In this document: positions 1 to 59,076 of the stretch, in pieces | Numbering within the stretch: the stretch's first letter is position 1 | Layout: every line of letters begins with the position of its first letter | Source: Eubacteriales bacterium | Lineage (GTDB): Bacteria; Bacillota; Clostridia; Oscillospirales; CAG-382 | Direction of reading: 5' to 3' | NCBI GenBank assembly: GCA_045651025.1 | Contig: JAZRRU010000078.1 | Location: 1-59,076, forward strand | Length of the DNA: 59,076 nucleotides | Notes under the pieces: generated by a model | Told to the model about the DNA's origin: nothing | Databases searched by the model: none | What the model saw: only the letters and a program-made list of their open reading frames with translations | Translations under genes and position numbers: made by a program

Positions 1-1
1 T

Positions 2-373
2 GAATCGAAAGAGGAGTCTAAAGATGAATCTAAGGAAGAATCTAAGGAAGAATCCAAAGACGAGTCTAAAGACGTTTCGAATGACACCTCCGTTGATAAC
101 ACATCGGACGACAATATTTCCGACAGCGATATCTCCGACGAAGATGAAATTTCCGAGGATGTTTCCGAAGACGAATCCGAAAACGAATCTACCGATGCAT
201 CCGAAGACGAATCCAAAGATGAATCCGAAAATCATACTTCCTAAGATGTTTGTAAAGAAGAAAACGAAAAGACAGACGACGGCGGTGCATTGATTTTGAT
301 CGTGCCTGCCCTCCTCGTGTTGATTTCGCTTGTTGCTGTAGTAATCATCAAAAAGCGCAGAAACTCAAATTAA
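2..373 (+). pseudogene. 3' end of an acidic low-complexity surface protein with C-terminal membrane anchor, interrupted by one in-frame TAA
   Basis: Frame 2 is open from the window edge and reads ESKEESKDESKEESKEESKDESKDVSNDTS...DESKDESENHTS. It stops at TAA 242-244. The same frame then continues as DVCKEENEKTDDGGALILIVPALLVLISLVAVVIIKKRRNSN (hydrophobic helix plus basic tail) to TAA 371-373. The listed ORF 24..293 is a different frame. The 5' end lies outside the window. Confidence 0.5.
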
Positions 374-394
374 CGTAAAAAACGGACTCGATTA

Positions 395-420
395 GCATTG
401 TGTTCTTTGGAACACAATGC
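395..420. other. Perfect 11-bp stem / 4-nt loop hairpin (gcattgtgttc-tttg-gaacacaatgc) 22 nt after the stop at 371-373
   Basis: Read directly; the arms are exact reverse complements. There is no T-run, so it is not a classical terminator. Confidence 0.6.
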
Positions 421-423
421 AGC

Positions 424-593
424 GATATAAATCCCTGACGGGATTTTCGATATACGCCTTCGGCGTTCGATATGCGTAAACGCACGATATGCCCTGCGGG
501 GCGTGAAGGGATTTATATCATATCGAATTTACGAAGTAAATATATCGATTTTTCCGATAGGAAAAAATATCGAATTGCGTAGCAATATATCGA
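424..593. repeat. Hairpin array 1: fixed 7-mer word TCGATAT (x3) then its complement ATATCGA (x4), each separated by a different small palindrome
   Basis: TCGATAT/CGATAT words occur at 447, 467 and 485, separated by acgcc-ttcg-gcgt, gcgt-aaa-cgc and gccc-tgcg-gggc. ATATCGA words occur at 520, 542, 567 and 587, separated by atttac-gaa-gtaaat, tttttcc-gata-ggaaaaa and attgc-gta-gcaat. GATATAAATCCC (424-435) is the exact reverse complement of GGGATTTATATC (508-519), which encloses the first half. Confidence 0.8.
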
Positions 594-601
594 CAAAAAA
601 T

Positions 602-645
602 AACTACCCGAAGAAGAGAAATGAAAAGCTCTTTTTCGGGTAGTT
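602..645. terminator. Bidirectional intrinsic terminator between convergent genes
   Basis: An 11-bp stem aactacccgaa (602-612) / ttcgggtagtt (635-645) is flanked by an A-run (594-600) and a T-run (646-649). It lies between the + strand stop at 373 and the - strand stop at 736. Confidence 0.55.
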
Positions 646-735
646 TTTCTTATTCCGTTACAAGCAGGGAATTTGTGCGCCAAATTCCGTCTTCTTTATT
701 GAAAACCGTTCTTAGGAAGCCCGTTTTTTGTTGCG

Positions 736-3700
736 TTATTTCTTGTTTTTTCTCTCGGTAACGTAAGTGAGCAGAATCACGCTTGCAATCATCAACGCGA
801 CTGCAACAAGAATCAGCACCGTCGCGACGAGGTTAGCTTTCATGAGCCCGTCTTCCGACGGGTCGTTCTCCTCGGGCAGAAGCGTGACGGCGATCGTGTA
901 GACGAGCGTTTCGCCGTCGGGCGCGCCCACGCTTATCGGGATGAGGGTTTCGGTACCTGTTATCGCCGTGTCGCCGATGATGACCTTCGCCGTCTTGTTT
1001 TCGGGCACGGCGTAGACGTTGATCTTCTCGGTTCCGAACGGTACGGAAATGCTGTAGTTAAGAATGTTGTGATTAAACGCGGGCGTGAGACGGAATCCCT
1101 CGACCTCGAGTGCCGAAAGATGGCAGTTCGAGTCGAATCTCGGCTCTTTGTCGCGTTTGACCTGAATCGTGTAGATGCTTTCTTTTCCGTTTTTATCGGT
1201 ATAGGTTACCTGAACAGCAACCGTGTTTCCGTCGGGGATAGTGGTAGAATTGATCGTAAAGGATTCGTCGGTCGGGCAGGAGACGAGAATATCCGCGATT
1301 GCGCTGTTGTGGGGGACGGTCGTTCTGTAATGATGAACGTCGGGGTCGAACTCAAACGCATATGCGTTGAAAAATTCGATATTAAAGCCGTCATAAGTCG
1401 GATTCGAGATGAGAACGTCCGCGGGCTTGAAAACGATTTTTTGATACCTGTCGTTAAACACGGCGTAAAAACCGTCGCTTGAGAGCTTCACGCTTTCCTT
1501 TTCGTTCGCCGTAACGCGGAATTTGAGGTTGAGCACCGCCGTGAACGCGGTCTTGCATCCCTCGCCGTCGTTATCGTAGGCATAGAAGCTGAGCTTGTTT
1601 CCGTTCTTTTGAACCTCCGATTTCCAACCCATCATCTCTGCGCTTACGAAATCAAGTCCGTCGCCGTACTCGAGCGTACCCGAGAGTGCTTTCAGGTTCT
1701 TACAGCTTTCGAGGCATATAACGACATCGATGAAGTCGCCGTTTTTGACCTTTGAGACCGTCTGGGCGTAGGCGTAGGTGAAAAGGTTGAGCGACGGCTC
1801 ACCGAGCTTGACGTCGCCGTTGCCGATGAGCATGGTTTTCAGAATACGGTAGTCGTTGTTTCCGAGAGAACCGTTTTTGTCAACGTCGGAGGCGGCGATT
1901 GCTTCGGGCGAAGATGTTGCGCCGCGGAGGATCCTCTCGACCGAGTAGATATCAAACGCGTTGATAAACCCGTCGCCGTCGATATCACCGACGATTACGA
2001 CAATCATCTCGTCGCTTACGACGCCGTTCTTGAGGAGCTGTACCCGCGTTCCCGTTCCGGCAAACCCGTTTTTGAAGCTGCCGTCACGATCGACAATCTG
2101 AATCTCGTGAGAGTTGTCAAATAGATTTCTGAGCTGATTTGCGGTCGTATCGGGCGCAACGCCAAAGATGAATCCGCGGTCGCGGTCGATTGAGAGTCCG
2201 CTTCCCTCTTTCGGGGAAAGGAGCGTGTTCACAACCGTTACGGTGCATTCCGCCTTGAAGGTTCCGTATTCGGTGACCGCTTCGGCGGTGACGGTGTATC
2301 TGCCGTCGCGGAGCGCCTTTAGCCGTCCGTTTTCGCCGAGGATGATTCCGTCGGAATCGCATTTCAGCGTGATCGGAACGGCGGGAGAGTTTTCGGGGAG
2401 ATATCTGACCCCGAGCGTTATGCTCTCGCCGATGGCAACGACACGCGAGCTATGAATAAACTCGATTCCCGTGAGTTTTGATTTCACGGAGAAGTGAACG
2501 ACCTCGCTTCTTCCGCAGGGGAGCGCGAGAATGAACTCGTGATCTCCGAGCGTAAGCACTGTGCTTCCCGAGGAAAACGCTTTTCCGTCGAGGAAGCCTT
2601 TTCCGTTTTCATAGGTGATGACCGTGCTTCCGAGGTGAGTCGAGCCCTCGGAAATGCCTTTTATTTCGGGTTCGGAAACGACCTCGCGTCCGTTTTCGCC
2701 GTAGGAGACGGCGACGACCGCTTTCCCGAACGCGACGACCGCGTTGCTGTCAGTGATCGTAACGGATTCCGTGTCCGTAACGCCGACCTCGCCGACGAGA
2801 TTCTTCGTCTTGAGGTTGAAAATTCCGTTTTCGGTAACGATCGTGTTGTCCTTGAGCGTGATTATATCCGAGTCGAAGGATGCGATCAGCTCGAGAGCTT
2901 CGAGGTTATAAACGTTTTTGCCGAGTGCAAGAGCACCGTTTGAGGTAAGATTCTCGCCCTCTGCGGTGATGCGTTTTACTTCCGCGAGCGCTCTGTCGTA
3001 GGCAAAAAGTGCGTTGCCCGTACAGGCATAGATGAATTTTCCGTCGGTTGCGATTTTTTTCGCACGCAGGGTGGTATCCGTGACGGTGCCTCCGTTGAGG
3101 TTGCAGGAAAATATCTTTCCGCGAGATACGAAGTACAGCTTATTCCCGAACACGACCGCGGAATCGCAGATGTAAGGAACGGGTATATAGCTTCCGTTTT
3201 TCGCGTCGGAATCGGACGCGACATAGACGAAGCTTGCATTTTCAAAAAGCACGATGATATTTCCGCCCGATGCGAGCACCTGCTTGGGCTTGAAGAAGAG
3301 CGAAACCGCGTCGTTTTCCGTGAATTCGGAAGTGCTGAAGCTGTTGAGCGTGTTGCTGTTTTCGAAAAGAACGAAAACGCTGTCGCCGGAGGAAGCCGAT
3401 GAGATAACGGGGGAATGAGCCGAGTAATAGATGTTCGTTCGGAAGTCGTTTTCCGTCTCCGCGCGGGAAAGCGAGAACTCAAACTTCCGCGCCGCGCCGT
3501 ATTTCGCAACTCCCGTCGCGCCGTTCGAGACGTTTGCGGAGATGGGGTCGGTTCCGAAGATACGGACCGAATCGTTGAGGAATGAAATACTTGCGACGTC
3601 AAAGGGGAAAGCGCCCGTTTCTTTCGCGGTTTGGATTTCGATGATGCGGTTTTCCGTGAAGAAAAGCCCGTCTTTCAGCATAACGCCCGTGCTCGAGGCG

Positions 3701-6087
3701 GCTTCTAGAAGAAGATTTCCGTTCTCGATGCTGTAAACACGGTTGCCGACCGAGAAATATCCGTCGCCCGCGCATATCTTCTTTCCGTCGAGGGGGATTC
3801 CGATGTCAAACTCGAGGACAGAAAGAGTTTTGATATCAAGAATCCTGAGGATGTTGTCCTTGCTCGGGCTCGTCAGGCAGAAAAGACCGTTTTCAAAAAC
3901 TGCCTTTTCGGGCGAGAAGCCGAGCTCGAGGATTGTTTCCGCTTCGCCCGTTTCGGGGTTCAGCTTGAGCATATTATCCTCGGCGAAAATAAAGATCTCG
4001 CCGTCGGCAGAGGCATAAAGGGAAGCGCCGTCGTAGGCGAACGTGCTTTTTACGGCTTTTTCGGGGTCGAGCGCGTTCTTTCGGTCGATGGAGATGATTC
4101 CCTCGTCGCCGAAGAGGAGAAGCTCGTCATCATGCAGGAGATGACCGTAGACACGTCCGATGCGGAGAAAATGAACCGCACGCTCGGGTTTTTTGAGGTC
4201 ATAGACCGCAACTCCGACGAGCGAGTCGTTGTAAACGCAGTAAAAACCGTTTTCCTCGTCGAACGCCGCCGTAACGTTTCCGTAATCGACGTCGAACGAA
4301 TAAGAGTTGGGGAAGGTTATTTCAAAATTGATTTTCTTCGAAACGGCATCGTTACCGCTGAAGATTTCGAGAACGTGTTTTCCTTTTTCCGAAACTGCGA
4401 CCTCGCCGTAGACGGCTTTTCCGTCAAGCTCGGCTCTGCCGTCACCGACGATGCGGATATATACCGGCTCGTCGTATTTTCCGCCGTCCGAAATTCCGTA
4501 GACGGTGGGAAGACGGTAGCGGACGTAGATTTCCTTTTCTCTTCTCTCGTTGCCGTCAAAAAGAACGAAGTTATGCTTGCCTGTCGAGGATATCTTGTCT
4601 TTTGATTTGTAGGGGAATCCGTCGAGAAGCGCGGTTCCGCGCTCGAACTCAAAATAAGAATGAGTCGAAAGCTCGACGTATTCGAAATAGAGCGGAGCGT
4701 AGTTGAGGTTGAACCTGACCGTCTGCGAGAATTCGCCGTCCGTAACGGTGAGCACGTGGGAACCGTTTGCGATGACCGACTCGCCGTCCTCGATGCGCTC
4801 GCCGTCGAGCGTCGCGCTTCCGCGGTTGAATTTAATTTTTACGCTGTCGGGGTAGACACCGCCGTCGGTAACTCCCGAAATGAGAGGGAACTCCGCGCGG
4901 GAGATCATTTTTTCGGCGTTCGCGATGCCGTGGCCGAGCGCGTTCGTTCTCTTTTTACCGCAGGTCTCGATGAGGAGCGATATAAATTCATCGGTCTCAA
5001 AACGAACCGAGCTTCCTACGTTCGATACCGCCAGTGCGGCGATACCGCTCAAAATTGCGGCGGAATAACTCGTTCCCGAGTCGGTTCTGTATTTCGAAAC
5101 GCCGTCCTCGACGTAGAGGAGAGGGATATCCTCGCCGTAGATTGCAACGTCAACGGCATCGTTATGCTGTGAGAAAGAGCTTTTCTTTCCGTTTTTGTCG
5201 CAGGATGCGACCGAAACGACTCCGTCGTACGACGCGGGATAGCATTTCTGGTCGGCATAGGGGAGCTCGCCCCCGTTACCCGCCGCCGCAATGAGGATAC
5301 ATCCCTTCGAAACGGCATAGTTGACGGCTTCCTGCTCGGCAAACGACGAGGCGTAACCGCCGAGCGACATATTTATGATCTTTGCACCCGAATCCGCGGC
5401 GAAGCGTATTCCCGCGATGAGGTCGGACGAGAAGATGTCGGTTCCGCTTTCCGAAACGCGGACGGGGAGTATCGTAACGCCGTTCGCAACGCCCGCAATA
5501 CCGACCTCGTTGTTCGCCGTCGCGGCGATAAGTCCGATAACCTCGGTTCCGTGACCTGCAAAATCCTCGTTAATTCCCGCCGTTTTCGTGACGGCGTCGT
5601 AACCGGGGAGAATGCTCGCGTTCTTGAGGTCCTCGTGAGTGCGGTCGATGCCCGTGTCGAGCACCGCGACGATAACATCCTTTGCTCCGACGGTCTTATC
5701 CCACGCGGAATAGACCGAGAGCTTTTCATAGGACGTAACTTTTATCGGGTCGTTCGTTACGGCGAGGGTGGTTCTTACCGTGTCGGGCTCAAAATATTCG
5801 ATGACGTCGGAATTGGTCTTGAAAAATTCGGGGTTGGCAATAACGTTAAAAAGCAGTTCGTCCGTCTCCGAGATGCTTCGATGCTCGATTCCGTCGAGAA
5901 TCTTTTCCGAATCGGCGTCGGGCTTGAGCTTGACGATATATCGGTTCGCCTCGTCGAAAGCAGTGTTTTGGTTCTTCCAACCGCCGAGGGATTCCGATTT
6001 TTGCGCGAAGAAAACGCTCCCTGCCAAAATCACAACGGGGAGTATGATAGCTATTGCGATAAAGAGCGAAAGAGCGCGTTTTTTCAT
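736..6087 (-). CDS. 1783-aa membrane-anchored multidomain S8 (subtilisin-family) serine peptidase with dockerin-like and cohesin-like modules
   Basis: N-terminal signal/TM segment (LSLFIAIAIILPVVILAG). S8 triad motifs VAVLDTGID, GHGTEV, INMSLGG and SGTSYSAA. A long beta-rich middle region and a Big_2-like segment. A dockerin-like pair of Ca loops (GDIDGDGFINAFD ... DVDKNGSLGNNDY, nt ~1795-1995). A cohesin-like module (nt ~1400-1790). Two cadherin-like beta-sandwich segments (LSALEVEGFRLTPAFN). C-terminal TM helix plus KNKK. The ATG overlaps the upstream stop (ATGA at 6084-6087). Confidence 0.9.
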   Translation of the reverse strand: MKKRALSLFIAIAIILPVVILAGSVFFAQKSESLGGWKNQNTAFDEANRYIVKLKPDADSEKILDGIEHRSISETDELLFNVIANPEFFKTNSDVIEYFEPDTVRTTLAVTNDPIKVTSYEKLSVYSAWDKTVGAKDVIVAVLDTGIDRTHEDLKNASILPGYDAVTKTAGINEDFAGHGTEVIGLIAATANNEVGIAGVANGVTILPVRVSESGTDIFSSDLIAGIRFAADSGAKIINMSLGGYASSFAEQEAVNYAVSKGCILIAAAGNGGELPYADQKCYPASYDGVVSVASCDKNGKKSSFSQHNDAVDVAIYGEDIPLLYVEDGVSKYRTDSGTSYSAAILSGIAALAVSNVGSSVRFETDEFISLLIETCGKKRTNALGHGIANAEKMISRAEFPLISGVTDGGVYPDSVKIKFNRGSATLDGERIEDGESVIANGSHVLTVTDGEFSQTVRFNLNYAPLYFEYVELSTHSYFEFERGTALLDGFPYKSKDKISSTGKHNFVLFDGNERREKEIYVRYRLPTVYGISDGGKYDEPVYIRIVGDGRAELDGKAVYGEVAVSEKGKHVLEIFSGNDAVSKKINFEITFPNSYSFDVDYGNVTAAFDEENGFYCVYNDSLVGVAVYDLKKPERAVHFLRIGRVYGHLLHDDELLLFGDEGIISIDRKNALDPEKAVKSTFAYDGASLYASADGEIFIFAEDNMLKLNPETGEAETILELGFSPEKAVFENGLFCLTSPSKDNILRILDIKTLSVLEFDIGIPLDGKKICAGDGYFSVGNRVYSIENGNLLLEAASSTGVMLKDGLFFTENRIIEIQTAKETGAFPFDVASISFLNDSVRIFGTDPISANVSNGATGVAKYGAARKFEFSLSRAETENDFRTNIYYSAHSPVISSASSGDSVFVLFENSNTLNSFSTSEFTENDAVSLFFKPKQVLASGGNIIVLFENASFVYVASDSDAKNGSYIPVPYICDSAVVFGNKLYFVSRGKIFSCNLNGGTVTDTTLRAKKIATDGKFIYACTGNALFAYDRALAEVKRITAEGENLTSNGALALGKNVYNLEALELIASFDSDIITLKDNTIVTENGIFNLKTKNLVGEVGVTDTESVTITDSNAVVAFGKAVVAVSYGENGREVVSEPEIKGISEGSTHLGSTVITYENGKGFLDGKAFSSGSTVLTLGDHEFILALPCGRSEVVHFSVKSKLTGIEFIHSSRVVAIGESITLGVRYLPENSPAVPITLKCDSDGIILGENGRLKALRDGRYTVTAEAVTEYGTFKAECTVTVVNTLLSPKEGSGLSIDRDRGFIFGVAPDTTANQLRNLFDNSHEIQIVDRDGSFKNGFAGTGTRVQLLKNGVVSDEMIVVIVGDIDGDGFINAFDIYSVERILRGATSSPEAIAASDVDKNGSLGNNDYRILKTMLIGNGDVKLGEPSLNLFTYAYAQTVSKVKNGDFIDVVICLESCKNLKALSGTLEYGDGLDFVSAEMMGWKSEVQKNGNKLSFYAYDNDGEGCKTAFTAVLNLKFRVTANEKESVKLSSDGFYAVFNDRYQKIVFKPADVLISNPTYDGFNIEFFNAYAFEFDPDVHHYRTTVPHNSAIADILVSCPTDESFTINSTTIPDGNTVAVQVTYTDKNGKESIYTIQVKRDKEPRFDSNCHLSALEVEGFRLTPAFNHNILNYSISVPFGTEKINVYAVPENKTAKVIIGDTAITGTETLIPISVGAPDGETLVYTIAVTLLPEENDPSEDGLMKANLVATVLILVAVALMIASVILLTYVTERKNKK

Positions 6088-6896
6088 TGGTTATCTTCTT
6101 TTCTGCCGTCAAAACGGCGGTATATTTCAATCAACTCGTCGGTCTCGACGGTGTGAGTGCTGTCTTTGTAGATAAAAAGGTCGTTTTCGTAAACGAGCCC
6201 CTCTTTTCCGTCCTTTTTGCCCTCAATGAGGACGAGCGACGGCTTTTTGCCGGCAGAGGGGACGACGGCGCGGAGCCGCTTCGGCTCGATGCCGTATTTT
6301 TTCATCGAGCAAATAAGGTTAACGAGTCGGTCGGGACGGTAGACGGCGAAAAAGCTTCCTCCGCTTTTCAGGCACCACGAAGCCGCTTCGCAAAAAAGCG
6401 AAATTCCTCCCTCGATCTCGCGTCTTGCAATCGCAAGGGGAAGCGAGTCGTTCGACTTTCCGCAGTCGCTCCGCATATAAGGCGGGTTCGTAACGACGCA
6501 GTCGGCGCGTCCGCTTTCAAAAAGCGTTCTGTAATCCTTCGCGTTGCCGCAAATAACCGAAAACCGATCGGCGAGTCTGTTCGCAATCGCGTTTTCGCGT
6601 GCAACTCTCGCGTGCTCGGGCTGGAGCTCAAGTCCGCAAAAGTCCGCCCCGCTGCCCGAAGCGAGCATAAGAAGCGGAATAACTCCCGATCCCGTTCCGA
6701 GGTCGATAACTCTGCCTTTTTTTGCGCTGTTGCGCGCGAAATCGGCGAGAAGAAGCGCGTCGGTACCGAAACGGATGCCGCCCTTCGGCTCGGAGAGTAT
6801 TATATCTGCGTTGATTTTCGTCTTGAATCCGTCCATGAAAAACCTCGAAGAAACAATAATGCGAGGAGATTCGCACAATTCCGAATCTTCTCGCAT
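6084..6896 (-). CDS. SAM-dependent methyltransferase of the tRNA1(Val) (adenine37-N6) / YfiC-TrmN6 type
   Basis: The SAM-binding motif VIDLGTGSGVIPL and the N6-adenine motif VVTNPPYM are present. The size and the FGTDALLLADF N-terminal motif fit the family. An alternative start is M21 (6836), which has a GAGG RBS. Confidence 0.75.
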   Translation of the reverse strand: MREDSELCESPRIIVSSRFFMDGFKTKINADIILSEPKGGIRFGTDALLLADFARNSAKKGRVIDLGTGSGVIPLLMLASGSGADFCGLELQPEHARVARENAIANRLADRFSVICGNAKDYRTLFESGRADCVVTNPPYMRSDCGKSNDSLPLAIARREIEGGISLFCEAASWCLKSGGSFFAVYRPDRLVNLICSMKKYGIEPKRLRAVVPSAGKKPSLVLIEGKKDGKEGLVYENDLFIYKDSTHTVETDELIEIYRRFDGRKEDNQ

Positions 6897-6912
6897 TAAG
6901 GTCAGTCCTAAA

Positions 6913-7101
6913 TTACTCCTGAGGAGCGCCTACGGGACAAACGCCTGCACATGCGCCGCAATCGATGCAAAGTTCAGGATCGATCGTGTACTTGCCGTCA
7001 TCGGCAACAGAGATAGCACTTACGGGGCATTCGGACTCGCAAGCGCCGCAACCGATGCAGGTGTCGTTGATGATGGAATAAGCCATTACCGTTACCTCCA
7101 T
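6913..7101 (-). CDS. 2x[4Fe-4S] ferredoxin (62 aa)
   Basis: Two CxxCxxCxxxCP motifs are present: CIGCGACESECP and CIDCGACAGVCP. Confidence 0.92.
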   Translation of the reverse strand: MEVTVMAYSIINDTCIGCGACESECPVSAISVADDGKYTIDPELCIDCGACAGVCPVGAPQE

Positions 7102-7223
7102 ATAGTTAGTGATTAAAATAATATCACACTTTTATTTCAATTTCAATAGGAAAAACAACTTTTTCACCCCGAAATTCGCGGAATTTCATGCTCGGGGAAG
7201 TCGAGTGAAAATCGTCGTACCAA

Positions 7224-8213
7224 TCAACCTTCTCCGCGGTCGAGCTTGCGGATGAGGTTGACTGCATCGACCCAGTTTCCGGGGTAGTTGATCTCGTGAC
7301 GCTTGAAGTCGTCATAGGAGAAAATCGTGTCAAGATGCTCGGTGGCTTGGTCGGCGGTGAGGTTCGTTTCGCAGGAGGAAATGAGCTTCGCCATTGCGGT
7401 CGCCTTTTTGAGCGTTGATTCCTGCTTGAAGAACTGATCGATGAGCGAGTTGAATATGTAGGAATAGATCGAGTTGTATTCACCGACGGAAGTATCTGCG
7501 TGGGGGTTATATTCGAGGAGCCATTCGAGCTTTGTCTTGCCGTGAATCGTGTCGTTGAGGTTGATCTTGCCCGTGAGGTTGAAATAGTAATCGCCGGGCT
7601 TCGACTCGCCCTCCATGAAGATCATGTCGGCATATTTCGGGTTGACGATGGAGATCGGCTCTTTTGTGATCTTGTCGGCAATATCGTCGGCGTTGACGGT
7701 TGCGTCGTCAATGAGCTTCGCGAGCTTTTTAACGCCTTCTTTGTCAAAACGGAGACAGTAGTCGGTGCTGATGCCCGTCATCGTGCTCGAGAGCTGGCAG
7801 ACCGACTCGACGGAAGCTGTTCCGAGGATATCGCTTATGGGGACGGCAACGCCGACCTCGTTCGTGACTCTCGTCGTTTTCGGGACGTAGCATCTTATGA
7901 ACTGCTTGGTCTTTCCGTTTGCGTCGATGAAAAACGTATCGAGCGCACGGTTTTCGGAATCGACGCAGAAGATCATAGCCGTGAATATATCACCGTTTTC
8001 GTCATATTCGATCTTGACGTCCTCTTGGGAAACGTCGGTTCCGCCGTCGGGATTCGACGCGTCGTTTTCCGAAACGTCGGAAGACGCATCGCTCGACTCG
8101 TCAAGCGAGACCACGTCCGAAAGCCACGGAACTATAACATAGATGCCGATAAGCATAAAAGCGGTCAAGCTCACGGCAAAGGTAATCAAGAAATTTTTGA
8201 GTGCGGAAGACAA
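7224..8213 (-). CDS. Membrane-anchored extracytoplasmic protein of unknown function (weak LytR-CpsA-Psr-like pattern)
   Basis: TTG start 7 nt after AAGGAGA. One N-terminal TM helix (FLITFAVSLTAFMLIGIYVIV) followed by an acidic linker. The segment FTAMIFCVDSENRALDTFFIDANGKTKQFIRCYVPKTTRV loosely resembles the LCP core. The function call is weak. Confidence 0.55.
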   Translation of the reverse strand: MSSALKNFLITFAVSLTAFMLIGIYVIVPWLSDVVSLDESSDASSDVSENDASNPDGGTDVSQEDVKIEYDENGDIFTAMIFCVDSENRALDTFFIDANGKTKQFIRCYVPKTTRVTNEVGVAVPISDILGTASVESVCQLSSTMTGISTDYCLRFDKEGVKKLAKLIDDATVNADDIADKITKEPISIVNPKYADMIFMEGESKPGDYYFNLTGKINLNDTIHGKTKLEWLLEYNPHADTSVGEYNSIYSYIFNSLIDQFFKQESTLKKATAMAKLISSCETNLTADQATEHLDTIFSYDDFKRHEINYPGNWVDAVNLIRKLDRGEG

Positions 8214-8288
8214 GCTCTCATCTCCTTAAAAATCATAGTCAAGCAATTATACACCATATAATAAGGTTTGTCAATTAAATTATAACGC

Positions 8289-8317
8289 TTGACAATCGGG
8301 CGCTTCGGGGGTATAAT
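8289..8317 (+). promoter_or_regulatory. Consensus sigmaA-type promoter (TTGACA-17-TATAAT) for the solute-binding protein gene
   Basis: TTGACA at 8289-8294, a 17-nt spacer, and TATAAT at 8312-8317. A leader hairpin ggcgg-N10-ccgcc follows at 8333-8354. Confidence 0.65.
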
Positions 8318-8375
8318 GGTGAGAGTAATATAGGCGGAGTATGCTTACCGCCGAAAACAAGAAAGGAAAGACAAT

Positions 8376-9893
8376 ATGAAAAAGCTTTTAGTTTGCCTTC
8401 TCGCTTTGCTTATGGTGATCCCTTTTATGGTTGCTTGCGGCGGCGACACCGATGACAATCAGAGCAAATCTTCCTCTTCCGGCGATAAGGATGCGTTGAA
8501 GACCCCCGTCGTTGACCTCGGCGGCAGAGAAATCAACATTCTTTGCTGGGACTTTGGCGCAGGTAACAAGTCCATCAAGGGCTTCACCGGCGAAATCATG
8601 TACGACGAAAACAGCTCCAACTCCGTAGACCTTGCGAAGAAGGAAGTTGTTTCCCGCGTTCAGGAGCTTTACAACTGCAAGATCGTTGGTACTCTTACCT
8701 CCAACACGAACGAAAAGATCCCTGCAGTCGTTAAAGAACAGGTTCAGGCGGACAACCACGAGTTTGATATCTGCTTCGACAACCTCGCGCAGGCATCCAC
8801 TCTCGCTCTTGAGAAATTCGTTCTCGACCTCAACACCGTTCCCGGTATCGACCTCAAGGCATCCTGGTGGGACCAGAACGCAGTTAAAGACCTTTCCATC
8901 GGCGGCAAGGTTTACTTCACCTGCGGTGACATCAACACCTTCGACGATCAGGGTACTTGGGTAATCCTTTTCAACAAGACCCTCAAAGAAAAGCAGAACA
9001 TCGAAGAAAACTTCTATGAACTCGTTGATGAAAACAAATGGACCTACGACAAGTTCGTTGAAATCTGCACGAAGAACAAGGTTACTCACGACTCCAACGG
9101 TGACAACACTCTCGACGAGCTCGACACCTGGGCATACGGCGGCGAGACCTTCAACATCTACGTTCACCTCGTTGCAGCAGGTATGAAGATCGCTAACAAA
9201 GACGAAGTTACCGACCTTCCTTACCTCACCGTTTCCACCGAAGCACAGACCACCTACTCTGCACTCACCAAGATTCTCGAGTTCTACAACGACCAGAACA
9301 CTGTTATGATCGCAGACAGCCCCCTCTATGCTTCCAAGTTCCCCTGGGGTACCTACAACCCGTTTGACGAAACCGTTCACAAGGCATTCATCGAAGGCCG
9401 TGAGCTCTTCTACATGGGCGGTCTCTTCAACCTCGTTTCTCTCCGTGATATGGCTGAGGGTCAGGAATTCGGTATTCTCCCGATTCCGAAGAACAGCGCT
9501 ACTCAGGACAGATATTACCATACCGTTTCTCACAACAACGCAAGCGTAATGTTCCTTCCTGCTTCCATCCCTGCTTCTGACCTCAACAACATCGGTCACG
9601 TTATCTCTGCTCTCGGCGAACTCTCCGAAAAGCAGGTAACTCCCGAATTTTACGATGTTCAGCTCAAGTACCGTGATGCAAGAGACGATGAATCGGGCAG
9701 AATGCTCGACCTCATCTTCGACTCCCGTTCCTTCGACCTCGGCGCTGCTTACAACTGGGGCGCTGACGCAAACGGCTGGGGCGGTATCCTCGGTCAGTAT
9801 ATGAGTCTCGACCCCAACGTTGCGTCCAGATTCGAGTCTGTTCTCAGCAAATCGGAGACCGCGTTGAACGATATGCTTGCAAAGATCAAATAA
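8376..9893 (+). CDS. ABC-transporter extracellular solute-binding lipoprotein (sugar-type SBP family 1), orphan
   Basis: Lipobox MVIPFMVACGG followed by an S/D-rich linker. The size (505 aa) and overall pattern fit large carbohydrate SBPs. No permease or ATPase genes are adjacent. Confidence 0.75.
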   Translation: MKKLLVCLLALLMVIPFMVACGGDTDDNQSKSSSSGDKDALKTPVVDLGGREINILCWDFGAGNKSIKGFTGEIMYDENSSNSVDLAKKEVVSRVQELYNCKIVGTLTSNTNEKIPAVVKEQVQADNHEFDICFDNLAQASTLALEKFVLDLNTVPGIDLKASWWDQNAVKDLSIGGKVYFTCGDINTFDDQGTWVILFNKTLKEKQNIEENFYELVDENKWTYDKFVEICTKNKVTHDSNGDNTLDELDTWAYGGETFNIYVHLVAAGMKIANKDEVTDLPYLTVSTEAQTTYSALTKILEFYNDQNTVMIADSPLYASKFPWGTYNPFDETVHKAFIEGRELFYMGGLFNLVSLRDMAEGQEFGILPIPKNSATQDRYYHTVSHNNASVMFLPASIPASDLNNIGHVISALGELSEKQVTPEFYDVQLKYRDARDDESGRMLDLIFDSRSFDLGAAYNWGADANGWGGILGQYMSLDPNVASRFESVLSKSETALNDMLAKIK

Positions 9894-9928
9894 GCATACC
9901 AACTTTAGATATTTTTAGGAGAAACTAC

Positions 9929-10786
9929 ATGAGTATTATCGAAGCGGTAATATATGGAATAATTCAGGGCATTGCCGAATTTCTTCCGATCTCGAGCTCG
10001 GGGCATCTCGCGCTTGCACAGAACTTCACTCAGAAAATTTCGGGTGAGGTCATCAACGCGGAATCGAACTTCACCTTCAACATCGCGCTTCACCTCGCAA
10101 CGTTGATCTCGGTGTGCGTCGTTTACCGCAAGGACGTTCTCGATCTTATCAGAGGTTTCTTCTCTCTCGTTAACAAACTCTTCACCGGCAAGCTCAAGTC
10201 GGGACTCGAAAAGGGCGAAAAGCTGTTTTTGATGCTCTGCGTCGCAACTCTTCCCCTCGTTCCCGTTAAGCTTCTCGGTCTTGATGAGTCGGTCGAAGCA
10301 CTCGGCGGTATCAGCTGGGCTATCGGCATCCTTCTCATCATCAACGGAACAATGCTTTTTGTAAGCGACCGTCTTGCGAACGGAGGAACCACCGCCGAAA
10401 AGGGCGGCTTCCTCCGCCCGCTGGGCGTTGGATGTATGCAGGCGATCCTCGGTATTCTTCCCGGCATCTCCCGTTCGGGCTCGACTATCACCGGCGGTAA
10501 GATTTTCGGTTATACCCGTGAGGAAGCGGTAAGATTCTCCTTCCTTATGTCGATTCCTGCGATTTTGGGTGCTTGTGTTTTCGAACTGCCCGATATGTTC
10601 GAGCAGGGCTTTTCTGCGGATATGTTCGCTCCCGTTATCGTGGGCGCGGTCGTCGCTATGGTCGTCGGCTTCTTCGCGATAAAGCTCTTGCAGTATCTCA
10701 CGAAAAACAAAAGCTTCGCCTTTTTTGCATTCTATTGCATCATCGTCGGCGTCGGCTCGATCGTTGCTGACCTCGCGTTGATGTAA
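9929..10786 (+). CDS. uppP: Undecaprenyl-diphosphate phosphatase
   Basis: The N-terminal signature GIIQGIAEFLPISSSGHL and the PGISRSGSTI motif are present. It is a polytopic membrane protein of 285 aa. Confidence 0.93.
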   Translation: MSIIEAVIYGIIQGIAEFLPISSSGHLALAQNFTQKISGEVINAESNFTFNIALHLATLISVCVVYRKDVLDLIRGFFSLVNKLFTGKLKSGLEKGEKLFLMLCVATLPLVPVKLLGLDESVEALGGISWAIGILLIINGTMLFVSDRLANGGTTAEKGGFLRPLGVGCMQAILGILPGISRSGSTITGGKIFGYTREEAVRFSFLMSIPAILGACVFELPDMFEQGFSADMFAPVIVGAVVAMVVGFFAIKLLQYLTKNKSFAFFAFYCIIVGVGSIVADLALM

Positions 10787-10806
10787 CCTAAAAAACACCC
10801 CTAAAA

Positions 10807-10832
10807 AGCCGAAGACAGAGTTTGCTTCGGCT
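10807..10832 (+). other. Intergenic stem-loop (agccgaag-N10-cttcggct) just upstream of the ftsK RBS; function unknown
   Basis: Exact 8-bp arms read directly. No T-run follows; it is followed by GAAAAGGAG and GTG at 10849. Confidence 0.4.
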
Positions 10833-10848
10833 GAAAAGGAGTTAAAAA

Positions 10849-13266
10849 GTGGCACAGAAAAAGAAAAGCAGAACCGTCTCGACGAAGAAAAAGACGTCTG
10901 CTTCAAAGAAAACTCAAAAAGAAATAAAGGTCGATCGTTCGGAGATTATTCGCCTCGCGGTCGGCTTTCTCGCGTTTTTTATCATCCTCACGTTCATCCC
11001 TGCGATAAACAGCGGATGGCTCGGAGCTGCGATTACGAAATTCCTGAAAGGTCTTTTCGGACCGATGTATTACGTCGTTCCTTTCCTTATTCTTATTGTA
11101 GATATAAGCTGGGGACGCGACAGACGAAACAACTGCGCGAAGACGAAATATTTCCTCTATGCGCTCGAGTTTATTTTTATTTCGCTCGTAGTTCAGATCG
11201 CCGTTGCGGGCGGAGAGTTTGCTCCGCTTAACACGCTTTACGGAACGGGTATGAATTTTGAAAGCGCGGGACTCGTGAGCGGTTCGATCGCGATGGCGTT
11301 CATCTCGACGATCGGCGCGACCGCTTCGATGATCCTTGCGATAACGGGCATCTTCACCTGCACCGTTCTCCTTTGCGGCGCAACGCCGAAGGATACGGTT
11401 ATGGCTATCGTCAACTATTTCCGCGACAGCGCCGCGCGTGCACGCGCCGAGGCGGAGGACGATGAGGTTGATGAAGAGGATTGCATCCCCGAAGAACCGA
11501 AGGAACCGAAAAAGAAAAAAACCGAAACCCCCGAGCCCGTCGAGCTTCCCGAAGACCCTGCTCTTCTTGAGCCGGTCGAGACTTTTGACGACGGCTTGTA
11601 TATAATTCCCGAAAATGACGAAGCTCCGAACCTCAGAGTAGAGCCCGAAGAGCTTCCTATTATAGAAGAACCCGAGCCCGAACCCGTCGAACGTCCTCTT
11701 TCGCCTCTGCTCGAGGACGACGAAGACGAAGAGCTCTGCCTCGACCCGATCGAGGACACACCTTACGTTTTCCCGCCGATCTCGCTTCTCACCGCCGACG
11801 AGGGTATCACGGGCGGTCCTACGAGAGCCGATGTTGAGCGCACGAGCCGAAAGCTCGAGGAGGTTCTTTCGAGCTTCAACGTAAAGGCAAAGGTCATCAA
11901 CTGCACCTATGGCCCCACGGTCACGAGATATGAGGTTCAGCCGGAGACGGGCGTGCGCGTAAAGGCGATCTCGAACCTCGCCGACGATATCGCGCTCCAC
12001 CTTGCCGCGACCGCGGTCAGAATTGAAAACATCCCCGGAAAAGCGGCGGTCGGTATCGAAATACCGAACCGAAACGTTTCCACGGTACGTCTCAGAGGAT
12101 TGATCGATAACCCGACCTTCCGTGATAACAAGAGCCGTCTCTTCACGGCGCTCGGCGAGGATGTTGCGGGTAACCCCGTCTATCTCGATATCGCGAAAAT
12201 GCCCCACCTTCTCGTTGCCGGCGCGACGGGACAGGGTAAGTCGGTCTGCATCAACTCGCTTATCATCTCGCTCCTCTACCGTAACCACCCCAACGACGTA
12301 AAGCTCATACTCATCGACCCGAAAACCGTTGAATTTTCGGACTATAAAGACATTCCGCATCTTCTCGTTCCCGTTATCAACGACCCGAAGAATGCGGCAG
12401 GTACGCTCAACTGGGCTTGTACCGAAATGGAAAACCGCTATCGCCTCATTCAGGAGGTCGGCGCGCGTGACCTTATGGGTTATAACGCGGCTGTCGCCGA
12501 CGATCCCGAGCGCAAGCTTCTTCCCCAGATCGTTATTTTCATCGACGAGTTTGCCGATCTTATGATGACCGCACCCGACGACGTTGAGACCTCGGTCTGC
12601 CGTCTTGCACAGAAGGCGCGTGCCGCAGGCATGCACCTCGTTATCGGTACTCAGAGACCGTCGGTTGACGTTATCACCGGTCTTATAAAGGCGAACATCC
12701 CCTCGAGAATCGCGCTTACGACGACCTCGCAGGTCGACAGCCGTACGATCCTCGATATGACGGGCGCGGAAAAGCTCCTCGGTAAGGGCGATATGCTCTA
12801 TAACCCCGTGGGCGCGATGAAGCCGTTGCGTGTTCAGGGCGCGTTCGTTGACGGAAAGAGCGAGGTTGCATCCGTAACTCAGTTCATAAAAGAAGCGGCT
12901 CATGCTCAGTATGACGAGTCGATCATGAAGCAGATCGAGCAGGAAGCCAAGCTCTGCGGTATGAAGGGCAAGCGCGGTGCTGCCGCTGCCGAAGCTGTTG
13001 ACGACGGCGACGAAAAGGCGGATCCGATGCTTATGGACGCGATCGAGGTCGCAATCGAATGCAACACGGTTTCGACATCACTCTTACAGCGACGCCTCTC
13101 CCTCGGTTATGCCCGTGCGGCAAGAATCATCGACAAGATGGAACGCAAGGGTTATATCGGCGAGTTTGATGCCGCAACGAAGAAACGTAATATTCTCATA
13201 ACCCGCGAGCAGTTCGCCGAGCTCAAAATGAACGGCGAGCCGAAGAAGGAGGAAGAAGATGCTTAA
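10849..13266 (+). CDS. ftsK: DNA translocase FtsK/SpoIIIE
   Basis: GTG start. N-terminal TM helices, then an acidic Pro/Glu linker. Walker A VAGATGQGKSV and Walker B IVIFIDEFADL. C-terminal gamma winged-helix segment (LLQRRLSLGYARAARIID). Confidence 0.93.
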   Translation: MAQKKKSRTVSTKKKTSASKKTQKEIKVDRSEIIRLAVGFLAFFIILTFIPAINSGWLGAAITKFLKGLFGPMYYVVPFLILIVDISWGRDRRNNCAKTKYFLYALEFIFISLVVQIAVAGGEFAPLNTLYGTGMNFESAGLVSGSIAMAFISTIGATASMILAITGIFTCTVLLCGATPKDTVMAIVNYFRDSAARARAEAEDDEVDEEDCIPEEPKEPKKKKTETPEPVELPEDPALLEPVETFDDGLYIIPENDEAPNLRVEPEELPIIEEPEPEPVERPLSPLLEDDEDEELCLDPIEDTPYVFPPISLLTADEGITGGPTRADVERTSRKLEEVLSSFNVKAKVINCTYGPTVTRYEVQPETGVRVKAISNLADDIALHLAATAVRIENIPGKAAVGIEIPNRNVSTVRLRGLIDNPTFRDNKSRLFTALGEDVAGNPVYLDIAKMPHLLVAGATGQGKSVCINSLIISLLYRNHPNDVKLILIDPKTVEFSDYKDIPHLLVPVINDPKNAAGTLNWACTEMENRYRLIQEVGARDLMGYNAAVADDPERKLLPQIVIFIDEFADLMMTAPDDVETSVCRLAQKARAAGMHLVIGTQRPSVDVITGLIKANIPSRIALTTTSQVDSRTILDMTGAEKLLGKGDMLYNPVGAMKPLRVQGAFVDGKSEVASVTQFIKEAAHAQYDESIMKQIEQEAKLCGMKGKRGAAAAEAVDDGDEKADPMLMDAIEVAIECNTVSTSLLQRRLSLGYARAARIIDKMERKGYIGEFDAATKKRNILITREQFAELKMNGEPKKEEEDA

Positions 13267-13681
13267 AAGGTTTTTTGCACTCTTTCTTGCGTTGCTCTGC
13301 ATGGTTCCGTTTTCCGCGTGCTCGAACGCAAACGAGTTCGACCTCACGTTCAACTTTGACGAGAACGGCAAGAAGGAATATATCCATTACACCGACGAAT
13401 GCATCGTCTACGTTGTAAGCGGACTGATGATGTGCACGGTGGACGGAAATCCGAAAATGCTCGAAATGGCGTTCCACGATGGCGATATTTCGGTCGATGC
13501 GCTTCTTGATTCGGCGAAAAAGGATGCCGAAAACGGAGATATCAAGTTCACGGAATATCCCGACGGAAGCGTCGAATATCACTACGACGGCTTTAACCTC
13601 GTCCGCCTCAACCCGATTTCGGGAAGTAAGGATATCTACTTCCTCCCGAAGAACATGGGCTATAACGACATAAATAACTGA
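13259..13681 (+). CDS. Small lipoprotein, unknown function
   Basis: Lipobox LLCMVPFSACS and RBS GGAGGAAG. It overlaps the ftsK end by 8 nt. Confidence 0.7.
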   Translation: MLKRFFALFLALLCMVPFSACSNANEFDLTFNFDENGKKEYIHYTDECIVYVVSGLMMCTVDGNPKMLEMAFHDGDISVDALLDSAKKDAENGDIKFTEYPDGSVEYHYDGFNLVRLNPISGSKDIYFLPKNMGYNDINN

Positions 13682-13682
13682 C

Positions 13683-13711
13683 AAAAAAGGACTCTTCGGA
13701 GTCCTTTTTTT
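13683..13711 (+). terminator. Rho-independent terminator
   Basis: Stem ggactc-ttcg-gagtcc followed by T7. Confidence 0.8.
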
Positions 13712-13846
13712 ATGCTCGCGGTTTTGCTTTTTCTGACCTTCTCTCCGCGGTCGATAATCCGAAAAACAAATCAAGCATACACCGCGTGCAGGAAAAAATC
13801 TGTCACACGACACCGTTCGTGCATAAACTTAAAACGGTGATGTATT

Positions 13847-14974
13847 ATGTTTGATTTTGAAACCCTGTCGATTATCGGCGAGGGGGATTGTGATTACGAG
13901 CGCGCGGTCAGTCCGCCGATATTCCAGACCTCGACCTTCGGCGGCGGGCGTGAATTTTCCTATTCGCGGTGCTCAAACCCGACGCGCTGCGCGCTCGAGC
14001 GCGAGATCGCGGTTCTCGAGGGCGGTCGGTTTGGGTTCGCGTTTTCGTCGGGGCTTGCGGCGATAAATTCGGTCTTTTCGCTCCTCAGGGAGGGAAACAG
14101 AGTTATCGTTTCCGACGACCTCTATGGCGGTACATACCGTATGATAAAAGAAATCTACAAAAAATACGGAATCGAGTTTGTTTTTGCCGACCTGTCGGAC
14201 CTATCGGAAGTAAAAACGCTTTTCTCGGAAAAGGTTGATATGCTTTTTGCCGAGTCACCGACGAACCCGATGATGAAAATTGCGGATATAAGGGCACTGT
14301 CCGAGCTTTGCAAAAACTCGGGCACGCTTTTCGTCGTTGACAACACCTTTCTCACGCCGTATTTTCAGAATCCGCTTTTCTTGGGCGCGGATATCGTCGT
14401 TCATTCCGCGACGAAATACCTCTCAGGGCATCACGACACGGTCGCAGGGATTGCGGTAACCGACCGCGAGGATATCGCGAGCCGTCTGTCGCTTTTCTCA
14501 ATGACGCTCGGGAACGCGCTTTCGCCGTTCGACTGCTGGCTCGTCCTCCGCGGAATCCGAACGCTCCCGATGCGGATGCAAAGGCACGAAAGCAACGCAA
14601 AAAGCGTCGCCGAATTTCTCAAAACTCTCCCCGAGGTTGAACGCGTTTTCTATCCTGCGCTCCCCGAGCATAAGGGACACGAGCTTTGTGCAAGACAATC
14701 GCGGGGATTTGGCGGTGTCGTTACGTTCACGGTGAGAGAGAAGCGTCATGTCGAATCGTTCATAAGAGGAGGAGATATAATCAAATTTGCCGAGAGTCTT
14801 GGCGGTTTTCGGACTCTCGTGACCTATCCTCTGACGCAGACGCATTATTCGATTCCGCCCCAAATGCGCGAGAAGATCGGCATAACCGACCGCACCATCC
14901 GCCTCTCGCTCGGGCTTGAAAACGAAAACGACATAAAAAACGACATGATTAAAATATTGCGTGCCAAGGATTAG
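13847..14974 (+). CDS. PLP-dependent transsulfuration enzyme (cystathionine beta-lyase / gamma-synthase family)
   Basis: Cys/Met-metabolism PLP family pattern: YSRCSNPT, DNTFLTPY, and the Schiff-base lysine in HSATKYLSGHHD. Confidence 0.85.
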   Translation: MFDFETLSIIGEGDCDYERAVSPPIFQTSTFGGGREFSYSRCSNPTRCALEREIAVLEGGRFGFAFSSGLAAINSVFSLLREGNRVIVSDDLYGGTYRMIKEIYKKYGIEFVFADLSDLSEVKTLFSEKVDMLFAESPTNPMMKIADIRALSELCKNSGTLFVVDNTFLTPYFQNPLFLGADIVVHSATKYLSGHHDTVAGIAVTDREDIASRLSLFSMTLGNALSPFDCWLVLRGIRTLPMRMQRHESNAKSVAEFLKTLPEVERVFYPALPEHKGHELCARQSRGFGGVVTFTVREKRHVESFIRGGDIIKFAESLGGFRTLVTYPLTQTHYSIPPQMREKIGITDRTIRLSLGLENENDIKNDMIKILRAKD

Positions 14975-15001
14975 ATCGAATCGCGAACGAAAAACACAAA
15001 G

Positions 15002-15032
15002 ACCGTTACGAGACCGTACGTAACGGTTTTTT
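15002..15032 (+). terminator. Rho-independent terminator
   Basis: Stem accgttacg-N8-cgtaacggt followed by T6. Confidence 0.75.
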
Positions 15033-15117
15033 GTTTAATCCCAACAAGATAACACCCGCAAAAACCGTCTTTTTATTCTGTCGATTTGTCAAATATAGAG
15101 AAGTTTTAACGGGCGTA

Positions 15118-15146
15118 TTGACGCGGTTTTCTCGTCGTGATAGAAT
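15118..15146 (+). promoter_or_regulatory. sigmaA-type promoter TTGACG-17-TAGAAT
   Basis: Hexamers at 15118-15123 and 15141-15146 with a 17-nt spacer, 48 nt upstream of the ATG at 15194. Confidence 0.55.
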
Positions 15147-15193
15147 TTAATCAGAGGAGAGACAACATCTGTCAATCCGGAAGGAGGATTTTT

Positions 15194-16741
15194 ATGAAAA
15201 GATATTTTCTTTTAATTCTCGCGTTTTTGTTCGTGTTCACGTCGTTTTTGACCGCTTGCAACACTCCCGATGAGGATACAAGTGACGTTTCGCTCGTTTC
15301 CGATGAGCTGTCCAAAGATATTTCGGAAACCGAGAGTGATACGGAAAGCGAGAATGAATCCTCGGACGTAGAAATTCCATCCGAATCCCCGTCCGACGAA
15401 GCGTCGGATGCCTCGATAGAAGATATTCCGTCCCACGTTCCCTCCGAATCCCCGGCCGGCGAGCCCGATACTTCGAAGAAACCTGAAACCTCGAAAGAAC
15501 CCGAAGTGTCAAAAGAACCCGAAGTGTCAAAAGAACCCGAAACCTCGAAAGAACCCGACACGTCAAAAGATGTTTCGGAAACGCCCGACGACGAACCGAA
15601 AACCCTCACGGAAAAAGAGGTTCTGAAAACGAAAAAAGTCCTTTATTACAGCGGAAACAAATACAGATTTACCGATGTAACGCTTCATATAGAATATCAG
15701 GGCATTACCGAGTACGATTACGCAAGCAATCTTATGAACTATATTTCCAACAACACCGTCGATTCCGATACCTATTTCCTCGTAGGAATAAGAACGATGT
15801 TCGGACCGTCCTCTACGGAACATGACGCCGAGGAAGTCAAAAAGATATTGGATGAAGCAGGAATGGTTTTTGCTGTTGATCATCCGCTTTCATTTAAGTC
15901 GGAGCTCTACGTTAAAGCTGACATGAGCGATACGGAAAAAAGGCAGACCTACGCAAAACGCTGGAAGAGAATACTTCCCGATTTTGATGATACGAAATAT
16001 ACGATAGAGCAGATGAAATATATCCCGATGTTTTCAAAAATCGGCTACGTTACCGCCGACGGATTGAAAAAGCTGGATTCGCACAAGGAATATGCCATCT
16101 ATCTGACATGGCTCAACGCTCCCGATAATTACAAGGTATGGGAAAATTCGATTGTCTCACGTTCCACCAATACTCTTTCCGAAGACAATATCCTGAAAAC
16201 AAAAAACGTTCTTTATTACGATGGCGATCACTATACACACATGAGAACCGAACTGTTGCCTCACGGAACTAAGGAAGTTTTTTCTTCCGTTACGGGCGAA
16301 TCGATAAAGGAATATATCGAGAATGAAACCGTTGATTCTAACACCTATTTTTTGATTGGGATAGAATGGATGAAGAATACCGTTCTCGAACACAGCGCTT
16401 CCCAGCGGGATGCGGACAACAGAAGAGTGCTCAAAGAGGTCGGGATGGTGCTCTCGAACGATCATCCTCTGCTCACTGCACTTATGCCCAAGATAGGAAC
16501 ACCTACCACGGAAGCCGAAACGAGAAGCGCTTATATAAAAAGATGGAAGACGGTACTTCCTGATTTTGATGCAAGTAAATATACGACACCACAGGTATGT
16601 CAGCTTCCTAATTTTGACTATATAGGATATATAACCGCGGACGGGTTGAAAAAACTTAATGACCACAAGGACTATGCGATCTTTGTGACTTGGCTCAACG
16701 CACCCGATAATTACAAGGTATGGGAAAATTCGATTTACTGA
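15194..16741 (+). CDS. Lipoprotein with acidic linker, (K/E)EPE(V/T)SK repeats and two copies of an unknown ~180-aa domain
   Basis: ATG 15194 follows AAGGAGG; the listed ORF start 15137 is an upstream extension. Lipobox FTSFLTACN. The two domain copies begin KTKKVLYYSGNKY... and KTKNVLYYDGDHY.... Both end in YAI(Y/F)(L/V)TWLNAPDNYKVWENSI. Confidence 0.8.
   Translation: MKRYFLLILAFLFVFTSFLTACNTPDEDTSDVSLVSDELSKDISETESDTESENESSDVEIPSESPSDEASDASIEDIPSHVPSESPAGEPDTSKKPETSKEPEVSKEPEVSKEPETSKEPDTSKDVSETPDDEPKTLTEKEVLKTKKVLYYSGNKYRFTDVTLHIEYQGITEYDYASNLMNYISNNTVDSDTYFLVGIRTMFGPSSTEHDAEEVKKILDEAGMVFAVDHPLSFKSELYVKADMSDTEKRQTYAKRWKRILPDFDDTKYTIEQMKYIPMFSKIGYVTADGLKKLDSHKEYAIYLTWLNAPDNYKVWENSIVSRSTNTLSEDNILKTKNVLYYDGDHYTHMRTELLPHGTKEVFSSVTGESIKEYIENETVDSNTYFLIGIEWMKNTVLEHSASQRDADNRRVLKEVGMVLSNDHPLLTALMPKIGTPTTEAETRSAYIKRWKTVLPDFDASKYTTPQVCQLPNFDYIGYITADGLKKLNDHKDYAIFVTWLNAPDNYKVWENSIY
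15461..15568 (+). repeat. 6 x 18-nt in-frame tandem repeat (EP[DE][TV]SK)
   Basis: Units include gaacccgaagtgtcaaaa, which occurs twice exactly, plus four variants, read directly. Confidence 0.85.
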
Positions 16742-16748
16742 TAACACA

Positions 16749-16782
16749 AAAAACTGCCGTAAGCTCGACTTACGGCAGTTTT
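16749..16782. terminator. Bidirectional terminator (ctgccgtaag-ctcga-cttacggcag)
   Basis: A perfect 10-bp stem flanked by A5 and T4, between convergent genes. It is identical to the terminator at 24767-24800. Confidence 0.8.
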
Positions 16783-16790
16783 AATTTTAT

Positions 16791-18494
16791 TTACATAGGA
16801 GAACCGTCTTTTGCACGGCGGATCTTGTTTGTCGTGGTCTTGACAAAGGGAGTTTCGCGGATGATTATCTTCGTGATCTGCTTGTAGGTGGGAAGCTCCT
16901 TGAGCGTTTCGTAGATGTCGTTTCTAAGCTTTTCGTTGAGCTGCTCGCGAGGAGTGTTTTCAAGCACCTCGGGGTCGATGATGCACTGGATAGCAAGCTC
17001 TGCTTCCTTGCCTTCCTCGTCGCGTGCGCCGTAGACGACGCTCTCGAGAACGTAGTTTATACCGCCGATGTAGCCCTCGAGCTCTTCGGGGTAGATGTTC
17101 TTGCCGTTGCCGAGGATGATGATGTTCTTCTTACGTCCGGTGATCATGATTCTGCCCTTTTCGTCGAGCTTACCGTAGTCGCCGGTATGGAAATAGCCGT
17201 CGTCGTCGAACACCTCGTTCGTTGCTTCGGGGTTTTTATAGTAACCCATCATAACGCTGTCGCCGATAACGCAGACCTCGCCCTCGCCGTCCTCGTTGGG
17301 GTTATCGATCTTGACCTTGATGCATTCGAGCGGATAACCGACGGTCGCGGGGTCGTTGTCTGTATCGAGGTTGACCGAAACGAGAGGAGAGCATTCGGTG
17401 ATACCGTAGCCGTTGCAGACGATGATGCCGATATCGTCGAAGAACTTTCCGATTTCTGCGCGGAGAGGTGCGCCGCCGCACACAACTTTTACGAGGTTGC
17501 CGCCGAACGCCTGATGAATGTCTTTGAAGAGTTTACGGCGGATGTCGATGCCGATATGACGGAGCGCGTTGCTTATCTTGATTGCGGTCTGAATAGTTTT
17601 CGTCTTGCCCTTTTCTTCGATGCTTGCGTTGACACGGCGATAGAGTATCTCAACAAGCGCGGGAACAACGTACATATAATCGGGCTGATAGAGCGCGAGG
17701 TTCTTGACAACGCGCTTCAAGCTGTCGTTGATACAGAGAGTTCTGCGGTCGTGCATAGCAACGAGGATGCCCGCAACCGCTTCATAAGAATGGTGATAAG
17801 GAAGAAGCGAAAGACCGACGGGGCGGATAGTCGCGATGTCGAGACCAAAGTGGACCATCGAGCAGAGGTTATGCTCGGAAAGCATAACGCCCTTTGCGAG
17901 TCCTGTTGTGCCCGAGGTGTAAATGAGCATTTTGAGCTCCTTCGGGTCGCGCGTGAGAGCGAGGAAGTCCCTGTTTCCTGCTTCATAGAGCTCTTTGCCC
18001 TTTGCCATGAACTTTTCGAACGAGAGGTACTCGTCCTCGTCCTCGGTTCTGTCAAAGCAGACGAAATATTTAACTCTCGGAATTTCACTTCTGATACGGC
18101 GGAAAGATTCTTCGCGTTTTTTGTCGCAGAAGATGATATCGTCGTCGCCGTTGTTGATGATGTTGATGAGGTCGGAATCGGGGAGCTCCTTGTCGATCGG
18201 ACAGAAAACGCCGCCGCTCTGGAGCGCGGTCAAGTAAACCGTGAGCCAGTTATAGCTGTTTTCAGCACAGCAAGCGATGTGCGCGCTTCCCATGCCGATA
18301 TCGCAGAGCGCAGTGCCGAGGTGATGAGTGTTTTTCTGATGCTGCGCGTAGGTGATCTCAACGATACCGTCTTTTCCGCGGAATTTGTATGCAACCTTGT
18401 CTGCCGAGTCGGCAACAGTAGCGTTTACGAGTTCTTTTATGCTTTTGAAGGGTATGTGTTTGTTGGGGTGAACTGCAAGATTATTTTTCAGCAT
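16791..18494 (-). CDS. Long-chain-fatty-acid--CoA ligase (AMP-forming acyl-CoA synthetase), paralog 2
   Basis: AMP-binding motif LIYTSGTTGLAKGVMLSEHN, plus GYGITE, the YFHTGDYG...GRKKNII core and the C-terminal KIRR. It is a tandem paralog of the upstream gene. Confidence 0.85.
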   Translation of the reverse strand: MLKNNLAVHPNKHIPFKSIKELVNATVADSADKVAYKFRGKDGIVEITYAQHQKNTHHLGTALCDIGMGSAHIACCAENSYNWLTVYLTALQSGGVFCPIDKELPDSDLINIINNGDDDIIFCDKKREESFRRIRSEIPRVKYFVCFDRTEDEDEYLSFEKFMAKGKELYEAGNRDFLALTRDPKELKMLIYTSGTTGLAKGVMLSEHNLCSMVHFGLDIATIRPVGLSLLPYHHSYEAVAGILVAMHDRRTLCINDSLKRVVKNLALYQPDYMYVVPALVEILYRRVNASIEEKGKTKTIQTAIKISNALRHIGIDIRRKLFKDIHQAFGGNLVKVVCGGAPLRAEIGKFFDDIGIIVCNGYGITECSPLVSVNLDTDNDPATVGYPLECIKVKIDNPNEDGEGEVCVIGDSVMMGYYKNPEATNEVFDDDGYFHTGDYGKLDEKGRIMITGRKKNIIILGNGKNIYPEELEGYIGGINYVLESVVYGARDEEGKEAELAIQCIIDPEVLENTPREQLNEKLRNDIYETLKELPTYKQITKIIIRETPFVKTTTNKIRRAKDGSPM

Positions 18495-20217
18495 TGTTAT
18501 CCTCCTGTTCGAGCGGTGAGCCGTCTTTTGCGCGGCGGATTTTGTTCGTTGTGGTTTTTATAAAGGGGATTTCACGAATTTTTACGTTTTTGATCTGTTT
18601 GTAGGTCGGGAGCTTTTCAAGCGCTTTGAAGATATCGTTTTTGAGCTTTGCGACCTTTTCCTCGACCGTCGAGCCCTCCATGAATTTCGGGTCAACGATA
18701 CATTCGGCGCAGAGCTCTGCTTCGTGACCAATCTCGTCGCGGAGCGCATAGACAACGCTTTCGAGCGCGTAGGGGATGTTTCCGATATAGCTCTCAAGCT
18801 CCTCGGGGTAGATGTTCTTACCGTTGCCGAGGATGATGATGTTTTTCTTTCTGCCGGTGATGAGAAGCTGGTTCTTCTCGTTTATCTTACCGTAGTCGCC
18901 GGTATGGAAATAGCCGTCTGCGTCGATTACTTCCGCGGTCGCTTCGGGGTTTTTGTAGTAACCGAGCATGACCGTGTCGCCTTTTACGCAAATTTCGCCC
19001 TCGCCGTCTTCGTTCGGCTGGTCGATTTTGACGTCGATACATTCGATCCAACCGCCGACGGTTCTCGGGTCGTTGTCAAAGTCGGTGTTGCCCGAAACGA
19101 GAGGGGAGCATTCGGTTATGCCGTAGCCGTTCGTGAGAAGAATACCGATATCGTCGAAGAAGTCGGCAACCTCGGGACGGAGAGGCGCAGAACCGCAGAT
19201 GAGCTTTTCGAGATTTCCGCCGAACGCATCGTGGATTTCCTTGAAAATCTTACGGCGCGCGTCAATTCCGATCGCGCGGAGAAAACGGGAGAGCTTTATA
19301 CCGATCTTGATAGTCTTGGTCTTGCCCTTTTCCTCGACGTTTGCGATGATCTTGCGGTACATGATCTCGACGATAGCGGGAACGACGAGCATGTGACCGG
19401 GCTTGAAGACCGCCATATTTTTGAGAACGCGCTTCAAGCTGTCGTTGACGCAAAGAGTTGACTGATGATGGATCGAAGCGAGAATACCTGCAACCGCCTC
19501 GAACGAATGGTGATAGGGAAGTATCGAGAGCGAAACGTCGCGGAAGCTCGAGAGGCGGAGTCCGTAATAAATAAGCGAGCAGAGGTTATGCTCGGAAAGC
19601 ATAACGCCCTTTGCGATTCCCGTCGTGCCCGAGGTGTAAAGAAGCATTTTGAGGGCTTTTTTATCCTTCGTTTCGAGGTCGCAGAAGCTGTGATCGCCCG
19701 ACTCGAAGATTTCCTTGCCCTTTGCGATGAGCTTCTTGAAGGAGAGGAACTCGCCCTCGTCTTCGTCGCGGTCAAAGCATACGAAATATTTTACGTTCGG
19801 GAGAGATTCGCGGATGTTTTTGAAGATCGTTTCGCGTTTTTTGTCGCAGAACACGATCTCGTCGTCACCGCCGTTGATGACGTTTATGAGGTCGGACTCG
19901 GGAAGCTCTTTGTCGATAGGACAGAAAACACCCTCGGTCTGAAGCGCGGAAAGATAAGTAACGATCCAGTCGTAGCTGTTCTCACCGCAGCAGCCGATGT
20001 GTGCGCTTTCCATCCCGAGCGATTTGATTGCAGTGCCGAGGTGGAAAGTATGCTGCTGGCACTGTCTGTAACTAACTTCGGCGATCTCGCCGTTTTTGTC
20101 GCGGTATTTGAAAGCGATCTTGTCGCCTGCTTCGGCGACGGCGATGTTGAGAAGATGTTTAACGCTTTCGGGTTTTGTGAGGGGACGTGTCTTTCTTGCG
20201 AGGGCATTTTTAGCCAT
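18481..20217 (-). CDS. Long-chain-fatty-acid--CoA ligase (AMP-forming acyl-CoA synthetase), paralog 1
   Basis: LLYTSGTTGIAKGVMLSEHN, GYGITE and YFHTGDYG...GRKKNII are present. RBS AAGGAGA. It overlaps paralog 2 by 14 nt. Confidence 0.85.
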   Translation of the reverse strand: MAKNALARKTRPLTKPESVKHLLNIAVAEAGDKIAFKYRDKNGEIAEVSYRQCQQHTFHLGTAIKSLGMESAHIGCCGENSYDWIVTYLSALQTEGVFCPIDKELPESDLINVINGGDDEIVFCDKKRETIFKNIRESLPNVKYFVCFDRDEDEGEFLSFKKLIAKGKEIFESGDHSFCDLETKDKKALKMLLYTSGTTGIAKGVMLSEHNLCSLIYYGLRLSSFRDVSLSILPYHHSFEAVAGILASIHHQSTLCVNDSLKRVLKNMAVFKPGHMLVVPAIVEIMYRKIIANVEEKGKTKTIKIGIKLSRFLRAIGIDARRKIFKEIHDAFGGNLEKLICGSAPLRPEVADFFDDIGILLTNGYGITECSPLVSGNTDFDNDPRTVGGWIECIDVKIDQPNEDGEGEICVKGDTVMLGYYKNPEATAEVIDADGYFHTGDYGKINEKNQLLITGRKKNIIILGNGKNIYPEELESYIGNIPYALESVVYALRDEIGHEAELCAECIVDPKFMEGSTVEEKVAKLKNDIFKALEKLPTYKQIKNVKIREIPFIKTTTNKIRRAKDGSPLEQEDNNAEK

Positions 20218-20248
20218 AATGAAAGTTCTCCTTGTAATTTATGAGAAC

Positions 20249-20277
20249 ATTATACATGGTTTCGAAAACCATGTCAA
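20249..20277 (-). promoter_or_regulatory. Perfect consensus promoter TTGACA-17-TATAAT whose spacer is an inverted repeat (candidate operator) for the acyl-CoA ligase pair
   Basis: On the minus strand, TTGACA is at 20277-20272 and TATAAT at 20254-20249. The 19-nt element catggtt-tcgaa-aaccatg (20255-20273) has 7-bp perfect arms, fills the spacer and overlaps the -35. Confidence 0.65.
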
Positions 20278-20341
20278 GAGGTTGCAGGAATTATTTCGAC
20301 CGAAACGGGCTGTTTTCGATATAATTTCGAGGACAAAGTGA

Positions 20342-20370
20342 TTGACTTCGGGTGGAATAGATGATATATT
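20342..20370 (+). promoter_or_regulatory. Promoter TTGACT-17-TATATT for the DUF1836/DUF559 gene pair
   Basis: Hexamers at 20342-20347 and 20365-20370, divergent from the ligase promoter. Confidence 0.5.
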
Positions 20371-20402
20371 AAGTATGTTTGATAATACTGAAGAGGGCAA
20401 AA

Positions 20403-20939
20403 ATGCAAAACAAAACAGACAATTTACTTGATATACGTCTTCCTCGATGGGAAGAATTTCCTCAGTTTGAGCTTTATATCGATCAGGTGCTTTCATTCGT
20501 TTCGGAAAGCATCGAGCCGTTCAACCGAAGCGGCGAGCCGATAATAACGCAGTCGATGATAAACAACTACGTCAAAAACGGCGTGCTCAACGCGCCTGTC
20601 AAGAAGAAATATAACAGAGAACACCTCGCGAAGCTTATCGTAATTTGCGTTTCGAAGCGAATGCTTCCGATTTCGTACATTTCCGAGTCGATTATGCTTA
20701 TGTCGCGCTTTTTCGAGATATCCGAGGGGTATAACATCTTCTGTGACGAGGTTGAATACGAAATAAAAAGCACCGTCGCGCCGGAATCTTATCCGCCCCG
20801 AACGATAGATTCCGCACCGTCGCGAAAGGTCGGCGCGATGCGCTCGCTTGCATCTGCGATTGCAAAGGTCCTCATCTTTGACCGCTTTATCGAGCAAAGA
20901 CGCCGCCTCAGCCGTGTCGCAGAGAGTATGAAGAGATAG
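20403..20939 (+). CDS. DUF1836-family protein
   Basis: LPRWEEFPQFELYIDQVLSFV ... ITQSMINNYVKNGVL matches my memory of the DUF1836 signature. ATG 20403 is preferred over the listed TTG 20379. Confidence 0.7.
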   Translation: MQNKTDNLLDIRLPRWEEFPQFELYIDQVLSFVSESIEPFNRSGEPIITQSMINNYVKNGVLNAPVKKKYNREHLAKLIVICVSKRMLPISYISESIMLMSRFFEISEGYNIFCDEVEYEIKSTVAPESYPPRTIDSAPSRKVGAMRSLASAIAKVLIFDRFIEQRRRLSRVAESMKR

Positions 20940-21335
20940 ATGAACAAGACGAAAAATCCGAAACTTACGCCGATATCGAAAACGCTGCGCAAGAATATGA
21001 CGAAAGAAGAAAAGCATTTGTGGTATGATTTCTTAAAAGACGTACCGCAAACGGTGAACAGGCAGAAGGTTATCGGAAAATATGTGGTTGATTTTTATTG
21101 CGCGGATGCGAAGCTCGTTATAGAGCTTGACGGTTCCCAGCATTTTTCGGACAAAGGAATAGAAACAGATAAAGAACGAGATTCTTATTTGAACGGACTT
21201 GGGATAATGGTTCTTCGTTATTCTAATTATGATTTGAAAACGAACTTTTATGGCGTTTGCGACGGCATAACTGAGATCATAAACAGTAGAAGTAAGAAAA
21301 AATCAGAGAATAATGCAAAGATGCCCTCTCCTTGA
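20940..21335 (+). CDS. DUF559 (Vsr-like restriction-endonuclease fold) domain protein
   Basis: LRKNMTKEEKHLWYDFLK...VIGKYVVDFYCADAKLVIELDGSQH...D..RDSYL...G..VLRYSN is the DUF559 pattern. The ATG abuts the upstream TAG. The gene looks AT-rich relative to its neighbours. Confidence 0.8.
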   Translation: MNKTKNPKLTPISKTLRKNMTKEEKHLWYDFLKDVPQTVNRQKVIGKYVVDFYCADAKLVIELDGSQHFSDKGIETDKERDSYLNGLGIMVLRYSNYDLKTNFYGVCDGITEIINSRSKKKSENNAKMPSP

Positions 21336-21400
21336 TTTGCGCACTTGCGAAACAAGTTACGCGAGGCGTAAATCGGACGAGAGATGCTAAATGGCTTTCA

Positions 21401-21552
21401 CCTTGTGGGAAGCTGTCACCGCAGGTGACTGATGAGGGGTAGCTGGCTGAAAGACAACGTTAATTAACATTATTATGAGTACGCACGGATGCTTCGCATC
21501 CTACACCTCATCCACCGTCTCCGACGGTCCCCCTTCCCCTCAAGGGGAAGGC
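21401..21552. repeat. Imperfect long palindrome made of two members of a nested-hairpin repeat family (half copy 21401-21439; full copy 21484-21552)
   Basis: Hairpins gtcacc-gca-ggtgac (21415-21429), accgtc-tcc-gacggt (21514-21528) and ccttcccc-tcaa-ggggaagg (21532-21551). GATGAGGGG (21431-21439) faces CACCTCATC (21504-21512) across a TTAATTAA centre. The segment 21484-21552 is about 90% identical to the reverse complement of 49056-49124. Confidence 0.8.
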
Positions 21553-21603
21553 TTGAGGGGCATCGAAAATTATAGCAAAAATTAAATGCAAGAGGTAAAA
21601 ATC

Positions 21604-21777
21604 ATGAAATGCACGAACAAAAACGTAAAAAGAAACTCAAATAGAAATATCCCCGTTAAGACCAAAAAAAGAAAGCCCATAAAACTGTTGACAAAAAAGG
21701 GCGCGGCGATTTTGTTTGCGGTATCGCTTGCCGTTTTGATATTCGCGTTCGTTATGCTTATAAAAGTTAATTCCTAA
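21604..21777 (+). CDS. Small basic membrane protein (57 aa), hypothetical
   Basis: RBS AGAGG lies 8 nt before ATG 21604. A basic N-terminus (KNVKRNSNRNIPVKTKKRKP) precedes one TM helix. A strong terminator follows. Confidence 0.5.
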   Translation: MKCTNKNVKRNSNRNIPVKTKKRKPIKLLTKKGAAILFAVSLAVLIFAFVMLIKVNS

Positions 21778-21791
21778 AAAACGAATAAAAG

Positions 21792-21821
21792 AGCCCGCGT
21801 TATGATTAACGCGGGCTTTTT
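21792..21821 (+). terminator. Rho-independent terminator
   Basis: Stem agcccgcgtta-N4-taacgcgggct followed by T5. Confidence 0.8.
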
Positions 21822-21995
21822 GTTATTATTGCACAGTTGTCATATATGTTAACGGGGATGAAAATATGGATAAAAACGCAACGAATTGTTTAAATTCACG
21901 AAAATGAGGTCAAGGTATTGCGTTGCGTTGTTCAAAATAATATAATCTAATCAAGGGAAATAACACGTAAGATGATTCCTGGAAGGAGGAACATT

Positions 21996-22421
21996 ATGAA
22001 AAACACAAAGAAAGTATTTTTGTCCTTGTTTATGGCGCTTATTTTTGTAACGCTTTCCGTAAGTATGCCGTTCGCCGCAAATGCTGAAGTGGCATATTCA
22101 AAACTCTCGCCCGATCTCTTGAGTGAATTTGAGAGCAGAGGAAACAACGCAAGAATCAACACGGTTCTGTGGCTTAACGACAACACGACCGAAAAGTATC
22201 AAGCGCAGGTCGAAAAAATCGTTCCTCCCGAAGCGGAAGATTTTGGCGTTGTTGAGCAGAATTTGGAACAAGTATTGCTCACAAATTCCGACGAATTGAA
22301 TATTGAATATACTGCAGAAAAAGAAGCATATATGGAGGCAATGCAGAACCATATTATGCAGAAACGTCAGATAGCCCAAGCTATGTATTATGCGGACAAC
22401 AGTGAAGTTGCCGCGAAATAG
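21996..22421 (+). CDS. Signal peptide + pro-region fragment of an S8 peptidase (ends at in-frame TAG 22419-22421)
   Basis: ATG 21996 follows GGAAGGAGG. Signal peptide KKVFLSLFMALIFVTLSVSMPFAANA. It is in the same frame (mod 3) as ORF 22512..23849. The 90-nt gap translates without a further stop as ESELSGGEIVYISRYSPLIVCNISRSEAIN, which resembles the end of a subtilase propeptide. Confidence 0.6.
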   Translation: MKNTKKVFLSLFMALIFVTLSVSMPFAANAEVAYSKLSPDLLSEFESRGNNARINTVLWLNDNTTEKYQAQVEKIVPPEAEDFGVVEQNLEQVLLTNSDELNIEYTAEKEAYMEAMQNHIMQKRQIAQAMYYADNSEVAAK

Positions 22422-22511
22422 GAATCTGAGTTATCAGGCGGAGAAATTGTCTATATCAGCAGATATTCCCCTCTTATTGTATGCAATATTTCTCGTTCCG
22501 AAGCAATCAAC

Positions 22512-23849
22512 ATGGCATTTAACAGCGACGTTTTATCCTTTAGTTATGGGGAATATGAAGTTAAACCTCAAATGAATGTAAGTGTGCAGTCTGTTTCGGC
22601 TACGACTTTGCAGAATTCCTATGGCATATTAGGACAAGGTATAAATATTGGCATGTTAGAGGTTTCCGTTCTTGATATTAACAGTTCTAATTTTGACGGA
22701 ATTAGAGATAAAATAACATTAGAGTCTCCCAATTCTGAAGCTGATGAAGATTTCGACATAAAACATGCGACACAAGTTGCAACAATCATCGTAGAAAAAG
22801 ATACTGGTGTGGCTAGAGGATTTGAACATTTATATTGCGCATCTATTGGTTCCTACTATGATATATTCAGAAATACGGAATGGCTGATAAGTCAAGGTGC
22901 AAATGTGATCAATAATAGTTGGGGTCTACCGAGCATAAGTGATACCTATGTAGAGTATGATGAAATTTCTTTATGGATGGATCACATAGCGTTGAATCAT
23001 GCAGTTCATATGATTGTGGCTAACGGCAACAAAGGAGTAGATCATGTATCTCCTAATGCAATGGCGTACAATGTTATTTCTGTGGGCAATACTAATGATA
23101 AGAACACAATTACATGCACGGATGACGTTTTATTCGAAAATTCGTCATATAATAATTCATTTAACAACTTAGCATATAAACCCGATCTTTGTGCCTCGGG
23201 AACAAATATCTCAATACCCGGATTCGATAAAGCAGAAACGGGAACAAGTTTATCCGCACCCCACGTAACAGGTGTCATTGCGATGTTATGTTCGTACTCA
23301 CCGACATTATTAAATAAGCCGGCCTTGGTAAAATCCATTCTAATGACGGGTGTATCTACGAAAAAGCGTTTTCATACCGGAAACCAAAATGGGAATATAG
23401 CCGCCTATAAGCAATATGGCGCAGGCATAGTTAATGCATATAATGCAAAGAGAATATTAGATACCGGCAAATACATATATGCAAACTTTTCTGCGACGCA
23501 AACATCTCGAACATACTCTTTAGGTACGATTTCGGCTGGAGAAACAGTTAGTTTGAGTTTGTGTTTTTTAAAAAACGTTAGTTTCGTCTCATCTTCGGGT
23601 CACGAAAATGAAAATACAACGATAACAAATAGCGATCTGGCTAATCTTGATATTTACATTAAGCGTTCCTCAAATCAAAGCGTTGTGGCTAGTAGTACAA
23701 CAACAAATAACAACGTTGAAAAGGTTATATTTACCGTTCCCGCAACTGATGAATACACTATAACTATAACCAAAGTTGAAAATAATACTGGAACGAATAG
23801 AGTTTACTTTGGTATATCTTGGCTCATTGATTCGATCGATCTACCTTAA
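22512..23849 (+). CDS. S8 family serine peptidase catalytic domain (no signal peptide of its own)
   Basis: His motif DIKHATQVATII, oxyanion motif ANVINNSWG and Ser motif ETGTSLSAPHVTGVIAML. The position of the catalytic Asp reads GQGINIGMLE (Glu). Composition is AT-rich. Confidence 0.8.
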   Translation: MAFNSDVLSFSYGEYEVKPQMNVSVQSVSATTLQNSYGILGQGINIGMLEVSVLDINSSNFDGIRDKITLESPNSEADEDFDIKHATQVATIIVEKDTGVARGFEHLYCASIGSYYDIFRNTEWLISQGANVINNSWGLPSISDTYVEYDEISLWMDHIALNHAVHMIVANGNKGVDHVSPNAMAYNVISVGNTNDKNTITCTDDVLFENSSYNNSFNNLAYKPDLCASGTNISIPGFDKAETGTSLSAPHVTGVIAMLCSYSPTLLNKPALVKSILMTGVSTKKRFHTGNQNGNIAAYKQYGAGIVNAYNAKRILDTGKYIYANFSATQTSRTYSLGTISAGETVSLSLCFLKNVSFVSSSGHENENTTITNSDLANLDIYIKRSSNQSVVASSTTTNNNVEKVIFTVPATDEYTITITKVENNTGTNRVYFGISWLIDSIDLP

Positions 23850-23868
23850 GTTGAAAGGGAGGATTCCT

Positions 23869-24762
23869 ATGAAAAGATATTTGATTTTACTTCTCGCGTT
23901 TTTGTTCGCATTTTCATCGTTTTTGACCGCGTGCAACACTCCCGATGAGGATACGAGCGACGTTTCGATCGTTTCCGATGAACCGTCAAGGGATATTTCG
24001 GAAGACGAGAGCAAGACGGAAAGCGAGAACGAATCCTCGAGCGTTGAAGCTCCTTCCGAATCTCCGTCCGACGAACCCTTGGATTCCTCGACGGAAGATA
24101 TCGAGTCGGATGAACTCTCCGAAGAACCCTCTGAATCCCCGTCTGACGAGCCCGAAACTTCGAAGGAACCCGCAACCTCGAAAGAGCCCGAAGTATCTAA
24201 AGACCCCGACACGTCGAAAGAACCCGACACGTCGAAAGAACCCGAGGTGTCGAAAGAACCCGACACATCGAAAGACGTTTCGGAAACGCCCGACGAGGAG
24301 CCGAAAACTCTCACCGAGAACGATATCCTAAAAACGAAAAAAATTCTTTATTACGATGGCGATTATTATACGAGAATTCATAACACTATGATCCCTCACG
24401 GGGTAATGGAAATGTTTTCTTGGCCGAGCTCTTTGATGAGGCGGGTGAAGGATAACGAATTTGATGCTGACACGTATTTTCTCATTGGCATTCAAGAAAT
24501 GTATTATAGATTAAAAGAATATGGCAGTCTTCAAGAAGCGATGGATGATAACGCAGAAGGCGAAAGACTTCTGAAAGAAGCGGGAATGATTTTTTCGGAA
24601 ACACATCCGTTCCTTTCCGACTCGAGCGTTCCGCACTTTGAATACGTTGGTTACGTGACTGCCGATGCGCTGAAAAAGATTGAAACCTATACGGATTATG
24701 CAATTTATCTTACTTGGCTGAATTCTCCTGACAACAACGAAATATGGGATAAAATGAAATAA
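23869..24762 (+). CDS. Lipoprotein, paralog of 15194..16741 (one copy of the unknown C-terminal domain)
   Basis: ATG 23869 follows GGGAGG, 19 nt after the S8 stop. Lipobox FSSFLTACN. The first ~115 nt are near-identical to 15194 onward. It has 7 EP[DE]xSK repeats and ends YAIYLTWLNSPDNNEIWDKMK. Confidence 0.8.
   Translation: MKRYLILLLAFLFAFSSFLTACNTPDEDTSDVSIVSDEPSRDISEDESKTESENESSSVEAPSESPSDEPLDSSTEDIESDELSEEPSESPSDEPETSKEPATSKEPEVSKDPDTSKEPDTSKEPEVSKEPDTSKDVSETPDEEPKTLTENDILKTKKILYYDGDYYTRIHNTMIPHGVMEMFSWPSSLMRRVKDNEFDADTYFLIGIQEMYYRLKEYGSLQEAMDDNAEGERLLKEAGMIFSETHPFLSDSSVPHFEYVGYVTADALKKIETYTDYAIYLTWLNSPDNNEIWDKMK
24148..24273 (+). repeat. 7 x 18-nt in-frame tandem repeat (EPxxSK)
   Basis: Read directly; same unit family as 15461-15568. 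Confidence 0.85.
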
Positions 24763-24766
24763 CACA

Positions 24767-24800
24767 AAAAACTGCCGTAAGCTCGACTTACGGCAGTTTT
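24767..24800. terminator. Bidirectional terminator, sequence-identical to 16749-16782
   Basis: The sequence aacacaaaaaactgccgtaagctcgacttacggcagtttt is shared by both loci. Confidence 0.8.
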
Positions 24801-24810
24801 GTTATTGAAT

Positions 24811-26418
24811 TTACTTTTCCCATTTATCGCAGATCGAGTTGATCTGGCTTGCGAGCCGTGCAAGGTCTTTGTTTGCGCCCTCGCGGTTGTCCTCGATAAC
24901 GCCCATAAGCCGTCTGCCTGCGGCGAGAAGCTGCTTGAACGCCGAGGATTCGCTCGGCTTGCGCGAGGATTTGACGACTTTTTTGATTCTTTCGGTGTTG
25001 CCTCGGTCGAGACAAACGCCGGAAATGAGGTCGTATTCGGCGCCGTTATAGGGCGCGGTCGCGCGGATTGCAAGTCGGTCCTCGACGGTTTTCGCAAACT
25101 CGTCGCAGACCTCATCCGAGCCGTGATTTACGAAAACCGTGTGGGGCTTGTTCTCAAACCCGTCGATCCATCCGAGAAGCATCTCTCTGTCGGCGTGACT
25201 GCTGATACCGCTGAGCTTTTCGATCTTCGCCTTTATTCTGACTTCCTCGCCGAAGAGGTTGACTCTCTTTGCGCCGTCGGTGATAATTCTTCCGAGCGTT
25301 CCCTCGGACTGATATCCGACGAAAAGAACGGTGCATTCGGGACGCCAGAGGTTGTGCTTGAGGTGATGGCGGATACGTCCCGCCTCGCACATTCCGCTGG
25401 CGGAGATGATGACCTTCGGTCTGTCATCGCGGTTGATCGCAACCGAATCCTCGCTCGTTACCGAGAGGCGAAGATTGTCGAATTTTATCGGGTTGATGCC
25501 TCGGCTCAGAAGCTCGAGCGTCTCGTCGTCGAAGAAGTCGGTGAGGTTACTGCTGTAAATCTCTGTCGCCTCGATCGCGAGGGGGCTGTCGACGTAGACG
25601 GGGAAATCGTCGTGGCGTTTTATGAGATTTTTTTCTTTTATAATACGCATGAGATAGAGAAGCTCTTGCGTTCTGCCGATCGCAAAAGAGGGGATAACGA
25701 GGTTTCCGCCTCGGTCGAACGTCTCCTGCATGATGCGCGTAAGCTGGGTCACGTAGTCGACGCGCTCGCCGTGAACACGGTTGCCGTAGGTCGATTCGAC
25801 GACGATATAGTCGGCAAATTTCGGCTGACCGGGGTCGCGGATAAGAGGACGCTGACAGTTCCCGAGGTCACCCGAGAAGCAGATCGTCTTTTCCTGACCG
25901 CTTTCAGAAACGGTGACGTTTATGCTTGCCGAGCCGAGAAGATGCCCCGCGTCGGTGAAGGATATCTTAACACCCTTGCAGAGATCATATTCCTTTTCGT
26001 AATCGCAGGAAACGAACTGCTCCATCGTGCGGAGAACGTCCTCGGTCGTATACATCGGGGAATAGGGTTCTCTGCCCGAGCGCTTTGCCTTTCGGTTCTG
26101 CCACTGTGCCTCGAATTCCTGAATGTGCGCCGAGTCGAGAAGCATGATCTTACAGAGCTTCGTGGTTGCGGCGGTCGTGTAGATATGACCCTTGAATCCG
26201 CCCGCCGTGAGCGCAGGAATCTTGCCCGAATGGTCGATGTGCGCGTGAGTCAAAAGGAGAAAGTCGATCTCGGACGGGAGAACGGGAAGGTCGCAGTTTT
26301 CGTAGATATCGGGACCCTGCTCCATACCGCAATCGATCATTATCGTTTTTCCTGCGGCGCGAAGAATCGTACAAGAGCCCGTGACTTCATGTGCCGCGCC
26401 GTAAAAAGATATTTTCAT
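24811..26418 (-). CDS. MBL-fold beta-CASP ribonuclease (CPSF-73-like RNA-metabolising metallo-beta-lactamase)
   Basis: ATG 26418 follows GGAGGT; the listed start 26448 is an extension. Motifs LLLTHAHIDHSG, TDAGHLLGS, VVESTYG, the beta-CASP region and ISSHAD. Confidence 0.85.
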   Translation of the reverse strand: MKISFYGAAHEVTGSCTILRAAGKTIMIDCGMEQGPDIYENCDLPVLPSEIDFLLLTHAHIDHSGKIPALTAGGFKGHIYTTAATTKLCKIMLLDSAHIQEFEAQWQNRKAKRSGREPYSPMYTTEDVLRTMEQFVSCDYEKEYDLCKGVKISFTDAGHLLGSASINVTVSESGQEKTICFSGDLGNCQRPLIRDPGQPKFADYIVVESTYGNRVHGERVDYVTQLTRIMQETFDRGGNLVIPSFAIGRTQELLYLMRIIKEKNLIKRHDDFPVYVDSPLAIEATEIYSSNLTDFFDDETLELLSRGINPIKFDNLRLSVTSEDSVAINRDDRPKVIISASGMCEAGRIRHHLKHNLWRPECTVLFVGYQSEGTLGRIITDGAKRVNLFGEEVRIKAKIEKLSGISSHADREMLLGWIDGFENKPHTVFVNHGSDEVCDEFAKTVEDRLAIRATAPYNGAEYDLISGVCLDRGNTERIKKVVKSSRKPSESSAFKQLLAAGRRLMGVIEDNREGANKDLARLASQINSICDKWEK

Positions 26419-26513
26419 AAAAGAACCTCCTTTTTGTCTTTGTTTCATTTTAACATATTAAAACGGGATATTCAACAACATTTAACGTATGAAATGAAAA
26501 CTTTTTGCGATTG

Positions 26514-26542
26514 TTGACAAAATATAACGCTTGATGTATTAT
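26514..26542 (+). promoter_or_regulatory. Promoter TTGACA-17-TATTAT
   Basis: Hexamers at 26514-26519 and 26537-26542, upstream of the LRR-dockerin gene. Confidence 0.55.
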
Positions 26543-26577
26543 GATAACAAGATAAAACCCCAAAAAGGAGAATGATT

Positions 26578-27855
26578 ATGAAAAAAATCATTTCGATAAC
26601 CCTCGTCCTTGCGATGATGCTTGCAATGATGCCCTTGGCAGTGTTTGCGGAAGTAGGTACGGATGGATTTGTATACACGTTGAGCGATGATAGAACTCAC
26701 TATATCGTTTCGAAATATAACGGATCGGCAGCCGAGGTTGAAATTCCGTCGAAATTCAACAGAATCACAGTTGCCGAAATCGGTGAAAGCGCATTCTCCG
26801 ATAATACGAGATTGATAACCTTAACGATTCCCGATACCGTTACCGCTATCGGCGATTCTGCGTTTTCGGGATGCTCACAGCTCACGGACGTTCGCCTCTC
26901 GAAAAATCTTACCTCGATTGAAAGGTACGCCTTTTCGGATTGCACGAGCTTGAGCAGCGTCGAGCTTCCCGATTCTCTCGTGCGCATCGGCGCAAGAACG
27001 TTTCATGGCTGTACGAATTTGTCGAAGATCGTTCTTCACGATTCCCTCGTTGAAATCGGATATATGGCGTTCGCGGGATGTGAATCCCTCGAGTATAATA
27101 TGTATAAAAATTGCCGATATCTCGGAACTGAAAATAATCCTTATCATGCGATAATAAGCCCCGTTTCGAAGGATTTGGGCAGCTATACCATTCACGAAAA
27201 TACGAAAACGCTTGCGGGCGGTGTGTTTCAGGATTGTGTTAATCTGAAAACCGTTACGATTCCCGACTCGGTGTCTTTTATCGGCACAGACGCGTTCGAG
27301 TATTGCTCCGAGCTTCGTGAGGTGAATTTAAACGATTCCTTGAAGGTTATCGGCGACTATGCATTTTCCGCATGCTGCGGTCTTTTGGAAATCAATATTC
27401 CCGATTCGGTAACACAGATCGGAAAGTTCGCTTTTTGGATGTGCGAGAGGATAACGAGCGTTGAAATACCTGATTCGGTGCGCTACGTAGGGTTTAGTGC
27501 ATTTTCTTGCGGTAATATGCGTGAGGTTTATTGTGAAGCGGAATCCGAGCCCGCGGAATGGGATGAATATTGGGACAACGGATTGAGCGACGCAACGATC
27601 TACTGGGGCTGCAAAATTGAGGATGAATCCCCCGCTCCCGCTCCCGTCCCCGACATCATTCTCGGCGACATCGACGGAGATGAGAACGTTACCGCGGCGG
27701 ACTACGTGTTCGCGAAGCGTGCGGTTATGGGCACGTATAAAATGACCGAAGCGCAAAAGATTGCCGCGGATATCGACAAAAGCGGCGAAGTAACCGCCGC
27801 AGATTACGTTTTTGTGAAACGCGCGGTTATGGGTACATATACGATAAAAGGTTAA
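26578..27855 (+). CDS. Secreted BspA-type leucine-rich-repeat protein with C-terminal dockerin-like module
   Basis: Signal peptide. Repeated 'IPDSV..IG..AF..C..L..V.L' LRR_5-type units. The C-terminus GDIDGDENVTAADYVFAKRAVMGTY ... DIDKSGEVTAADYVFVKRAVMGTY is a duplicated dockerin Ca-loop/helix. Confidence 0.85.
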   Translation: MKKIISITLVLAMMLAMMPLAVFAEVGTDGFVYTLSDDRTHYIVSKYNGSAAEVEIPSKFNRITVAEIGESAFSDNTRLITLTIPDTVTAIGDSAFSGCSQLTDVRLSKNLTSIERYAFSDCTSLSSVELPDSLVRIGARTFHGCTNLSKIVLHDSLVEIGYMAFAGCESLEYNMYKNCRYLGTENNPYHAIISPVSKDLGSYTIHENTKTLAGGVFQDCVNLKTVTIPDSVSFIGTDAFEYCSELREVNLNDSLKVIGDYAFSACCGLLEINIPDSVTQIGKFAFWMCERITSVEIPDSVRYVGFSAFSCGNMREVYCEAESEPAEWDEYWDNGLSDATIYWGCKIEDESPAPAPVPDIILGDIDGDENVTAADYVFAKRAVMGTYKMTEAQKIAADIDKSGEVTAADYVFVKRAVMGTYTIKG

Positions 27856-28003
27856 AATCAAGAATAACACAACGTAGGGAGCAAGCGTCCCCGACGGTTC
27901 GTTATATTGTATACGTGTGTGTTGATATAGTTCATGGGCTGGCAACAAAGCTCCTGTAAAAGACAAAAAACGCGCGAACCGTTGTGAAAACATTGATATA
28001 ACG

Positions 28004-28037
28004 AAAAAAGAACCGATGTGAATCGGTTCTTTTTTTA
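28004..28037. terminator. Bidirectional terminator between convergent genes
   Basis: A6, stem agaaccgat-gtga-atcggttct, then T6. Confidence 0.8.
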
Positions 28038-28499
28038 TGTGTTGTTGTGGAAATAGTAAAGCGTGTTTGTCTGAACGTCAAAAATCCAAATGTCGTAGCA
28101 TCCGTATTTTTTATGGTTTTCTTTTTCGTAAATATAAAAGTAATCGCCGGCATCTATTACAGAACGGTCGAAGGCGTAATTTGAAACGAGTTCATCATTG
28201 GGGTCGTTGTTTTTGTAGACGTTGATGCATTTTTCAAAATCATCAACGAACCCATAAAGAATACCACTATCCGATTCTGTGATTTTTTTGAAGTATCTGT
28301 TGTTTTCAAGTTTTGCCGATGAATAGGAATAAACACCAAAATCCGTATAATCCTGAAATTCGCCGTGAGTCCAAAACTGTTCATTTTCATATTTACCGAG
28401 AGAATTCAAAACCTTGTCTTGTCTGGTTTGGAGAGCGCAATGTGCGATCAAAGATATCGCAACGATAAATAAAACTAACACAATTAACTTTTTCTTCAT
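28035..28499 (-). CDS. Secreted/membrane-anchored hypothetical protein (154 aa), AT-rich
   Basis: N-terminal signal-like helix KKKLIVLVLFIVAISLIAHCA and RBS GGAGAA. I recognise no family. Confidence 0.65.
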   Translation of the reverse strand: MKKKLIVLVLFIVAISLIAHCALQTRQDKVLNSLGKYENEQFWTHGEFQDYTDFGVYSYSSAKLENNRYFKKITESDSGILYGFVDDFEKCINVYKNNDPNDELVSNYAFDRSVIDAGDYFYIYEKENHKKYGCYDIWIFDVQTNTLYYFHNNT

Positions 28500-28525
28500 T
28501 TCGCATTCTCCTTTATTTCAACAGT

Positions 28526-28554
28526 ATTATACCATGGTTTGTTGTGCTTTTCAA
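28526..28554 (-). promoter_or_regulatory. Promoter TTGAAA-17-TGgTATAAT (extended -10) for 28035..28499
   Basis: On the minus strand, TTGAAA is at 28554-28549 and TATAAT at 28531-28526, preceded by TGG. Confidence 0.6.
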
Positions 28555-28712
28555 TGAAATCGCGCAAAGCGCGATGAAATCCGTACAATGGACGGATGAA
28601 ATCTGCTTCGCAGATGAAATTAAATCCACCCATCCGCCGTCAAGGCGGATTTCATCCACGCAGGGGATTTCATCATTAAAGATGATTTCACCCACCCGAC
28701 AGGGTGGATTTA
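28554..28712. repeat. Hairpin array 2: fixed word ATGAAAT (x4) then its complement ATTTCAT/ATTTCAC (x3), separated by different small palindromes
   Basis: ATGAAAT words occur at 28554, 28574, 28596 and 28614, separated by cgcgc-aaa-gcgcg, ccgt-acaatgg-acgg and ctgc-ttcg-cag. ATTTCAT occurs at 28649 and 28667 and ATTTCAC at 28685, with palindromes atccgcc-gtca-aggcggat, catc-attaaa-gatg and ccaccc-gaca-gggtgg. TAAATCCACCC (28621-28631) is the exact reverse complement of GGGTGGATTTA (28702-28712). Confidence 0.8.
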
Positions 28713-28715
28713 GTT

Positions 28716-28760
28716 GAAAAGAAACAACCTTTGTCCGGTAGACAAAGGTTGTTTCTTTTC
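28716..28760 (-). terminator. 20-bp perfect stem-loop immediately 3' of tRNA-Gln (terminator-like)
   Basis: The arms of gaaaagaaacaacctttgtc-cggta-gacaaaggttgtttcttttc are T-rich at the 3' end on both strands. Confidence 0.55.
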
Positions 28761-28835
28761 TGGCAGCGGAATAGGGATTCGAACCCCAACAAACAGAGTC
28801 AGAGTCTGTCGTGCTAACCGTTACACAATTCCGCT
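28761..28835 (-). tRNA. tRNA-Gln (anticodon CTG), CCA encoded
   Basis: Hand fold of AGCGGAATTGTGTAACGGTTAGCACGACAGACTCTGACTCTGTTTGTTGGGGTTCGAATCCCTATTCCGCTGCCA. It has a 7-bp acceptor stem, anticodon stem ACAGA/TCTGT with loop CTCTGAC, and T-loop TTCGAAT. Length 75 nt. Confidence 0.85.
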
Positions 28836-28865
28836 ATATATCTGCGCTTTCTCGGCGCAGACGTT

Positions 28866-28894
28866 ATTCTATCATTGTTTTTCTTAAATGTCAA
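28866..28894 (-). promoter_or_regulatory. Promoter TTGACA-17-TAGAAT for tRNA-Gln
   Basis: On the minus strand, TTGACA is at 28894-28889 and TAGAAT at 28871-28866. A leader hairpin tctgcgc-N7-gcgcaga (28841-28861) lies between the -10 and the tRNA 5' end. Confidence 0.65.
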
Positions 28895-28910
28895 GTGCTT
28901 TTTTCGTTTT

Positions 28911-29426
28911 TTACGCTTGTTTTTGCTTTTTTGCGCGATTTTTTATGGTTTTTTCTTTTTTGTCTTCGATGCCAAGCTCGATTTTGACCATTTTTATCGC
29001 CATTTTTGCCGAGAGTCGGCGGACCTGCGCACGAGAGCCGTCAAAAAGAAATGTTTTTGCATAGCATTTTTCGTCCGTCGCGATGCCGATACATACCGTG
29101 CCGACGGGTTTTCCCGGTACTGCGCCCGTAGGTCCCGCGATCCCCGTTACCGAAACGGCGACATCCGCGCCCGAAAGGTTACGAACACCCGACGCCATCT
29201 CGCGCGCCGTTTCCTCGGAGACCGCGCCGAAATTTTCGAGCGTTTCTTTTTTTACGCCGAGAAGCTTCATTTTTGCTTCGTTCGAATAGGTCGTGACCGA
29301 GCATTCAAAAACCTCGCTCGCGCCCGAAACGTCGGTGAGCAGCTTCGAGACGAGTCCGCCCGTGCAGGATTCCGCCGCGCTGACGCGAAGCCCCTTTTCT
29401 TTCAGCGTTTTTATAAGCGTTTTCAT
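28911..29426 (-). CDS. CinA-family C-terminal domain protein (nicotinamide-nucleotide amidase PncC-like)
   Basis: The CinA/PncC signature SAAESCTGGLVSKLLTDVSGASEVFECSVTTYSNEAK ... VSVTGIAGP is present. Confidence 0.85.
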   Translation of the reverse strand: MKTLIKTLKEKGLRVSAAESCTGGLVSKLLTDVSGASEVFECSVTTYSNEAKMKLLGVKKETLENFGAVSEETAREMASGVRNLSGADVAVSVTGIAGPTGAVPGKPVGTVCIGIATDEKCYAKTFLFDGSRAQVRRLSAKMAIKMVKIELGIEDKKEKTIKNRAKKQKQA

Positions 29427-29430
29427 ATTT

Positions 29431-30600
29431 TTAACCCAACTTCACAAAATGATCGGTGGCAAGCGCGCGCTCGACAAGTCCGTCGACGTCGAGCTTTGCT
29501 TCTTCCGCGAGGATCTCGTCCATGTCGGGACGCGTGTCGGGGTGCTTCGGTGTGAAGACGGTACAGCAGTCCTCGTAGGGAAGTATCGAGGTTTCGAAAG
29601 TGCCGATTTCACGAGCACGCACGACGATTTCTTCTTTATCAAGACCGATGCAGGGACGGAGAACGGGAAGAGTTGCAACTGCGTCGGTGACGGCAAGCGA
29701 CTGCATCGTCTGGCTCGCGACCTGCGCGAGACTTTCACCCGTGACGAGACATCCCGCGCCGTATTTTTCGGCAACTCTCGACGCGCATCTTACCATAAAG
29801 CGTCGGAGGAGAAGCGTAAAGAGTCGTTCCTTGCATTTTTGAACGAGCGTCTCTTGAATTTCGGTCAAGCTTATCGAATGGAGATAGATCTCTCCGCAGT
29901 ATTCGGTGAGCTTTTCGGCAAGGGTACGCACCTTGAGAGCCGCCGCTTCGCCCGTGTAGGGAGGCGTTTCAAAATAAACCGCGTCGATCGCCGCACCTCT
30001 GCGCGCGATCATATGACCCGCAACGGGGCTGTCGATGCCGCCCGAGAGCATGAGCATCGCGCGTCCGCTCGAGCCGACGGGAACACCGCCCGCGCCCTTC
30101 TCACCGTTGCCGTGAATGAACGCCGCGCGGTCGCGTATCTCGATCGTAATAACACGCTCGGGGTTGATAACGTCGACCTTCATATCGGGGCGCGCTTCAA
30201 GCACGGTTCCGCCGCATTCCATACAAATCTCGGGAGATTTGAGGGGGAACTTCTTGTCGCTTCGCTTCGCGTCGCATTTGAACGTTTTTGCGTTGCCGAG
30301 GAGGTCGTCAATATGCTCGGTGAGGTTCTTGCGGATGTCCTCCATATCCTTCTCGCACTCTATTCCGCGGCAAACTGTTGCAACGCCAAAAACCTTTTTT
30401 GCCTGCTCGTATGCCGCGTCCATGTCGGCATCGTCACTACCGCGAACGCAGAGCGTGGACTGAGCATAGTCGAACTTAAATTCGCCCTGAACGTTCCTGA
30501 GCGCGCGTCTTACGCGGCTTTCGAGAACCGAGTTGAAATATCCGCGGTTGAGTCCTTTGAGGACGATCTCGCCGTATTTTAAAAGCAAAACTTCTTTCAT
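29431..30600 (-). CDS. thiI: tRNA 4-thiouridine(8) synthase ThiI
   Basis: KYGEIVLKG N-terminus, a THUMP region and the PP-loop LSGGIDSPVAGHM. The size is 389 aa, i.e. no rhodanese domain, as in Firmicutes. Confidence 0.9.
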   Translation of the reverse strand: MKEVLLLKYGEIVLKGLNRGYFNSVLESRVRRALRNVQGEFKFDYAQSTLCVRGSDDADMDAAYEQAKKVFGVATVCRGIECEKDMEDIRKNLTEHIDDLLGNAKTFKCDAKRSDKKFPLKSPEICMECGGTVLEARPDMKVDVINPERVITIEIRDRAAFIHGNGEKGAGGVPVGSSGRAMLMLSGGIDSPVAGHMIARRGAAIDAVYFETPPYTGEAAALKVRTLAEKLTEYCGEIYLHSISLTEIQETLVQKCKERLFTLLLRRFMVRCASRVAEKYGAGCLVTGESLAQVASQTMQSLAVTDAVATLPVLRPCIGLDKEEIVVRAREIGTFETSILPYEDCCTVFTPKHPDTRPDMDEILAEEAKLDVDGLVERALATDHFVKLG

Positions 30601-31724
30601 CTTCTGAGCTTTTTCGCGGTCTCGCCGATTTTTTCGGCGAGGAATTCCGCTTCCTCCTTCGTGTTATGTGTGCCGATGCTGATTCTTATCGTGCTTTCGA
30701 TCTCCTCTTTCGTGAGTCCGAACGCGGAAAGTGCACCGCTCGGGCCTTTCCGAGCCGAGCACGCGCTTCCTGCGGAGACGCAGATTCCGAGCGAGTTGAG
30801 AGCGTTAAGCATGACTTCGCTCCGAACTCCGAGAACCGAGACCGAAAGGATCGTATCTATATGATTTTTCGGGATGTTTAACTTTATGTTTTCGACCTTC
30901 TCGGGAAGTATCGAAACGAGATGGGCGTATATCTCCGAGATGTGCGACAGCTTTTCCGAGTCAAACGCTTCGCAAGCTGTTCCGAAAGCCGAAATGCCGA
31001 CGATATTTTCGGTTCCCGAACGGAAACCGTTTTCCTGCCCGCCGCCTTTTATGAATGCGGGGAGCTTCAACCCGTTTTTCACAAACAGCGCGCCGACGCC
31101 TTTGAGTCCGCCGATCTTGTGCGCGGAAAGAGAAGCACAATCGCAATTTTTTGAAATCTCTTTTCGGTCGGTCGTTTTCAGGAATCCCTGAATCGCGTCA
31201 CAGTGAAGAAGCGCACCGCAACCGCTTCGATCGATTGCGCGTCTTACGGAAGCAATATCGTATTTCGCGCCCGTTTCGTTGTTCGCGAGCATGATGCTCA
31301 CGAACGCCGCGCCGAGAGAAAGCTCACGCTCGAGCGACAGAATATCGAGAACGCCGTCTCTCGTGCCGATGCGGATGATCTCAAAACCCTCGGATTCAAG
31401 CGCGTCAAGCGGATTTTGAACCGACGGATGCTCGCTGTCGGTGGTGATTATTCTTTTTGAACGGCGTGAACGGAGCTTTGCAAGTCCGACGATCGCTTGA
31501 TTGTTGCTCTCGCTGCCGCAGGAAGTAAAAATCACTTCCTCGGGCTTGCAGAGAAGTGCGCGTGCAACCTTTTTGCGCGATTCTTCGATGACTTTTCTGG
31601 AAACGAGCCCCTCGGAATGGATCGACGACGGGTTGCCGAAAACATCAAGCGCGTTTTTTGCGGAATCGACGGCTTCGGGAAGAGGAATCGTCGTTGCCGC
31701 CGAGTCAAAATATATCGTGTTCAT
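30597..31724 (-). CDS. Cysteine desulfurase (NifS/IscS/NifZ class V aminotransferase)
   Basis: ATG 31724 (MNTIYFDSAATT) is preferred over the listed 31781. PLP lysine in SLSAHKIGGLKGVGALF and active-site Cys in SAGSACSA. It overlaps the thiI start by 4 nt. Confidence 0.88.
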   Translation of the reverse strand: MNTIYFDSAATTIPLPEAVDSAKNALDVFGNPSSIHSEGLVSRKVIEESRKKVARALLCKPEEVIFTSCGSESNNQAIVGLAKLRSRRSKRIITTDSEHPSVQNPLDALESEGFEIIRIGTRDGVLDILSLERELSLGAAFVSIMLANNETGAKYDIASVRRAIDRSGCGALLHCDAIQGFLKTTDRKEISKNCDCASLSAHKIGGLKGVGALFVKNGLKLPAFIKGGGQENGFRSGTENIVGISAFGTACEAFDSEKLSHISEIYAHLVSILPEKVENIKLNIPKNHIDTILSVSVLGVRSEVMLNALNSLGICVSAGSACSARKGPSGALSAFGLTKEEIESTIRISIGTHNTKEEAEFLAEKIGETAKKLRR

Positions 31725-31831
31725 AGATTTACCTTTTGCATTTGATTGTATAATTATAACTGCAACGGCGTGAATAGTCAATTAAATGATGAGGATTTTG
31801 TTAAATTTTATTTATTTTAGAAGATTTCCTC

Positions 31832-31860
31832 TTTACATAAGGAAGAAAAAGTTGTATAAT
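31832..31860 (+). promoter_or_regulatory. Promoter TTTACA-17-TATAAT (TG-extended) for rny, giving a ~145-nt leader
   Basis: TTTACA at 31832-31837 and TGTATAAT ending at 31860. Confidence 0.5.
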
Positions 31861-32010
31861 AACCGAGAATACCGATGCCAAGGCGCTTGCCACGGCGAAA
31901 TAACGATATATTTTTTTGGATATTTAGAAATTTATATAAAAAAGAATATAAAACTTATCAGCCGGACGATTGTCCTTGCCTCGGGATAAAATAAATTTTA
32001 GGAGGCAAAA

Positions 32011-33552
32011 ATGGACCTTTATTTAGCAATTGGTTTGATTGCCGGTGCAGCCGTCCTGTTTTTCATCATAGGATTCGTATTGCGTAAGATGACCGCCGAG
32101 AGAAAGATCGGCAGCGCAGAAGCAGAAGCAAAGCGAATCATCGAGGACGCCGCAAAAACCGCTGAAACTGCCAAAAAAGAAAAGCTTGTAGAAGCAAAAG
32201 AAGAAGCGCTCCGTATCAAGAACGATACCGAACGCGAGCTCAAAGAGAGAAGAAACGACCTTCAGCGTCAGGAACGCAGAGTTCTCCAGAAGGAAGAAAA
32301 TCTCGACAAGAAAAGCGAAGCTTTTGAAAAGAAAGAAGAAGTTTTAAATCAGAAAATTCGCGAAAACGATGAGTTGAAGCTCAAAAACGAGGAGATCATC
32401 GCAAAACAGGAGGAAGAGCTCCAGAGAATTTCGGGTATGTCCGTTGAGGACGCTCGCGCGATCCTTATGGAACGCGTCGAGAGCGAAGCGAGACACGAAA
32501 TGGCGATGAAATTGCTCGAGGTTGAGCAGGAATGCAAGGACAAAGCGGAAGAATCCGCGAAGAACATCATCGCGCTTGCAATACAGCGTTGCGCTGCTGA
32601 CAGCGTTGCCGAAGCGACCGTCTCGGTCGTTGACCTCCCGAACGACGAAATGAAGGGTAGAATCATCGGCAGAGAGGGTAGAAATATCCGCGCGATCGAA
32701 ACGCTTACGGGTGTTGACCTTATTATCGACGACACGCCCGAGGCAATCGCGATCTCGACGTTTGACCCCGTTCGCAGAGAAGTTGCGAGAATGACTCTCG
32801 AGAAGCTTATCTCCGACGGCAGAATCCATCCCTCGCGCATCGAGGAAACCGTTGAAAAGAGCCGCAAGGAAGTCGAAGCCGTTATTAAGAAGGAAGGCGA
32901 ACAGGCGACCTACGAGACCGGCGTTCACGGAATCAATCCCGAGCTTATCAAGCTCCTCGGCCGACTCAAGTACAGAACGAGCTACGGTCAGAACGTTCTC
33001 AAGCATTCTATTGAAGTTGCACACATCGCAGGCATGATCGCTTCCGAGCTCGGTGTTGACCCGATTCAGGCGAAGCGTGCGGGCTTGCTCCACGATATCG
33101 GTAAGGCGATGACTCACGAGATCGACGGTTCTCACGTTCAGATCGGTGTTGACCTTGCCCGTAAGTACAAGGAAAGCCGTGATATCGTTCACGCGATCGA
33201 GGCACACCACGGCGACGTTGAGCCCCAAACTCTCGTTGCTATGATCGTTCAGGCGGCGGACGCTGTTTGGGCGGCAAGACCCGGCGCAAGACGTGAAAAT
33301 CTCGAAACCTACATCAAGCGTCTCCAGAAGCTCGAGGAAATCGCAACCTCCTTCAACGGTGTTGAAAAATCGTTTGCGATTCAGGCGGGCAGAGAAGTAC
33401 GCATAATGGTCAAGCCCGACGAGGTGAATGACGACGAAATGGTATTTATCGCAAGGGATATCGCTCGCAAGATCGAGGAAGAGCTTGAATATCCCGGTCA
33501 GATAAAGATCAACGTAATCCGCGAAATGCGTCAGGTTGACTACGCGAAGTAG
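32011..33552 (+). CDS. rny: Ribonuclease Y
   Basis: N-terminal TM helix, a Lys/Glu coiled-coil, a KH domain ([15 protein letters not shown]) and an HD domain (LLHDIGKA...HH). Confidence 0.95.
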
Positions 33553-33563
33553 CGCTTCGCTTT

Positions 33564-33593
33564 CAATCAAAAACGAGTTTTTGATTGGTTTTT
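33564..33593 (+). terminator. Rho-independent terminator after rny
   Basis: Stem caatcaaaaac / gtttttgattg followed by GTTTTT. Confidence 0.65.
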
Positions 33594-33838
33594 GGAGGTT
33601 CGTTCGCTCGCGCCAATCTTGTGCGCGCCCTTCATTACCCCGCAAAACAAGTTTTTCGGGGACCCCAATTCGGGCTTGTCCAAGATTGCGAACCTCATAG
33701 GTATATTTTTCAAGGCGCATGTCCTTGAAAAATATGAAAAATTTATTGTATGATCAGGTAGGGGAGGGCGATAACGCCCTCCCGTACTCAAGATGGCGGG
33801 TTTTGTCTGCCGAAAAAACGCGGAAAGGCGTAGGAATT

Positions 33839-34657
33839 TTGGAAAAGTCACGTTCCGACAATGAAATAAAAATTCTTGCCGTGGGTGACGTTTTCGGAGC
33901 TCACGGACTTGAGTTTGTTAGGAAGAATCTCCGCAGGATAAAAAACCTCGAGCAGGCGGACCTCGTTATCGTCAATGCCGAGAACGTCTGTGACGGAAGC
34001 GGACTCGACCGACCGAGCGCAGAACTTCTTTTTGAGAGTGGTGCCGACGTTCTTACGGGCGGGAACCATTCCTTCCGAAGATATGCGATCTTCGATCTGC
34101 TTGAAGACGAGGAGTGCGTTTTGCGTCCTCTTAACTTTCCGCCGAGCTCTCCCGGAAACGGCTATTGCATCGTACCTGTGAAAAACGGGTTGCGCGCGTT
34201 GGTCATCTCGGTCTGCGGTCAGGTGTTTATGGACCCCGTTGATTCGCCCTTTACTTGCGTCGAGCGAGTGCTTGAGCGCGAAAAAGGAAATTACGACTTC
34301 GCGATATGCGATTTCCACGCCGAGGCAACGAGCGAAAAGCAGGCGTTTTCTCATATCTTTGACGGCAGGATTCAGATCGTTTTCGGTACTCATACCCACG
34401 TTCAGACCGCGGACGAGCGTCTTACTCCGCGAGGAGGCGCTTATATAAGCGATATCGGAATGTGCGGAAGCGAGGATTCGATAATCGGCGTTTCCTATGA
34501 GACTGCGACCTCAAGATTCACAAAAAACGTTCGTATGAAGGGTATTCCCGAAAAGAAGAATATCGCGCTTTGCGGTGCGGTGTTCACGCTCGACGGAAGC
34601 ACGCTCTATTGCACGGACGTAAAAAGAATAAAATATAATGAAGGAAATTTGAAATGA
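33839..34657 (+). CDS. ymdB: YmdB-family metallophosphoesterase (2',3'-cyclic-nucleotide phosphodiesterase, TIGR00282 type)
   Basis: Motifs IKILAVGDVFG, VNAENV..GSG, GGNH and DFHAEATSEK; rny-ymdB synteny matches B. subtilis. The start is uncertain. I prefer TTG 33839 (AGGA upstream) because the listed N-terminal extension (33719-33838) runs through an intergenic hairpin (gggagggcg-ataa-cgccctccc, 33762-33786). Confidence 0.8.
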   Translation: MEKSRSDNEIKILAVGDVFGAHGLEFVRKNLRRIKNLEQADLVIVNAENVCDGSGLDRPSAELLFESGADVLTGGNHSFRRYAIFDLLEDEECVLRPLNFPPSSPGNGYCIVPVKNGLRALVISVCGQVFMDPVDSPFTCVERVLEREKGNYDFAICDFHAEATSEKQAFSHIFDGRIQIVFGTHTHVQTADERLTPRGGAYISDIGMCGSEDSIIGVSYETATSRFTKNVRMKGIPEKKNIALCGAVFTLDGSTLYCTDVKRIKYNEGNLK

Positions 34658-35010
34658 ACACGTTAATGATGTTTTTCGAAGAAGTACAGCCGAACCCCGC
34701 TTCTACGTTCGCGCCGATTCTTATGATCGGTATGCTCGCGATCGTTTTCTACTTCTTCATCTACCGTCCCCAGAAAAAACAGGAAAAAGAAACCGCAGAT
34801 ATGCGCAACTCGATCGAGCTCGGCGACGTTATCGTTACCGCAGGCGGTATCATCGGTATGGTCGTTAAGATAAAGGACGACATGATCCTCATCGAGACGA
34901 GCGGCGACAGAACGAAGATCCAGCTCCAGAAATGGGCGATCCACTCTGTTCTCGAGCGCGCAAACGAAGGCATGGTCGAAGACAAGAAAGACAAGAAAGA
35001 AAAGAAATAA
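34654..35010 (+). CDS. yajC: Preprotein translocase subunit YajC
   Basis: The YajC signature is present: a TM helix, then YRPQKKQ ... GDVIVTAGGIIGMVVKI. The ATGA overlaps the ymdB stop. Confidence 0.9.
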   Translation: MNTLMMFFEEVQPNPASTFAPILMIGMLAIVFYFFIYRPQKKQEKETADMRNSIELGDVIVTAGGIIGMVVKIKDDMILIETSGDRTKIQLQKWAIHSVLERANEGMVEDKKDKKEKK

Positions 35011-35016
35011 AAAATA

Positions 35017-35048
35017 CGGAGCTGTTCCTCGGATCAGCTCCGATTTTT
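35017..35048 (+). terminator. Rho-independent terminator after yajC
   Basis: Stem cggagctg-N10-cagctccg followed by ATTTTT. Confidence 0.7.
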
Positions 35049-35102
35049 CGGGGTCCCCAAGAAGTTGTCAGACTTCTCGGGGTAATTTAAGGAGAAAATA
35101 AA

Positions 35103-36326
35103 ATGAAGAAATCACTGAAAAGAAAATACGCGCGCCTTCTCATAAAAAGCGGCGTGAATATCCAAAAAGGTCAGCAACTCAACATTATGACCGACGTCGA
35201 GGCGGCGGATTTCGTCGAGATTCTCGCCGAGGAAGCGTACCGCGCAGGCGCAGGCAAGGTTCAGGTCGACTGGTCCTCGACCGAGCTCACGAAGCTCTCT
35301 TACCGTCACCGTACCATGCGTTCGCTTTGCGATATTCCTGCTTGGCAGGTCGAAAAGGCAAAGCATGAGTCCGAGATTCTTCCTGCAAGAATCCGCCTTA
35401 TCTGCGAAGACCCCGACGGACTCAAGACAGTCAACAAAGAAAAGCTCAACCGCGCAAACATCGCGGCCTCGAAGCTACTCAAGCCCTATCGCGACGCGAT
35501 GGATAACAAGCACCAGTGGCTCGTCTGTGCGATTCCCGGAAAAGCATGGGCGAAGAAGGTGTTCCCCGGCGAACGCACGAGCGTTGCCGTTGAAAAGCTC
35601 TGGGATTCGATACTCAAAACCGTCCTCTGCGACGAAACGAACGATTCGATCGCCGCTTGGAACGAGAAAAACGAAAGCTTCCGCGAAAAATGCGATTGGC
35701 TCAACGGCATGAACTTCGATTATCTCCACTTCAAGTCCGAAAACGGAACCGACTTCAAATGCGAGCTTATGAAAGAAAGCGTCTGGTGCGGCGGCGGCGA
35801 GAAAACTCTCGCGGGCGTTTACTTCAATCCGAACATGCCGACCGAGGAGATATTCACGACTCCGATGAAAGGCAAATGTGAGGGTCGTCTCGTTTCTGCG
35901 ATGCCGCTCTCTGTAAGAGGAACGCTCATCGAGAACTTCTGGATCGACTTCGAGGACGGACGTGCTGTCGCTTGGCACGCCGAAAAGGGCGAGGAAGCGC
36001 TCGGAAAGATAATCACGACCGACGAGGGAAGCCGTATGCTCGGCGAGCTCGCGCTCGTTCCGAAGGATTCCCCGATCGCGGAAAGCGGACTTATTTATTA
36101 CAACACGCTTTTCGACGAGAATGCATCCTGCCACGTTGCGCTCGGCATGGGCTACACGGGTTGCGTAAAGGGATTTGAGAACATGACCCTCGATCAGCTT
36201 CACGAGCTCGGCGTAAACGACTCGATGATTCACGTTGACTTTATGGTCGGCTCGAAGGATTTCACCGTCACGGGTTATAAAGAAGGAAAAGCAACTCCTA
36301 TCTTCATCGACGGCAAGTGGGCGTGA
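35103..36326 (+). CDS. Aminopeptidase, peptidase family M29 (AmpS/PepS type)
   Basis: YARLLIKSGVNIQKGQ N-terminus, EEIFT, TLFDENASCHVALG and HVDFM motifs. RBS AAGGAG. Confidence 0.85.
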   Translation: MKKSLKRKYARLLIKSGVNIQKGQQLNIMTDVEAADFVEILAEEAYRAGAGKVQVDWSSTELTKLSYRHRTMRSLCDIPAWQVEKAKHESEILPARIRLICEDPDGLKTVNKEKLNRANIAASKLLKPYRDAMDNKHQWLVCAIPGKAWAKKVFPGERTSVAVEKLWDSILKTVLCDETNDSIAAWNEKNESFREKCDWLNGMNFDYLHFKSENGTDFKCELMKESVWCGGGEKTLAGVYFNPNMPTEEIFTTPMKGKCEGRLVSAMPLSVRGTLIENFWIDFEDGRAVAWHAEKGEEALGKIITTDEGSRMLGELALVPKDSPIAESGLIYYNTLFDENASCHVALGMGYTGCVKGFENMTLDQLHELGVNDSMIHVDFMVGSKDFTVTGYKEGKATPIFIDGKWA

Positions 36327-36357
36327 GTGTAAGCATAACAACGCGGAACGTTCAAAT

Positions 36358-36389
36358 AAAAAAACGGGCTCAATCGAGTCCGTTTTTTA
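36358..36389 (+). terminator. Rho-independent terminator
   Basis: Stem acgggctc-aatc-gagtccgt (one mismatch) followed by T6. Confidence 0.7.
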
Positions 36390-36576
36390 TTTGTGCGTCG
36401 CGTTGCTCCAAAAACGCCTTCAAAAAATGTTAACAAATCGTTAATTTTTCGCGCAGTACAACCTGTTGTGTTGTGTTTTCGGTATAGGCACAAAAACCGC
36501 AAAATATTGCGAAAAACGTGCGGAAATCCCAGGAAATAAATGGCGAGATATATACAATAAAAGTTCCTGAAAAACC

Positions 36577-36605
36577 TTGACATTCAAAAACATTTGGAGT
36601 ATACT
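36577..36605 (+). promoter_or_regulatory. Promoter TTGACA-17-TATACT for the giant gene
   Basis: Hexamers at 36577-36582 and 36600-36605. RBS AAAAGGAG at ~36660 and GTG start at 36678. Confidence 0.6.
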
Positions 36606-36677
36606 CATTTTGAATAGGTTTATCCTGTTCTTACTATCGAAATAAAAAAAGATAACATAAAAAAGGAGCAAATTATC

Positions 36678-39600
36678 GTGAAAAGAACACTTGCTTTAGC
36701 GTTGGCTTTGATCATGCTCGTTACCATGATCCCTGCCACGATGCTCTCCGCGTTCGCACGTGGTAAAGGTGTGTATGCAAATACTACCGAAAACCAGCTG
36801 ATCGACCGCGCGGACGGCCAGTATATTCCCGAAACTGTCGTTGTTGACGGCGTTTTGGATGATACCGGCTGGCGAGAGGATGACTGGAACCGTGTAAGTT
36901 CCGAAAACGGAACCTGGAACGTCCAGTATCCCGAGAAAGACCTTGGTTTTTCTTACAAATACAACATAAGAAAGGATTACTACTACCTTTACGGCGCGTT
37001 GTCTGTTCCCACGAACACGACGGGTCTTGTTACCGTTTGGTTGAACGACGGTACTGAAGTCGGTGAATATACCGACGTCTTTACGTTCGACATCACGGGC
37101 GAGGCGCTTTCTGACGGCGTTGCTGCATACGAAGGTAACGGTAAATGGACTCGTAAGACTGCGGGCGGTGCTGTCATCACGGATAGCTCCGAATATTTCT
37201 ATGAGCAGTCGAAGGTCGTCTTCAAGCAGGACGGCGAGAATACGGTAATCGAGTTCAAATCTCTCCTCGCGGACTTCTGCCCCGCGAAGAATCCTACCGT
37301 TAAATATTTCGTTTCGGTTGATGTTAAGGGTAGTGACGAATCCCTCTATCACCCGATGATCGATATCAAAGAGCCCGATGGTTACAATCGTGACTCTTAT
37401 TTCCCTGCGCTCAATAAGCCCGATTCTTGGCCCTCCAAGTACGCGGGCAAGATCGACGCTGACGATATCATGGGTATCGGCGACGATTCGTTCCCCTCTG
37501 CGGTTACTATCGACGGCAAGTTCGACGAAGCGACCTGGGCAATGCATACCGACTTCTACAGCAGATGGTATGAAAGAACGAACCTTCCTAACTATAAGGA
37601 TAACGTAGACTACAATAAGCCCTACGCCGACCTTACCTATAACTCGCTTCCTTACAGCGATTATTACCAGACGGGCGCAGAGCATGACGTTCGCGTTGCA
37701 GACGACTACATCTACGGTGCATCCCTCGTTCTTAACAGCTATGGCGATGGAGTTGCGTACGTACGTTTCAACCTCTATGACGATCTTGGTAACGGTCAGT
37801 ACAACCAGGTTTCTATCTACCTTGCAGGTAACGGAAACAATCTTTCGAGCGCTATCGCTACCTGGTTTACGGGTGGTGCGGAAAATGCAACTGCAGGATC
37901 GTTCTGGAACATCGGCATGGATGCAGGTACCGTTACCGTAGGTGCAAATCTTTACTCCTTTGAGTTCAGAATCGACAGATCGTTCGGTCGCGGATTCATT
38001 CCCGACTACTATGACTTCTCTGTTGCAGTAAACACCAACGGTAGATACTGGGGCTGTGCAAACGAGAGCAACGACGGTAATAATGAGACCGCAGATAACA
38101 CCGGCGGTTACAAAGAACACCATCCTCCGTACGCAAACAGTGCGGACGAAATCGCTGCGCTCAAGAGATCTTACTATCCTGTTCACCACTTCAGCAATGC
38201 TCTCGGCGAGTTCTATAAACCCTACACGACCTACACTCCCGACGGTTACCTCGGCGTAAAAGCATGGCCGGGCTTGACCTTCTCGGCAGGCGGACCTGTC
38301 AGCGGTGACTGGATCTCTAAGGATAACTCGAGCCGTGTTGACGGTGTTCATTACATGCACTCTCTCCGCGCTGACTACGAGTTCGTTTACGGTGCTTTCC
38401 ACGTTCAGTTCGACAAAGAAAAGCTCAGCGGTAAAAACTCGGAATGGAAGCACGGTACGAAGGAACACCCCGCGGGCGGTGACGTGTTCTCTCTTTGGAT
38501 AGCGAACCCGAAGGATACCTCTTATGCTCACATCATCCGTTATGACGTTTGGACCTACATTGACGAGAATGGAAAGGTTCAGGCGCGTATCGGCGGTTAT
38601 AACGGCAGAAACAACGACGTTGGCGGCGTTGGCTCTTACGGTTACAGAGACAACTACAAAGCGGCGTTTGTTGACAGAAGCGAGGAAGACGGTACTTACG
38701 CGTTTGAATACCGCATCCCGCTCAACTCGATAGGTATCGAGCTTAACATCAACGAAGATACAACCGAGAAAGCAACTGACTCTCAATCGACCGAGATATT
38801 CAAGTATTACACTTCGCTTTCTGTTGTTGCTCCTGATAATACCAGCACCAACAAAGACGAGGTTAAATACGCTGCAATTTCTTGGCCTAAGTCGGGTAAC
38901 CATTATACCGACTCTGCGACCGGCGCTACCTACAACGTCTATCCCGACGGCTGGGGAACTCCTTTTGCAAAGACCACCATCGGTACTTACAACAACTTCG
39001 GCTTCAACGCAGCTGCTACTGCGATGGTTCTCAGATATCAGGACGTTATCCGTTCGATCGAGCCCGATGGACGTATCGTTGAAGAACAGCGTCTTGATCT
39101 CGATCATATCGACTGGACTAACGCTGAATACCGCGAAGCGCCCGTTTACGGCGAACCTATCGGCGGTTATGAGAAGTTCTACGTTGGCTCTGAAAACGTA
39201 TATCTCTGTGCACGTATTGACGGCGACGTTTCCGCATACAACACGAGATTCATTTTCTGGGCAAAGAACAGCGCAAACGAAATTCATAAGTATGAATTCT
39301 ACTATGACGGCGCGAACTGCAAGCTCGCGATCGACGGCGTAACTCAGAGTGCAGACCGTACGTTGTATCAGTATGACGTAACCAGCACGAACGGTGCGAC
39401 CAGCTTCGAAGCAATTATCGACATCGATACCTTCGGCGGCAGAGACGGATTTGAATACTTCCTCGAAATTCAGCAGAAGACCGAGAAGGAAGTTCTCAAC
39501 CGCGTATCTCCGAAGATCGAGCTTCCCGAGATTGCCAACTATGCGTCGAACATCAACTCCGTAAACGCATGGTATACCAACGCAGGCACCGTTAAGGACC

Positions 39601-42600
39601 TCATCCACTTCCCCCGTGAAGAAATCACGGTTGACGGTGACCTTAACGACAACGGTTGGGACAAGAACGAATGGATCTACGTTTCGACCGACATCAACGC
39701 GAACATGCAGGAAACAGGTCTTATCAACACTCTCTTCAAGACCGACTTCTGGTATCAGATCCGTGTAGATGACGAAAACATGTACGTTGCAGCGGTTATC
39801 AACTACTCCGATTCTCTTGATCCGGCTGACGGCGTTACTCCGCTTGCTGCTACAAAGGAAAACATCATCGCTCAGCTTCCCGGCTTCCGTATCTGGCTCA
39901 AGAGCGGTAACAACGGTTCGAGCGTTGCGAACGGTGATTCCAACACCTATACTCAGTACTATGACATAAGGTTGAACGCAAAAGGCGAAGTTCAACTCCG
40001 CTCTGACGTCAACCTTCTCCCCACTTACGCAAACAACACCCGTCCTCTTTACAACAAATATTACGTTCCCGTTACTCCCGCCAAGGACGAAAACGGAAAG
40101 TATATCACGGACGCAAACGGCAAGTATATCTATACTTCCGCAACCAGCACGAGCGATCCTGTTGTAGACACAATAAAAACGCTTTTAGACGGTGAAACCG
40201 ATCTTTACGGTTACACCAAGTACATCATCGACGAAAGCGAAGCAAACAAGAACGGTACCGAGAGCCAGGTTCTCAAGGGTGAGGAAATCAACCCCGAAGA
40301 CTATGAGTCTGCAGGCATGCTCGCGGGCAAAAAAGAAGGCGTTGAAGCAGGTATCATGCGTTTCGGTAACGATGCCGGCTATATCAACTCCTTCAACAAC
40401 GGTAGACCTCAGACTCTTACCGAAAGCTCGACCGTAGTTGAATTTAAGGTTGGTCTCGACGAGTTTGGCGGACACGAACAGTTCCAGTATCTCGTTACCA
40501 GCTCCTGCCAGGCGGATTGGGGCGGATCGAGAACCACGATGTACCCCGCAATTACCTCCGAGGTCGACTCTACCGACTCTTACTTCCACTATTACTATCC
40601 TTACTGGCACTGGGAAGACGGCACCGCAATCACGATGACCGAATCTCTCCGTGCTGACTGCACTCTTCTTACCTACAAGCGCCCCGTTATCACTCTCGGT
40701 GCAAAGGTAAGCAAGACTTATATGTACCAAGGCAAAGAAGTTAGCGCTTTGCGTATGGGCGGCCTTTGGGAAGAACAGTACATACGTAAGGTAAAAGAAC
40801 TCGCGGCAACGGAAAACAACAAAGAAGGTTACGTTGCATCGACGGGTAACTATACCGACTATTGGGACGTCAAGGAAATGGGTATGATCGTTCTCCCGAC
40901 GTACCTTGTTGGCGAGAACAAGAAAAACGACGTTGAGCATCAGGGCAAGTATGATCTCTTCCGAGACAGCGCCCGTATCCAGTGGAGAGATGCCGACGGT
41001 ATAGTTAGATGGGCGGGTAATGATGAAATAAATTATCCGAACAGTAACTTCGCTGACTACAAGAACTTTGCGTTCTACGTAACTCTCGTTAAGATCCCGA
41101 CGGATGTGAATATGTGCTTCCGCGGATTTGTTAACTATTATGACACGCCCAACGGCGCACCCTCTTACTATGACGTTATCTTCGAAAGAAGTATCGACAT
41201 GGTTATCGATGCTGCAAAACGCACGGATGACGATGATGAGGGCGAGGAAGATAACGAGCTTCCCGGCGGCGAATTCTCGCGTGATGACGAAAGCGGATTT
41301 ACCGGAACCGACGGCTCCGATTACGAAACCTCTCGCGATGAATCCGACGAATCTGACGAATCCGACGAATCCGACGTTTCCGAGGACGTAGGTTATATCG
41401 TTGACGAAAACGGCGTTGCGCTCGATATTGCGTTCCCGACGCATTACTACGAAGGTTACAAGTCGCTCGTTTATGCTGATATTAACGGTCTCGGCTATTC
41501 TGTAACGAACTTCCACGAAACTTATCGTTCCGATGACCAGACCTACTTCCGTCAACTCTATCTCGTAAAAGATGGCGACGGACACTTTGAGGTAATGAAC
41601 ATTTCCGAACCCGGCGATACGTCGTATCTCGGCTGGTCGGTCGGTAAGGACGTTATGGTTGTTTCGGTTCACGAAAACCATCCGAACTTTTCAACCTTTG
41701 CATCGTATCAGAAGGGCGATCACCTCAAGCTCAGCGGTGCAAGCGACTTCGATACGATCGCAGGAACAGGCGAGGATGCAGAAATTTCCGCAACCCTCAA
41801 CAAGGTTATCGCATGTAACCACTCTGCGGGCTTCTCCGAAGCAACCTGTACCGAAGCTGCAAGATGTAAGACCTGCGGTAAGGAAGACGGTGCACCTCTC
41901 GGACACGACTATCCGATCGGCGCAAAGCCCACCTGTACCGAATCCGTTAAGTGTTCTCGTTGTGGTTATGAAAGAGACGCAGCTCTCGGACATGCCGCTT
42001 CCGAATACAAGCACGATTCCGAAAAGCATTGGAAGGTTTGTGAACGCGTAATCGACGGTGTCGTTTGCGGTGCAACGTTTGATTCCGCAACTCATACCTT
42101 CGTTGACGGTAAGTGCGAATGCGGATATGAATGCACGCACACCGACACTCTCGTTAAGGTTGAAGCAAACGCTCCCACCTGTACCGAAGACGGTAATATC
42201 GAATACTACAGATGCTCTGTTTGCGGATGTCTCTATGACGACGCTGACGGCACGAATAAACTCACCGCAGAAGACGTTGTTGATCCTGCACATGGACACG
42301 AGTATAACAACGACGGCGTAAACTGCGATCACTGCGGCAAGTCGAAGAATCTCCCGATCCAGATAACGATCGCACAGCCCACGATTGATTACGGTCCGAG
42401 CTATAAGAACAGCGTTCAGATCTTCGCTTGGACATCCGGTAGCCAGCAGATTCGTGCATATACTTACAAAGATACAGATGACACCTCGACTTACTATCCG
42501 TACACGGATACCTATTCGAGCGCAGCAGAAAACGGTCCTTGGACCCTCATCGCTCTCGATAAGGTCGAAAGCGAATATATCGGCGTTGACGGCGGTACTT

Positions 42601-45600
42601 GGGCAGTAACTGCTATTGACACGACCGGCTCTGCTTACATGGACGACACAAGCTTCTGGTGGGCAGGCGTTAAGACTACCGATGGTGTGACCACCGAAAG
42701 AATGGTTGTCGCAATTCCTCAGAACCTTCTTACCGACACCACCTACGGCTACGTTAAGGATCTCGCTCTCGGAACGAAGCTCGTTTGGGCTGAAGGCGAA
42801 GGAAATATTGACGGAACTGTCAAAAAGTACTCTGAAGCAGGCGGATCCGCTTCTGACTACATGATGAACGCTTCGCTCAAGCTCGCATGTACTCACGAAA
42901 AGAAGAACGCAGCTACTTGCGAAAAACCCGAGACCTGCGTTGCTTGTGGTGAAGAAACCGCACCCGCTCTCGGTCACTCCTACACCACCTACGTTTCCGA
43001 CGGCAACGCAACCTGCGGAGTTGACGGAACGAAGACCGCAACTTGTGACAACAACTGCGGTACCAAGTCCACTATTGAAGACGAAGGTTCTGCAAAAGAA
43101 CACGTTTATAACTACGTATCCGACGGCAACGCAAAATGCGACGTCGACGGTACGAAGAGTGCATACTGTGCAAACGGTTGCGGTAGTAAATCTACCGTAC
43201 CCGACGAGGGCTCTGCGCTCCAGCACGTTGAAGGTGAACCCGTTTATAACGGCGATGCAACCTGTAACGCTGACGGTACTTACACAATCAGCTGTACGCT
43301 CTGCGGACAGTCCAGATCTGTCACCGCAGTTGGAACTCAGCTCTCGCACAGCTTCACTAAATTCTACAACGACAACAACGCAACCTGTACGGGTGATGCT
43401 ACCGAAACCGCAACCTGCGATCACGGATGCGGAGCGAAGCAGACCAACACCCTCACCGGCACGGCTCTCGGTCACGAATTCGGCGCGGGCTGGTCGAAGA
43501 ACGAAGAAGGACATTTCCACAAGTGCGTACGTTGCCCTGAAATCAGCGATGAAGGCGTTATCCCCCATAACTTTGAGCTTCAGGCAGACGGCGTAAACGA
43601 AAAATGTACTGATTGCGGTTACGAAAAGAACCACGTTCATTTCTTCGGCGAAGTTGTTGATCAGATCGATCCTACCTGTACCGCTAACGGTCAGAAGGCA
43701 TACTATGTCTGCTCCAGCTGCGGTAACTGGTTCAACGGCAACGATGCAAGTGCAGACGGCTTTGCTGAATATGAAGGCAAGGCGATGGATCAGGATATCA
43801 TCCTCGCTGCACTCGGTCATAGCTTCACTACCTACGTATCCGACGGTAACGCTAAGTGCGAAACCGACGGTACAAAGACCGCTGAGTGTGACAACGGATG
43901 CGGCGAAACCAAAACCGTAACCGATGTCGGCTCGAAGACCGGTCACAGCTTCACCCAATATAAGTCGAACAACGACGCAACCTGTACCAAAAACGGTACC
44001 GAAACCGCGATCTGTGACAACTGTGATGAGTTCAACGTCCGTGAAGAAGTTGACTCGGCAAAGGGTCACAGCTTCAAGAACTACGTATCCGACGGCAACG
44101 CAACCTGCGAAGCTGACGGTACGAAGACTGCTGAGTGTGAAAACGGATGCGGCGAAACCAACACTATTGCTGACGACGAGTCCGCACTCGGTCACAGCTT
44201 TACGGTATACACGTCTAACGGCGATGCAACCTGTACCAAAAACGGTACTGAAACCGCGAACTGCGACCGCGAATGTGGCGAAACTCACACTCGTGAAGAT
44301 GATGAATCCGCACTCGGTCACAGCTTCACCAACTACGCACCCAACAGCGACGCAACCTGTACCGAAAACGGTACTGAAACCGCTAACTGCGACCGCGAAT
44401 GTGGCGAAACTCATACTCGTGAAGACGATCAATCCGCTCTCGGTCACAATATGGCTCCTGCGACCTGTACCGAACCTTCGAAGTGTCAGCGCGACGATTG
44501 CGACCACACCGAAGGCGAAGCACTCGGACACAGCTTCACCACCTACGAATCCGACAATAACGCTAAGTGCGAAGTTGACGGTACTGAAACCGCTAAGTGC
44601 GACCGCGAATGTGGCGAAACTCACACTCGTGAAGATGAAGGTTCCGCACTTACTCACGAATTTACTAACTACGTAACCTCCAAAGAAGCAACCTGTACCG
44701 AAAACGAAGAAGTAACCGGCACCTGTAAGCACGGTTGCGGAACCACCGATACCAAGGTTGTTGAAAACTCTGCTCTCGATCACGAATGGACCGAAGCAAC
44801 CTGTACCGAACTTTCGAAGTGCGAGCGTTGCGGCGAAACCACCGGCGAATTGAAAGAGCATAACATCGTAAACGGCAAGTGTACCGTCTGCGGACTTGGC
44901 GACAAGACCGTTGCATACGTACCGCTTGACCAGCGTCCCGTTAACCTTGACAGAGTTGAATATCTCGCGGGCTCTGCTGACTTCGAAATCAGAACTCCTG
45001 CTTTTGAAGATATCGTAACCTGGATGGATACGAACGTCGATGCTCGCGGCGGCACTGCTCACGGCGGTAACCCCGTAAACATTCTTGCATGGCTCAAACA
45101 GCAGGAAAAAGAAGGCGTTAACAACTACGTCATCTCGCTTGACCAGGCACTCTCCGGCGGTCTTGTAGAATCCCGCCGTCAGACCGGTTACCACAGCGCA
45201 AGCGATTGGGGTGTTACAACCACCACGTTTGAGGGCTCTGCAGAACAGGCGATGATCAACTTCATTGCTGAACTCGCAAGCAATCCTCAGAACAAGGTCG
45301 TTCTCGTTGAAACCGTTATGCGTCTCGCTCCTGAGACCGAATATAAGGGCTTCAACGGAAATATGTACGAAGCATTCCGTCAGTACGGCGAAATCCAGAG
45401 ACAGGAATTCTCCGCTGACTCGATGACCATCGGTCAGGCAACGATCGATAAGATATACGATGCATACGGTAAGGACGCAAACGGCGCTACTCTCGGCACC
45501 ACGTACAACGGCATCAACGTTGCTACGAATAGCGGCTATACCAGCGCAGACTTCTTCAATGCTCGTAAGCGTAAGCTCGAGTTGATGACTGCTCTCGTTC

Positions 45601-48600
45601 AGACCGAAGGTATGGACGGCATCAAGCATCTCTTCATCGGCGTTGACGACTCCTCGTCTGCTCACAACATCCAGACCAACGACAGAACCTACTACACGAA
45701 GCTCCTCGAAGGCAAGCCCTACAGCTATGACTTGTTCGGCGGTGCTGACGAACTCGGTATGCTTGGTATGGCACGTCTCTCCGCAGACTACTACGGATAC
45801 GACGACAATGCTAATAAGATCGATGCAAACGTCACCTACTTCGGTGAAGGTTACACCGGTCAGGCAGACCACTACGACTTTGAAACTCTCGAGCAGAACG
45901 TCGACAAGCACCTTGCTGCTCTCAACATCAACAAGGTTGATCGTGAAGACGTTAACACGCTCCAGATCCTCATTCTCGCACGTGAAACTACCGATATCGA
46001 AAGCCAGGCAACCGATGCTCTTGCACATGCACTTATCGATAAGCTCCGTGCGAACATCAAGGCAGGCATTCCTACCTGCGTAATCGACGCTTCGAACAAC
46101 TGGTCCAACAACAAGAGAATCTTCTCTGACGCGTTGTTCTGGGATTTCGAAGGCACAGCAAACGGCGCAGAAGGTCCGTTCGATATCGCACAGACGCTCT
46201 CGATCAGCTGCTGGAACACCGTTGGTAATACGGTTGGTCTCGGTCTCTCGAGCGCAGTCGGACGTTATGCATACCTCACGAAGACGGATGAAGTCACCGA
46301 AGACTCCAACCAGGCATTCGTTCAGGGCTTCACCTTCGCTCTCGTTAAGGATATGGCATACCGTGCACATACCTCGGGTAACGTAACCGATGCATCCGTC
46401 GACTACGTTGCAGGATACAACAACTTCCCGTTTGACGGTCTCGGCAACGGCGAAAATGAATGGGATACTGCAAACAGAATCCTCAAGAAGCTCAACGCTC
46501 GCAACACCATCCTCGGTAAGAAGGGCGAAAACGGCTTCAACAAGGTACTCTACAGCCGTGTAACGATCGATCCTAACTCGGTTGAATGGACTTGGGACCG
46601 TGACTTCGAATGTAACTTCGACGTTGTAGTTGGTAACACCTCCGACGCAACGGTTGATCCTAACTTCACCGAAGCAACGATTCAGTTGACCCACGGTAAC
46701 CCGTCCTACTCGACTTACGGTTACAATTATCATTACCTCAGCAATACCTATGTATTCGCTGCAGATGATTACATCTCGGCTCCCGACATTTCCGGAACTA
46801 CTGCAGCCGGCTTCCAGTGGTGCTATAAGGCATTGCTCGAATATGACGACGTTGCAGGCAGATATAGAGTTGTTGCAACCGATGGAAACGGCAGTACCTA
46901 TTATGCAAACTGGCACGTCGGTGTTGACAGAATTGTAATTATCAGCCACGCTGATAATGGATCTTCTCTCATCCCGAATCTTAAAGTTAATGAGTATCTC
47001 GAGCTCACGGGTACAACCCACGAGGCACTCAAGGATCTTGATGACGATGCTTTGACCGGCGTCAAGCTCACGAAGGTTATGAACTATCAGGCAGCGGAAA
47101 TCACCGCTCCTGAGGTTCTCACCCCCGTCCTCAAGGCACCCTCTGCGGCGAATAAACTCACCGTAGCATACGTTCCTCTTGATGACAGACCCGTTCACAC
47201 GGATCGTGTCGTCCTCACTGCAGAAGAAGCGGGCATCGAACTCTTGATGCCCGAAGAAGAGGATTACAAGACTTATCTTGCAAATTCCTCTACCGGTGAA
47301 AAGGGACATGGCGGTAATACCGCGAACATCCTCGCTTGGCTTGAAGAACAGGAAGCAAGCGGCATTGATTACTATGTAATCGCGCTCGACCAGGTATTCT
47401 CCGGCGGTCTTGTTAACTCCCGTTACAGTGACCCGTCGTTTGATGGTCAGCTTTCTGCGCAGGATTTGAAGACTGCGAACTTCCTCGTTGACCTCGCGAA
47501 GAACAACTATGTTGTTTATACCGATACGATCATGCGTCTTGCGGCAACGTATCCTTATAAGGATCACGATGCAAACACCTATACCGCTCTTCGTGCATAC
47601 GGTCACTATGACCACTTGCCTCTCGAAGAAGGTAGGGTTGGCAGTATCGCAACCCTCGACCTCGAACACGTAATCAGCGGTTACCGTTACGGCGATAATG
47701 GTGTTTATGGTCTTTACAGAGGCGGTACGATCGACGGTGCAACCGGATCGGTTTCCGACGACATAATCAAGGGCTATCTCGGTGCTCGTGAGCGTAAGCT
47801 CAGAATCACCGACTATATGCTCAGAAATGCAGGCGCGAACATCAACCATTACTATATTGGTATGGACGACTCGTCTTCCGGTGAAAACATTCAGGCGAAC
47901 GAAAAGAGATATCTCGATATGATCATCAGAAAGACCGGCTCGAATGCTCTCGTATTCGCCGGTGCGGACGAAATGAGCGTTATGGGTATCTCCGCAATGA
48001 CCAACCTTTATATTAAGGAAGATGCAACAAAGATTCCTGCTGCAGACGGCTGGACTGCTACCAAGGTTCCCGTAAACGTTGTTTACTTCGGTGACCGCAC
48101 TTGGCAGGCAGACGCTTACGATAACGGTTCTCTCGGAACTGCAATCGACCTCCACCTCAAGTCGCTTGATGCATATCAGGTTGCTGAAACTCACAAGCTC
48201 GAACCCGGTGTAATTCAGCTTGTTGTTGTTGGTCGTGGTACCGAAAAGGTACACTTTGCAGGATCCGACACCGCTCTTGCACAGACGCAGGTTGCAGGTT
48301 CGAAGGCGAACGCAATTGCTGCTGCGGATTATATTGATGAACAGCTCGATGCGAACAGACCTGTTGCAATCATCGACGTTTCCTTCTGGAACGCAATCCA
48401 CCTTAACTTCGTTGTTGAGGCGATGAGAAACAAGGGCATCTTCGATAGACCTGACTTCAACGAAATCCTCGGCTACAGCACTTGGAACACCGCAGGTAAC
48501 GCAATCGGTCTTGCAATGGGTCAGGCATTCGCACGTTACAACTACCTCATGAATGCTACCGTTGTTACCAAGGATTCGAACCTCGGATTCCTCAAGCTGC

Positions 48601-48977
48601 TCGCTTACTCCTTCGTTAAGGATTCGGCTTACAGAACCAACTCCTTTATCAAGGATGCTAACGGAAATTATTGGTCGATGGACACTTCTTCGGCGAAGGC
48701 AATCAGCTGTGGCACTGTAATCTACAACACTGCCGGCTTCACCGGTAACGAATTCTTGAACTACGTCAATAACAGCACCGAGATGCTTCTTGGCGGTTGT
48801 GTATCCTCGGATTACGATTATAACCACAACGTTTCGATCCATACTCCTGTATGGCCCGCAAACTGGGGTCCCAGAAGCTTCGAATGCTGGTTCACTGCAG
48901 AAGCAACTTCTGATGAACCTACCGAACGTGGTTCCGGTGATGGAATCATCCTTCCTGACGAAGAATTCAACCAGTAA
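36678..48977 (+). CDS. Giant (4099-aa) secreted multidomain protein: CBM9/DOMON-like modules, acidic linker, ~24 Cys3-His mini-modules, three copies of an unknown ~140-aa domain, two DUF4127-like domains
   Basis: A single uninterrupted ORF with a GTG start and signal peptide KRTLALALALIMLVTMIPATMLSAFA. There are several 'VDG.LDD.GW' modules (aa ~50-1500) and an acidic linker DDDDEGEEDNE...SDESDESDESDVSED (nt 41226-41387). Cys-rich regions lie at nt 41814-42340 and 42888-44894. DUF4127-like signatures 'VAYVPLDQRPVN ... ISLDQALSGGLVESR' start at nt 44910, and 'VAYVPLDDRPVH ... IALDQVFSGGLVNSR' start at nt 47163. There is no C-terminal anchor or sortase motif. A strong terminator follows. Confidence 0.9.
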   Translation: MKRTLALALALIMLVTMIPATMLSAFARGKGVYANTTENQLIDRADGQYIPETVVVDGVLDDTGWREDDWNRVSSENGTWNVQYPEKDLGFSYKYNIRKDYYYLYGALSVPTNTTGLVTVWLNDGTEVGEYTDVFTFDITGEALSDGVAAYEGNGKWTRKTAGGAVITDSSEYFYEQSKVVFKQDGENTVIEFKSLLADFCPAKNPTVKYFVSVDVKGSDESLYHPMIDIKEPDGYNRDSYFPALNKPDSWPSKYAGKIDADDIMGIGDDSFPSAVTIDGKFDEATWAMHTDFYSRWYERTNLPNYKDNVDYNKPYADLTYNSLPYSDYYQTGAEHDVRVADDYIYGASLVLNSYGDGVAYVRFNLYDDLGNGQYNQVSIYLAGNGNNLSSAIATWFTGGAENATAGSFWNIGMDAGTVTVGANLYSFEFRIDRSFGRGFIPDYYDFSVAVNTNGRYWGCANESNDGNNETADNTGGYKEHHPPYANSADEIAALKRSYYPVHHFSNALGEFYKPYTTYTPDGYLGVKAWPGLTFSAGGPVSGDWISKDNSSRVDGVHYMHSLRADYEFVYGAFHVQFDKEKLSGKNSEWKHGTKEHPAGGDVFSLWIANPKDTSYAHIIRYDVWTYIDENGKVQARIGGYNGRNNDVGGVGSYGYRDNYKAAFVDRSEEDGTYAFEYRIPLNSIGIELNINEDTTEKATDSQSTEIFKYYTSLSVVAPDNTSTNKDEVKYAAISWPKSGNHYTDSATGATYNVYPDGWGTPFAKTTIGTYNNFGFNAAATAMVLRYQDVIRSIEPDGRIVEEQRLDLDHIDWTNAEYREAPVYGEPIGGYEKFYVGSENVYLCARIDGDVSAYNTRFIFWAKNSANEIHKYEFYYDGANCKLAIDGVTQSADRTLYQYDVTSTNGATSFEAIIDIDTFGGRDGFEYFLEIQQKTEKEVLNRVSPKIELPEIANYASNINSVNAWYTNAGTVKDLIHFPREEITVDGDLNDNGWDKNEWIYVSTDINANMQETGLINTLFKTDFWYQIRVDDENMYVAAVINYSDSLDPADGVTPLAATKENIIAQLPGFRIWLKSGNNGSSVANGDSNTYTQYYDIRLNAKGEVQLRSDVNLLPTYANNTRPLYNKYYVPVTPAKDENGKYITDANGKYIYTSATSTSDPVVDTIKTLLDGETDLYGYTKYIIDESEANKNGTESQVLKGEEINPEDYESAGMLAGKKEGVEAGIMRFGNDAGYINSFNNGRPQTLTESSTVVEFKVGLDEFGGHEQFQYLVTSSCQADWGGSRTTMYPAITSEVDSTDSYFHYYYPYWHWEDGTAITMTESLRADCTLLTYKRPVITLGAKVSKTYMYQGKEVSALRMGGLWEEQYIRKVKELAATENNKEGYVASTGNYTDYWDVKEMGMIVLPTYLVGENKKNDVEHQGKYDLFRDSARIQWRDADGIVRWAGNDEINYPNSNFADYKNFAFYVTLVKIPTDVNMCFRGFVNYYDTPNGAPSYYDVIFERSIDMVIDAAKRTDDDDEGEEDNELPGGEFSRDDESGFTGTDGSDYETSRDESDESDESDESDVSEDVGYIVDENGVALDIAFPTHYYEGYKSLVYADINGLGYSVTNFHETYRSDDQTYFRQLYLVKDGDGHFEVMNISEPGDTSYLGWSVGKDVMVVSVHENHPNFSTFASYQKGDHLKLSGASDFDTIAGTGEDAEISATLNKVIACNHSAGFSEATCTEAARCKTCGKEDGAPLGHDYPIGAKPTCTESVKCSRCGYERDAALGHAASEYKHDSEKHWKVCERVIDGVVCGATFDSATHTFVDGKCECGYECTHTDTLVKVEANAPTCTEDGNIEYYRCSVCGCLYDDADGTNKLTAEDVVDPAHGHEYNNDGVNCDHCGKSKNLPIQITIAQPTIDYGPSYKNSVQIFAWTSGSQQIRAYTYKDTDDTSTYYPYTDTYSSAAENGPWTLIALDKVESEYIGVDGGTWAVTAIDTTGSAYMDDTSFWWAGVKTTDGVTTERMVVAIPQNLLTDTTYGYVKDLALGTKLVWAEGEGNIDGTVKKYSEAGGSASDYMMNASLKLACTHEKKNAATCEKPETCVACGEETAPALGHSYTTYVSDGNATCGVDGTKTATCDNNCGTKSTIEDEGSAKEHVYNYVSDGNAKCDVDGTKSAYCANGCGSKSTVPDEGSALQHVEGEPVYNGDATCNADGTYTISCTLCGQSRSVTAVGTQLSHSFTKFYNDNNATCTGDATETATCDHGCGAKQTNTLTGTALGHEFGAGWSKNEEGHFHKCVRCPEISDEGVIPHNFELQADGVNEKCTDCGYEKNHVHFFGEVVDQIDPTCTANGQKAYYVCSSCGNWFNGNDASADGFAEYEGKAMDQDIILAALGHSFTTYVSDGNAKCETDGTKTAECDNGCGETKTVTDVGSKTGHSFTQYKSNNDATCTKNGTETAICDNCDEFNVREEVDSAKGHSFKNYVSDGNATCEADGTKTAECENGCGETNTIADDESALGHSFTVYTSNGDATCTKNGTETANCDRECGETHTREDDESALGHSFTNYAPNSDATCTENGTETANCDRECGETHTREDDQSALGHNMAPATCTEPSKCQRDDCDHTEGEALGHSFTTYESDNNAKCEVDGTETAKCDRECGETHTREDEGSALTHEFTNYVTSKEATCTENEEVTGTCKHGCGTTDTKVVENSALDHEWTEATCTELSKCERCGETTGELKEHNIVNGKCTVCGLGDKTVAYVPLDQRPVNLDRVEYLAGSADFEIRTPAFEDIVTWMDTNVDARGGTAHGGNPVNILAWLKQQEKEGVNNYVISLDQALSGGLVESRRQTGYHSASDWGVTTTTFEGSAEQAMINFIAELASNPQNKVVLVETVMRLAPETEYKGFNGNMYEAFRQYGEIQRQEFSADSMTIGQATIDKIYDAYGKDANGATLGTTYNGINVATNSGYTSADFFNARKRKLELMTALVQTEGMDGIKHLFIGVDDSSSAHNIQTNDRTYYTKLLEGKPYSYDLFGGADELGMLGMARLSADYYGYDDNANKIDANVTYFGEGYTGQADHYDFETLEQNVDKHLAALNINKVDREDVNTLQILILARETTDIESQATDALAHALIDKLRANIKAGIPTCVIDASNNWSNNKRIFSDALFWDFEGTANGAEGPFDIAQTLSISCWNTVGNTVGLGLSSAVGRYAYLTKTDEVTEDSNQAFVQGFTFALVKDMAYRAHTSGNVTDASVDYVAGYNNFPFDGLGNGENEWDTANRILKKLNARNTILGKKGENGFNKVLYSRVTIDPNSVEWTWDRDFECNFDVVVGNTSDATVDPNFTEATIQLTHGNPSYSTYGYNYHYLSNTYVFAADDYISAPDISGTTAAGFQWCYKALLEYDDVAGRYRVVATDGNGSTYYANWHVGVDRIVIISHADNGSSLIPNLKVNEYLELTGTTHEALKDLDDDALTGVKLTKVMNYQAAEITAPEVLTPVLKAPSAANKLTVAYVPLDDRPVHTDRVVLTAEEAGIELLMPEEEDYKTYLANSSTGEKGHGGNTANILAWLEEQEASGIDYYVIALDQVFSGGLVNSRYSDPSFDGQLSAQDLKTANFLVDLAKNNYVVYTDTIMRLAATYPYKDHDANTYTALRAYGHYDHLPLEEGRVGSIATLDLEHVISGYRYGDNGVYGLYRGGTIDGATGSVSDDIIKGYLGARERKLRITDYMLRNAGANINHYYIGMDDSSSGENIQANEKRYLDMIIRKTGSNALVFAGADEMSVMGISAMTNLYIKEDATKIPAADGWTATKVPVNVVYFGDRTWQADAYDNGSLGTAIDLHLKSLDAYQVAETHKLEPGVIQLVVVGRGTEKVHFAGSDTALAQTQVAGSKANAIAAADYIDEQLDANRPVAIIDVSFWNAIHLNFVVEAMRNKGIFDRPDFNEILGYSTWNTAGNAIGLAMGQAFARYNYLMNATVVTKDSNLGFLKLLAYSFVKDSAYRTNSFIKDANGNYWSMDTSSAKAISCGTVIYNTAGFTGNEFLNYVNNSTEMLLGGCVSSDYDYNHNVSIHTPVWPANWGPRSFECWFTAEATSDEPTERGSGDGIILPDEEFNQ
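43809..44783 (+). repeat. In-frame tandem 126-nt (42-aa) repeats inside the giant gene
   Basis: The period was verified from ctcggtcac at 44187, 44313 and 44439. The unit is SFTxYxSxxxATCTxxGTETAxCDxxCGETxTxEDxxSALGH. Neighbouring copies 44187-44312 and 44313-44438 are nearly identical over their last ~85 nt. Confidence 0.85.
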
Positions 48978-49000
48978 TTCAAAAACGTCATAAAAAAATT

Positions 49001-49036
49001 CAAGCAGTTGCCTATTTGGGCAACTGCTTGTTTTTT
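49001..49036 (+). terminator. Rho-independent terminator of the giant gene
   Basis: A perfect 12-bp stem caagcagttgcc / ggcaactgcttg with a 6-nt loop, followed by T6. Confidence 0.85.
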
Positions 49037-49055
49037 GCATGAGATAGTTCTATAT

Positions 49056-49124
49056 GCCTTCCCCCTTGGGGAAAGGGGGACCGTCGGAGACGGTGGATGA
49101 GGGGTCGGATGCGAAGCATTCGTG
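49056..49124 (-). repeat. Second copy (inverted) of the ~69-nt nested-hairpin repeat seen at 21484-21552
   Basis: The reverse complement reads cacgaatgcttcgcatccgacccctcatccaccgtctccgacggtccccctttccccaagggggaaggc. Copy A reads cacggatgcttcgcatcctacacctcatccaccgtctccgacggtcccccttcccctcaaggggaaggc. Both carry the same accgtc-tcc-gacggt hairpin and a C-rich/G-rich terminal hairpin. Confidence 0.8.
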
Positions 49125-49240
49125 TTATCGTATCCGCAGTATTAAAAGGCAGGTTCGTTTTTGTGGATTTTTCGTTCGCATATTGACAAAAACCGTGCAA
49201 TATAATAAAATGGACTCAAACAGAAACGGAGGATTTTGAT

Positions 49241-49837
49241 ATGGAATACATCATTCGCGTTGAAAAAGAGATCGACTTTTCCCGCGCCGAAAAGGCGATG
49301 ATCTCGAACTATAAATGGACCGAGGGCTACGCTCCGAAAGCGTATGGCGAGCTCATCTACGTTGAGGATAAGGGCTTTGCGCTTCGTATGACGGCATTCG
49401 AGGAGAACCCGAAAGCGGTCTATACCAAATATGACGAACCCGTCTACAAGGACAGCTGTCTCGAATTTTTCGTAAGCTTCAACCTCGACAACGGCATGTA
49501 TATGAACTTTGAGATGAACGCAAACGGCGCGTTTCTCTCCGCGGTCCGTACCGACCGTAAGAACAAGACCGAGATTGACAAGCTCGCTCCGCTCCCCGAG
49601 GTAAAACCGTTCAAAGGCGACGGATTCTGGGGCGTTGAGACATTCTTCTCGCTTGATTTTGTCGAAAAGACAGCAGGGAAGTCCTCATTCGCGCGCGGCG
49701 AGAGCTTCAAAGGCAATTTCTACAAATGCGGTGACGAGACCGAGATACCTCATTTCGGTATGTGGTCACCCGTCGGAACCGAGAACCCCGACTTCCACCG
49801 TCCCGAGTTCTTCGGAACGCTCACGATTGAGAAATAA
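49241..49837 (+). CDS. Carbohydrate-binding family 9-like (CBM9_2/DOMON-like) protein, no signal peptide
   Basis: DSCLEFFVSF...NFEMNANGAFL...WGVE.F..L...F.GNFYKCGD...H matches my memory of the stand-alone CBM9-like family. RBS GGAGG. Confidence 0.7.
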   Translation: MEYIIRVEKEIDFSRAEKAMISNYKWTEGYAPKAYGELIYVEDKGFALRMTAFEENPKAVYTKYDEPVYKDSCLEFFVSFNLDNGMYMNFEMNANGAFLSAVRTDRKNKTEIDKLAPLPEVKPFKGDGFWGVETFFSLDFVEKTAGKSSFARGESFKGNFYKCGDETEIPHFGMWSPVGTENPDFHRPEFFGTLTIEK

Positions 49838-49840
49838 TCA

Positions 49841-49878
49841 AAAAAGAAAGGAACGCATTCAAAAGCGTTCCTTTTTTT
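49841..49878. terminator. Bidirectional terminator between convergent genes
   Basis: A5, stem aaaggaacgc-N8-gcgttccttt, then a T-run. Confidence 0.8.
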
Positions 49879-49889
49879 GTTTGAGCTGT

Positions 49890-50213
49890 TTACATCGTAC
49901 CCATATAAATTCGTTTTACAATGATATAGTCAGCAGAGGATATGCTTCCATTGTTGTCCAGATCGGCGGCGGTGAACTGGTCGCCGGTAAGCACGTAGGT
50001 TTGCATAACGTGACGTTTTACAATAATATAGTCAAGCACCTCAACCTCGCCGTTACCGTCAACGTCGCCGCGGACAAGCTCGGGAGACGGTTCTTCGGAA
50101 GAATCGTCGTGGAAAGGGTCATCGGGAAGAACTACCGGGGCGGCAAGCGCAGACACCGAGAAGAGAGTCAATAGAATTAATATCGCGGATATAAAAACGT
50201 TAAATCTTTTCAA
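49890..50213 (-). CDS. Small secreted dockerin-only protein (~107 aa)
   Basis: Signal peptide KRFNVFISAILILLTLFSVSALA, a short acidic linker, then GDVDGNGEVEVLDYIIVKRHVM ... DLDNNGSISSADYIIVKRIYMG (duplicated dockerin segment). TTG 50213 is preferred on RBS spacing over the listed TTG 50219. Confidence 0.75.
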   Translation of the reverse strand: MKRFNVFISAILILLTLFSVSALAAPVVLPDDPFHDDSSEEPSPELVRGDVDGNGEVEVLDYIIVKRHVMQTYVLTGDQFTAADLDNNGSISSADYIIVKRIYMGTM

Positions 50214-50280
50214 AATCAATCACCTTAAATCTTTTTCTTCATTTTATATCAATCACCGCACTTTGTCAATAAGGGTAAAA

Positions 50281-50315
50281 AAGAAAAAGCAAGACAGCCG
50301 AACGACTGTCTTGCT
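50281..50315 (-). terminator. Rho-independent terminator of tRNA-Val
   Basis: A perfect 10-bp stem agcaagacag / ctgtcttgct followed by TTTTCTT on the minus strand. Confidence 0.75.
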
Positions 50316-50317
50316 CT

Positions 50318-50394
50318 TGGTGTGGATGAATGGACTTGAACCAACGACCCCTTGCATGTCAAGCAAGTGCTCTAACCAACTGAGCTACACCCAC
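50318..50394 (-). tRNA. tRNA-Val (anticodon GAC), CCA encoded
   Basis: Hand fold of GTGGGTGTAGCTCAGTTGGTTAGAGCACTTGCTTGACATGCAAGGGGTCGTTGGTTCAAGTCCATTCATCCACACCA. It has D-arm GCTC/GAGC, anticodon stem CTTGC/GCAAG with loop TTGACAT, T-loop TTCAAGT and discriminator A. There is one U-U mismatch in the T stem. An upstream TTGATT-17-TAGAAT promoter is plausible. Confidence 0.78.
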
Positions 50395-50473
50395 ATATTT
50401 TATTGCGCTCGGTTATTCTATCACATAGAATCCAAAAAATCAATACCTTTTTTCATTTTTTCAAAATTAATAC

Positions 50474-50515
50474 AAAAAACCGATTTGACGGGACTTTACC
50501 CAACAAATCGGTTTT
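50474..50515 (-). terminator. Rho-independent terminator of the VTC/DUF4956/lipoprotein operon
   Basis: A perfect 11-bp stem aaaaccgattt / aaatcggtttt with an 18-nt loop, followed by a T-run on the minus strand. It lies 11 nt after the stop at 50526. Confidence 0.7.
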
Positions 50516-50525
50516 AGTTTTTGTA

Positions 50526-52541
50526 TTATCTTTTGCCGGGGCGTCCGCCCATACCGCCGGTACCGAAGACGAGGGTTACCATTTTTATTTCCGCCAAGGT
50601 ATTACCGCCGTCGATTTTCGTGTTGCGCGCAAAGCCGTTTTCATCAGCGTTTTCTACCGTACCGCCTGCGACGAGGGTATAGGTGTTGCCTGCTTGAATT
50701 TCGGGTGCGGAAATGACCGCCGACGAATAGTTTTTCGGGGGAGCGAACGAAACGATCACTCTGCCGTCGCTGTCGCAAAGCGAAAGAGGCGTTCCTGTGT
50801 TACAAGCAGAGAAGCTCGTGCAAATCGTGCCCTGGTTTTCGGCGTTCGTAAATCCCTGTGCCATACCCGAGCTTCCGAGAGCGATGAAGACACCGCCCTT
50901 TACGGTTGCTCCCGACTGACAGTCAAGCGCGCCGTTGCCGTTGTTCGTCGGTCCGCTTACAAGCGTTACACCGCCCGATACGGTTATCGTACCGTTCGAG
51001 TCAATGCCGTCGCCCAAGGCGTTAACGAGGACATTACCGCCCGAAATAATAATTTCGCCGACACCGTTGCCGAACATATCGCCGCCCATACCGCCACCCA
51101 TGCCGCCGGGCTTCGATCCGCTCGGTCTGCTTGCGCCTGCTCCGCCGCCGTGGTCACCGCCGCCGGGGTTGAAGCTTGTGTCGGGTCTCTGCGGTTTTTG
51201 ACCGCCTGAGCCCTCGGGGGGAGTCATGCCGTCCTGACTCGGGGGCTGTTGACCGCCGAAACCTTCTGGGGGAGTCATACCGCCTTGGTTCGGATTTTGC
51301 TGACCGCCGAGGTTATCGTTCGGTCTGCCGAAGTTCGGGTTCTGCGTTCCCGAGCCATCGTTGCCGCCTGCCGCGTTGAGTCCGTCGTCGGAAGCGGTTA
51401 TGTTGATTATACCGCCCGTGATAACGATCTTGCTCGCTTCGAGCCCTTCATAGCTTTTCTTGATGTTTATATTTCCGTTTTCGATTCCGAGGTCGAGGTC
51501 GGCGTGGATTCCGTCGTCCCCGCTCGAAAGCTCGAAGTTACCGTTTTTGATTGAAATGGAGTTGTTCGCGTGGATAGAGTCGTCCTGCGAGTTGATTTTG
51601 AAGTTGCCTCCGTTGATGATAACGTCGTTGACTGCTTTTAGTCCTTTCGCCGGCTCGTCGGAGTTGATTCCGCCGAGGCGGTTGTCCGCACCGCCGTTTG
51701 CGGTCACGGTGATATCCGCGGATTCGATCTTGAGAACAGTCTCCGCCTGAATACCGTCGTTGCCCGAGGTTATATTGAGCTTTCCGCTTTCGATATATAC
51801 GAAACCGCGCCCTTCGTCCTCGGCGTTATCGGAACGGATTCCGTCAGTGCCCGCGTCGACTTTTATCTTGGCATCGGAAATCTTGACGCAATCCTTACCG
51901 TCGATGCCGACACCGATCGAGAAAGCATTAAGCTCGCAGGAAAGGACGCGGATATCGTCTTTTGAGACGATTGCGTGTTTTGTGTTGCCCTTGACGGTGA
52001 GCGTGCCTTTCCCGTTCACGGTAAGGTCGGCACGCGAGAATATCGCACCGTCAACGTTCGTATCGCCGTCCTGAAGAGAATAGCCCGTTCCGTCGGAAAC
52101 AGTGTTGGCAGTACCTTCTTTTGCAGTGAGGAAAACCTTATCGCCCGACTTTATGAAAATGCAGGGGCCTTTCGAGTTCGAGATATTTGCGTTGTCGAGG
52201 ACTATCATGACCTTCTCGGAATCACCCACGGAGACGGTAATCATCTTGTCGGTTATATCGCCCGAGAGGATATAGGTTCCCTCGGAAGTGATTTCGATCA
52301 CGTCGCCTTTATCGACCGCGTTTTTCACGTCCTTTTGCTCAAACGTGCCCTCGCGGTCGCGATCGGAGAACGAGAAGTCCATTCCCGAAATATCTTTAAG
52401 CGAAATCGAAGCGCTTTCCGTCTTCACCTCCGAAACGTCCGAGTTATCATTTGAAACGTCGGGATTGTCGGCAGGAGCGCATGCGGAAAGGGAAAGGGCG
52501 AGAATTAAAATCACAGAAACGAAGCGCGAGAATTTGTTCAA
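50526..52541 (-). CDS. Lipoprotein with parallel-beta-helix repeats of the Cthe_2159 carbohydrate-binding type and an internal Gly/Pro/Gln/Met-rich tract
   Basis: Lipobox ILALSLSACAP. Repeated turns such as ITSGNDGIQA, SQDDSIHA, SSGDDGIHA and ASDDGLNA, interleaved with I.I.(N/G)G.(F/I).I strands. The low-complexity tract GGQQNPNQGGMTPPEGFGGQQPPSQDGMTPPEGSGGQKPQ...GGMGGGMGGDMFGNG is at nt ~51080-51360. Confidence 0.7.
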   Translation of the reverse strand: MNKFSRFVSVILILALSLSACAPADNPDVSNDNSDVSEVKTESASISLKDISGMDFSFSDRDREGTFEQKDVKNAVDKGDVIEITSEGTYILSGDITDKMITVSVGDSEKVMIVLDNANISNSKGPCIFIKSGDKVFLTAKEGTANTVSDGTGYSLQDGDTNVDGAIFSRADLTVNGKGTLTVKGNTKHAIVSKDDIRVLSCELNAFSIGVGIDGKDCVKISDAKIKVDAGTDGIRSDNAEDEGRGFVYIESGKLNITSGNDGIQAETVLKIESADITVTANGGADNRLGGINSDEPAKGLKAVNDVIINGGNFKINSQDDSIHANNSISIKNGNFELSSGDDGIHADLDLGIENGNINIKKSYEGLEASKIVITGGIINITASDDGLNAAGGNDGSGTQNPNFGRPNDNLGGQQNPNQGGMTPPEGFGGQQPPSQDGMTPPEGSGGQKPQRPDTSFNPGGGDHGGGAGASRPSGSKPGGMGGGMGGDMFGNGVGEIIISGGNVLVNALGDGIDSNGTITVSGGVTLVSGPTNNGNGALDCQSGATVKGGVFIALGSSGMAQGFTNAENQGTICTSFSACNTGTPLSLCDSDGRVIVSFAPPKNYSSAVISAPEIQAGNTYTLVAGGTVENADENGFARNTKIDGGNTLAEIKMVTLVFGTGGMGGRPGKR

Positions 52542-53206
52542 AGCGATTCACCTTCTTCTGCGGCTTCATAAATCGAGATTTCGAGGTTGCCGTTACGGCA
52601 TCGAAGCTCGTCGATGAGCTCTTTCGTCTGATTTCTGTTTTTGAGCTTTACGTTATAAGTAAGCTTGTAAAGCGATCCCATGTTTGAGGTTTTTGTTTTT
52701 ACGAGGCGTGAAGATTTCGTGTATTTCTTGAATATGTCGGAAAATGCGTCGGTGAAATGGAGCGATTCGGGAACGGTCACGTTAAGCGTCATAACTCCGT
52801 CGTTTCCGAAAGGGATAACCGAAAGCGCGACGAGAACCGCGCCGACGATAATCGTGAAAAGAATCGCAATTCCCACAAAACCGCCTGCACACGCAAGACC
52901 CGAGGTCATAGAGAGGAATATCGAAACGATATCCTTCGCTTTTCCGGGAACCGAACGGAAACGGACGAGGGAGAACGCGCCCATAACGGCGATGCCCGTT
53001 CCTACGTTGCCGTTGACCATCGTGATAACTGTCGAAACGATCATCGGAAGCAAAACGAGCGAAACGAGAAAGCTCTTCGTAGCGCCCGTGCTGAACGAGG
53101 CGCACGCCGCGGCGATTATACCGCAAATCAACGCACCCGCGATGCAGATGAGGTAGGCCTCGATCGAGAAGCCGTCTTTGATTACAGATTCAAACAGTGC
53201 AGACAT
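52538..53206 (-). CDS. DUF4956-family polytopic membrane protein
   Basis: It has 4-5 TM helices, the motif GAFSLVRFRSVPG..KDIVSIF, and a soluble C-terminal ~80-aa domain. It overlaps both neighbours (17 nt upstream, 4 nt downstream). Confidence 0.7.
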   Translation of the reverse strand: MSALFESVIKDGFSIEAYLICIAGALICGIIAAACASFSTGATKSFLVSLVLLPMIVSTVITMVNGNVGTGIAVMGAFSLVRFRSVPGKAKDIVSIFLSMTSGLACAGGFVGIAILFTIIVGAVLVALSVIPFGNDGVMTLNVTVPESLHFTDAFSDIFKKYTKSSRLVKTKTSNMGSLYKLTYNVKLKNRNQTKELIDELRCRNGNLEISIYEAAEEGESL

Positions 53207-53939
53207 ATTCTTTTTCTCCTTCGGGTTCGTAGGTTTCGATATTTAACGGCGAGAGGCTGGTGGAATCGAGGTAAGCTCTTCCGTATTTTGAAAAGGAAGA
53301 GGGGAGTATATTGAGCGCGTCAAGAGTGTTGGAGAGCCAGACAGGCATCGCGCCGTCGGTTTTGATCTCGAGGATATATTCACCCTTTTCGAGAACGGGT
53401 TTTCCGTGACTTCCGTGCTCAAGCGAAAGGTCGGTATCGCGGTAACGCACGTTTGAGTCGAACGTGACACGCAGGTTCGGCATATTTTTCACGAAATACG
53501 CCTCGCGCTCGTATGCGACAAGCATCCGCGGCTTCAGTTCGCCGTAGAAGTGCATCGCGTAGTCGATTTCGTTCATAATCTGTGATTCCTCGGGGCGCGC
53601 TCCGCTTTCGATATATTGCAACGCGCGCTCGAGCTTTGTGGAAATTCGGCGTTTATATACAACGCCTTTGAACTTTTTCTTTATTTCGAGGAACACCTTT
53701 GAGTCAACCGAGGGAGTTCCGTAGCTTCGGAGTCGGAGCTTTTCTTTGTAGGTCTTTGCCTCGAGCGAATTTCGTATGAGACGGAAGTCGTCCGTGTCGA
53801 GGTAGAGACTGCAGACCGTGCTGTTTTTGTGCGTGTCGGGAATAAGGCGGTCGGCGCAGAGGGATATGAGCGCTTCTTTTTCGGATTCGCTTATGCGATA
53901 TTTCTTTTCGATGCGCTTGAATACGTAAATATCCTTCAA
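53190..53939 (-). CDS. VTC-domain (CYTH/triphosphate-tunnel, polyphosphate-polymerase-like) protein
   Basis: TTG start 8 nt after GAGGAGG. Motifs FKRIEKKY, SLYLDTDDF, KEKLRLRSY, FLEIKKKFKGVVYKRR, YILEIK and C-terminal SFSKYG fit the tunnel beta-strand pattern of VTC/CYTH domains. Confidence 0.72.
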   Translation of the reverse strand: MKDIYVFKRIEKKYRISESEKEALISLCADRLIPDTHKNSTVCSLYLDTDDFRLIRNSLEAKTYKEKLRLRSYGTPSVDSKVFLEIKKKFKGVVYKRRISTKLERALQYIESGARPEESQIMNEIDYAMHFYGELKPRMLVAYEREAYFVKNMPNLRVTFDSNVRYRDTDLSLEHGSHGKPVLEKGEYILEIKTDGAMPVWLSNTLDALNILPSSFSKYGRAYLDSTSLSPLNIETYEPEGEKEYVCTV

Positions 53940-54011
53940 GCTTCGACCTCCTCTCGCGGTTTTGGTGATTTAATTTTAGTCCCGAAACTTAAATCAAGAA
54001 TAAAAAACTAT

Positions 54012-54977
54012 TTAAATTTTGTGAACTTCCTTCAGCTTTTCTTTGACACTCTCGGGTGCGATAATTTCGACGTCGCCTCCGAAGCTCATCACCCAGCCGA
54101 AAAACACGGGACCGGGAACGACGTTTACGTGGATTCGGAAACGGTCGCCGTCGTTGAGTATCGTAACGTCGCTTCCGAACCTGTCGAGCATAACGTTCGC
54201 AAGTCGGTTCGCGCAGGAGAGGGTGACACGTTCCGCCTTTCCGCCGAACATACCAAAGACCGAGCCCGAGTAAGAGGAAAGGTCGAACTTCTCAAACTCG
54301 TCCTTGCCTTGACGCTCGGTTTCGGAGCGAGTGAGGCGGAGCATCTTGTCGACGCGGTAATGGCGTATCTCGTTTTTGTCGTTATCGAACCCGACGAGGT
54401 AATAGTTGCTGTCGTCCCATACGAGCGCCCACGGGCTTACGTGATACCTCTTTCCGTCGCGGCGGAGCTCCTTTTTCTTTTCGGGCGTCCATGAAAAATA
54501 GGCAAAAGAAATGCAGACGTTATCTTCGATCGCTTCGTGGATTATATCGACCGCTTTGTAGATATCCTCGTTGTCGGATTTTGTGCGGTTCGAGACGAAA
54601 ACGGCGCGGTTGAGGGATTTTCGGTCGTGCTCGTTGGCGAGGGAAGCAAGCTTTTTGATGAGGGTCGCGCTTTTCTTTTCGGTTATGAACTTCGAGGCGC
54701 GGACTGCGTCGACGAGGAGCTTGAGCTCGGGGAGCTCAAATTCGCGCTTGCCGACGTAATATCCCGAATACCTGCCCGTCACTTTTTGCACGTCGAGCCC
54801 GAGCTCGCGAAGTGCTTCGAGATCGTCATAGATGCTCTTGCGCTCCGCGCTGATGCCGTAAGACGCCAGAGCGGTAATTATCTCGCGCATCGTTATCGGA
54901 TGCGTTTCGCTCGTGCGTTCGAGAAGTATCGAGCGGAGGAGTGCGAGTTTTTTCTTCTGGTTCGACGATTTTGCCAT
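54012..54977 (-). CDS. HTH + WYL + WCX domain transcriptional regulator (YafY family)
   Basis: N-terminal winged HTH (ITMREIITALASYGISAERKSIYDDLEAL), WYL core YHVSPWALVWDDSNYYLVGFD...IRHYRVDKM, and a C-terminal WCX-like segment ending VEIIAPESV. Confidence 0.85.
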   Translation of the reverse strand: MAKSSNQKKKLALLRSILLERTSETHPITMREIITALASYGISAERKSIYDDLEALRELGLDVQKVTGRYSGYYVGKREFELPELKLLVDAVRASKFITEKKSATLIKKLASLANEHDRKSLNRAVFVSNRTKSDNEDIYKAVDIIHEAIEDNVCISFAYFSWTPEKKKELRRDGKRYHVSPWALVWDDSNYYLVGFDNDKNEIRHYRVDKMLRLTRSETERQGKDEFEKFDLSSYSGSVFGMFGGKAERVTLSCANRLANVMLDRFGSDVTILNDGDRFRIHVNVVPGPVFFGWVMSFGGDVEIIAPESVKEKLKEVHKI

Positions 54978-55127
54978 AAATCTGCCTCTTTTTTTGCTTC
55001 CTATATATTATTTATATATTTTACCCCAAGGCGCGGGAGAAGTCAACCGAAACGGCAAGAAATCGAGCCGATTTGCCCCTATACGGGGGAGAATGTTAAA
55101 TTTTAATATAAATTTAGTAAAAAACCC

Positions 55128-55156
55128 TTGACAAACGCTTGAACGGGTGTTAATAT
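55128..55156 (+). promoter_or_regulatory. Promoter TTGACA-17-TAATAT for rpoB, giving a ~140-nt leader
   Basis: TTGACA at 55128-55133 and TAATAT at 55151-55156. It is divergent from the WYL regulator gene. Confidence 0.55.
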
Positions 55157-55299
55157 AGTAAACTGCATTACAATGCGGAACTTATACCATTTGCGGAGTT
55201 ATGTAAACCGAGCCGATGGCGTAATTTCCGTGCGGAAGGAACGGCAAACGTCGGTATTTCCGTTGTAATACGAGGAAAATGAATGGAGTGATTGGTTAA

Positions 55300-58200
55300 A
55301 TGGTAAAAGAACGACTTCTCGGAAAAACTCTCAGAATGTCTTTTTCCAAAAACGACGAGGTTCTCGAAATTCCAAATCTTATTGAAGTGCAGAAAAAATC
55401 CTTCAAAGATTTCGTCGAGCGTGATATCGGGGATGTATTAAGGGATATCTCGCCTATGGCGGATTATTCGGGCAATCTCATCATCGAGTTTGTCGATTAT
55501 TCTCTTGACGAAACGCCGAAATACAGCATCGAAGAATGCAAAGAACGCGATCTCAATTATGCTACTCCTTTTAAGGTGACCGTTCGTCTTACGAACAAGA
55601 TCACCAGCGAAGTCAAGGAGCAGGAGATCTACATGGGCGATTTCCCGCTTATGACCGACAGCGGTACCTTTATTATCAACGGCGCAGAGCGTGTCGTTGT
55701 TTCTCAGGTCGTCCGTTCGCCCGGTATTTATTATGAAGCGATTGACGACAAATCCGGCAAGAATCTTCTCGCTGCAACCGTGATTCCTTACCGCGGTGCA
55801 TGGCTTGAATACGAAACTGATAACTCCGACGTATTTTACGTTCGTATCGATAAAAACCGTAAGATTCCGATCACCGTTCTCCTTCGTGCGTTCGGTTTGG
55901 GAACCAACGAGGCAATCCTCGAAAAATTCGGTGACGAACCCCTTCTTAAAGCAACCTTCGAAAAGGATACTATGCTTCAGGAAGTTGACCGCGTTATCCA
56001 GACGGGCGGCATGACCAACCCCGTTGACGAAGCGCTCAAAGAAATCTACCGCAAGCTCCGTCCCGGCGATCCCCCCATCGTTGAGAGCGCGCAGATACTT
56101 ATCAACAACCTCTTCTTCGACGAAAAGAGATACGATATCTCTCAGGTCGGCAGATATAAATTCAACAAGAAGCTCGCTATCTCGAGACGTATCACCGGTC
56201 AGACTCTTTCCCGTGATGCTGTTTCTCCCATCACCGGCGAGGTTATCTTCGAAGCAGGCAGAAAACTCTCGAGAACCGAAGCAGAAGCTATCGAAGCTGC
56301 GGGCGTTTGCGAAGTTTGGCTTTCCTGCGCGGACGACGAAAAGGAAACCGAAGTTAAGGTATTCACCAACCGCATGGTTGATGCATCCGCTGTCACCGGC
56401 ATTTCCGACGATATTCTCGGATTCGGCGAATACGTTTCCATCGATCCTCTCGTTCGTATCATCAACGAGGTCGGACTTTCCGACGTTGATGCGTTCAAGA
56501 GAGCTTGCAACAAAGCTATCAACGAGCTCATTCCCAAGCACATCACGATCGACGATATTCTCGCTTCGATCAACTATATCTTCTGCCTCTACCATGGCGT
56601 AGGCAAGACCGATGACATCGACCACCTCGGCAACCGCCGTTTGCGTTCTGTCGGTGAGCTTTTGCTCAACCAGCTCAGAATCGGCTTCTCGAGAATGGAC
56701 AAGATCGTCAAGGAAAAGATGACGACTCAGGATATCGACACTGTTACTCCCCAGTCGCTCATCAACATCCGTCCGATCGTTTCCGCGATCCGCGACTTCT
56801 TCGGCTCGAGCCCTCTTTCCCAGTTCATGGACCAGGCAAACCCCCTCGCAGAGCTTACCCACAAGAGAAGACTTTCCGCGCTCGGTCCGGGCGGTCTCTC
56901 GCGTGACCGTGCATCCTTCGAGGTTCGAGACGTTCACTACACCCATTACGGCAGAATGTGTCCTATCGAAACTCCCGAAGGTCCGAACATCGGTCTTATT
57001 TCCTCGCTTGCAACTTATGCAAAAATAAACAAGTTCGGTTTCATCGAAGCGCCTTACCGCGTTGTTCGTAACGGCGTTGTTACAAAGGACGTCGTCTATC
57101 TTTCTGCTGACGCAGAGGACGAATACGTTGTTGCAACGGCAAACGAGCCGATCGACGAAAACGGCAACTTCCTCAACCGTAAGGTCGTTGCACGTCACAG
57201 AGACGAAATCCTTGAGTTCGAAGCTGCAAAGATCGACCTTATGGACGTTTCGCCGAAGATGGTCGTTTCGGTTGCAACCTCGATGATCCCCTTCCTTGAA
57301 AACGACGATAACACCCGTGCGCTCATGGGTTCGAACATGCAGAAGCAGGCAGTTCCGCTTATGATCACCGACGCTCCTATCATCGGTACGGGTATGGAAT
57401 ACAAGGCGGCTTACGACAGCGGCGTTCTCGTTCTCTGCCGTAACGACGGTATCGTTGAAAGCGTTTCCTCCGACAGCGTTGTTGTCCGTAAGGATAACGG
57501 CGGCACGGACGTCTATAATCTTATCAAATTCAAGCGCTCCAACCAGGGCACTTGCGTAAACCAGCGCCCCGTTGTCAAGAAGGGCGAGAGAATCCTTGCC
57601 GGCGATATCATCGCTGACGGTCCTGCGACCGATCACGGTGAAGTAGCGCTAGGTAAGAACGTTCTTATCGGCTTCATGACCTGGGAAGGTTATAACTACG
57701 AGGACGCAGTCCTCCTTAACGAACGTCTCGTAAGAGATGACGTTTATACCTCTATTCACATCGAAGAATATTACTGCGAATCGAGAGATACGAAGCTCGG
57801 ACCGGAAGAAATCACCCGTGAGCTTCCCAACGTTGGCGAGGACGCGCTCCGCGATCTTGACGCTGACGGTATTATCCGCATCGGTGCAGAGGTTCATTCC
57901 GGCGATATCCTCGTCGGTAAGGTAACGCCCAAGGGCGAAACCGAGCTCACCGCGGAAGAACGTCTCCTCCGTGCGATCTTCGGTGAAAAAGCCCGCGAAG
58001 TCAGAGATACTTCTCTCAAGCTTCCTCACGGCGAAACCGGTATTGTCGTTGACGTTCAGGTATTCTCGCGTGACGATTGTGATATTCTTGCTCCCGGCGT
58101 TATCAAGGTTGCAAGAGTTTACATCGCACAGAAGAGAAAGATCTCTGTCGGCGATAAGATGGCAGGTCGTCACGGTAACAAGGGTGTTATTTCCCGTATT

Positions 58201-59076
58201 CTCCCGAGCGAAGATATGCCCTTCCTCGCGGACGGTACTCCTCTTGATATCGTTCTTAACCCCCTCGGCGTTCCTTCCCGTATGAACATCGGTCAGGTAC
58301 TTGAAGTTCACCTTGGCCGCGCGGCGAAAGAGCTCGGATGGAAGGTTATGACCCCCGTATTCGACGGCGCGAACGAAAAAGACATCGAGGAATGTCTTGC
58401 AAAAGCAAACGTCTACCGCGATCTCCGTTACGATGAAACCGCGGAAGGCAAAGCTATCTACAAAGAAATTACCGATTCCGAGACCGGCAAGAAGCACATC
58501 GAAAAGCTCAGCCGTGAATGGATCGAAGAAAACAAAGAAGAATTTGAATCTCTCCGTTCCGATAACCTCATCAAGGTCGTTGACGGTAAGACCGTTCTTT
58601 ATGACGGACGTACAGGTATGCCGTTCGATAACCCCGTTACCGTCGGTTATATGTACTTCCTTAAGCTCCACCACCTCGTTGACGATAAGATTCACGCTCG
58701 TTCGACCGGTCCTTACTCGCTCGTTACTCAGCAGCCGTTGGGCGGTAAAGCGCAGTTCGGCGGTCAGCGTTTCGGTGAAATGGAAGTTTGGGCGCTCGAA
58801 GCATACGGCGCAGCATACACCCTTCAGGAAATTCTTACCGTCAAGTCCGACGATATCAAGGGCCGTGTAAAGGCATACGAAGCAATCGTCAAGGGACAGA
58901 ATATCCCCACCCCCGGCGTTCCCGCATCCCTCAAGGTTCTTGCAAAGGAACTTCAGTCCCTCGCGCTCGACGTAAGAGTGCTTGACAAGAACGACAACGA
59001 GATTCCGCTCAAGGATTACTCGGATGACGATGACGGACCCGATGAAAGAAAGTTCAGCGAGGAAGAGCTCGGCAAG
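55300..59076 (+). CDS. rpoB: DNA-directed RNA polymerase subunit beta (3' end outside the window)
   Basis: My own translation from ATG 55300 reads [38 protein letters not shown]...[33 protein letters not shown]. The frame stays open for 1259 codons to the window edge. The gene is not in the ORF track because it has no stop. Confidence 0.95.

Follow-up and report, generated by a model that had tools for sequence, protein, structure and literature searches.

Our analysis of a 59,076-nucleotide stretch of DNA (hereinafter, the window) supports the conclusion that positions 36678-48977 comprise one genuine, independently transcribed monocistronic gene, from an uncultured Clostridia bacterium of the ruminant gut, that encodes a mosaic protein destined for secretion (hereinafter, the giant protein). 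Tentatively, with a probability of roughly 0.4, we propose that its product is a Sec-secreted, very acidic modular exoprotein, namely, a glycan-targeted enzyme that acts on cell-envelope-type glycopolymers and belongs to a protein family built on a shared N-terminal scaffold, N1-N6. Judging from sequence comparisons, the giant protein is unusual in size yet has relatives and is not an orphan, and about 95% of its 4099 residues lie outside any characterised family. The gene and its product comprise the following features.

36577-36605, + strand: sigma-70-type promoter, TTGACA-17 nt-TATACT, consensus score 11/12
36663-36668, + strand: ribosome-binding site AAGGAG, read from the sequence, with the GTG 9 nt further on
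36678-48977, + strand: coding sequence, 12.3 kb, 4099 aa, GTG start, stop-free translation
36678-36758, + strand: Sec signal peptide (aa 1-27), predicted cleavage between AFA and RG
36759-37487, + strand: N1 (aa 28-270), predicted CBM9/DOMON-like beta-sandwich fold (AF2 model and Foldseek)
37488-38237, + strand: N2 (aa 271-520), divergent N1-type module with IDGKFDEATW, hhalign probability 70% to N1
38238-39029, + strand: N3 (aa 521-784), N1-type module, hhalign probability 94.6%
39030-39614, + strand: N4 (aa 785-979), N1-type module, hhalign probability 98.5%
39615-40544, + strand: N5 (aa 980-1289), N1-type module with an extension and VDGDLNDNGW, hhalign probability 98.5%
40545-41213, + strand: N6 (aa 1290-1512), distinct domain, more conserved within the family than the rest of the scaffold
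41214-41393, + strand: polyacidic linker (aa 1513-1572), 27 of 60 residues D/E
41415-41810, + strand: X1 (aa 1580-1711), copy of a domain of ~140 aa
41811-42356, + strand: Cys block 1 (aa 1712-1893), Cys3His mini-modules
42357-42872, + strand: X2 (aa 1894-2065), divergent copy with insertions
42873-44903, + strand: Cys block 2 (aa 2066-2742), ~15 Cys3His units of 42/28 aa
44904-46631, + strand: DUF4127 copy 1 (aa 2743-3318), Pfam match, family-invariant residues all present
46632-47084, + strand: X3 (aa 3319-3469)
47157-48902, + strand: DUF4127 copy 2 (aa 3494-4075), Pfam match, invariant residues kept
48903-48974, + strand: acidic C-terminal tail of 24 aa without a sorting signal
49001-49040, + strand: intrinsic terminator, 13-bp stem (GC pairs: 7) and 4-nt loop at 49001-49030, then a T-run

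Integrity of the gene and its expression signals

The promoter and the terminator that flank the coding sequence are the best of their kinds on the + strand of the region, and the sole tie with this promoter at 11/12 is the promoter of the downstream gene at 49183; overall, however, the region yields no more consensus matches than shuffled sequence does. An earlier note on this DNA had described an uninterrupted GTG-start frame with a signal peptide and with a promoter and a terminator of its own, and all of these features were recovered. Furthermore, the orthologues from loci L002, L003, L005 and L006 likewise begin with GTG and a signal peptide.

Given the repetitive 126-nt units at 42.9-44.9 kb, it could be argued that the long frame results from collapsed or chimeric repeats, or else represents an unexpressed pseudogene. 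In the same vein, the orthologues in other metagenome-assembled genomes (MAGs) often end at contig ends (L002 and L005), and the junction between Cys block 2 and DUF4127 copy 1 (~aa 2742) had no close relative in a metagenome scan and was seen in no other assembly. Collapse is unlikely, however, because the internal repeats diverge: the longest exact internal DNA repeat is 41 nt, and the copies, including those of the 126-nt period in Cys block 2, are only 60-80% identical, so that repeat collapse was rejected as the source of the long frame. The GC content is uniform across the gene (0.48-0.52), and the frame stays open for 12.3 kb across at least 9 types of domain, all of which have intact homologues elsewhere. 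An independent assembly, L003, contains a collinear frame that spans at least 3596 aa and includes the X/Cys insert, and the promoter, ribosome-binding site and terminator are intact. We consider an artefact or a pseudogene highly improbable. The worry about mis-assembly voiced in the earlier note is thus largely answered by the repeat divergence and the independent assemblies, except at the junction near aa 2742, which lacks support elsewhere.

Architecture and secretion

The N-terminus, MKRTLALALALIMLVTMIPATMLSAFA followed by RG, reads as a Sec signal peptide, and the sole hydrophobic stretch detected in a 19-mer scan of the protein lies within aa 1-28, that is, in this signal peptide. From there, the layout proceeds through N1-N5, N6, the acidic linker, X1, Cys3His, X2, Cys3His, DUF4127 and X3 to the second DUF4127. 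The list of parts drawn up at the outset was essentially right, with the modules, linker, Cys blocks, X copies and DUF4127 domains all located, although the polyacidic linker is ~60 aa long rather than 54 aa. Within the 4099 aa, Pfam matches DUF4127 alone, NCBIfam yielded no match, and a PDB sequence search with the whole protein returned nothing significant.

As previously suspected, a combination of Pfam and sequence scans revealed no recognised anchor. The [LN]Px[TAS]G motif is absent throughout the protein and the tail is acidic, so the giant protein does not qualify as an LPXTG sortase substrate; Pfam finds in it no SLH, dockerin or cohesin domain, all of which occur in relatives and neighbouring genes, and there is neither a C-terminal transmembrane segment nor a lipobox. 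Likewise, Pfam and NCBIfam detect no muralytic domain (CHAP, amidase_2/3, GH25, GH73, NlpC/P60 and similar) in the giant protein.

The N1-N6 scaffold and its family

The earlier note had interpreted aa ~50-1500 as an array of CBM9/DOMON-like modules. The V/IDGxLDDxxW motif is found at aa 56, 278 and 985, and a DG-x-LDD-x-x-W motif is typical of the CBM9/DOMON superfamily. N1, N3, N4 and N5 are homologous to one another (hhalign probability 91-98.5%), with N2 showing a weaker relationship (70%). In Foldseek searches, the AF2 model of N1 (pLDDT 79, pTM 0.83) matches the CBM9 structures 1i82_A (E 3.1e-4) and 7nwo (E 4.6e-4), both with a probability of 1.00 and TM of 0.47-0.58, followed by the DOMON-type proteins 7b04_C, 2ivf_C, 4zel and 6jt6; as modelled, N1 is a CBM9 beta-sandwich. 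The sequence profiles do not concur: Pfam matched neither CBM9_1 nor CBM9_2, nor anything recurrent, in ten segments at E<=10 and in 20 N-type modules (15 of them orthologous) at E<=5, and hhalign comparisons of each module with the CBM9_2 protein encoded in the window were negative (probability <1%). Membership in CBM9 at the sequence level was rejected on these grounds, and the proposed affinity stands at the level of the fold. Moreover, the CBM9-like part of the array ends at ~aa 1289, and the remainder (aa 1290-1512) is the separate domain N6, for which sequence searches identified no Pfam or PDB relative.

The scaffold is shared by ~30 proteins of 1.5-4.3 kaa, all from MAGs of ruminant-gut Clostridia, with E values across these ~30 proteins or loci ranging from 1e-20 to 1e-93 for N1 and from 1e-11 to 1e-102 for N6. 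The giant protein displays all the family features, namely, the signal peptide, the mature N-terminus RGKGV..NQ..GQYIPE that directly follows it and is conserved family-wide, the N1-type modules and the terminal N6. Several members consist of the scaffold alone, without cargo. P0055 and P0057 have the layout N1-N6-DUF4127-X-DUF4127, P0055 being equivalent to the giant protein minus the X/Cys insert, and other DUF4127 scaffold giants include P0003, P0036 and P0060, the last of which, at 4349 aa, exceeds the giant protein in size. Syntenic orthologues, preceded by ThiI, IscS, RNase Y, YmdB, YajC and M29, were identified in L002, L003 and L005. Those in L002 and L005 are cut by contig ends, and L003 (MAG contig JAZOSQ010000041.1) carries, in a single frame of at least 3596 aa, N1-N6-X-Cys-X-Cys-X-DUF4127. 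The giant protein and its syntenic orthologue are 38-67% identical per domain, whereas the neighbouring housekeeping proteins are 76-96% identical.

Contrary to the initial impression that the domain combination could be placed in no family, the giant protein belongs to the unnamed and uncharacterised N1-N6 scaffold family, and its layout is shared in part by P0055 and L003. With respect to phyletic distribution, all the family members found come from ruminant-gut Clostridia MAGs and the parts are shared, but the full architecture, with the X/Cys insert plus two DUF4127 copies, was seen in the giant protein only.

Cys3His repeats and X domains

The two blocks of Cys3-His mini-modules and the three ~140-aa domain copies that the first inspection had picked out were found at the positions listed above. 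Most of the cysteines (70 of 84) fall within aa 1705-1895 and 2060-2745, in units of 42 aa and 28 aa of the type H...C...C..C, 18 of which match a regular expression; the ~20 Cys3His mini-modules are probably Zn-stabilised. The X domain is rare, with 20 representatives among 1.84 billion. Sequence searches of PDB with the Cys block and with the X profile produced nothing significant. Outside the N1-N6 family, the X domain accompanies dockerin, cohesin, F5/8C and sortase domains, and this company points to an extracellular accessory module.

DUF4127 domains

Both DUF4127-like domains of the first description are full-length matches to Pfam DUF4127 (PF13552), with 326.5 bits against a gathering cut-off of 27 and E 3.4e-97 over two stretches. 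The two copies are 28-47% identical in local alignments and 33% identical overall. Alignments of 37 and 11 sequences, both window copies included, contain 30 and 37 invariant columns, respectively, mostly Asp/Arg/Lys/Ser/Gly, and both copies keep the invariant motifs PLDxRP, SLDQxxSGGLxxSR, R139, R158, RxRK, DDS, GADE and WNTxGN. The structural model is confident (pLDDT 84.8, pTM 0.89) and comprises three alpha/beta subdomains with parallel strands. Foldseek against PDB returned only noise, namely, alpha/beta hydrolases, TIM barrels and UPF0261 (best E 5e-3, TM <0.2), and no fold was assigned on this basis. A sequence search of PDB with the DUF4127 profile found no solved relative, and a literature search on 'DUF4127' or 'PF13552' found no papers.

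DUF4127 is widespread in Clostridia, where all its forms are surface-targeted: in 209+ relatives, the domain comes with a lipoprotein-like signal, dockerin or SLH domains. Fusion partners include GH20, GDPD, SGNH and F5/8C, and a CHAP fusion occurs in a single relative, P0060. The domain extends to phages: gp099 of Bacillus phage BC01 combines DUF4127 (Pfam E 8e-98) with SLH and has no signal peptide, phage PBC6 also encodes a DUF4127-SLH protein, and a PHROGs search gave phrog_20208, annotated with no function, as the sole match. The layout of gp099 is endolysin-like, with a putative enzymatic domain and a wall-binding domain. Three stand-alone lipoprotein-like DUF4127 genes lie amid housekeeping genes, one of them two genes downstream of murB, and none is surrounded by a sugar-utilisation or ABC-transporter operon; with 0 of 3 adjoining transporter genes, the reading of these lipoprotein-like forms as solute-binding proteins was rejected. 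From conservation and fusion partners alone, we infer that DUF4127 is an extracytoplasmic enzyme-like module with a catalytic role.

Alternatively, the giant protein could be a non-enzymatic surface or adhesin fibre in which DUF4127 binds ligands in the manner of a periplasmic-binding protein. The great size, acidity, abundant repeats and rapid evolution of this protein (38-67% identity against 76-96% for the neighbours) are typical of surface adhesins, several family members are cargo-free scaffolds, and DUF4127, with its alpha/beta subdomains and often lipoprotein-like form, has solute-binding proteins among its noise-level Foldseek matches. However, ~30 invariant charged or polar residues at strand ends are more than is usual for binding proteins, the stand-alone lipoprotein-like forms have no adjoining ABC-transporter genes, DUF4127 takes the enzymatic-domain position beside SLH in phages and stands beside hydrolase domains elsewhere, and there is no anchor to hold an adhesin on the cell. 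We regard a non-enzymatic fibre as quite unlikely.

Proposed function and implications

Under the preferred reading, a secreted enzyme directed at cell-envelope-type glycopolymers, the signal peptide would be cleaved between AFA and RG, and the five CBM9/DOMON-fold modules together with N6 would bind a polysaccharide surface; because no other anchor exists, this N-terminal array may also retain the protein on the cell wall. The acidic linker and the ~20 Cys3His mini-modules, with interspersed X domains, would form an extended spacer, and the two DUF4127 domains, each adjoined by an X module, would be the catalytic cargo, with invariant Asp/Glu/Arg/Lys predicted by the model to lie at the C-terminal ends of parallel strands in the three alpha/beta subdomains. 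The most likely substrate would be an anionic cell-envelope-type glycopolymer of neighbouring bacteria or of the producer itself, for example, one of the polysaccharides associated with peptidoglycan, a polymer resembling teichoic acid or a secondary cell-wall polysaccharide, with dietary fibre being a less likely target.

The main competing possibility is a free or fibre-bound multi-modular CAZyme that harvests nutrients from dietary plant or host (mucin-type) glycans. In this case, the CBM9-like array would bind the chain ends of xylan or cellulose, and DUF4127 would be a hitherto undescribed family of glycoside hydrolases, esterases or lyases. The ruminant-gut habitat, the match of the N1 fold to CBM9 of xylanases, the dockerins or cohesins on many DUF4127 and X-domain proteins, the further dockerin proteins of the window's organism, and the F5/8C (CBM32-like), GH20 and SGNH partners typical of glycan degraders are all compatible with this scenario. 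Nevertheless, the gene lies amid housekeeping genes, with no polysaccharide-utilisation-type transporter or regulator nearby, the stand-alone DUF4127 genes are likewise outside sugar operons, and dockerins in this lineage are also found on proteases and LRR proteins. Furthermore, the DUF4127-SLH protein of a Bacillus phage can hardly be expected to act on plant fibre, and the CHAP and GDPD partners point toward cell-envelope polymers. All considered, we deem a nutrient-harvesting CAZyme somewhat unlikely. For the cell-envelope reading itself, two observations run the other way: dockerin fusions, CBM9-like modules and F5/8C partners are just as compatible with the degradation of plant or host glycans, and no peptidoglycan hydrolase domain was recognised in the giant protein, CHAP being fused in a single relative.

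A bolder proposition, unlikely in our estimate, is that DUF4127 represents a new class of cell-envelope glycopolymer hydrolases, common to Clostridia (in lipoprotein-like, SLH, dockerin and giant-scaffold forms) and Bacillus phages (as DUF4127-SLH), and that N1-N6 proteins are secreted bacteriolytic or necromass-harvesting enzymes. If so, these proteins would constitute a polymorphic family whose members keep the CBM9-like scaffold for targeting but differ in cargo (DUF4127, CHAP, F5/8C or none at all), and the giant protein, with its Zn-ribbon-like stalk, would be the most elaborate version. More generally, if DUF4127 turns out to be an enzyme active on cell walls or glycans, a new family of enzymes would be established, relevant to competition among gut microbes, to the turnover of the cell envelope and to the degradation of fibre; lytic modules of a new type, from phages or bacteria, could also follow. 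Three further unassigned modules await annotation, namely, N6, the rare X domain and the Cys3His repeat.

Relationship to known systems

The giant protein appears to share with phage endolysins and Gram-positive autolysins the combination of binding modules with catalytic modules, the catalytic role here being an inferred one. In BC01 gp099 and PBC6, DUF4127 sits in the enzymatic-domain position of a phage protein, and its relatives pair the domain with CHAP, GH20, GDPD and SGNH hydrolases and with wall-binding SLH. Unlike endolysins and autolysins, the giant protein is Sec-secreted, ~10 times larger, and devoid of recognised peptidoglycan hydrolase, SLH, SH3 and LysM domains.

With LPXTG adhesins, SLH proteins and cohesin/dockerin scaffoldins, the giant protein has in common a comparable size, a repeat-rich modular build, acidity, fast evolution and an extracellular location, and relatives of its X domain sit on dockerin and cohesin proteins, as in cellulosomal scaffoldins; it differs from all these in having no LPXTG, SLH, cohesin, dockerin, lipobox or C-terminal transmembrane segment. 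The likeness to CBM9, as in Thermotoga maritima Xyn10A (1i82) and 7nwo, and to the DOMON superfamily lies in the predicted fold of N1 and in the tandem arrangement of the modules on a secreted protein; lacking Pfam CBM9_1/CBM9_2 matches, the modules are compared by predicted fold alone.

The closest connections are to the N1-N6 giants (P0055, P0057, P0003, P0036 and P0060) and L003, which have the signal peptide, the N1-N6 scaffold and the X domain in common with the giant protein. Its DUF4127 pair is full-length and retains every invariant residue, as in PF13552 family proteins of Clostridia, and L003 resembles it further in chromosomal locus and in the X/Cys insert. What sets the giant protein apart from these relatives, besides an identity of just 38-67% per domain, is that, alone among the proteins seen, it joins the X/Cys insert with two DUF4127 domains.

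A giant secreted protein and its modules

The giant gene is a single unbroken ORF of 4099 codons (36678-48977, + strand) with a GTG start, preceded 9 nt upstream by AAGGAG. On the + strand of the region, no promoter-like sequence scores higher than TTGACA-17-TATACT (36577-36605), at 11/12, which only the site at 49183 belonging to the downstream gene equals; the best terminator-like hairpin, with a stem of 13 bp and a T-run after it, lies immediately past the stop codon (49001-49030). The total count of promoter and terminator consensus matches in the region is not above that in shuffled sequence, so that these two signals are supported by position and quality only. Given that the upstream M29 aminopeptidase gene, which stops at 36326, has a separate hairpin with T-run after its end, the giant gene looks like a monocistronic unit.

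The product is a genuine modular exoprotein. It starts with what looks like a Sec signal peptide (MKRTLALALALIMLVTMIPATMLSAFA|RG), the sole hydrophobic 19-mer of the chain, and is strongly acidic (D+E 617 vs K+R 320). Known anchors are absent, including any LPXTG-type motif; the strongly conserved N1 and N6 are candidates for non-covalent wall binding. The layout below was derived from self-comparison, profile comparison and HMMs.

Layout of the giant protein (amino acid positions)
1-27: signal peptide
28-270: N1
271-520: N2
521-784: N3
785-979: N4
980-1289: N5
1290-1512: N6, a distinct domain
1513-1572: acidic linker (D/E 27/60)
1580-1711: X1
1712-1893: Cys block 1
1894-2065: X2
2066-2742: Cys block 2
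2743-3318: DUF4127-1
3319-3469: X3
3494-4075: DUF4127-2
4076-4099: acidic tail, 24 aa

DUF4127 is the sole Pfam match (E 3.4e-97). The protein has no match in NCBIfam, N1-N6, X and the Cys blocks have none in Pfam when searched by segment at E<=10, and PDB sequence searches with the protein and its parts were likewise negative. The two Cys blocks hold 70 of the 84 cysteines, in repeat units that are either 42 aa (H-x12-C-x9-C-x2/3-C) or 28 aa (C-x5-C-x2-C) long; one His and three Cys occur together in at least 18 of them, a pattern that suggests zinc-ribbon-like mini-domains.

Other features of the window
736-6087 (-): second large secreted protein, 1783 aa, with S8 subtilase, dockerin, cadherin-like domain and C-terminal TM segment
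26572-27855 (+): 427-aa BspA-type leucine-rich-repeat protein with C-terminal dockerin
28644-28716 (-), 28764-28835 (-): Gut-1 RNA motif (Rfam RF01706, 59 bits) and adjoining tRNA
49183-49211: 11/12 promoter of the following gene
49241-49837 (+): 198-aa protein matching Pfam CBM9_2 (E 2.5e-32), without obvious signal peptide, directly downstream of the giant gene
50321-50394 (-): further tRNA 3' of the giant gene
50526-53939 (-): cluster of Cthe_2159 carbohydrate-binding protein (671 aa), DUF4956 and VTC domain protein
54012-54977: WYL/WCX regulator, after this cluster

The dockerin and TM segment of the 1783-aa protein indicate that anchors do occur on other large surface proteins of the organism.

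Support for the assembly

An assembly artefact behind the giant ORF is highly improbable. Its repeat region, with a period of 126 nt, could invite such a reading, but the copies are only 60-80% identical, and the longest exact repeat across the whole gene is 41 nt. The two DUF4127 copies share 28-47% identity in local protein alignments (33% overall), their best DNA repeat being 74% over 116 nt, and GC content varies little from one end of the gene to the other.

The layout is also borne out by other, independent assemblies. In the syntenic MAG contig JAZOSQ010000041.1, ThiI, IscS, RNase Y, YmdB, YajC and M29 again lie upstream (78-95% amino-acid identity), and the ORF that comes after them begins with GTG, encodes the same signal peptide and reaches the end of the fetched stretch at a length of at least 3596 aa; the part fetched reads N1-N6, X, Cys, X, Cys, X, DUF4127. 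Two further loci show the same synteny, with contig ends cutting the orthologue. Two relatives, P0055 (2894 aa) and P0057 (3010 aa), have the order N1-N6, DUF4127, X, (X,) DUF4127. Thus, each junction is seen elsewhere except that between Cys block 2 and DUF4127-1, for which a metagenome scan found no close relative.

An undescribed scaffold family

With N1 and the first 1485 aa as queries, about 30 proteins or loci (1.5-4.3 kaa) were retrieved. Each opens with the same signal peptide and mature N-terminus and has N1-type modules, with N6 closing the scaffold. Some members end after N6; in others (P0003, P0036, P0045, P0048-50, P0055, P0057 and locus L014), DUF4127 follows, with or without X or F5/8C, and the 4349-aa P0060 has five X-type stretches, CHAP (E 1.4e-7) and DUF4127. 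P0050 stands in tandem with a second member of 2861 aa. The giant protein belongs to both the DUF4127 family and the N1-N6 scaffold family and is not categorically new. The scaffold family is already present in databases but undescribed, its members' only label being 'DUF4127 family protein'; what is new is the architecture, with the X/Cys3His insert and two DUF4127 copies.

Members otherwise only ~30% identical keep the signal peptide together with the stretch just past the predicted cleavage point, ..PA(T/S)x(L/I)(S/T)AFA|RGKGV..NQS..GQYIPE (window 36678-36800; gene starts of L002-L019), which could constitute a dedicated processing or sorting signal. The GTG start is kept among closer relatives. 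The divergent P0003 and P0050 are both followed by the same two genes in opposite orientation (L001 17230-19738; L025/L026 15805-18310), which encode a 458-aa protein without Pfam match and a ~380-aa Amidohydro_1 protein similar to NagA in size and family; this pair was not found beside the giant gene.

Per-domain identity between the giant protein and its orthologue on JAZOSQ010000041.1 is only 38-67%, against the 78-95% of flanking housekeeping proteins (76-96% over three syntenic MAGs), and DUF4127 copy 1 is missing there. Divergence is strongly accelerated, as in surface-exposed proteins. Wherever a family member's source is named, it is a MAG from sheep, yak or roe-deer gut, recorded as Eubacteriales, Clostridia or Oscillospiraceae bacterium. 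The Gut-1 RNA motif fits a gut origin.

Probable binding modules and accessory domains

N1, N3, N4 and N5 are mutually homologous (hhalign probability 91-98.5%), N2 is more weakly similar (70%), and N6 and X show no relation to N1-N5 by hhalign. The AF2 model of N1 (20-row alignment; pLDDT 79, pTM 0.83) is a beta-sandwich with a predicted CBM9-type fold, its top PDB matches being the CBM9 structures 1i82_A and 7nwo (E 3-5e-4, probability 1.00, TM 0.39-0.58), followed by the DOMON-type NxrC, ethylbenzene dehydrogenase gamma subunit, dopamine beta-hydroxylase and pyranose dehydrogenase cytochrome domain. The earlier note's description of these modules as CBM9/DOMON-like is thus right at the fold level, whereas Pfam and hhalign do not bear out sequence-level CBM9 membership. 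The N modules probably bind carbohydrate. Profile comparison detected no similarity between them and the downstream CBM9_2 protein.

An exhaustive search of 1.84 billion representatives with an X profile built from five copies (E<=1e-3) found only 20 proteins. Five are giants of the scaffold family, where X usually adjoins DUF4127; the remaining 15 carry dockerin (6), F5/8C (5), cohesin (2), sortase (1) or DUF4127 (1). Thus, X is an uncommon accessory module found outside the cell, on surface or cellulosome-type proteins of Clostridia.

These dockerin, CBM9-like and F5/8C associations, together with the habitat, speak for the main rival reading, in which the giant protein is a CAZyme acting on plant or host glycans; we regard it as rather unlikely. 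Cellulosome-type docking components occur on non-CAZyme proteins of this organism.

DUF4127 and its phage counterpart

The model of DUF4127 copy 1 is confident (AF2; pLDDT 84.8, pTM 0.89) and comprises three alpha/beta subdomains and a terminal beta-hairpin. Invariant residues (D8, R10, R16, D79, S83-G84-G85, R90, R139, R158, R220, R222, K223, D247, D248, N258, D281, R453, K481) and near-invariant ones (E282, H335, W436-N-T438) are present in both window copies. According to the model and alignments, they come after the C-terminal ends of parallel strands, the usual active-site position in such folds. That the giant protein is instead a non-catalytic adhesin or structural protein seems improbable, more so than the CAZyme reading.

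Foldseek against the PDB gave no significant match (best E 5e-3, TM <0.2), a profile search of PDB sequences was negative, and a literature search found DUF4127/PF13552 mentioned in no paper. Relatives (35 plus 209) have SLH, dockerin or an N-terminal signal, often lipobox-like (LxxC) as judged by eye and a crude test (signal-like in 84/106), and fusion partners include GH20, GDPD, SGNH or F5/8C domains. Three stand-alone genes lie in housekeeping surroundings, one of them two genes 3' of murB, with no adjoining transporter genes.

Against a viral structure library, the model had one strong match, A0A346TNQ6 (E 1.4e-18, TM 0.58), identified by tblastn and annotation as gp099 of Bacillus phage BC01, with an identical match in phage PBC6.

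Phage counterpart of DUF4127
L027 4996-7077 = MH487649.1 48750-50831: BC01 gp099; also in PBC6, KT187252.1

This 693-aa protein, annotated 'S-layer domain-containing protein', comprises a full-length DUF4127 (Pfam E 8e-98) and, C-terminal to it, SLH repeats; it lacks a signal peptide and belongs to phrog_20208, which has no annotated function. The phages with this fusion are Herelleviridae infecting B. cereus. As a conserved, surface-targeted domain of apparently enzyme-like fold with a phage counterpart, DUF4127 is the most interesting lead.

We propose that N1-N5, perhaps with N6, would bind polysaccharide, that the linker and Cys3His/X region would serve as a spacer, and that the DUF4127 domains would be catalytic. 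The favoured substrate, at a probability of about 0.4, is a cell-envelope glycopolymer, because the phage protein exists, because DUF4127 partners with CHAP, GDPD, GH20 and SGNH, because many invariant arginines suit an anionic substrate, and because the genomic contexts are housekeeping. The phage protein has the same layout as an endolysin, an enzymatic domain joined to a wall-binding domain. It may itself be an unrecognised cell-wall-active enzyme.

Follow-up and report, generated by a model that had tools for sequence, protein, structure and literature searches.

Among the closest described relatives of the genes reported here is the eukaryotic VTC complex, which combines the TTM domain of Vtc4 with a Vtc1/Vtc3 channel and is regulated by inositol pyrophosphates. 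The bacterial polyphosphate kinases PPK1 and PPK2 have folds and families unrelated to VTC. Bacterial VTC proteins of the kind found at this locus are already named 'polyphosphate polymerase domain-containing protein' by NCBI, the homologues of their membrane partner carry the NCBI annotation DUF4956, and a CotH/VTC/DUF4956 cassette has been described both in C. perfringens NELoc-2 and beside the pel operons of Gram-positive bacteria. These genes are widely distributed and have names in databases, and the version with a beta-helix protein is a variant of this known cassette; a preliminary description of the locus, which took the pair to be unrecognised, was overstated in this respect. It was right that no experimental function for the bacterial VTC plus DUF4956 pair is on record in the accessible literature, which likewise reports no enzyme activity for any bacterial VTC protein.

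The window, by which we mean the whole stretch of DNA analysed (59,076 nt), belongs to the genome of a gut Clostridia bacterium. Four minus-strand ORFs were confirmed in the sequence where the preliminary description had placed them, at 54012-54977 (321 aa), 53190-53939 (249 aa), 52538-53206 (222 aa) and 50526-52541 (671 aa), and Pfam assigned them, all above the gathering score, to the expected families: WYL and WCX, VTC, DUF4956 and Cthe_2159, respectively. The first gene, encoding an HTH-WYL-WCX regulator, is divergent from rpoB, and its stop is separated by 72 nt from the start of the VTC/TTM tunnel enzyme gene, a TTG codon with AGGAGG (53947-53952) 7 nt on its 5' side. The VTC stop and the ATG of the DUF4956 membrane protein gene overlap by 17 nt. 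Both spacings had been given correctly, and so had the 4-nt overlap between the DUF4956 and lipoprotein genes, although its letters are TTGA and not ATGA, the lipoprotein start being a TTG that overlaps the DUF4956 stop; this was judged the only error in what had been observed. An intrinsic terminator closes the operon at 50474-50515 (minus strand), as described, with a hairpin of -22.3 kcal/mol (z -5.2) followed by a U-run, and 0 of 200 shuffles folded equally well. At the other end, a probable promoter, TTTAAG-N9-TAAAAT, was found at 53973-53993 (minus strand) within a 31-nt palindrome (53966-53996). The genes at 50526-53939 on the minus strand, called the trio below, make up a self-contained operon that has a promoter-like element and a terminator of its own; in the window its neighbours are a tRNA-Val gene, a gene for a small dockerin protein, the WYL gene and rpoB, and a glycan cluster is absent around it.

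The 249-aa protein had been described as a VTC/CYTH triphosphate-tunnel domain, and this assignment held. The VTC profile PF09359 scored 143.6 bits on it (cutoff 23; E 9.5e-42), the match running from position 2 to position 231 of the 235 in the profile, and its AF2 model is a closed beta-barrel tunnel fold (pLDDT 88, pTM 0.82), for which Foldseek returned yeast Vtc4 as the closest solved structure (3g3r/3g3q, E 5e-14 to 1e-13, TMq 0.69), the first non-VTC match being a CYTH cyclase at E 3e-8. The tunnel/catalytic residues of Vtc4, a list of which was reportedly published in 2009, are taken here to include K200, R264, R266, K281, K294, Y359, R361, R373, E426, S457 and K458; in hhalign these correspond to K13, R69, R71, K87, K96, Y143, R145, R157, E191, S217 and K218 of the 249-aa protein, in the same order. 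All 14 residues mapped, K458 among them, have aligned counterparts that are invariant in 26 homologues, which upholds the expectation that the basic and catalytic residues of the tunnel would be conserved. The hhalign comparison of the family alignment with the Vtc4 catalytic domain (probability 87.8%, E 3e-6) spans all of the named residues and used a Vtc4 sequence whose central part agrees with the 3g3q alignment and whose numbering is self-consistent; the HMMER alignment to the 3g3q chain reaches from R264 to R373. By Pfam the protein consists of the VTC domain alone, without SPX or a fused C-terminal three-helix transmembrane domain, and transmembrane helices are absent from its AF2 model. 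The first product of the operon is a cytoplasmic protein that stands alone and is homologous to the catalytic tunnel domain of Vtc4, and its sequence strongly suggests that it synthesises polyphosphate.

The 222-aa protein matched DUF4956 (PF16316) at an E-value of 1.3e-10, scoring 41.7 bits where the cutoff is 30.6. Its AF2 model (pLDDT 78) consists of five helices and a C-terminal beta-alpha-beta-beta-alpha-beta domain of the ACT/ferredoxin-like type, and an alignment of 52 homologous sequences contains an invariant G-x-G...GAFSLxRFRS motif, within which the LVRFR of residues 80-84 has L80, R82, F83 and R84 invariant and V81 at least 90% conserved; a polytopic protein with this motif and a soluble tail had been expected. 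The helices of the model and the distribution of charges fit an N-out, C-in topology. The preliminary description had drawn an analogy to the threading of the polymer by VTC through its own membrane channel, and for this partner the analogy lost ground, as DUF4956 shows no relation in sequence or fold to the VTC transmembrane domain: the DUF4956 profile found no VTC chain in the PDB, even when E-values as high as 10 were admitted, and Foldseek returned no VTC-complex chain among the best 50 hits of the model and no hit of any kind at E <= 0.001. The ACT-like tail gave weak Foldseek matches and the membrane part none; no similarity to a solved transporter was detectable by sequence or fold, and the model contains no sign of a pore or oligomer. 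A VTC-DUF4956 fusion was found neither among the 120 closest DUF4956 homologues nor among the five longest of the 150 best VTC representatives. Membership of MgtC/SapB was considered and rejected (Pfam MgtC scored 9.1 bits with E 2.1, the cutoff being 31.4; hhalign probability 0.65% against Salmonella MgtC), the likeness being limited to the overall architecture of a membrane domain with an ACT-like tail.

For the 671-aa protein, the assignment to a Cthe_2159-like lipoprotein held. PF14262 matched it in two stretches (E 2e-83), and residues 81-292 matched PDB 4peu/4phb with an E-value of 5.6e-29. The protein begins with the signal MNKFSRFVSVILILALSLSAC and carries the lipobox LSAC at residues 18-21, with Cys21; a lipobox-like motif is present in about three-quarters of the orthologues. 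The tract between the two beta-helix segments, given previously as about 95 aa rich in G/P/Q/M, is by composition a G/P/N/Q-rich low-complexity tract of about 105 aa (residues ~390-495). The founding member, Cthe_2159, reportedly binds calcium. It has been published as a binder of cellulose and pectin and is reported to bind polygalacturonic acid, an acidic polysaccharide.

The VTC gene is followed by the DUF4956 gene in all 76 related loci, and the two are adjacent in 6 of 6 distant ones (Lachnospiraceae, Peptostreptococcales, Enterococcus, Paenibacillus, Planococcus and Nonomuraea). A Cthe_2159 lipoprotein homologue lies directly 3' of DUF4956 in 64 of 74 related loci, with the 4-nt overlap kept at 48 of the 64 orthologous junctions, and the third gene in Paenibacillus is again a Cthe_2159 beta-helix lipoprotein. 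What flanks the trio changes from locus to locus, so its three genes travel together; they are kept in this form in Paenibacillus and in many Clostridia of gut and rumen, and the translational coupling proposed for them is that of a conserved unit. In distant taxa the third gene encodes a secreted CotH kinase with a lipobox or signal anchor. CotH was found at L081, L084, L085, L086 and L038, and none was detected in the window, either by Pfam in the four ORFs and 24 further large ORFs or by phmmer with two CotH seeds against every ORF of at least 60 aa, in agreement with the preliminary description; in other Firmicutes this kinase accompanies the pair. Nor was a PPK domain found in any window ORF run against Pfam. 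In most loci having a third partner, that partner is extracytoplasmic, despite the change of family. Ten of the 74 related loci have no beta-helix gene directly downstream of the pair and L082 has a PLD/cardiolipin-synthase-like gene in third position; therefore, an external partner is not obligatory.

A mechanism that would bring these features together can be proposed, and we hold it tentatively, with somewhat less than even confidence in the whole. The 249-aa enzyme would polymerise the gamma-phosphate of ATP into inorganic polyphosphate in the manner of Vtc4, acting as part of a fixed membrane complex with DUF4956, whose conserved R82/R84/K89/K91 patch and ACT-like domain are predicted to face the cytoplasm. 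DUF4956 would receive or regulate the nascent chain and most likely move it across the membrane, and outside the cell the lipid-anchored Cthe_2159 beta-helix would capture or display the polyanion at the surface. Such export or surface display is plausible. In other lineages, the secreted CotH kinase in third position may take exported polyphosphate as phosphoryl donor. The trio would be expressed from its dedicated promoter, with the adjacent WYL regulator at most a lineage-specific controller. Points in favour of this model are the family, fold and residues of the VTC protein, the obligate VTC-DUF4956 pairing, the 17-nt and 4-nt overlaps, the third partner being extracytoplasmic in most loci that possess one, the movement of the trio as a unit, the N-out, C-in fit of DUF4956 and the reported polygalacturonic acid binding of the Cthe_2159 founding member. 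Points against it are that the accessible literature reports no activity for bacterial VTC proteins, that DUF4956 has no channel or transporter similarity and an ACT-like tail more typical of ligand-sensing regulators, that fusions are lacking among the homologues searched, that 10 of 74 loci have no beta-helix gene directly after the pair, and that a preprint on S. intermedius argues that the product may stay cytoplasmic.

The last two points belong equally to an alternative that we consider rather unlikely: polyphosphate would stay in the cell, DUF4956 would be a tether and regulator acting through its ACT-like ligand-binding tail as a sensor of phosphate or energy state, and the lipoprotein would be a co-expressed carbohydrate or adhesin protein without contact to the product. 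Within DUF4956, structural neighbours exist for the tail alone, namely regulatory ACT and PII-like domains, and channel homology is absent; cytoplasmic polyphosphate is what the preprint authors favour, the host encodes dockerin proteins, and cellulose and pectin are the ligands published for Cthe_2159. However, the 4-nt overlap in 48 of 64 loci argues for stoichiometric co-production of DUF4956 and the lipoprotein, and a third gene that is mostly extracytoplasmic, whatever its family, is hard to square with a product that never leaves the cell.

As to regulation, the preliminary description suggested that the WYL protein may control the trio, and one may go further and regard it as a dedicated ligand-sensing regulator, the four genes being one regulatory module. 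The 321-aa protein has WYL (6.5e-14) and WCX (6.2e-10) domains by Pfam and, at its N-terminus, a FokI_D3-like wHTH match that stays under the gathering score (6.3e-06), and in PADLOC it matched generic WYL models only (2.8e-32). Its gene runs in the direction of the trio and ends 72 nt before the VTC gene, and no terminator was found between the two; the palindrome and TTTAAG element mark the trio promoter, and a TTTAAG-N8-11-TAnnnT element occupies the same position in 11 of the 12 WYL-linked loci tested versus 4 of 58 others. The element is retained in L072 and L090, whose WYL genes are 1-5 kb away from the trio, in L090 about 1 kb; the distance is also about 1 kb or more in L010, as it is in L072. 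Nevertheless, the WYL gene adjoins the trio in only 12 of 80 loci, every one of them beside rpoB. An orthologue of 59% identity sits beside rpoB without the trio, followed by SCIFF and radical-SAM genes and with an ordinary promoter lacking TTTAAG, and one of 55% identity has neither rpoB nor the trio as neighbour. Elsewhere, an OmpR-type two-component system flanks the cluster (13 of 80 loci, and also Acetoanaerobium, Paenibacillus and Enterococcus). The WYL gene tracks rpoB and not the trio, which more generally has two-component systems beside it; a dedicated partnership is weakened to the point of being unlikely, and from sequence any link between the WYL regulator and the trio is uncertain.

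The remaining alternative, that the tunnel enzyme makes no free polyphosphate and instead transfers (pyro)phosphate to a lipid carrier, wall glycan or exopolysaccharide, or hydrolyses triphosphate, with DUF4956 and the surface protein serving envelope polymer modification, would suit the presence of the cassette inside exopolysaccharide or glycosyltransferase clusters in Pseudobutyrivibrio and Planococcus, beside pel operons and in NELoc-2, the PLD/cardiolipin-synthase-like gene after the pair in Acetoanaerobium, and the catalytic diversity of TTM enzymes, of which CYTH cyclases and triphosphatases come next after Vtc4 in the structure search, but it is improbable in view of Vtc4 being the nearest fold, with an E-value about six orders of magnitude lower, of the invariance of the Vtc4 polymer-contact residues, K458 equivalent included, and of the position of the window trio outside glycan clusters.

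Returning to the polymerase-and-export model, its broadest form is possible yet on balance somewhat doubtful: a third, VTC-type bacterial route to polyphosphate that uses a membrane partner unrelated to the eukaryotic VTC channel, delivers the polymer to the surface and displays it on a beta-helix, with the CotH kinases of sister cassettes using it as an ATP-independent extracellular donor. If this is true, no polyphosphate secretion system would have been described in bacteria before, and the catalytic domain of eukaryotic Vtc4 could plausibly have come from such a prokaryotic source.

Compared with the eukaryotic VTC complex, the locus shares the catalytic family PF09359, the closest solved fold, the conserved mapped residues and the obligate pairing of a cytoplasmic enzyme with a small polytopic membrane protein, whereas its enzyme stands alone at 249 aa without SPX or a fused transmembrane domain, its DUF4956 partner (five helices and an ACT-like tail) is not detectably related to the VTC channel of DUF202 type, and regulation would fall to bacterial transcription factors, not inositol pyrophosphates. 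With PPK1 and PPK2 it shares the presumed product, inorganic polyphosphate from nucleoside triphosphate, although those enzymes are not known to have a membrane protein and a surface protein as partners. Like Cthe_2159 of Clostridium thermocellum (4peu/4phb, a polysaccharide-lyase-like beta-helix), the window lipoprotein has the repeated D-G-I turns typical of this family, but it is lipid-anchored, twice as long, and possesses a second beta-helix segment, the low-complexity insert of about 105 aa and translational coupling to DUF4956. Finally, the CotH/'polyphosphate polymerase'/DUF4956 cassette of pel operons and NELoc-2 has the same tightly spaced VTC-DUF4956 pair on one strand with an extracytoplasmic third protein, whereas here, in 64 of 74 related loci and in Paenibacillus the third gene encodes a Cthe_2159 lipoprotein in place of CotH, and the window trio stands alone between housekeeping genes, free of pel, glycosyltransferase and DUF4832 genes.

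The four minus-strand ORFs proposed in the preliminary description are all present in the window, and each falls in its proposed Pfam family with a match exceeding the curated threshold. They are an HTH-WYL-WCX regulator gene (54012-54977; WYL 6.5e-14, WCX 6.2e-10), a VTC gene of 249 aa (53190-53939; VTC 9.5e-42, covering profile positions 2-231 of 235), a DUF4956 gene of 222 aa (52538-53206; DUF4956 1.3e-10) and a Cthe_2159 lipoprotein gene of 671 aa (50526-52541; Cthe_2159 2e-83, in two stretches). The N-terminus of the WYL protein gave a FokI_D3-like match below the Pfam threshold, and NCBIfam holds no matching model for any of the four proteins. The 72-nt gap between the WYL and VTC genes was read from the sequence, with AGGAGG located 7 nt ahead of the VTC start codon TTG, as was the 17-nt overlap in which the VTC stop lies over the DUF4956 ATG, itself preceded by GGAG. 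The overlap between the DUF4956 and lipoprotein genes is 4 nt as described, its sequence being TTGA with a TTG start and not ATGA. The terminator described after the lipoprotein gene was recovered as a hairpin of -22.3 kcal/mol (z -5.2) followed by a U-run. Downstream lies tRNA-Val(GAC) (50318-50394). Its region (50285-50443, minus strand) includes a separate promoter-like site (TTGATT-17-TAGAAT with TG), and a strong terminator of 15 bp is found at 50285-50318; transcription of the tRNA is therefore separate from that of the trio of VTC, DUF4956 and lipoprotein genes. On the other side, rpoB is divergent from the WYL gene, starts near 55291 and continues past the window edge; its identity was read from the window sequence and is confirmed by an RpoB cluster at related loci. 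Rfam over 49000-56000 detected tRNA-Val only, and thus no riboswitch. We concluded that the trio is an autonomous transcription unit with translational coupling.

To relate the VTC protein to the yeast enzyme, a profile of 26 homologues was aligned by hhalign with the Vtc4 catalytic domain, giving a probability of 87.8% and an E-value of 3e-6. This alignment was substituted for searches of short N- and C-terminal sub-profiles against PDB, which were meant to align the terminal catalytic residues, gave chance matches only and were dropped. In the full-length Vtc4 sequence used, the central 155 residues match the PDB chain, and the numbering agrees with published residue numbers. By this alignment R9 corresponds to Vtc4 R196, K13 to K200, R69/R71 to R264/R266, K87 to K281, K96 to K294, R98 to R296, Y143/R145 to Y359/R361, R157 to R373, E191 to E426, K193 to K428 and S217/K218 to S457/K458, and all of these positions are invariant across the 26 homologues. 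The Vtc4 residues are those said to be listed as functionally important by Hothorn et al. 2009. An AlphaFold model (pLDDT 88, pTM 0.82) found its best structural matches in crystal and cryo-EM structures of Vtc4 (E 5e-14 to 1e-11, TMq 0.61-0.69), followed by Vtc3 and Vtc2, and CYTH adenylate cyclases/triphosphatases first appeared at 3e-8. The window protein belongs to the VTC family by sequence, fold and conserved active-site residues. No identical copy of it was found by exact look-up in the contig index.

The family is large: a word-indexed search returned at least 7,800 matches, and when all 1.84 billion representatives, eukaryotic sequences included, were searched exhaustively with a profile, the E-value limits of 1e-3, 1e-10 and 1e-30 left 8,240, 4,291 and 1,187 clusters, respectively. 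A scan of genome contigs, one genome per species and using two narrow peptide patterns, yielded 508 stretches encoding a VTC relative. The best 80 of these (L001-L080) are all from gut or rumen Clostridia MAGs; among them VTC is followed by DUF4956 in 76 of the 76 loci with enough DNA, and a Cthe_2159 homologue comes directly after DUF4956 in 64 of 74. At 48 of these 64 junctions the overlap is 4 nt (ATGA 19, TTGA 15, GTGA 14). The flanks vary widely between loci, with rpoB/rpoC, ftsK, lepA and RNase J among them, so that the trio behaves as an independent unit. Distant homologues drawn from a plasmid collection keep the pair: Paenibacillus cellulosilyticus has VTC, DUF4956 and a Cthe_2159 lipoprotein (4e-80); Pseudobutyrivibrio has CotH, VTC and DUF4956 within an exopolysaccharide cluster; Planococcus has VTC, DUF4956 and CotH, then HEAT-repeat and glycosyltransferase genes; Enterococcus faecalis has VTC, DUF4956, response regulator, histidine kinase and CotH lipoprotein; Nonomuraea has VTC, DUF4956 and CotH; and Acetoanaerobium (L082) has response regulator, histidine kinase, VTC, DUF4956 and a PLD-like protein. 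The pairing is therefore obligate in the loci examined, and since it stays constant across MAG and distant loci as the third gene changes, VTC and DUF4956 form the invariant core. The third component is usually extracytoplasmic, either a Cthe_2159 beta-helix or a CotH kinase. One MAG locus lacking the beta-helix (L038) has CotH at 3 kb distance, and a CotH gene was detected in the window neither by Pfam, run on the four genes and 24 further large ORFs, nor by phmmer on every ORF of 60 aa or more. The Acetoanaerobium gene in place of beta-helix or CotH (L082 9501-11057) encodes a membrane PLD/cardiolipin-synthase-like protein (PLDc_2 1.7e-42), which points to a possible lipid or phosphodiester connection in some cassettes.

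The 671-aa product of the window carries the lipobox LSAC with Cys21, and its residues 81-292 match the solved Cthe_2159 structure (E 5.6e-29); a second beta-helix stretch lies after a G/P/N/Q-rich tract (about residues 390-495). Such a tract, variable, is found in 33 of 64 lipoprotein orthologues, internal only in the closest relatives and in L043, L047 and L050, and C-terminal in many others; as its presence and position vary, it behaves as a linker.

DUF4956 homologues are almost constant in length at 222 aa, with the invariant motifs G69-x-G71...G76-A-F-S-L-x-R-F-R-S85, N175-M-G-S-L and N205-G-N-L-E. In the model (pLDDT 78), the five helices span 15-37, 44-63, 68-82, 90-107 and 111-130 and lead into a beta-alpha-beta-beta-alpha-beta domain at 138-214. 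By the positive-inside rule, the charge distribution would put R82, R84, K89, K91 and this C-terminal domain on the cytoplasmic side. The membrane part showed no relative either by profile search of PDB sequences or by Foldseek, and the tail gave weak ACT, PII and ferredoxin-like Foldseek matches, with no VTC-complex chain among these. A relationship to the Vtc1/DUF202 channel found neither a sequence nor a fold match, and homology with MgtC was rejected (Pfam E 2.1, hhalign probability 0.65%). No VTC-DUF4956 fusion was present among the 120 best DUF4956 homologues or among the five longest of the 150 best VTC representatives. A 618-aa protein combining a VTC fragment with SpaA repeats is probably a gene-call artefact.

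From these results we infer four steps, synthesis, complex, crossing and capture, given in order of decreasing support. The VTC enzyme would make polyphosphate, which is the best supported; it would act at the membrane in complex with DUF4956; the product would pass the membrane; and, with least support, the polymer may be bound by the beta-helix lipoprotein or used by CotH. The polymerase part of the module reading in the preliminary description is strengthened by the present analysis, and its channel analogy and its link to the WYL regulator are weakened. The main alternative keeps the polymer inside the cell and makes DUF4956 an anchor or sensor; the ACT- and PII-like matches of the DUF4956 tail speak for it, and the usually extracytoplasmic third component speaks against it. 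In the second alternative the tunnel enzyme uses another acceptor, in envelope-polymer modification, with the exopolysaccharide setting in Pseudobutyrivibrio in its favour and the closeness to Vtc4 against it. Membership of a known defence system was rejected, because PADLOC matches on the locus were limited to generic WYL models.

As to regulation, no more than 12 of the 80 loci have the WYL gene adjoining the trio; in L010 it is found some 1 kb upstream, and in L072 it is 5 kb off on the opposite strand. All of these loci are rpoB-linked. A WYL orthologue of 59% identity (L087 7001-9646) sits beside rpoB/rpoC, then a SCIFF peptide gene and a radical-SAM maturase, with no trio; one of 55% identity has neither rpoB nor the trio nearby; and at one of 63% identity (L090) a TM2 gene and about 640 nt separate the WYL gene from the trio. 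A promoter-like element, TTTAAG-N9-TA(T/A)AAT, precedes the VTC start codon by about 35-45 nt, and the window copy sits within a 31-nt palindrome (53966-53996). It was noted in the window and in L001-L013, L024, L031, L032, L072 and L090, and was present in 11 of 12 WYL-linked loci tested versus 4 of 58 others; it is kept in the 63% locus and missing 3' of the rpoB-linked WYL gene without trio (L087). TTTAAG occupies the spacer, not the place of a sigma-70 -35 box. The element may serve as an operator or as a promoter of a non-standard kind, and the WYL protein may act on it, which synteny does not show. Between the TM2 gene and the trio, L090 carries two tandem GC-rich copies of about 190 nt (about 4790-5150) containing 'cccgcggtataggtttgattaaagcat...ccgcgtgggtg', which may represent a small mobile element or a repeat.

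A more widespread neighbour than the WYL gene is an OmpR-family two-component system, which adjoins the cluster in 13 of the 80 MAG loci (for example L080 14462-15145 and L065 12987-14288) and in three distant taxa (response regulator and histidine kinase pairs at L082 5744-7652, L083 5727-7837 and L084 9623-11642). Such pairs beside VTC-DUF4956 recur in Clostridia, Peptostreptococcales, Paenibacillus and Enterococcus. Identification as PhoPR was rejected, as the matches were generic OmpR/PhoB-family ones only, and no other named system fitted either. For most of eight two-component proteins the best NCBIfam model was RppA/RppB, always below cutoff, and these results suggest a dedicated, unnamed family.

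Elsewhere in the window, a 4,099-aa ORF (36678-48977, plus strand) with a signal-like N-terminus, long Cys-rich 'CxxCG...H' repeat runs and two DUF4127 domains near the C-terminus (E 3.4e-97) encodes an unusually large putative secreted protein. Just past the tRNA are a 198-aa CBM9-like protein (49241-49837, plus strand; 2.5e-32) and a 109-aa protein (49890-50219, minus strand) that is barely more than a signal peptide and a type I dockerin (5.5e-12). Judging from this and further dockerin proteins (a 1,783-aa S8 peptidase at 736-6087 and a BspA-type LRR protein at 26572-27855), the host seems to assemble a cellulosome-like complex.

If the enzyme is active, abundant gut and rumen anaerobes would have a PPK-independent polyphosphate pathway and possibly a means of putting polyphosphate outside the cell. 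This would bear on biofilm matrices (Pel-linked cassettes), the C. perfringens pathogenicity locus NELoc-2, the phosphoryl-donor supply of secreted CotH kinases and the origin of the eukaryotic VTC enzyme, and the compact three-gene operon of the window would be a handy minimal system to test the polyphosphate reading.

In the literature searched, no paper names DUF4956 and VTC together and no description of the Cthe_2159-for-CotH variant was found. Existing annotation and literature make the claim of novelty a more modest one: in a study of Gram-positive Pel, the accessory genes cotH, 'poly-phosphate polymerase', DUF4956 and DUF4832 stand side by side; models of the same proteins are given in an S. 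intermedius preprint of 2024, which notes Vtc4-like catalytic residues and a 4-TM + ACT protein and commits to no function for them; and in NELoc-2 a pair of VTC-domain genes accompanies CotH. Up to 2026, and in 2023 as well, reviews and primary papers still treat VTC synthesis as eukaryotic and bacterial synthesis as PPK1/PPK2. DUF4956 is like MgtC in architecture only, and the window VTC protein shares the catalytic domain of Vtc4 and differs from it in having neither an SPX domain nor a transmembrane segment.
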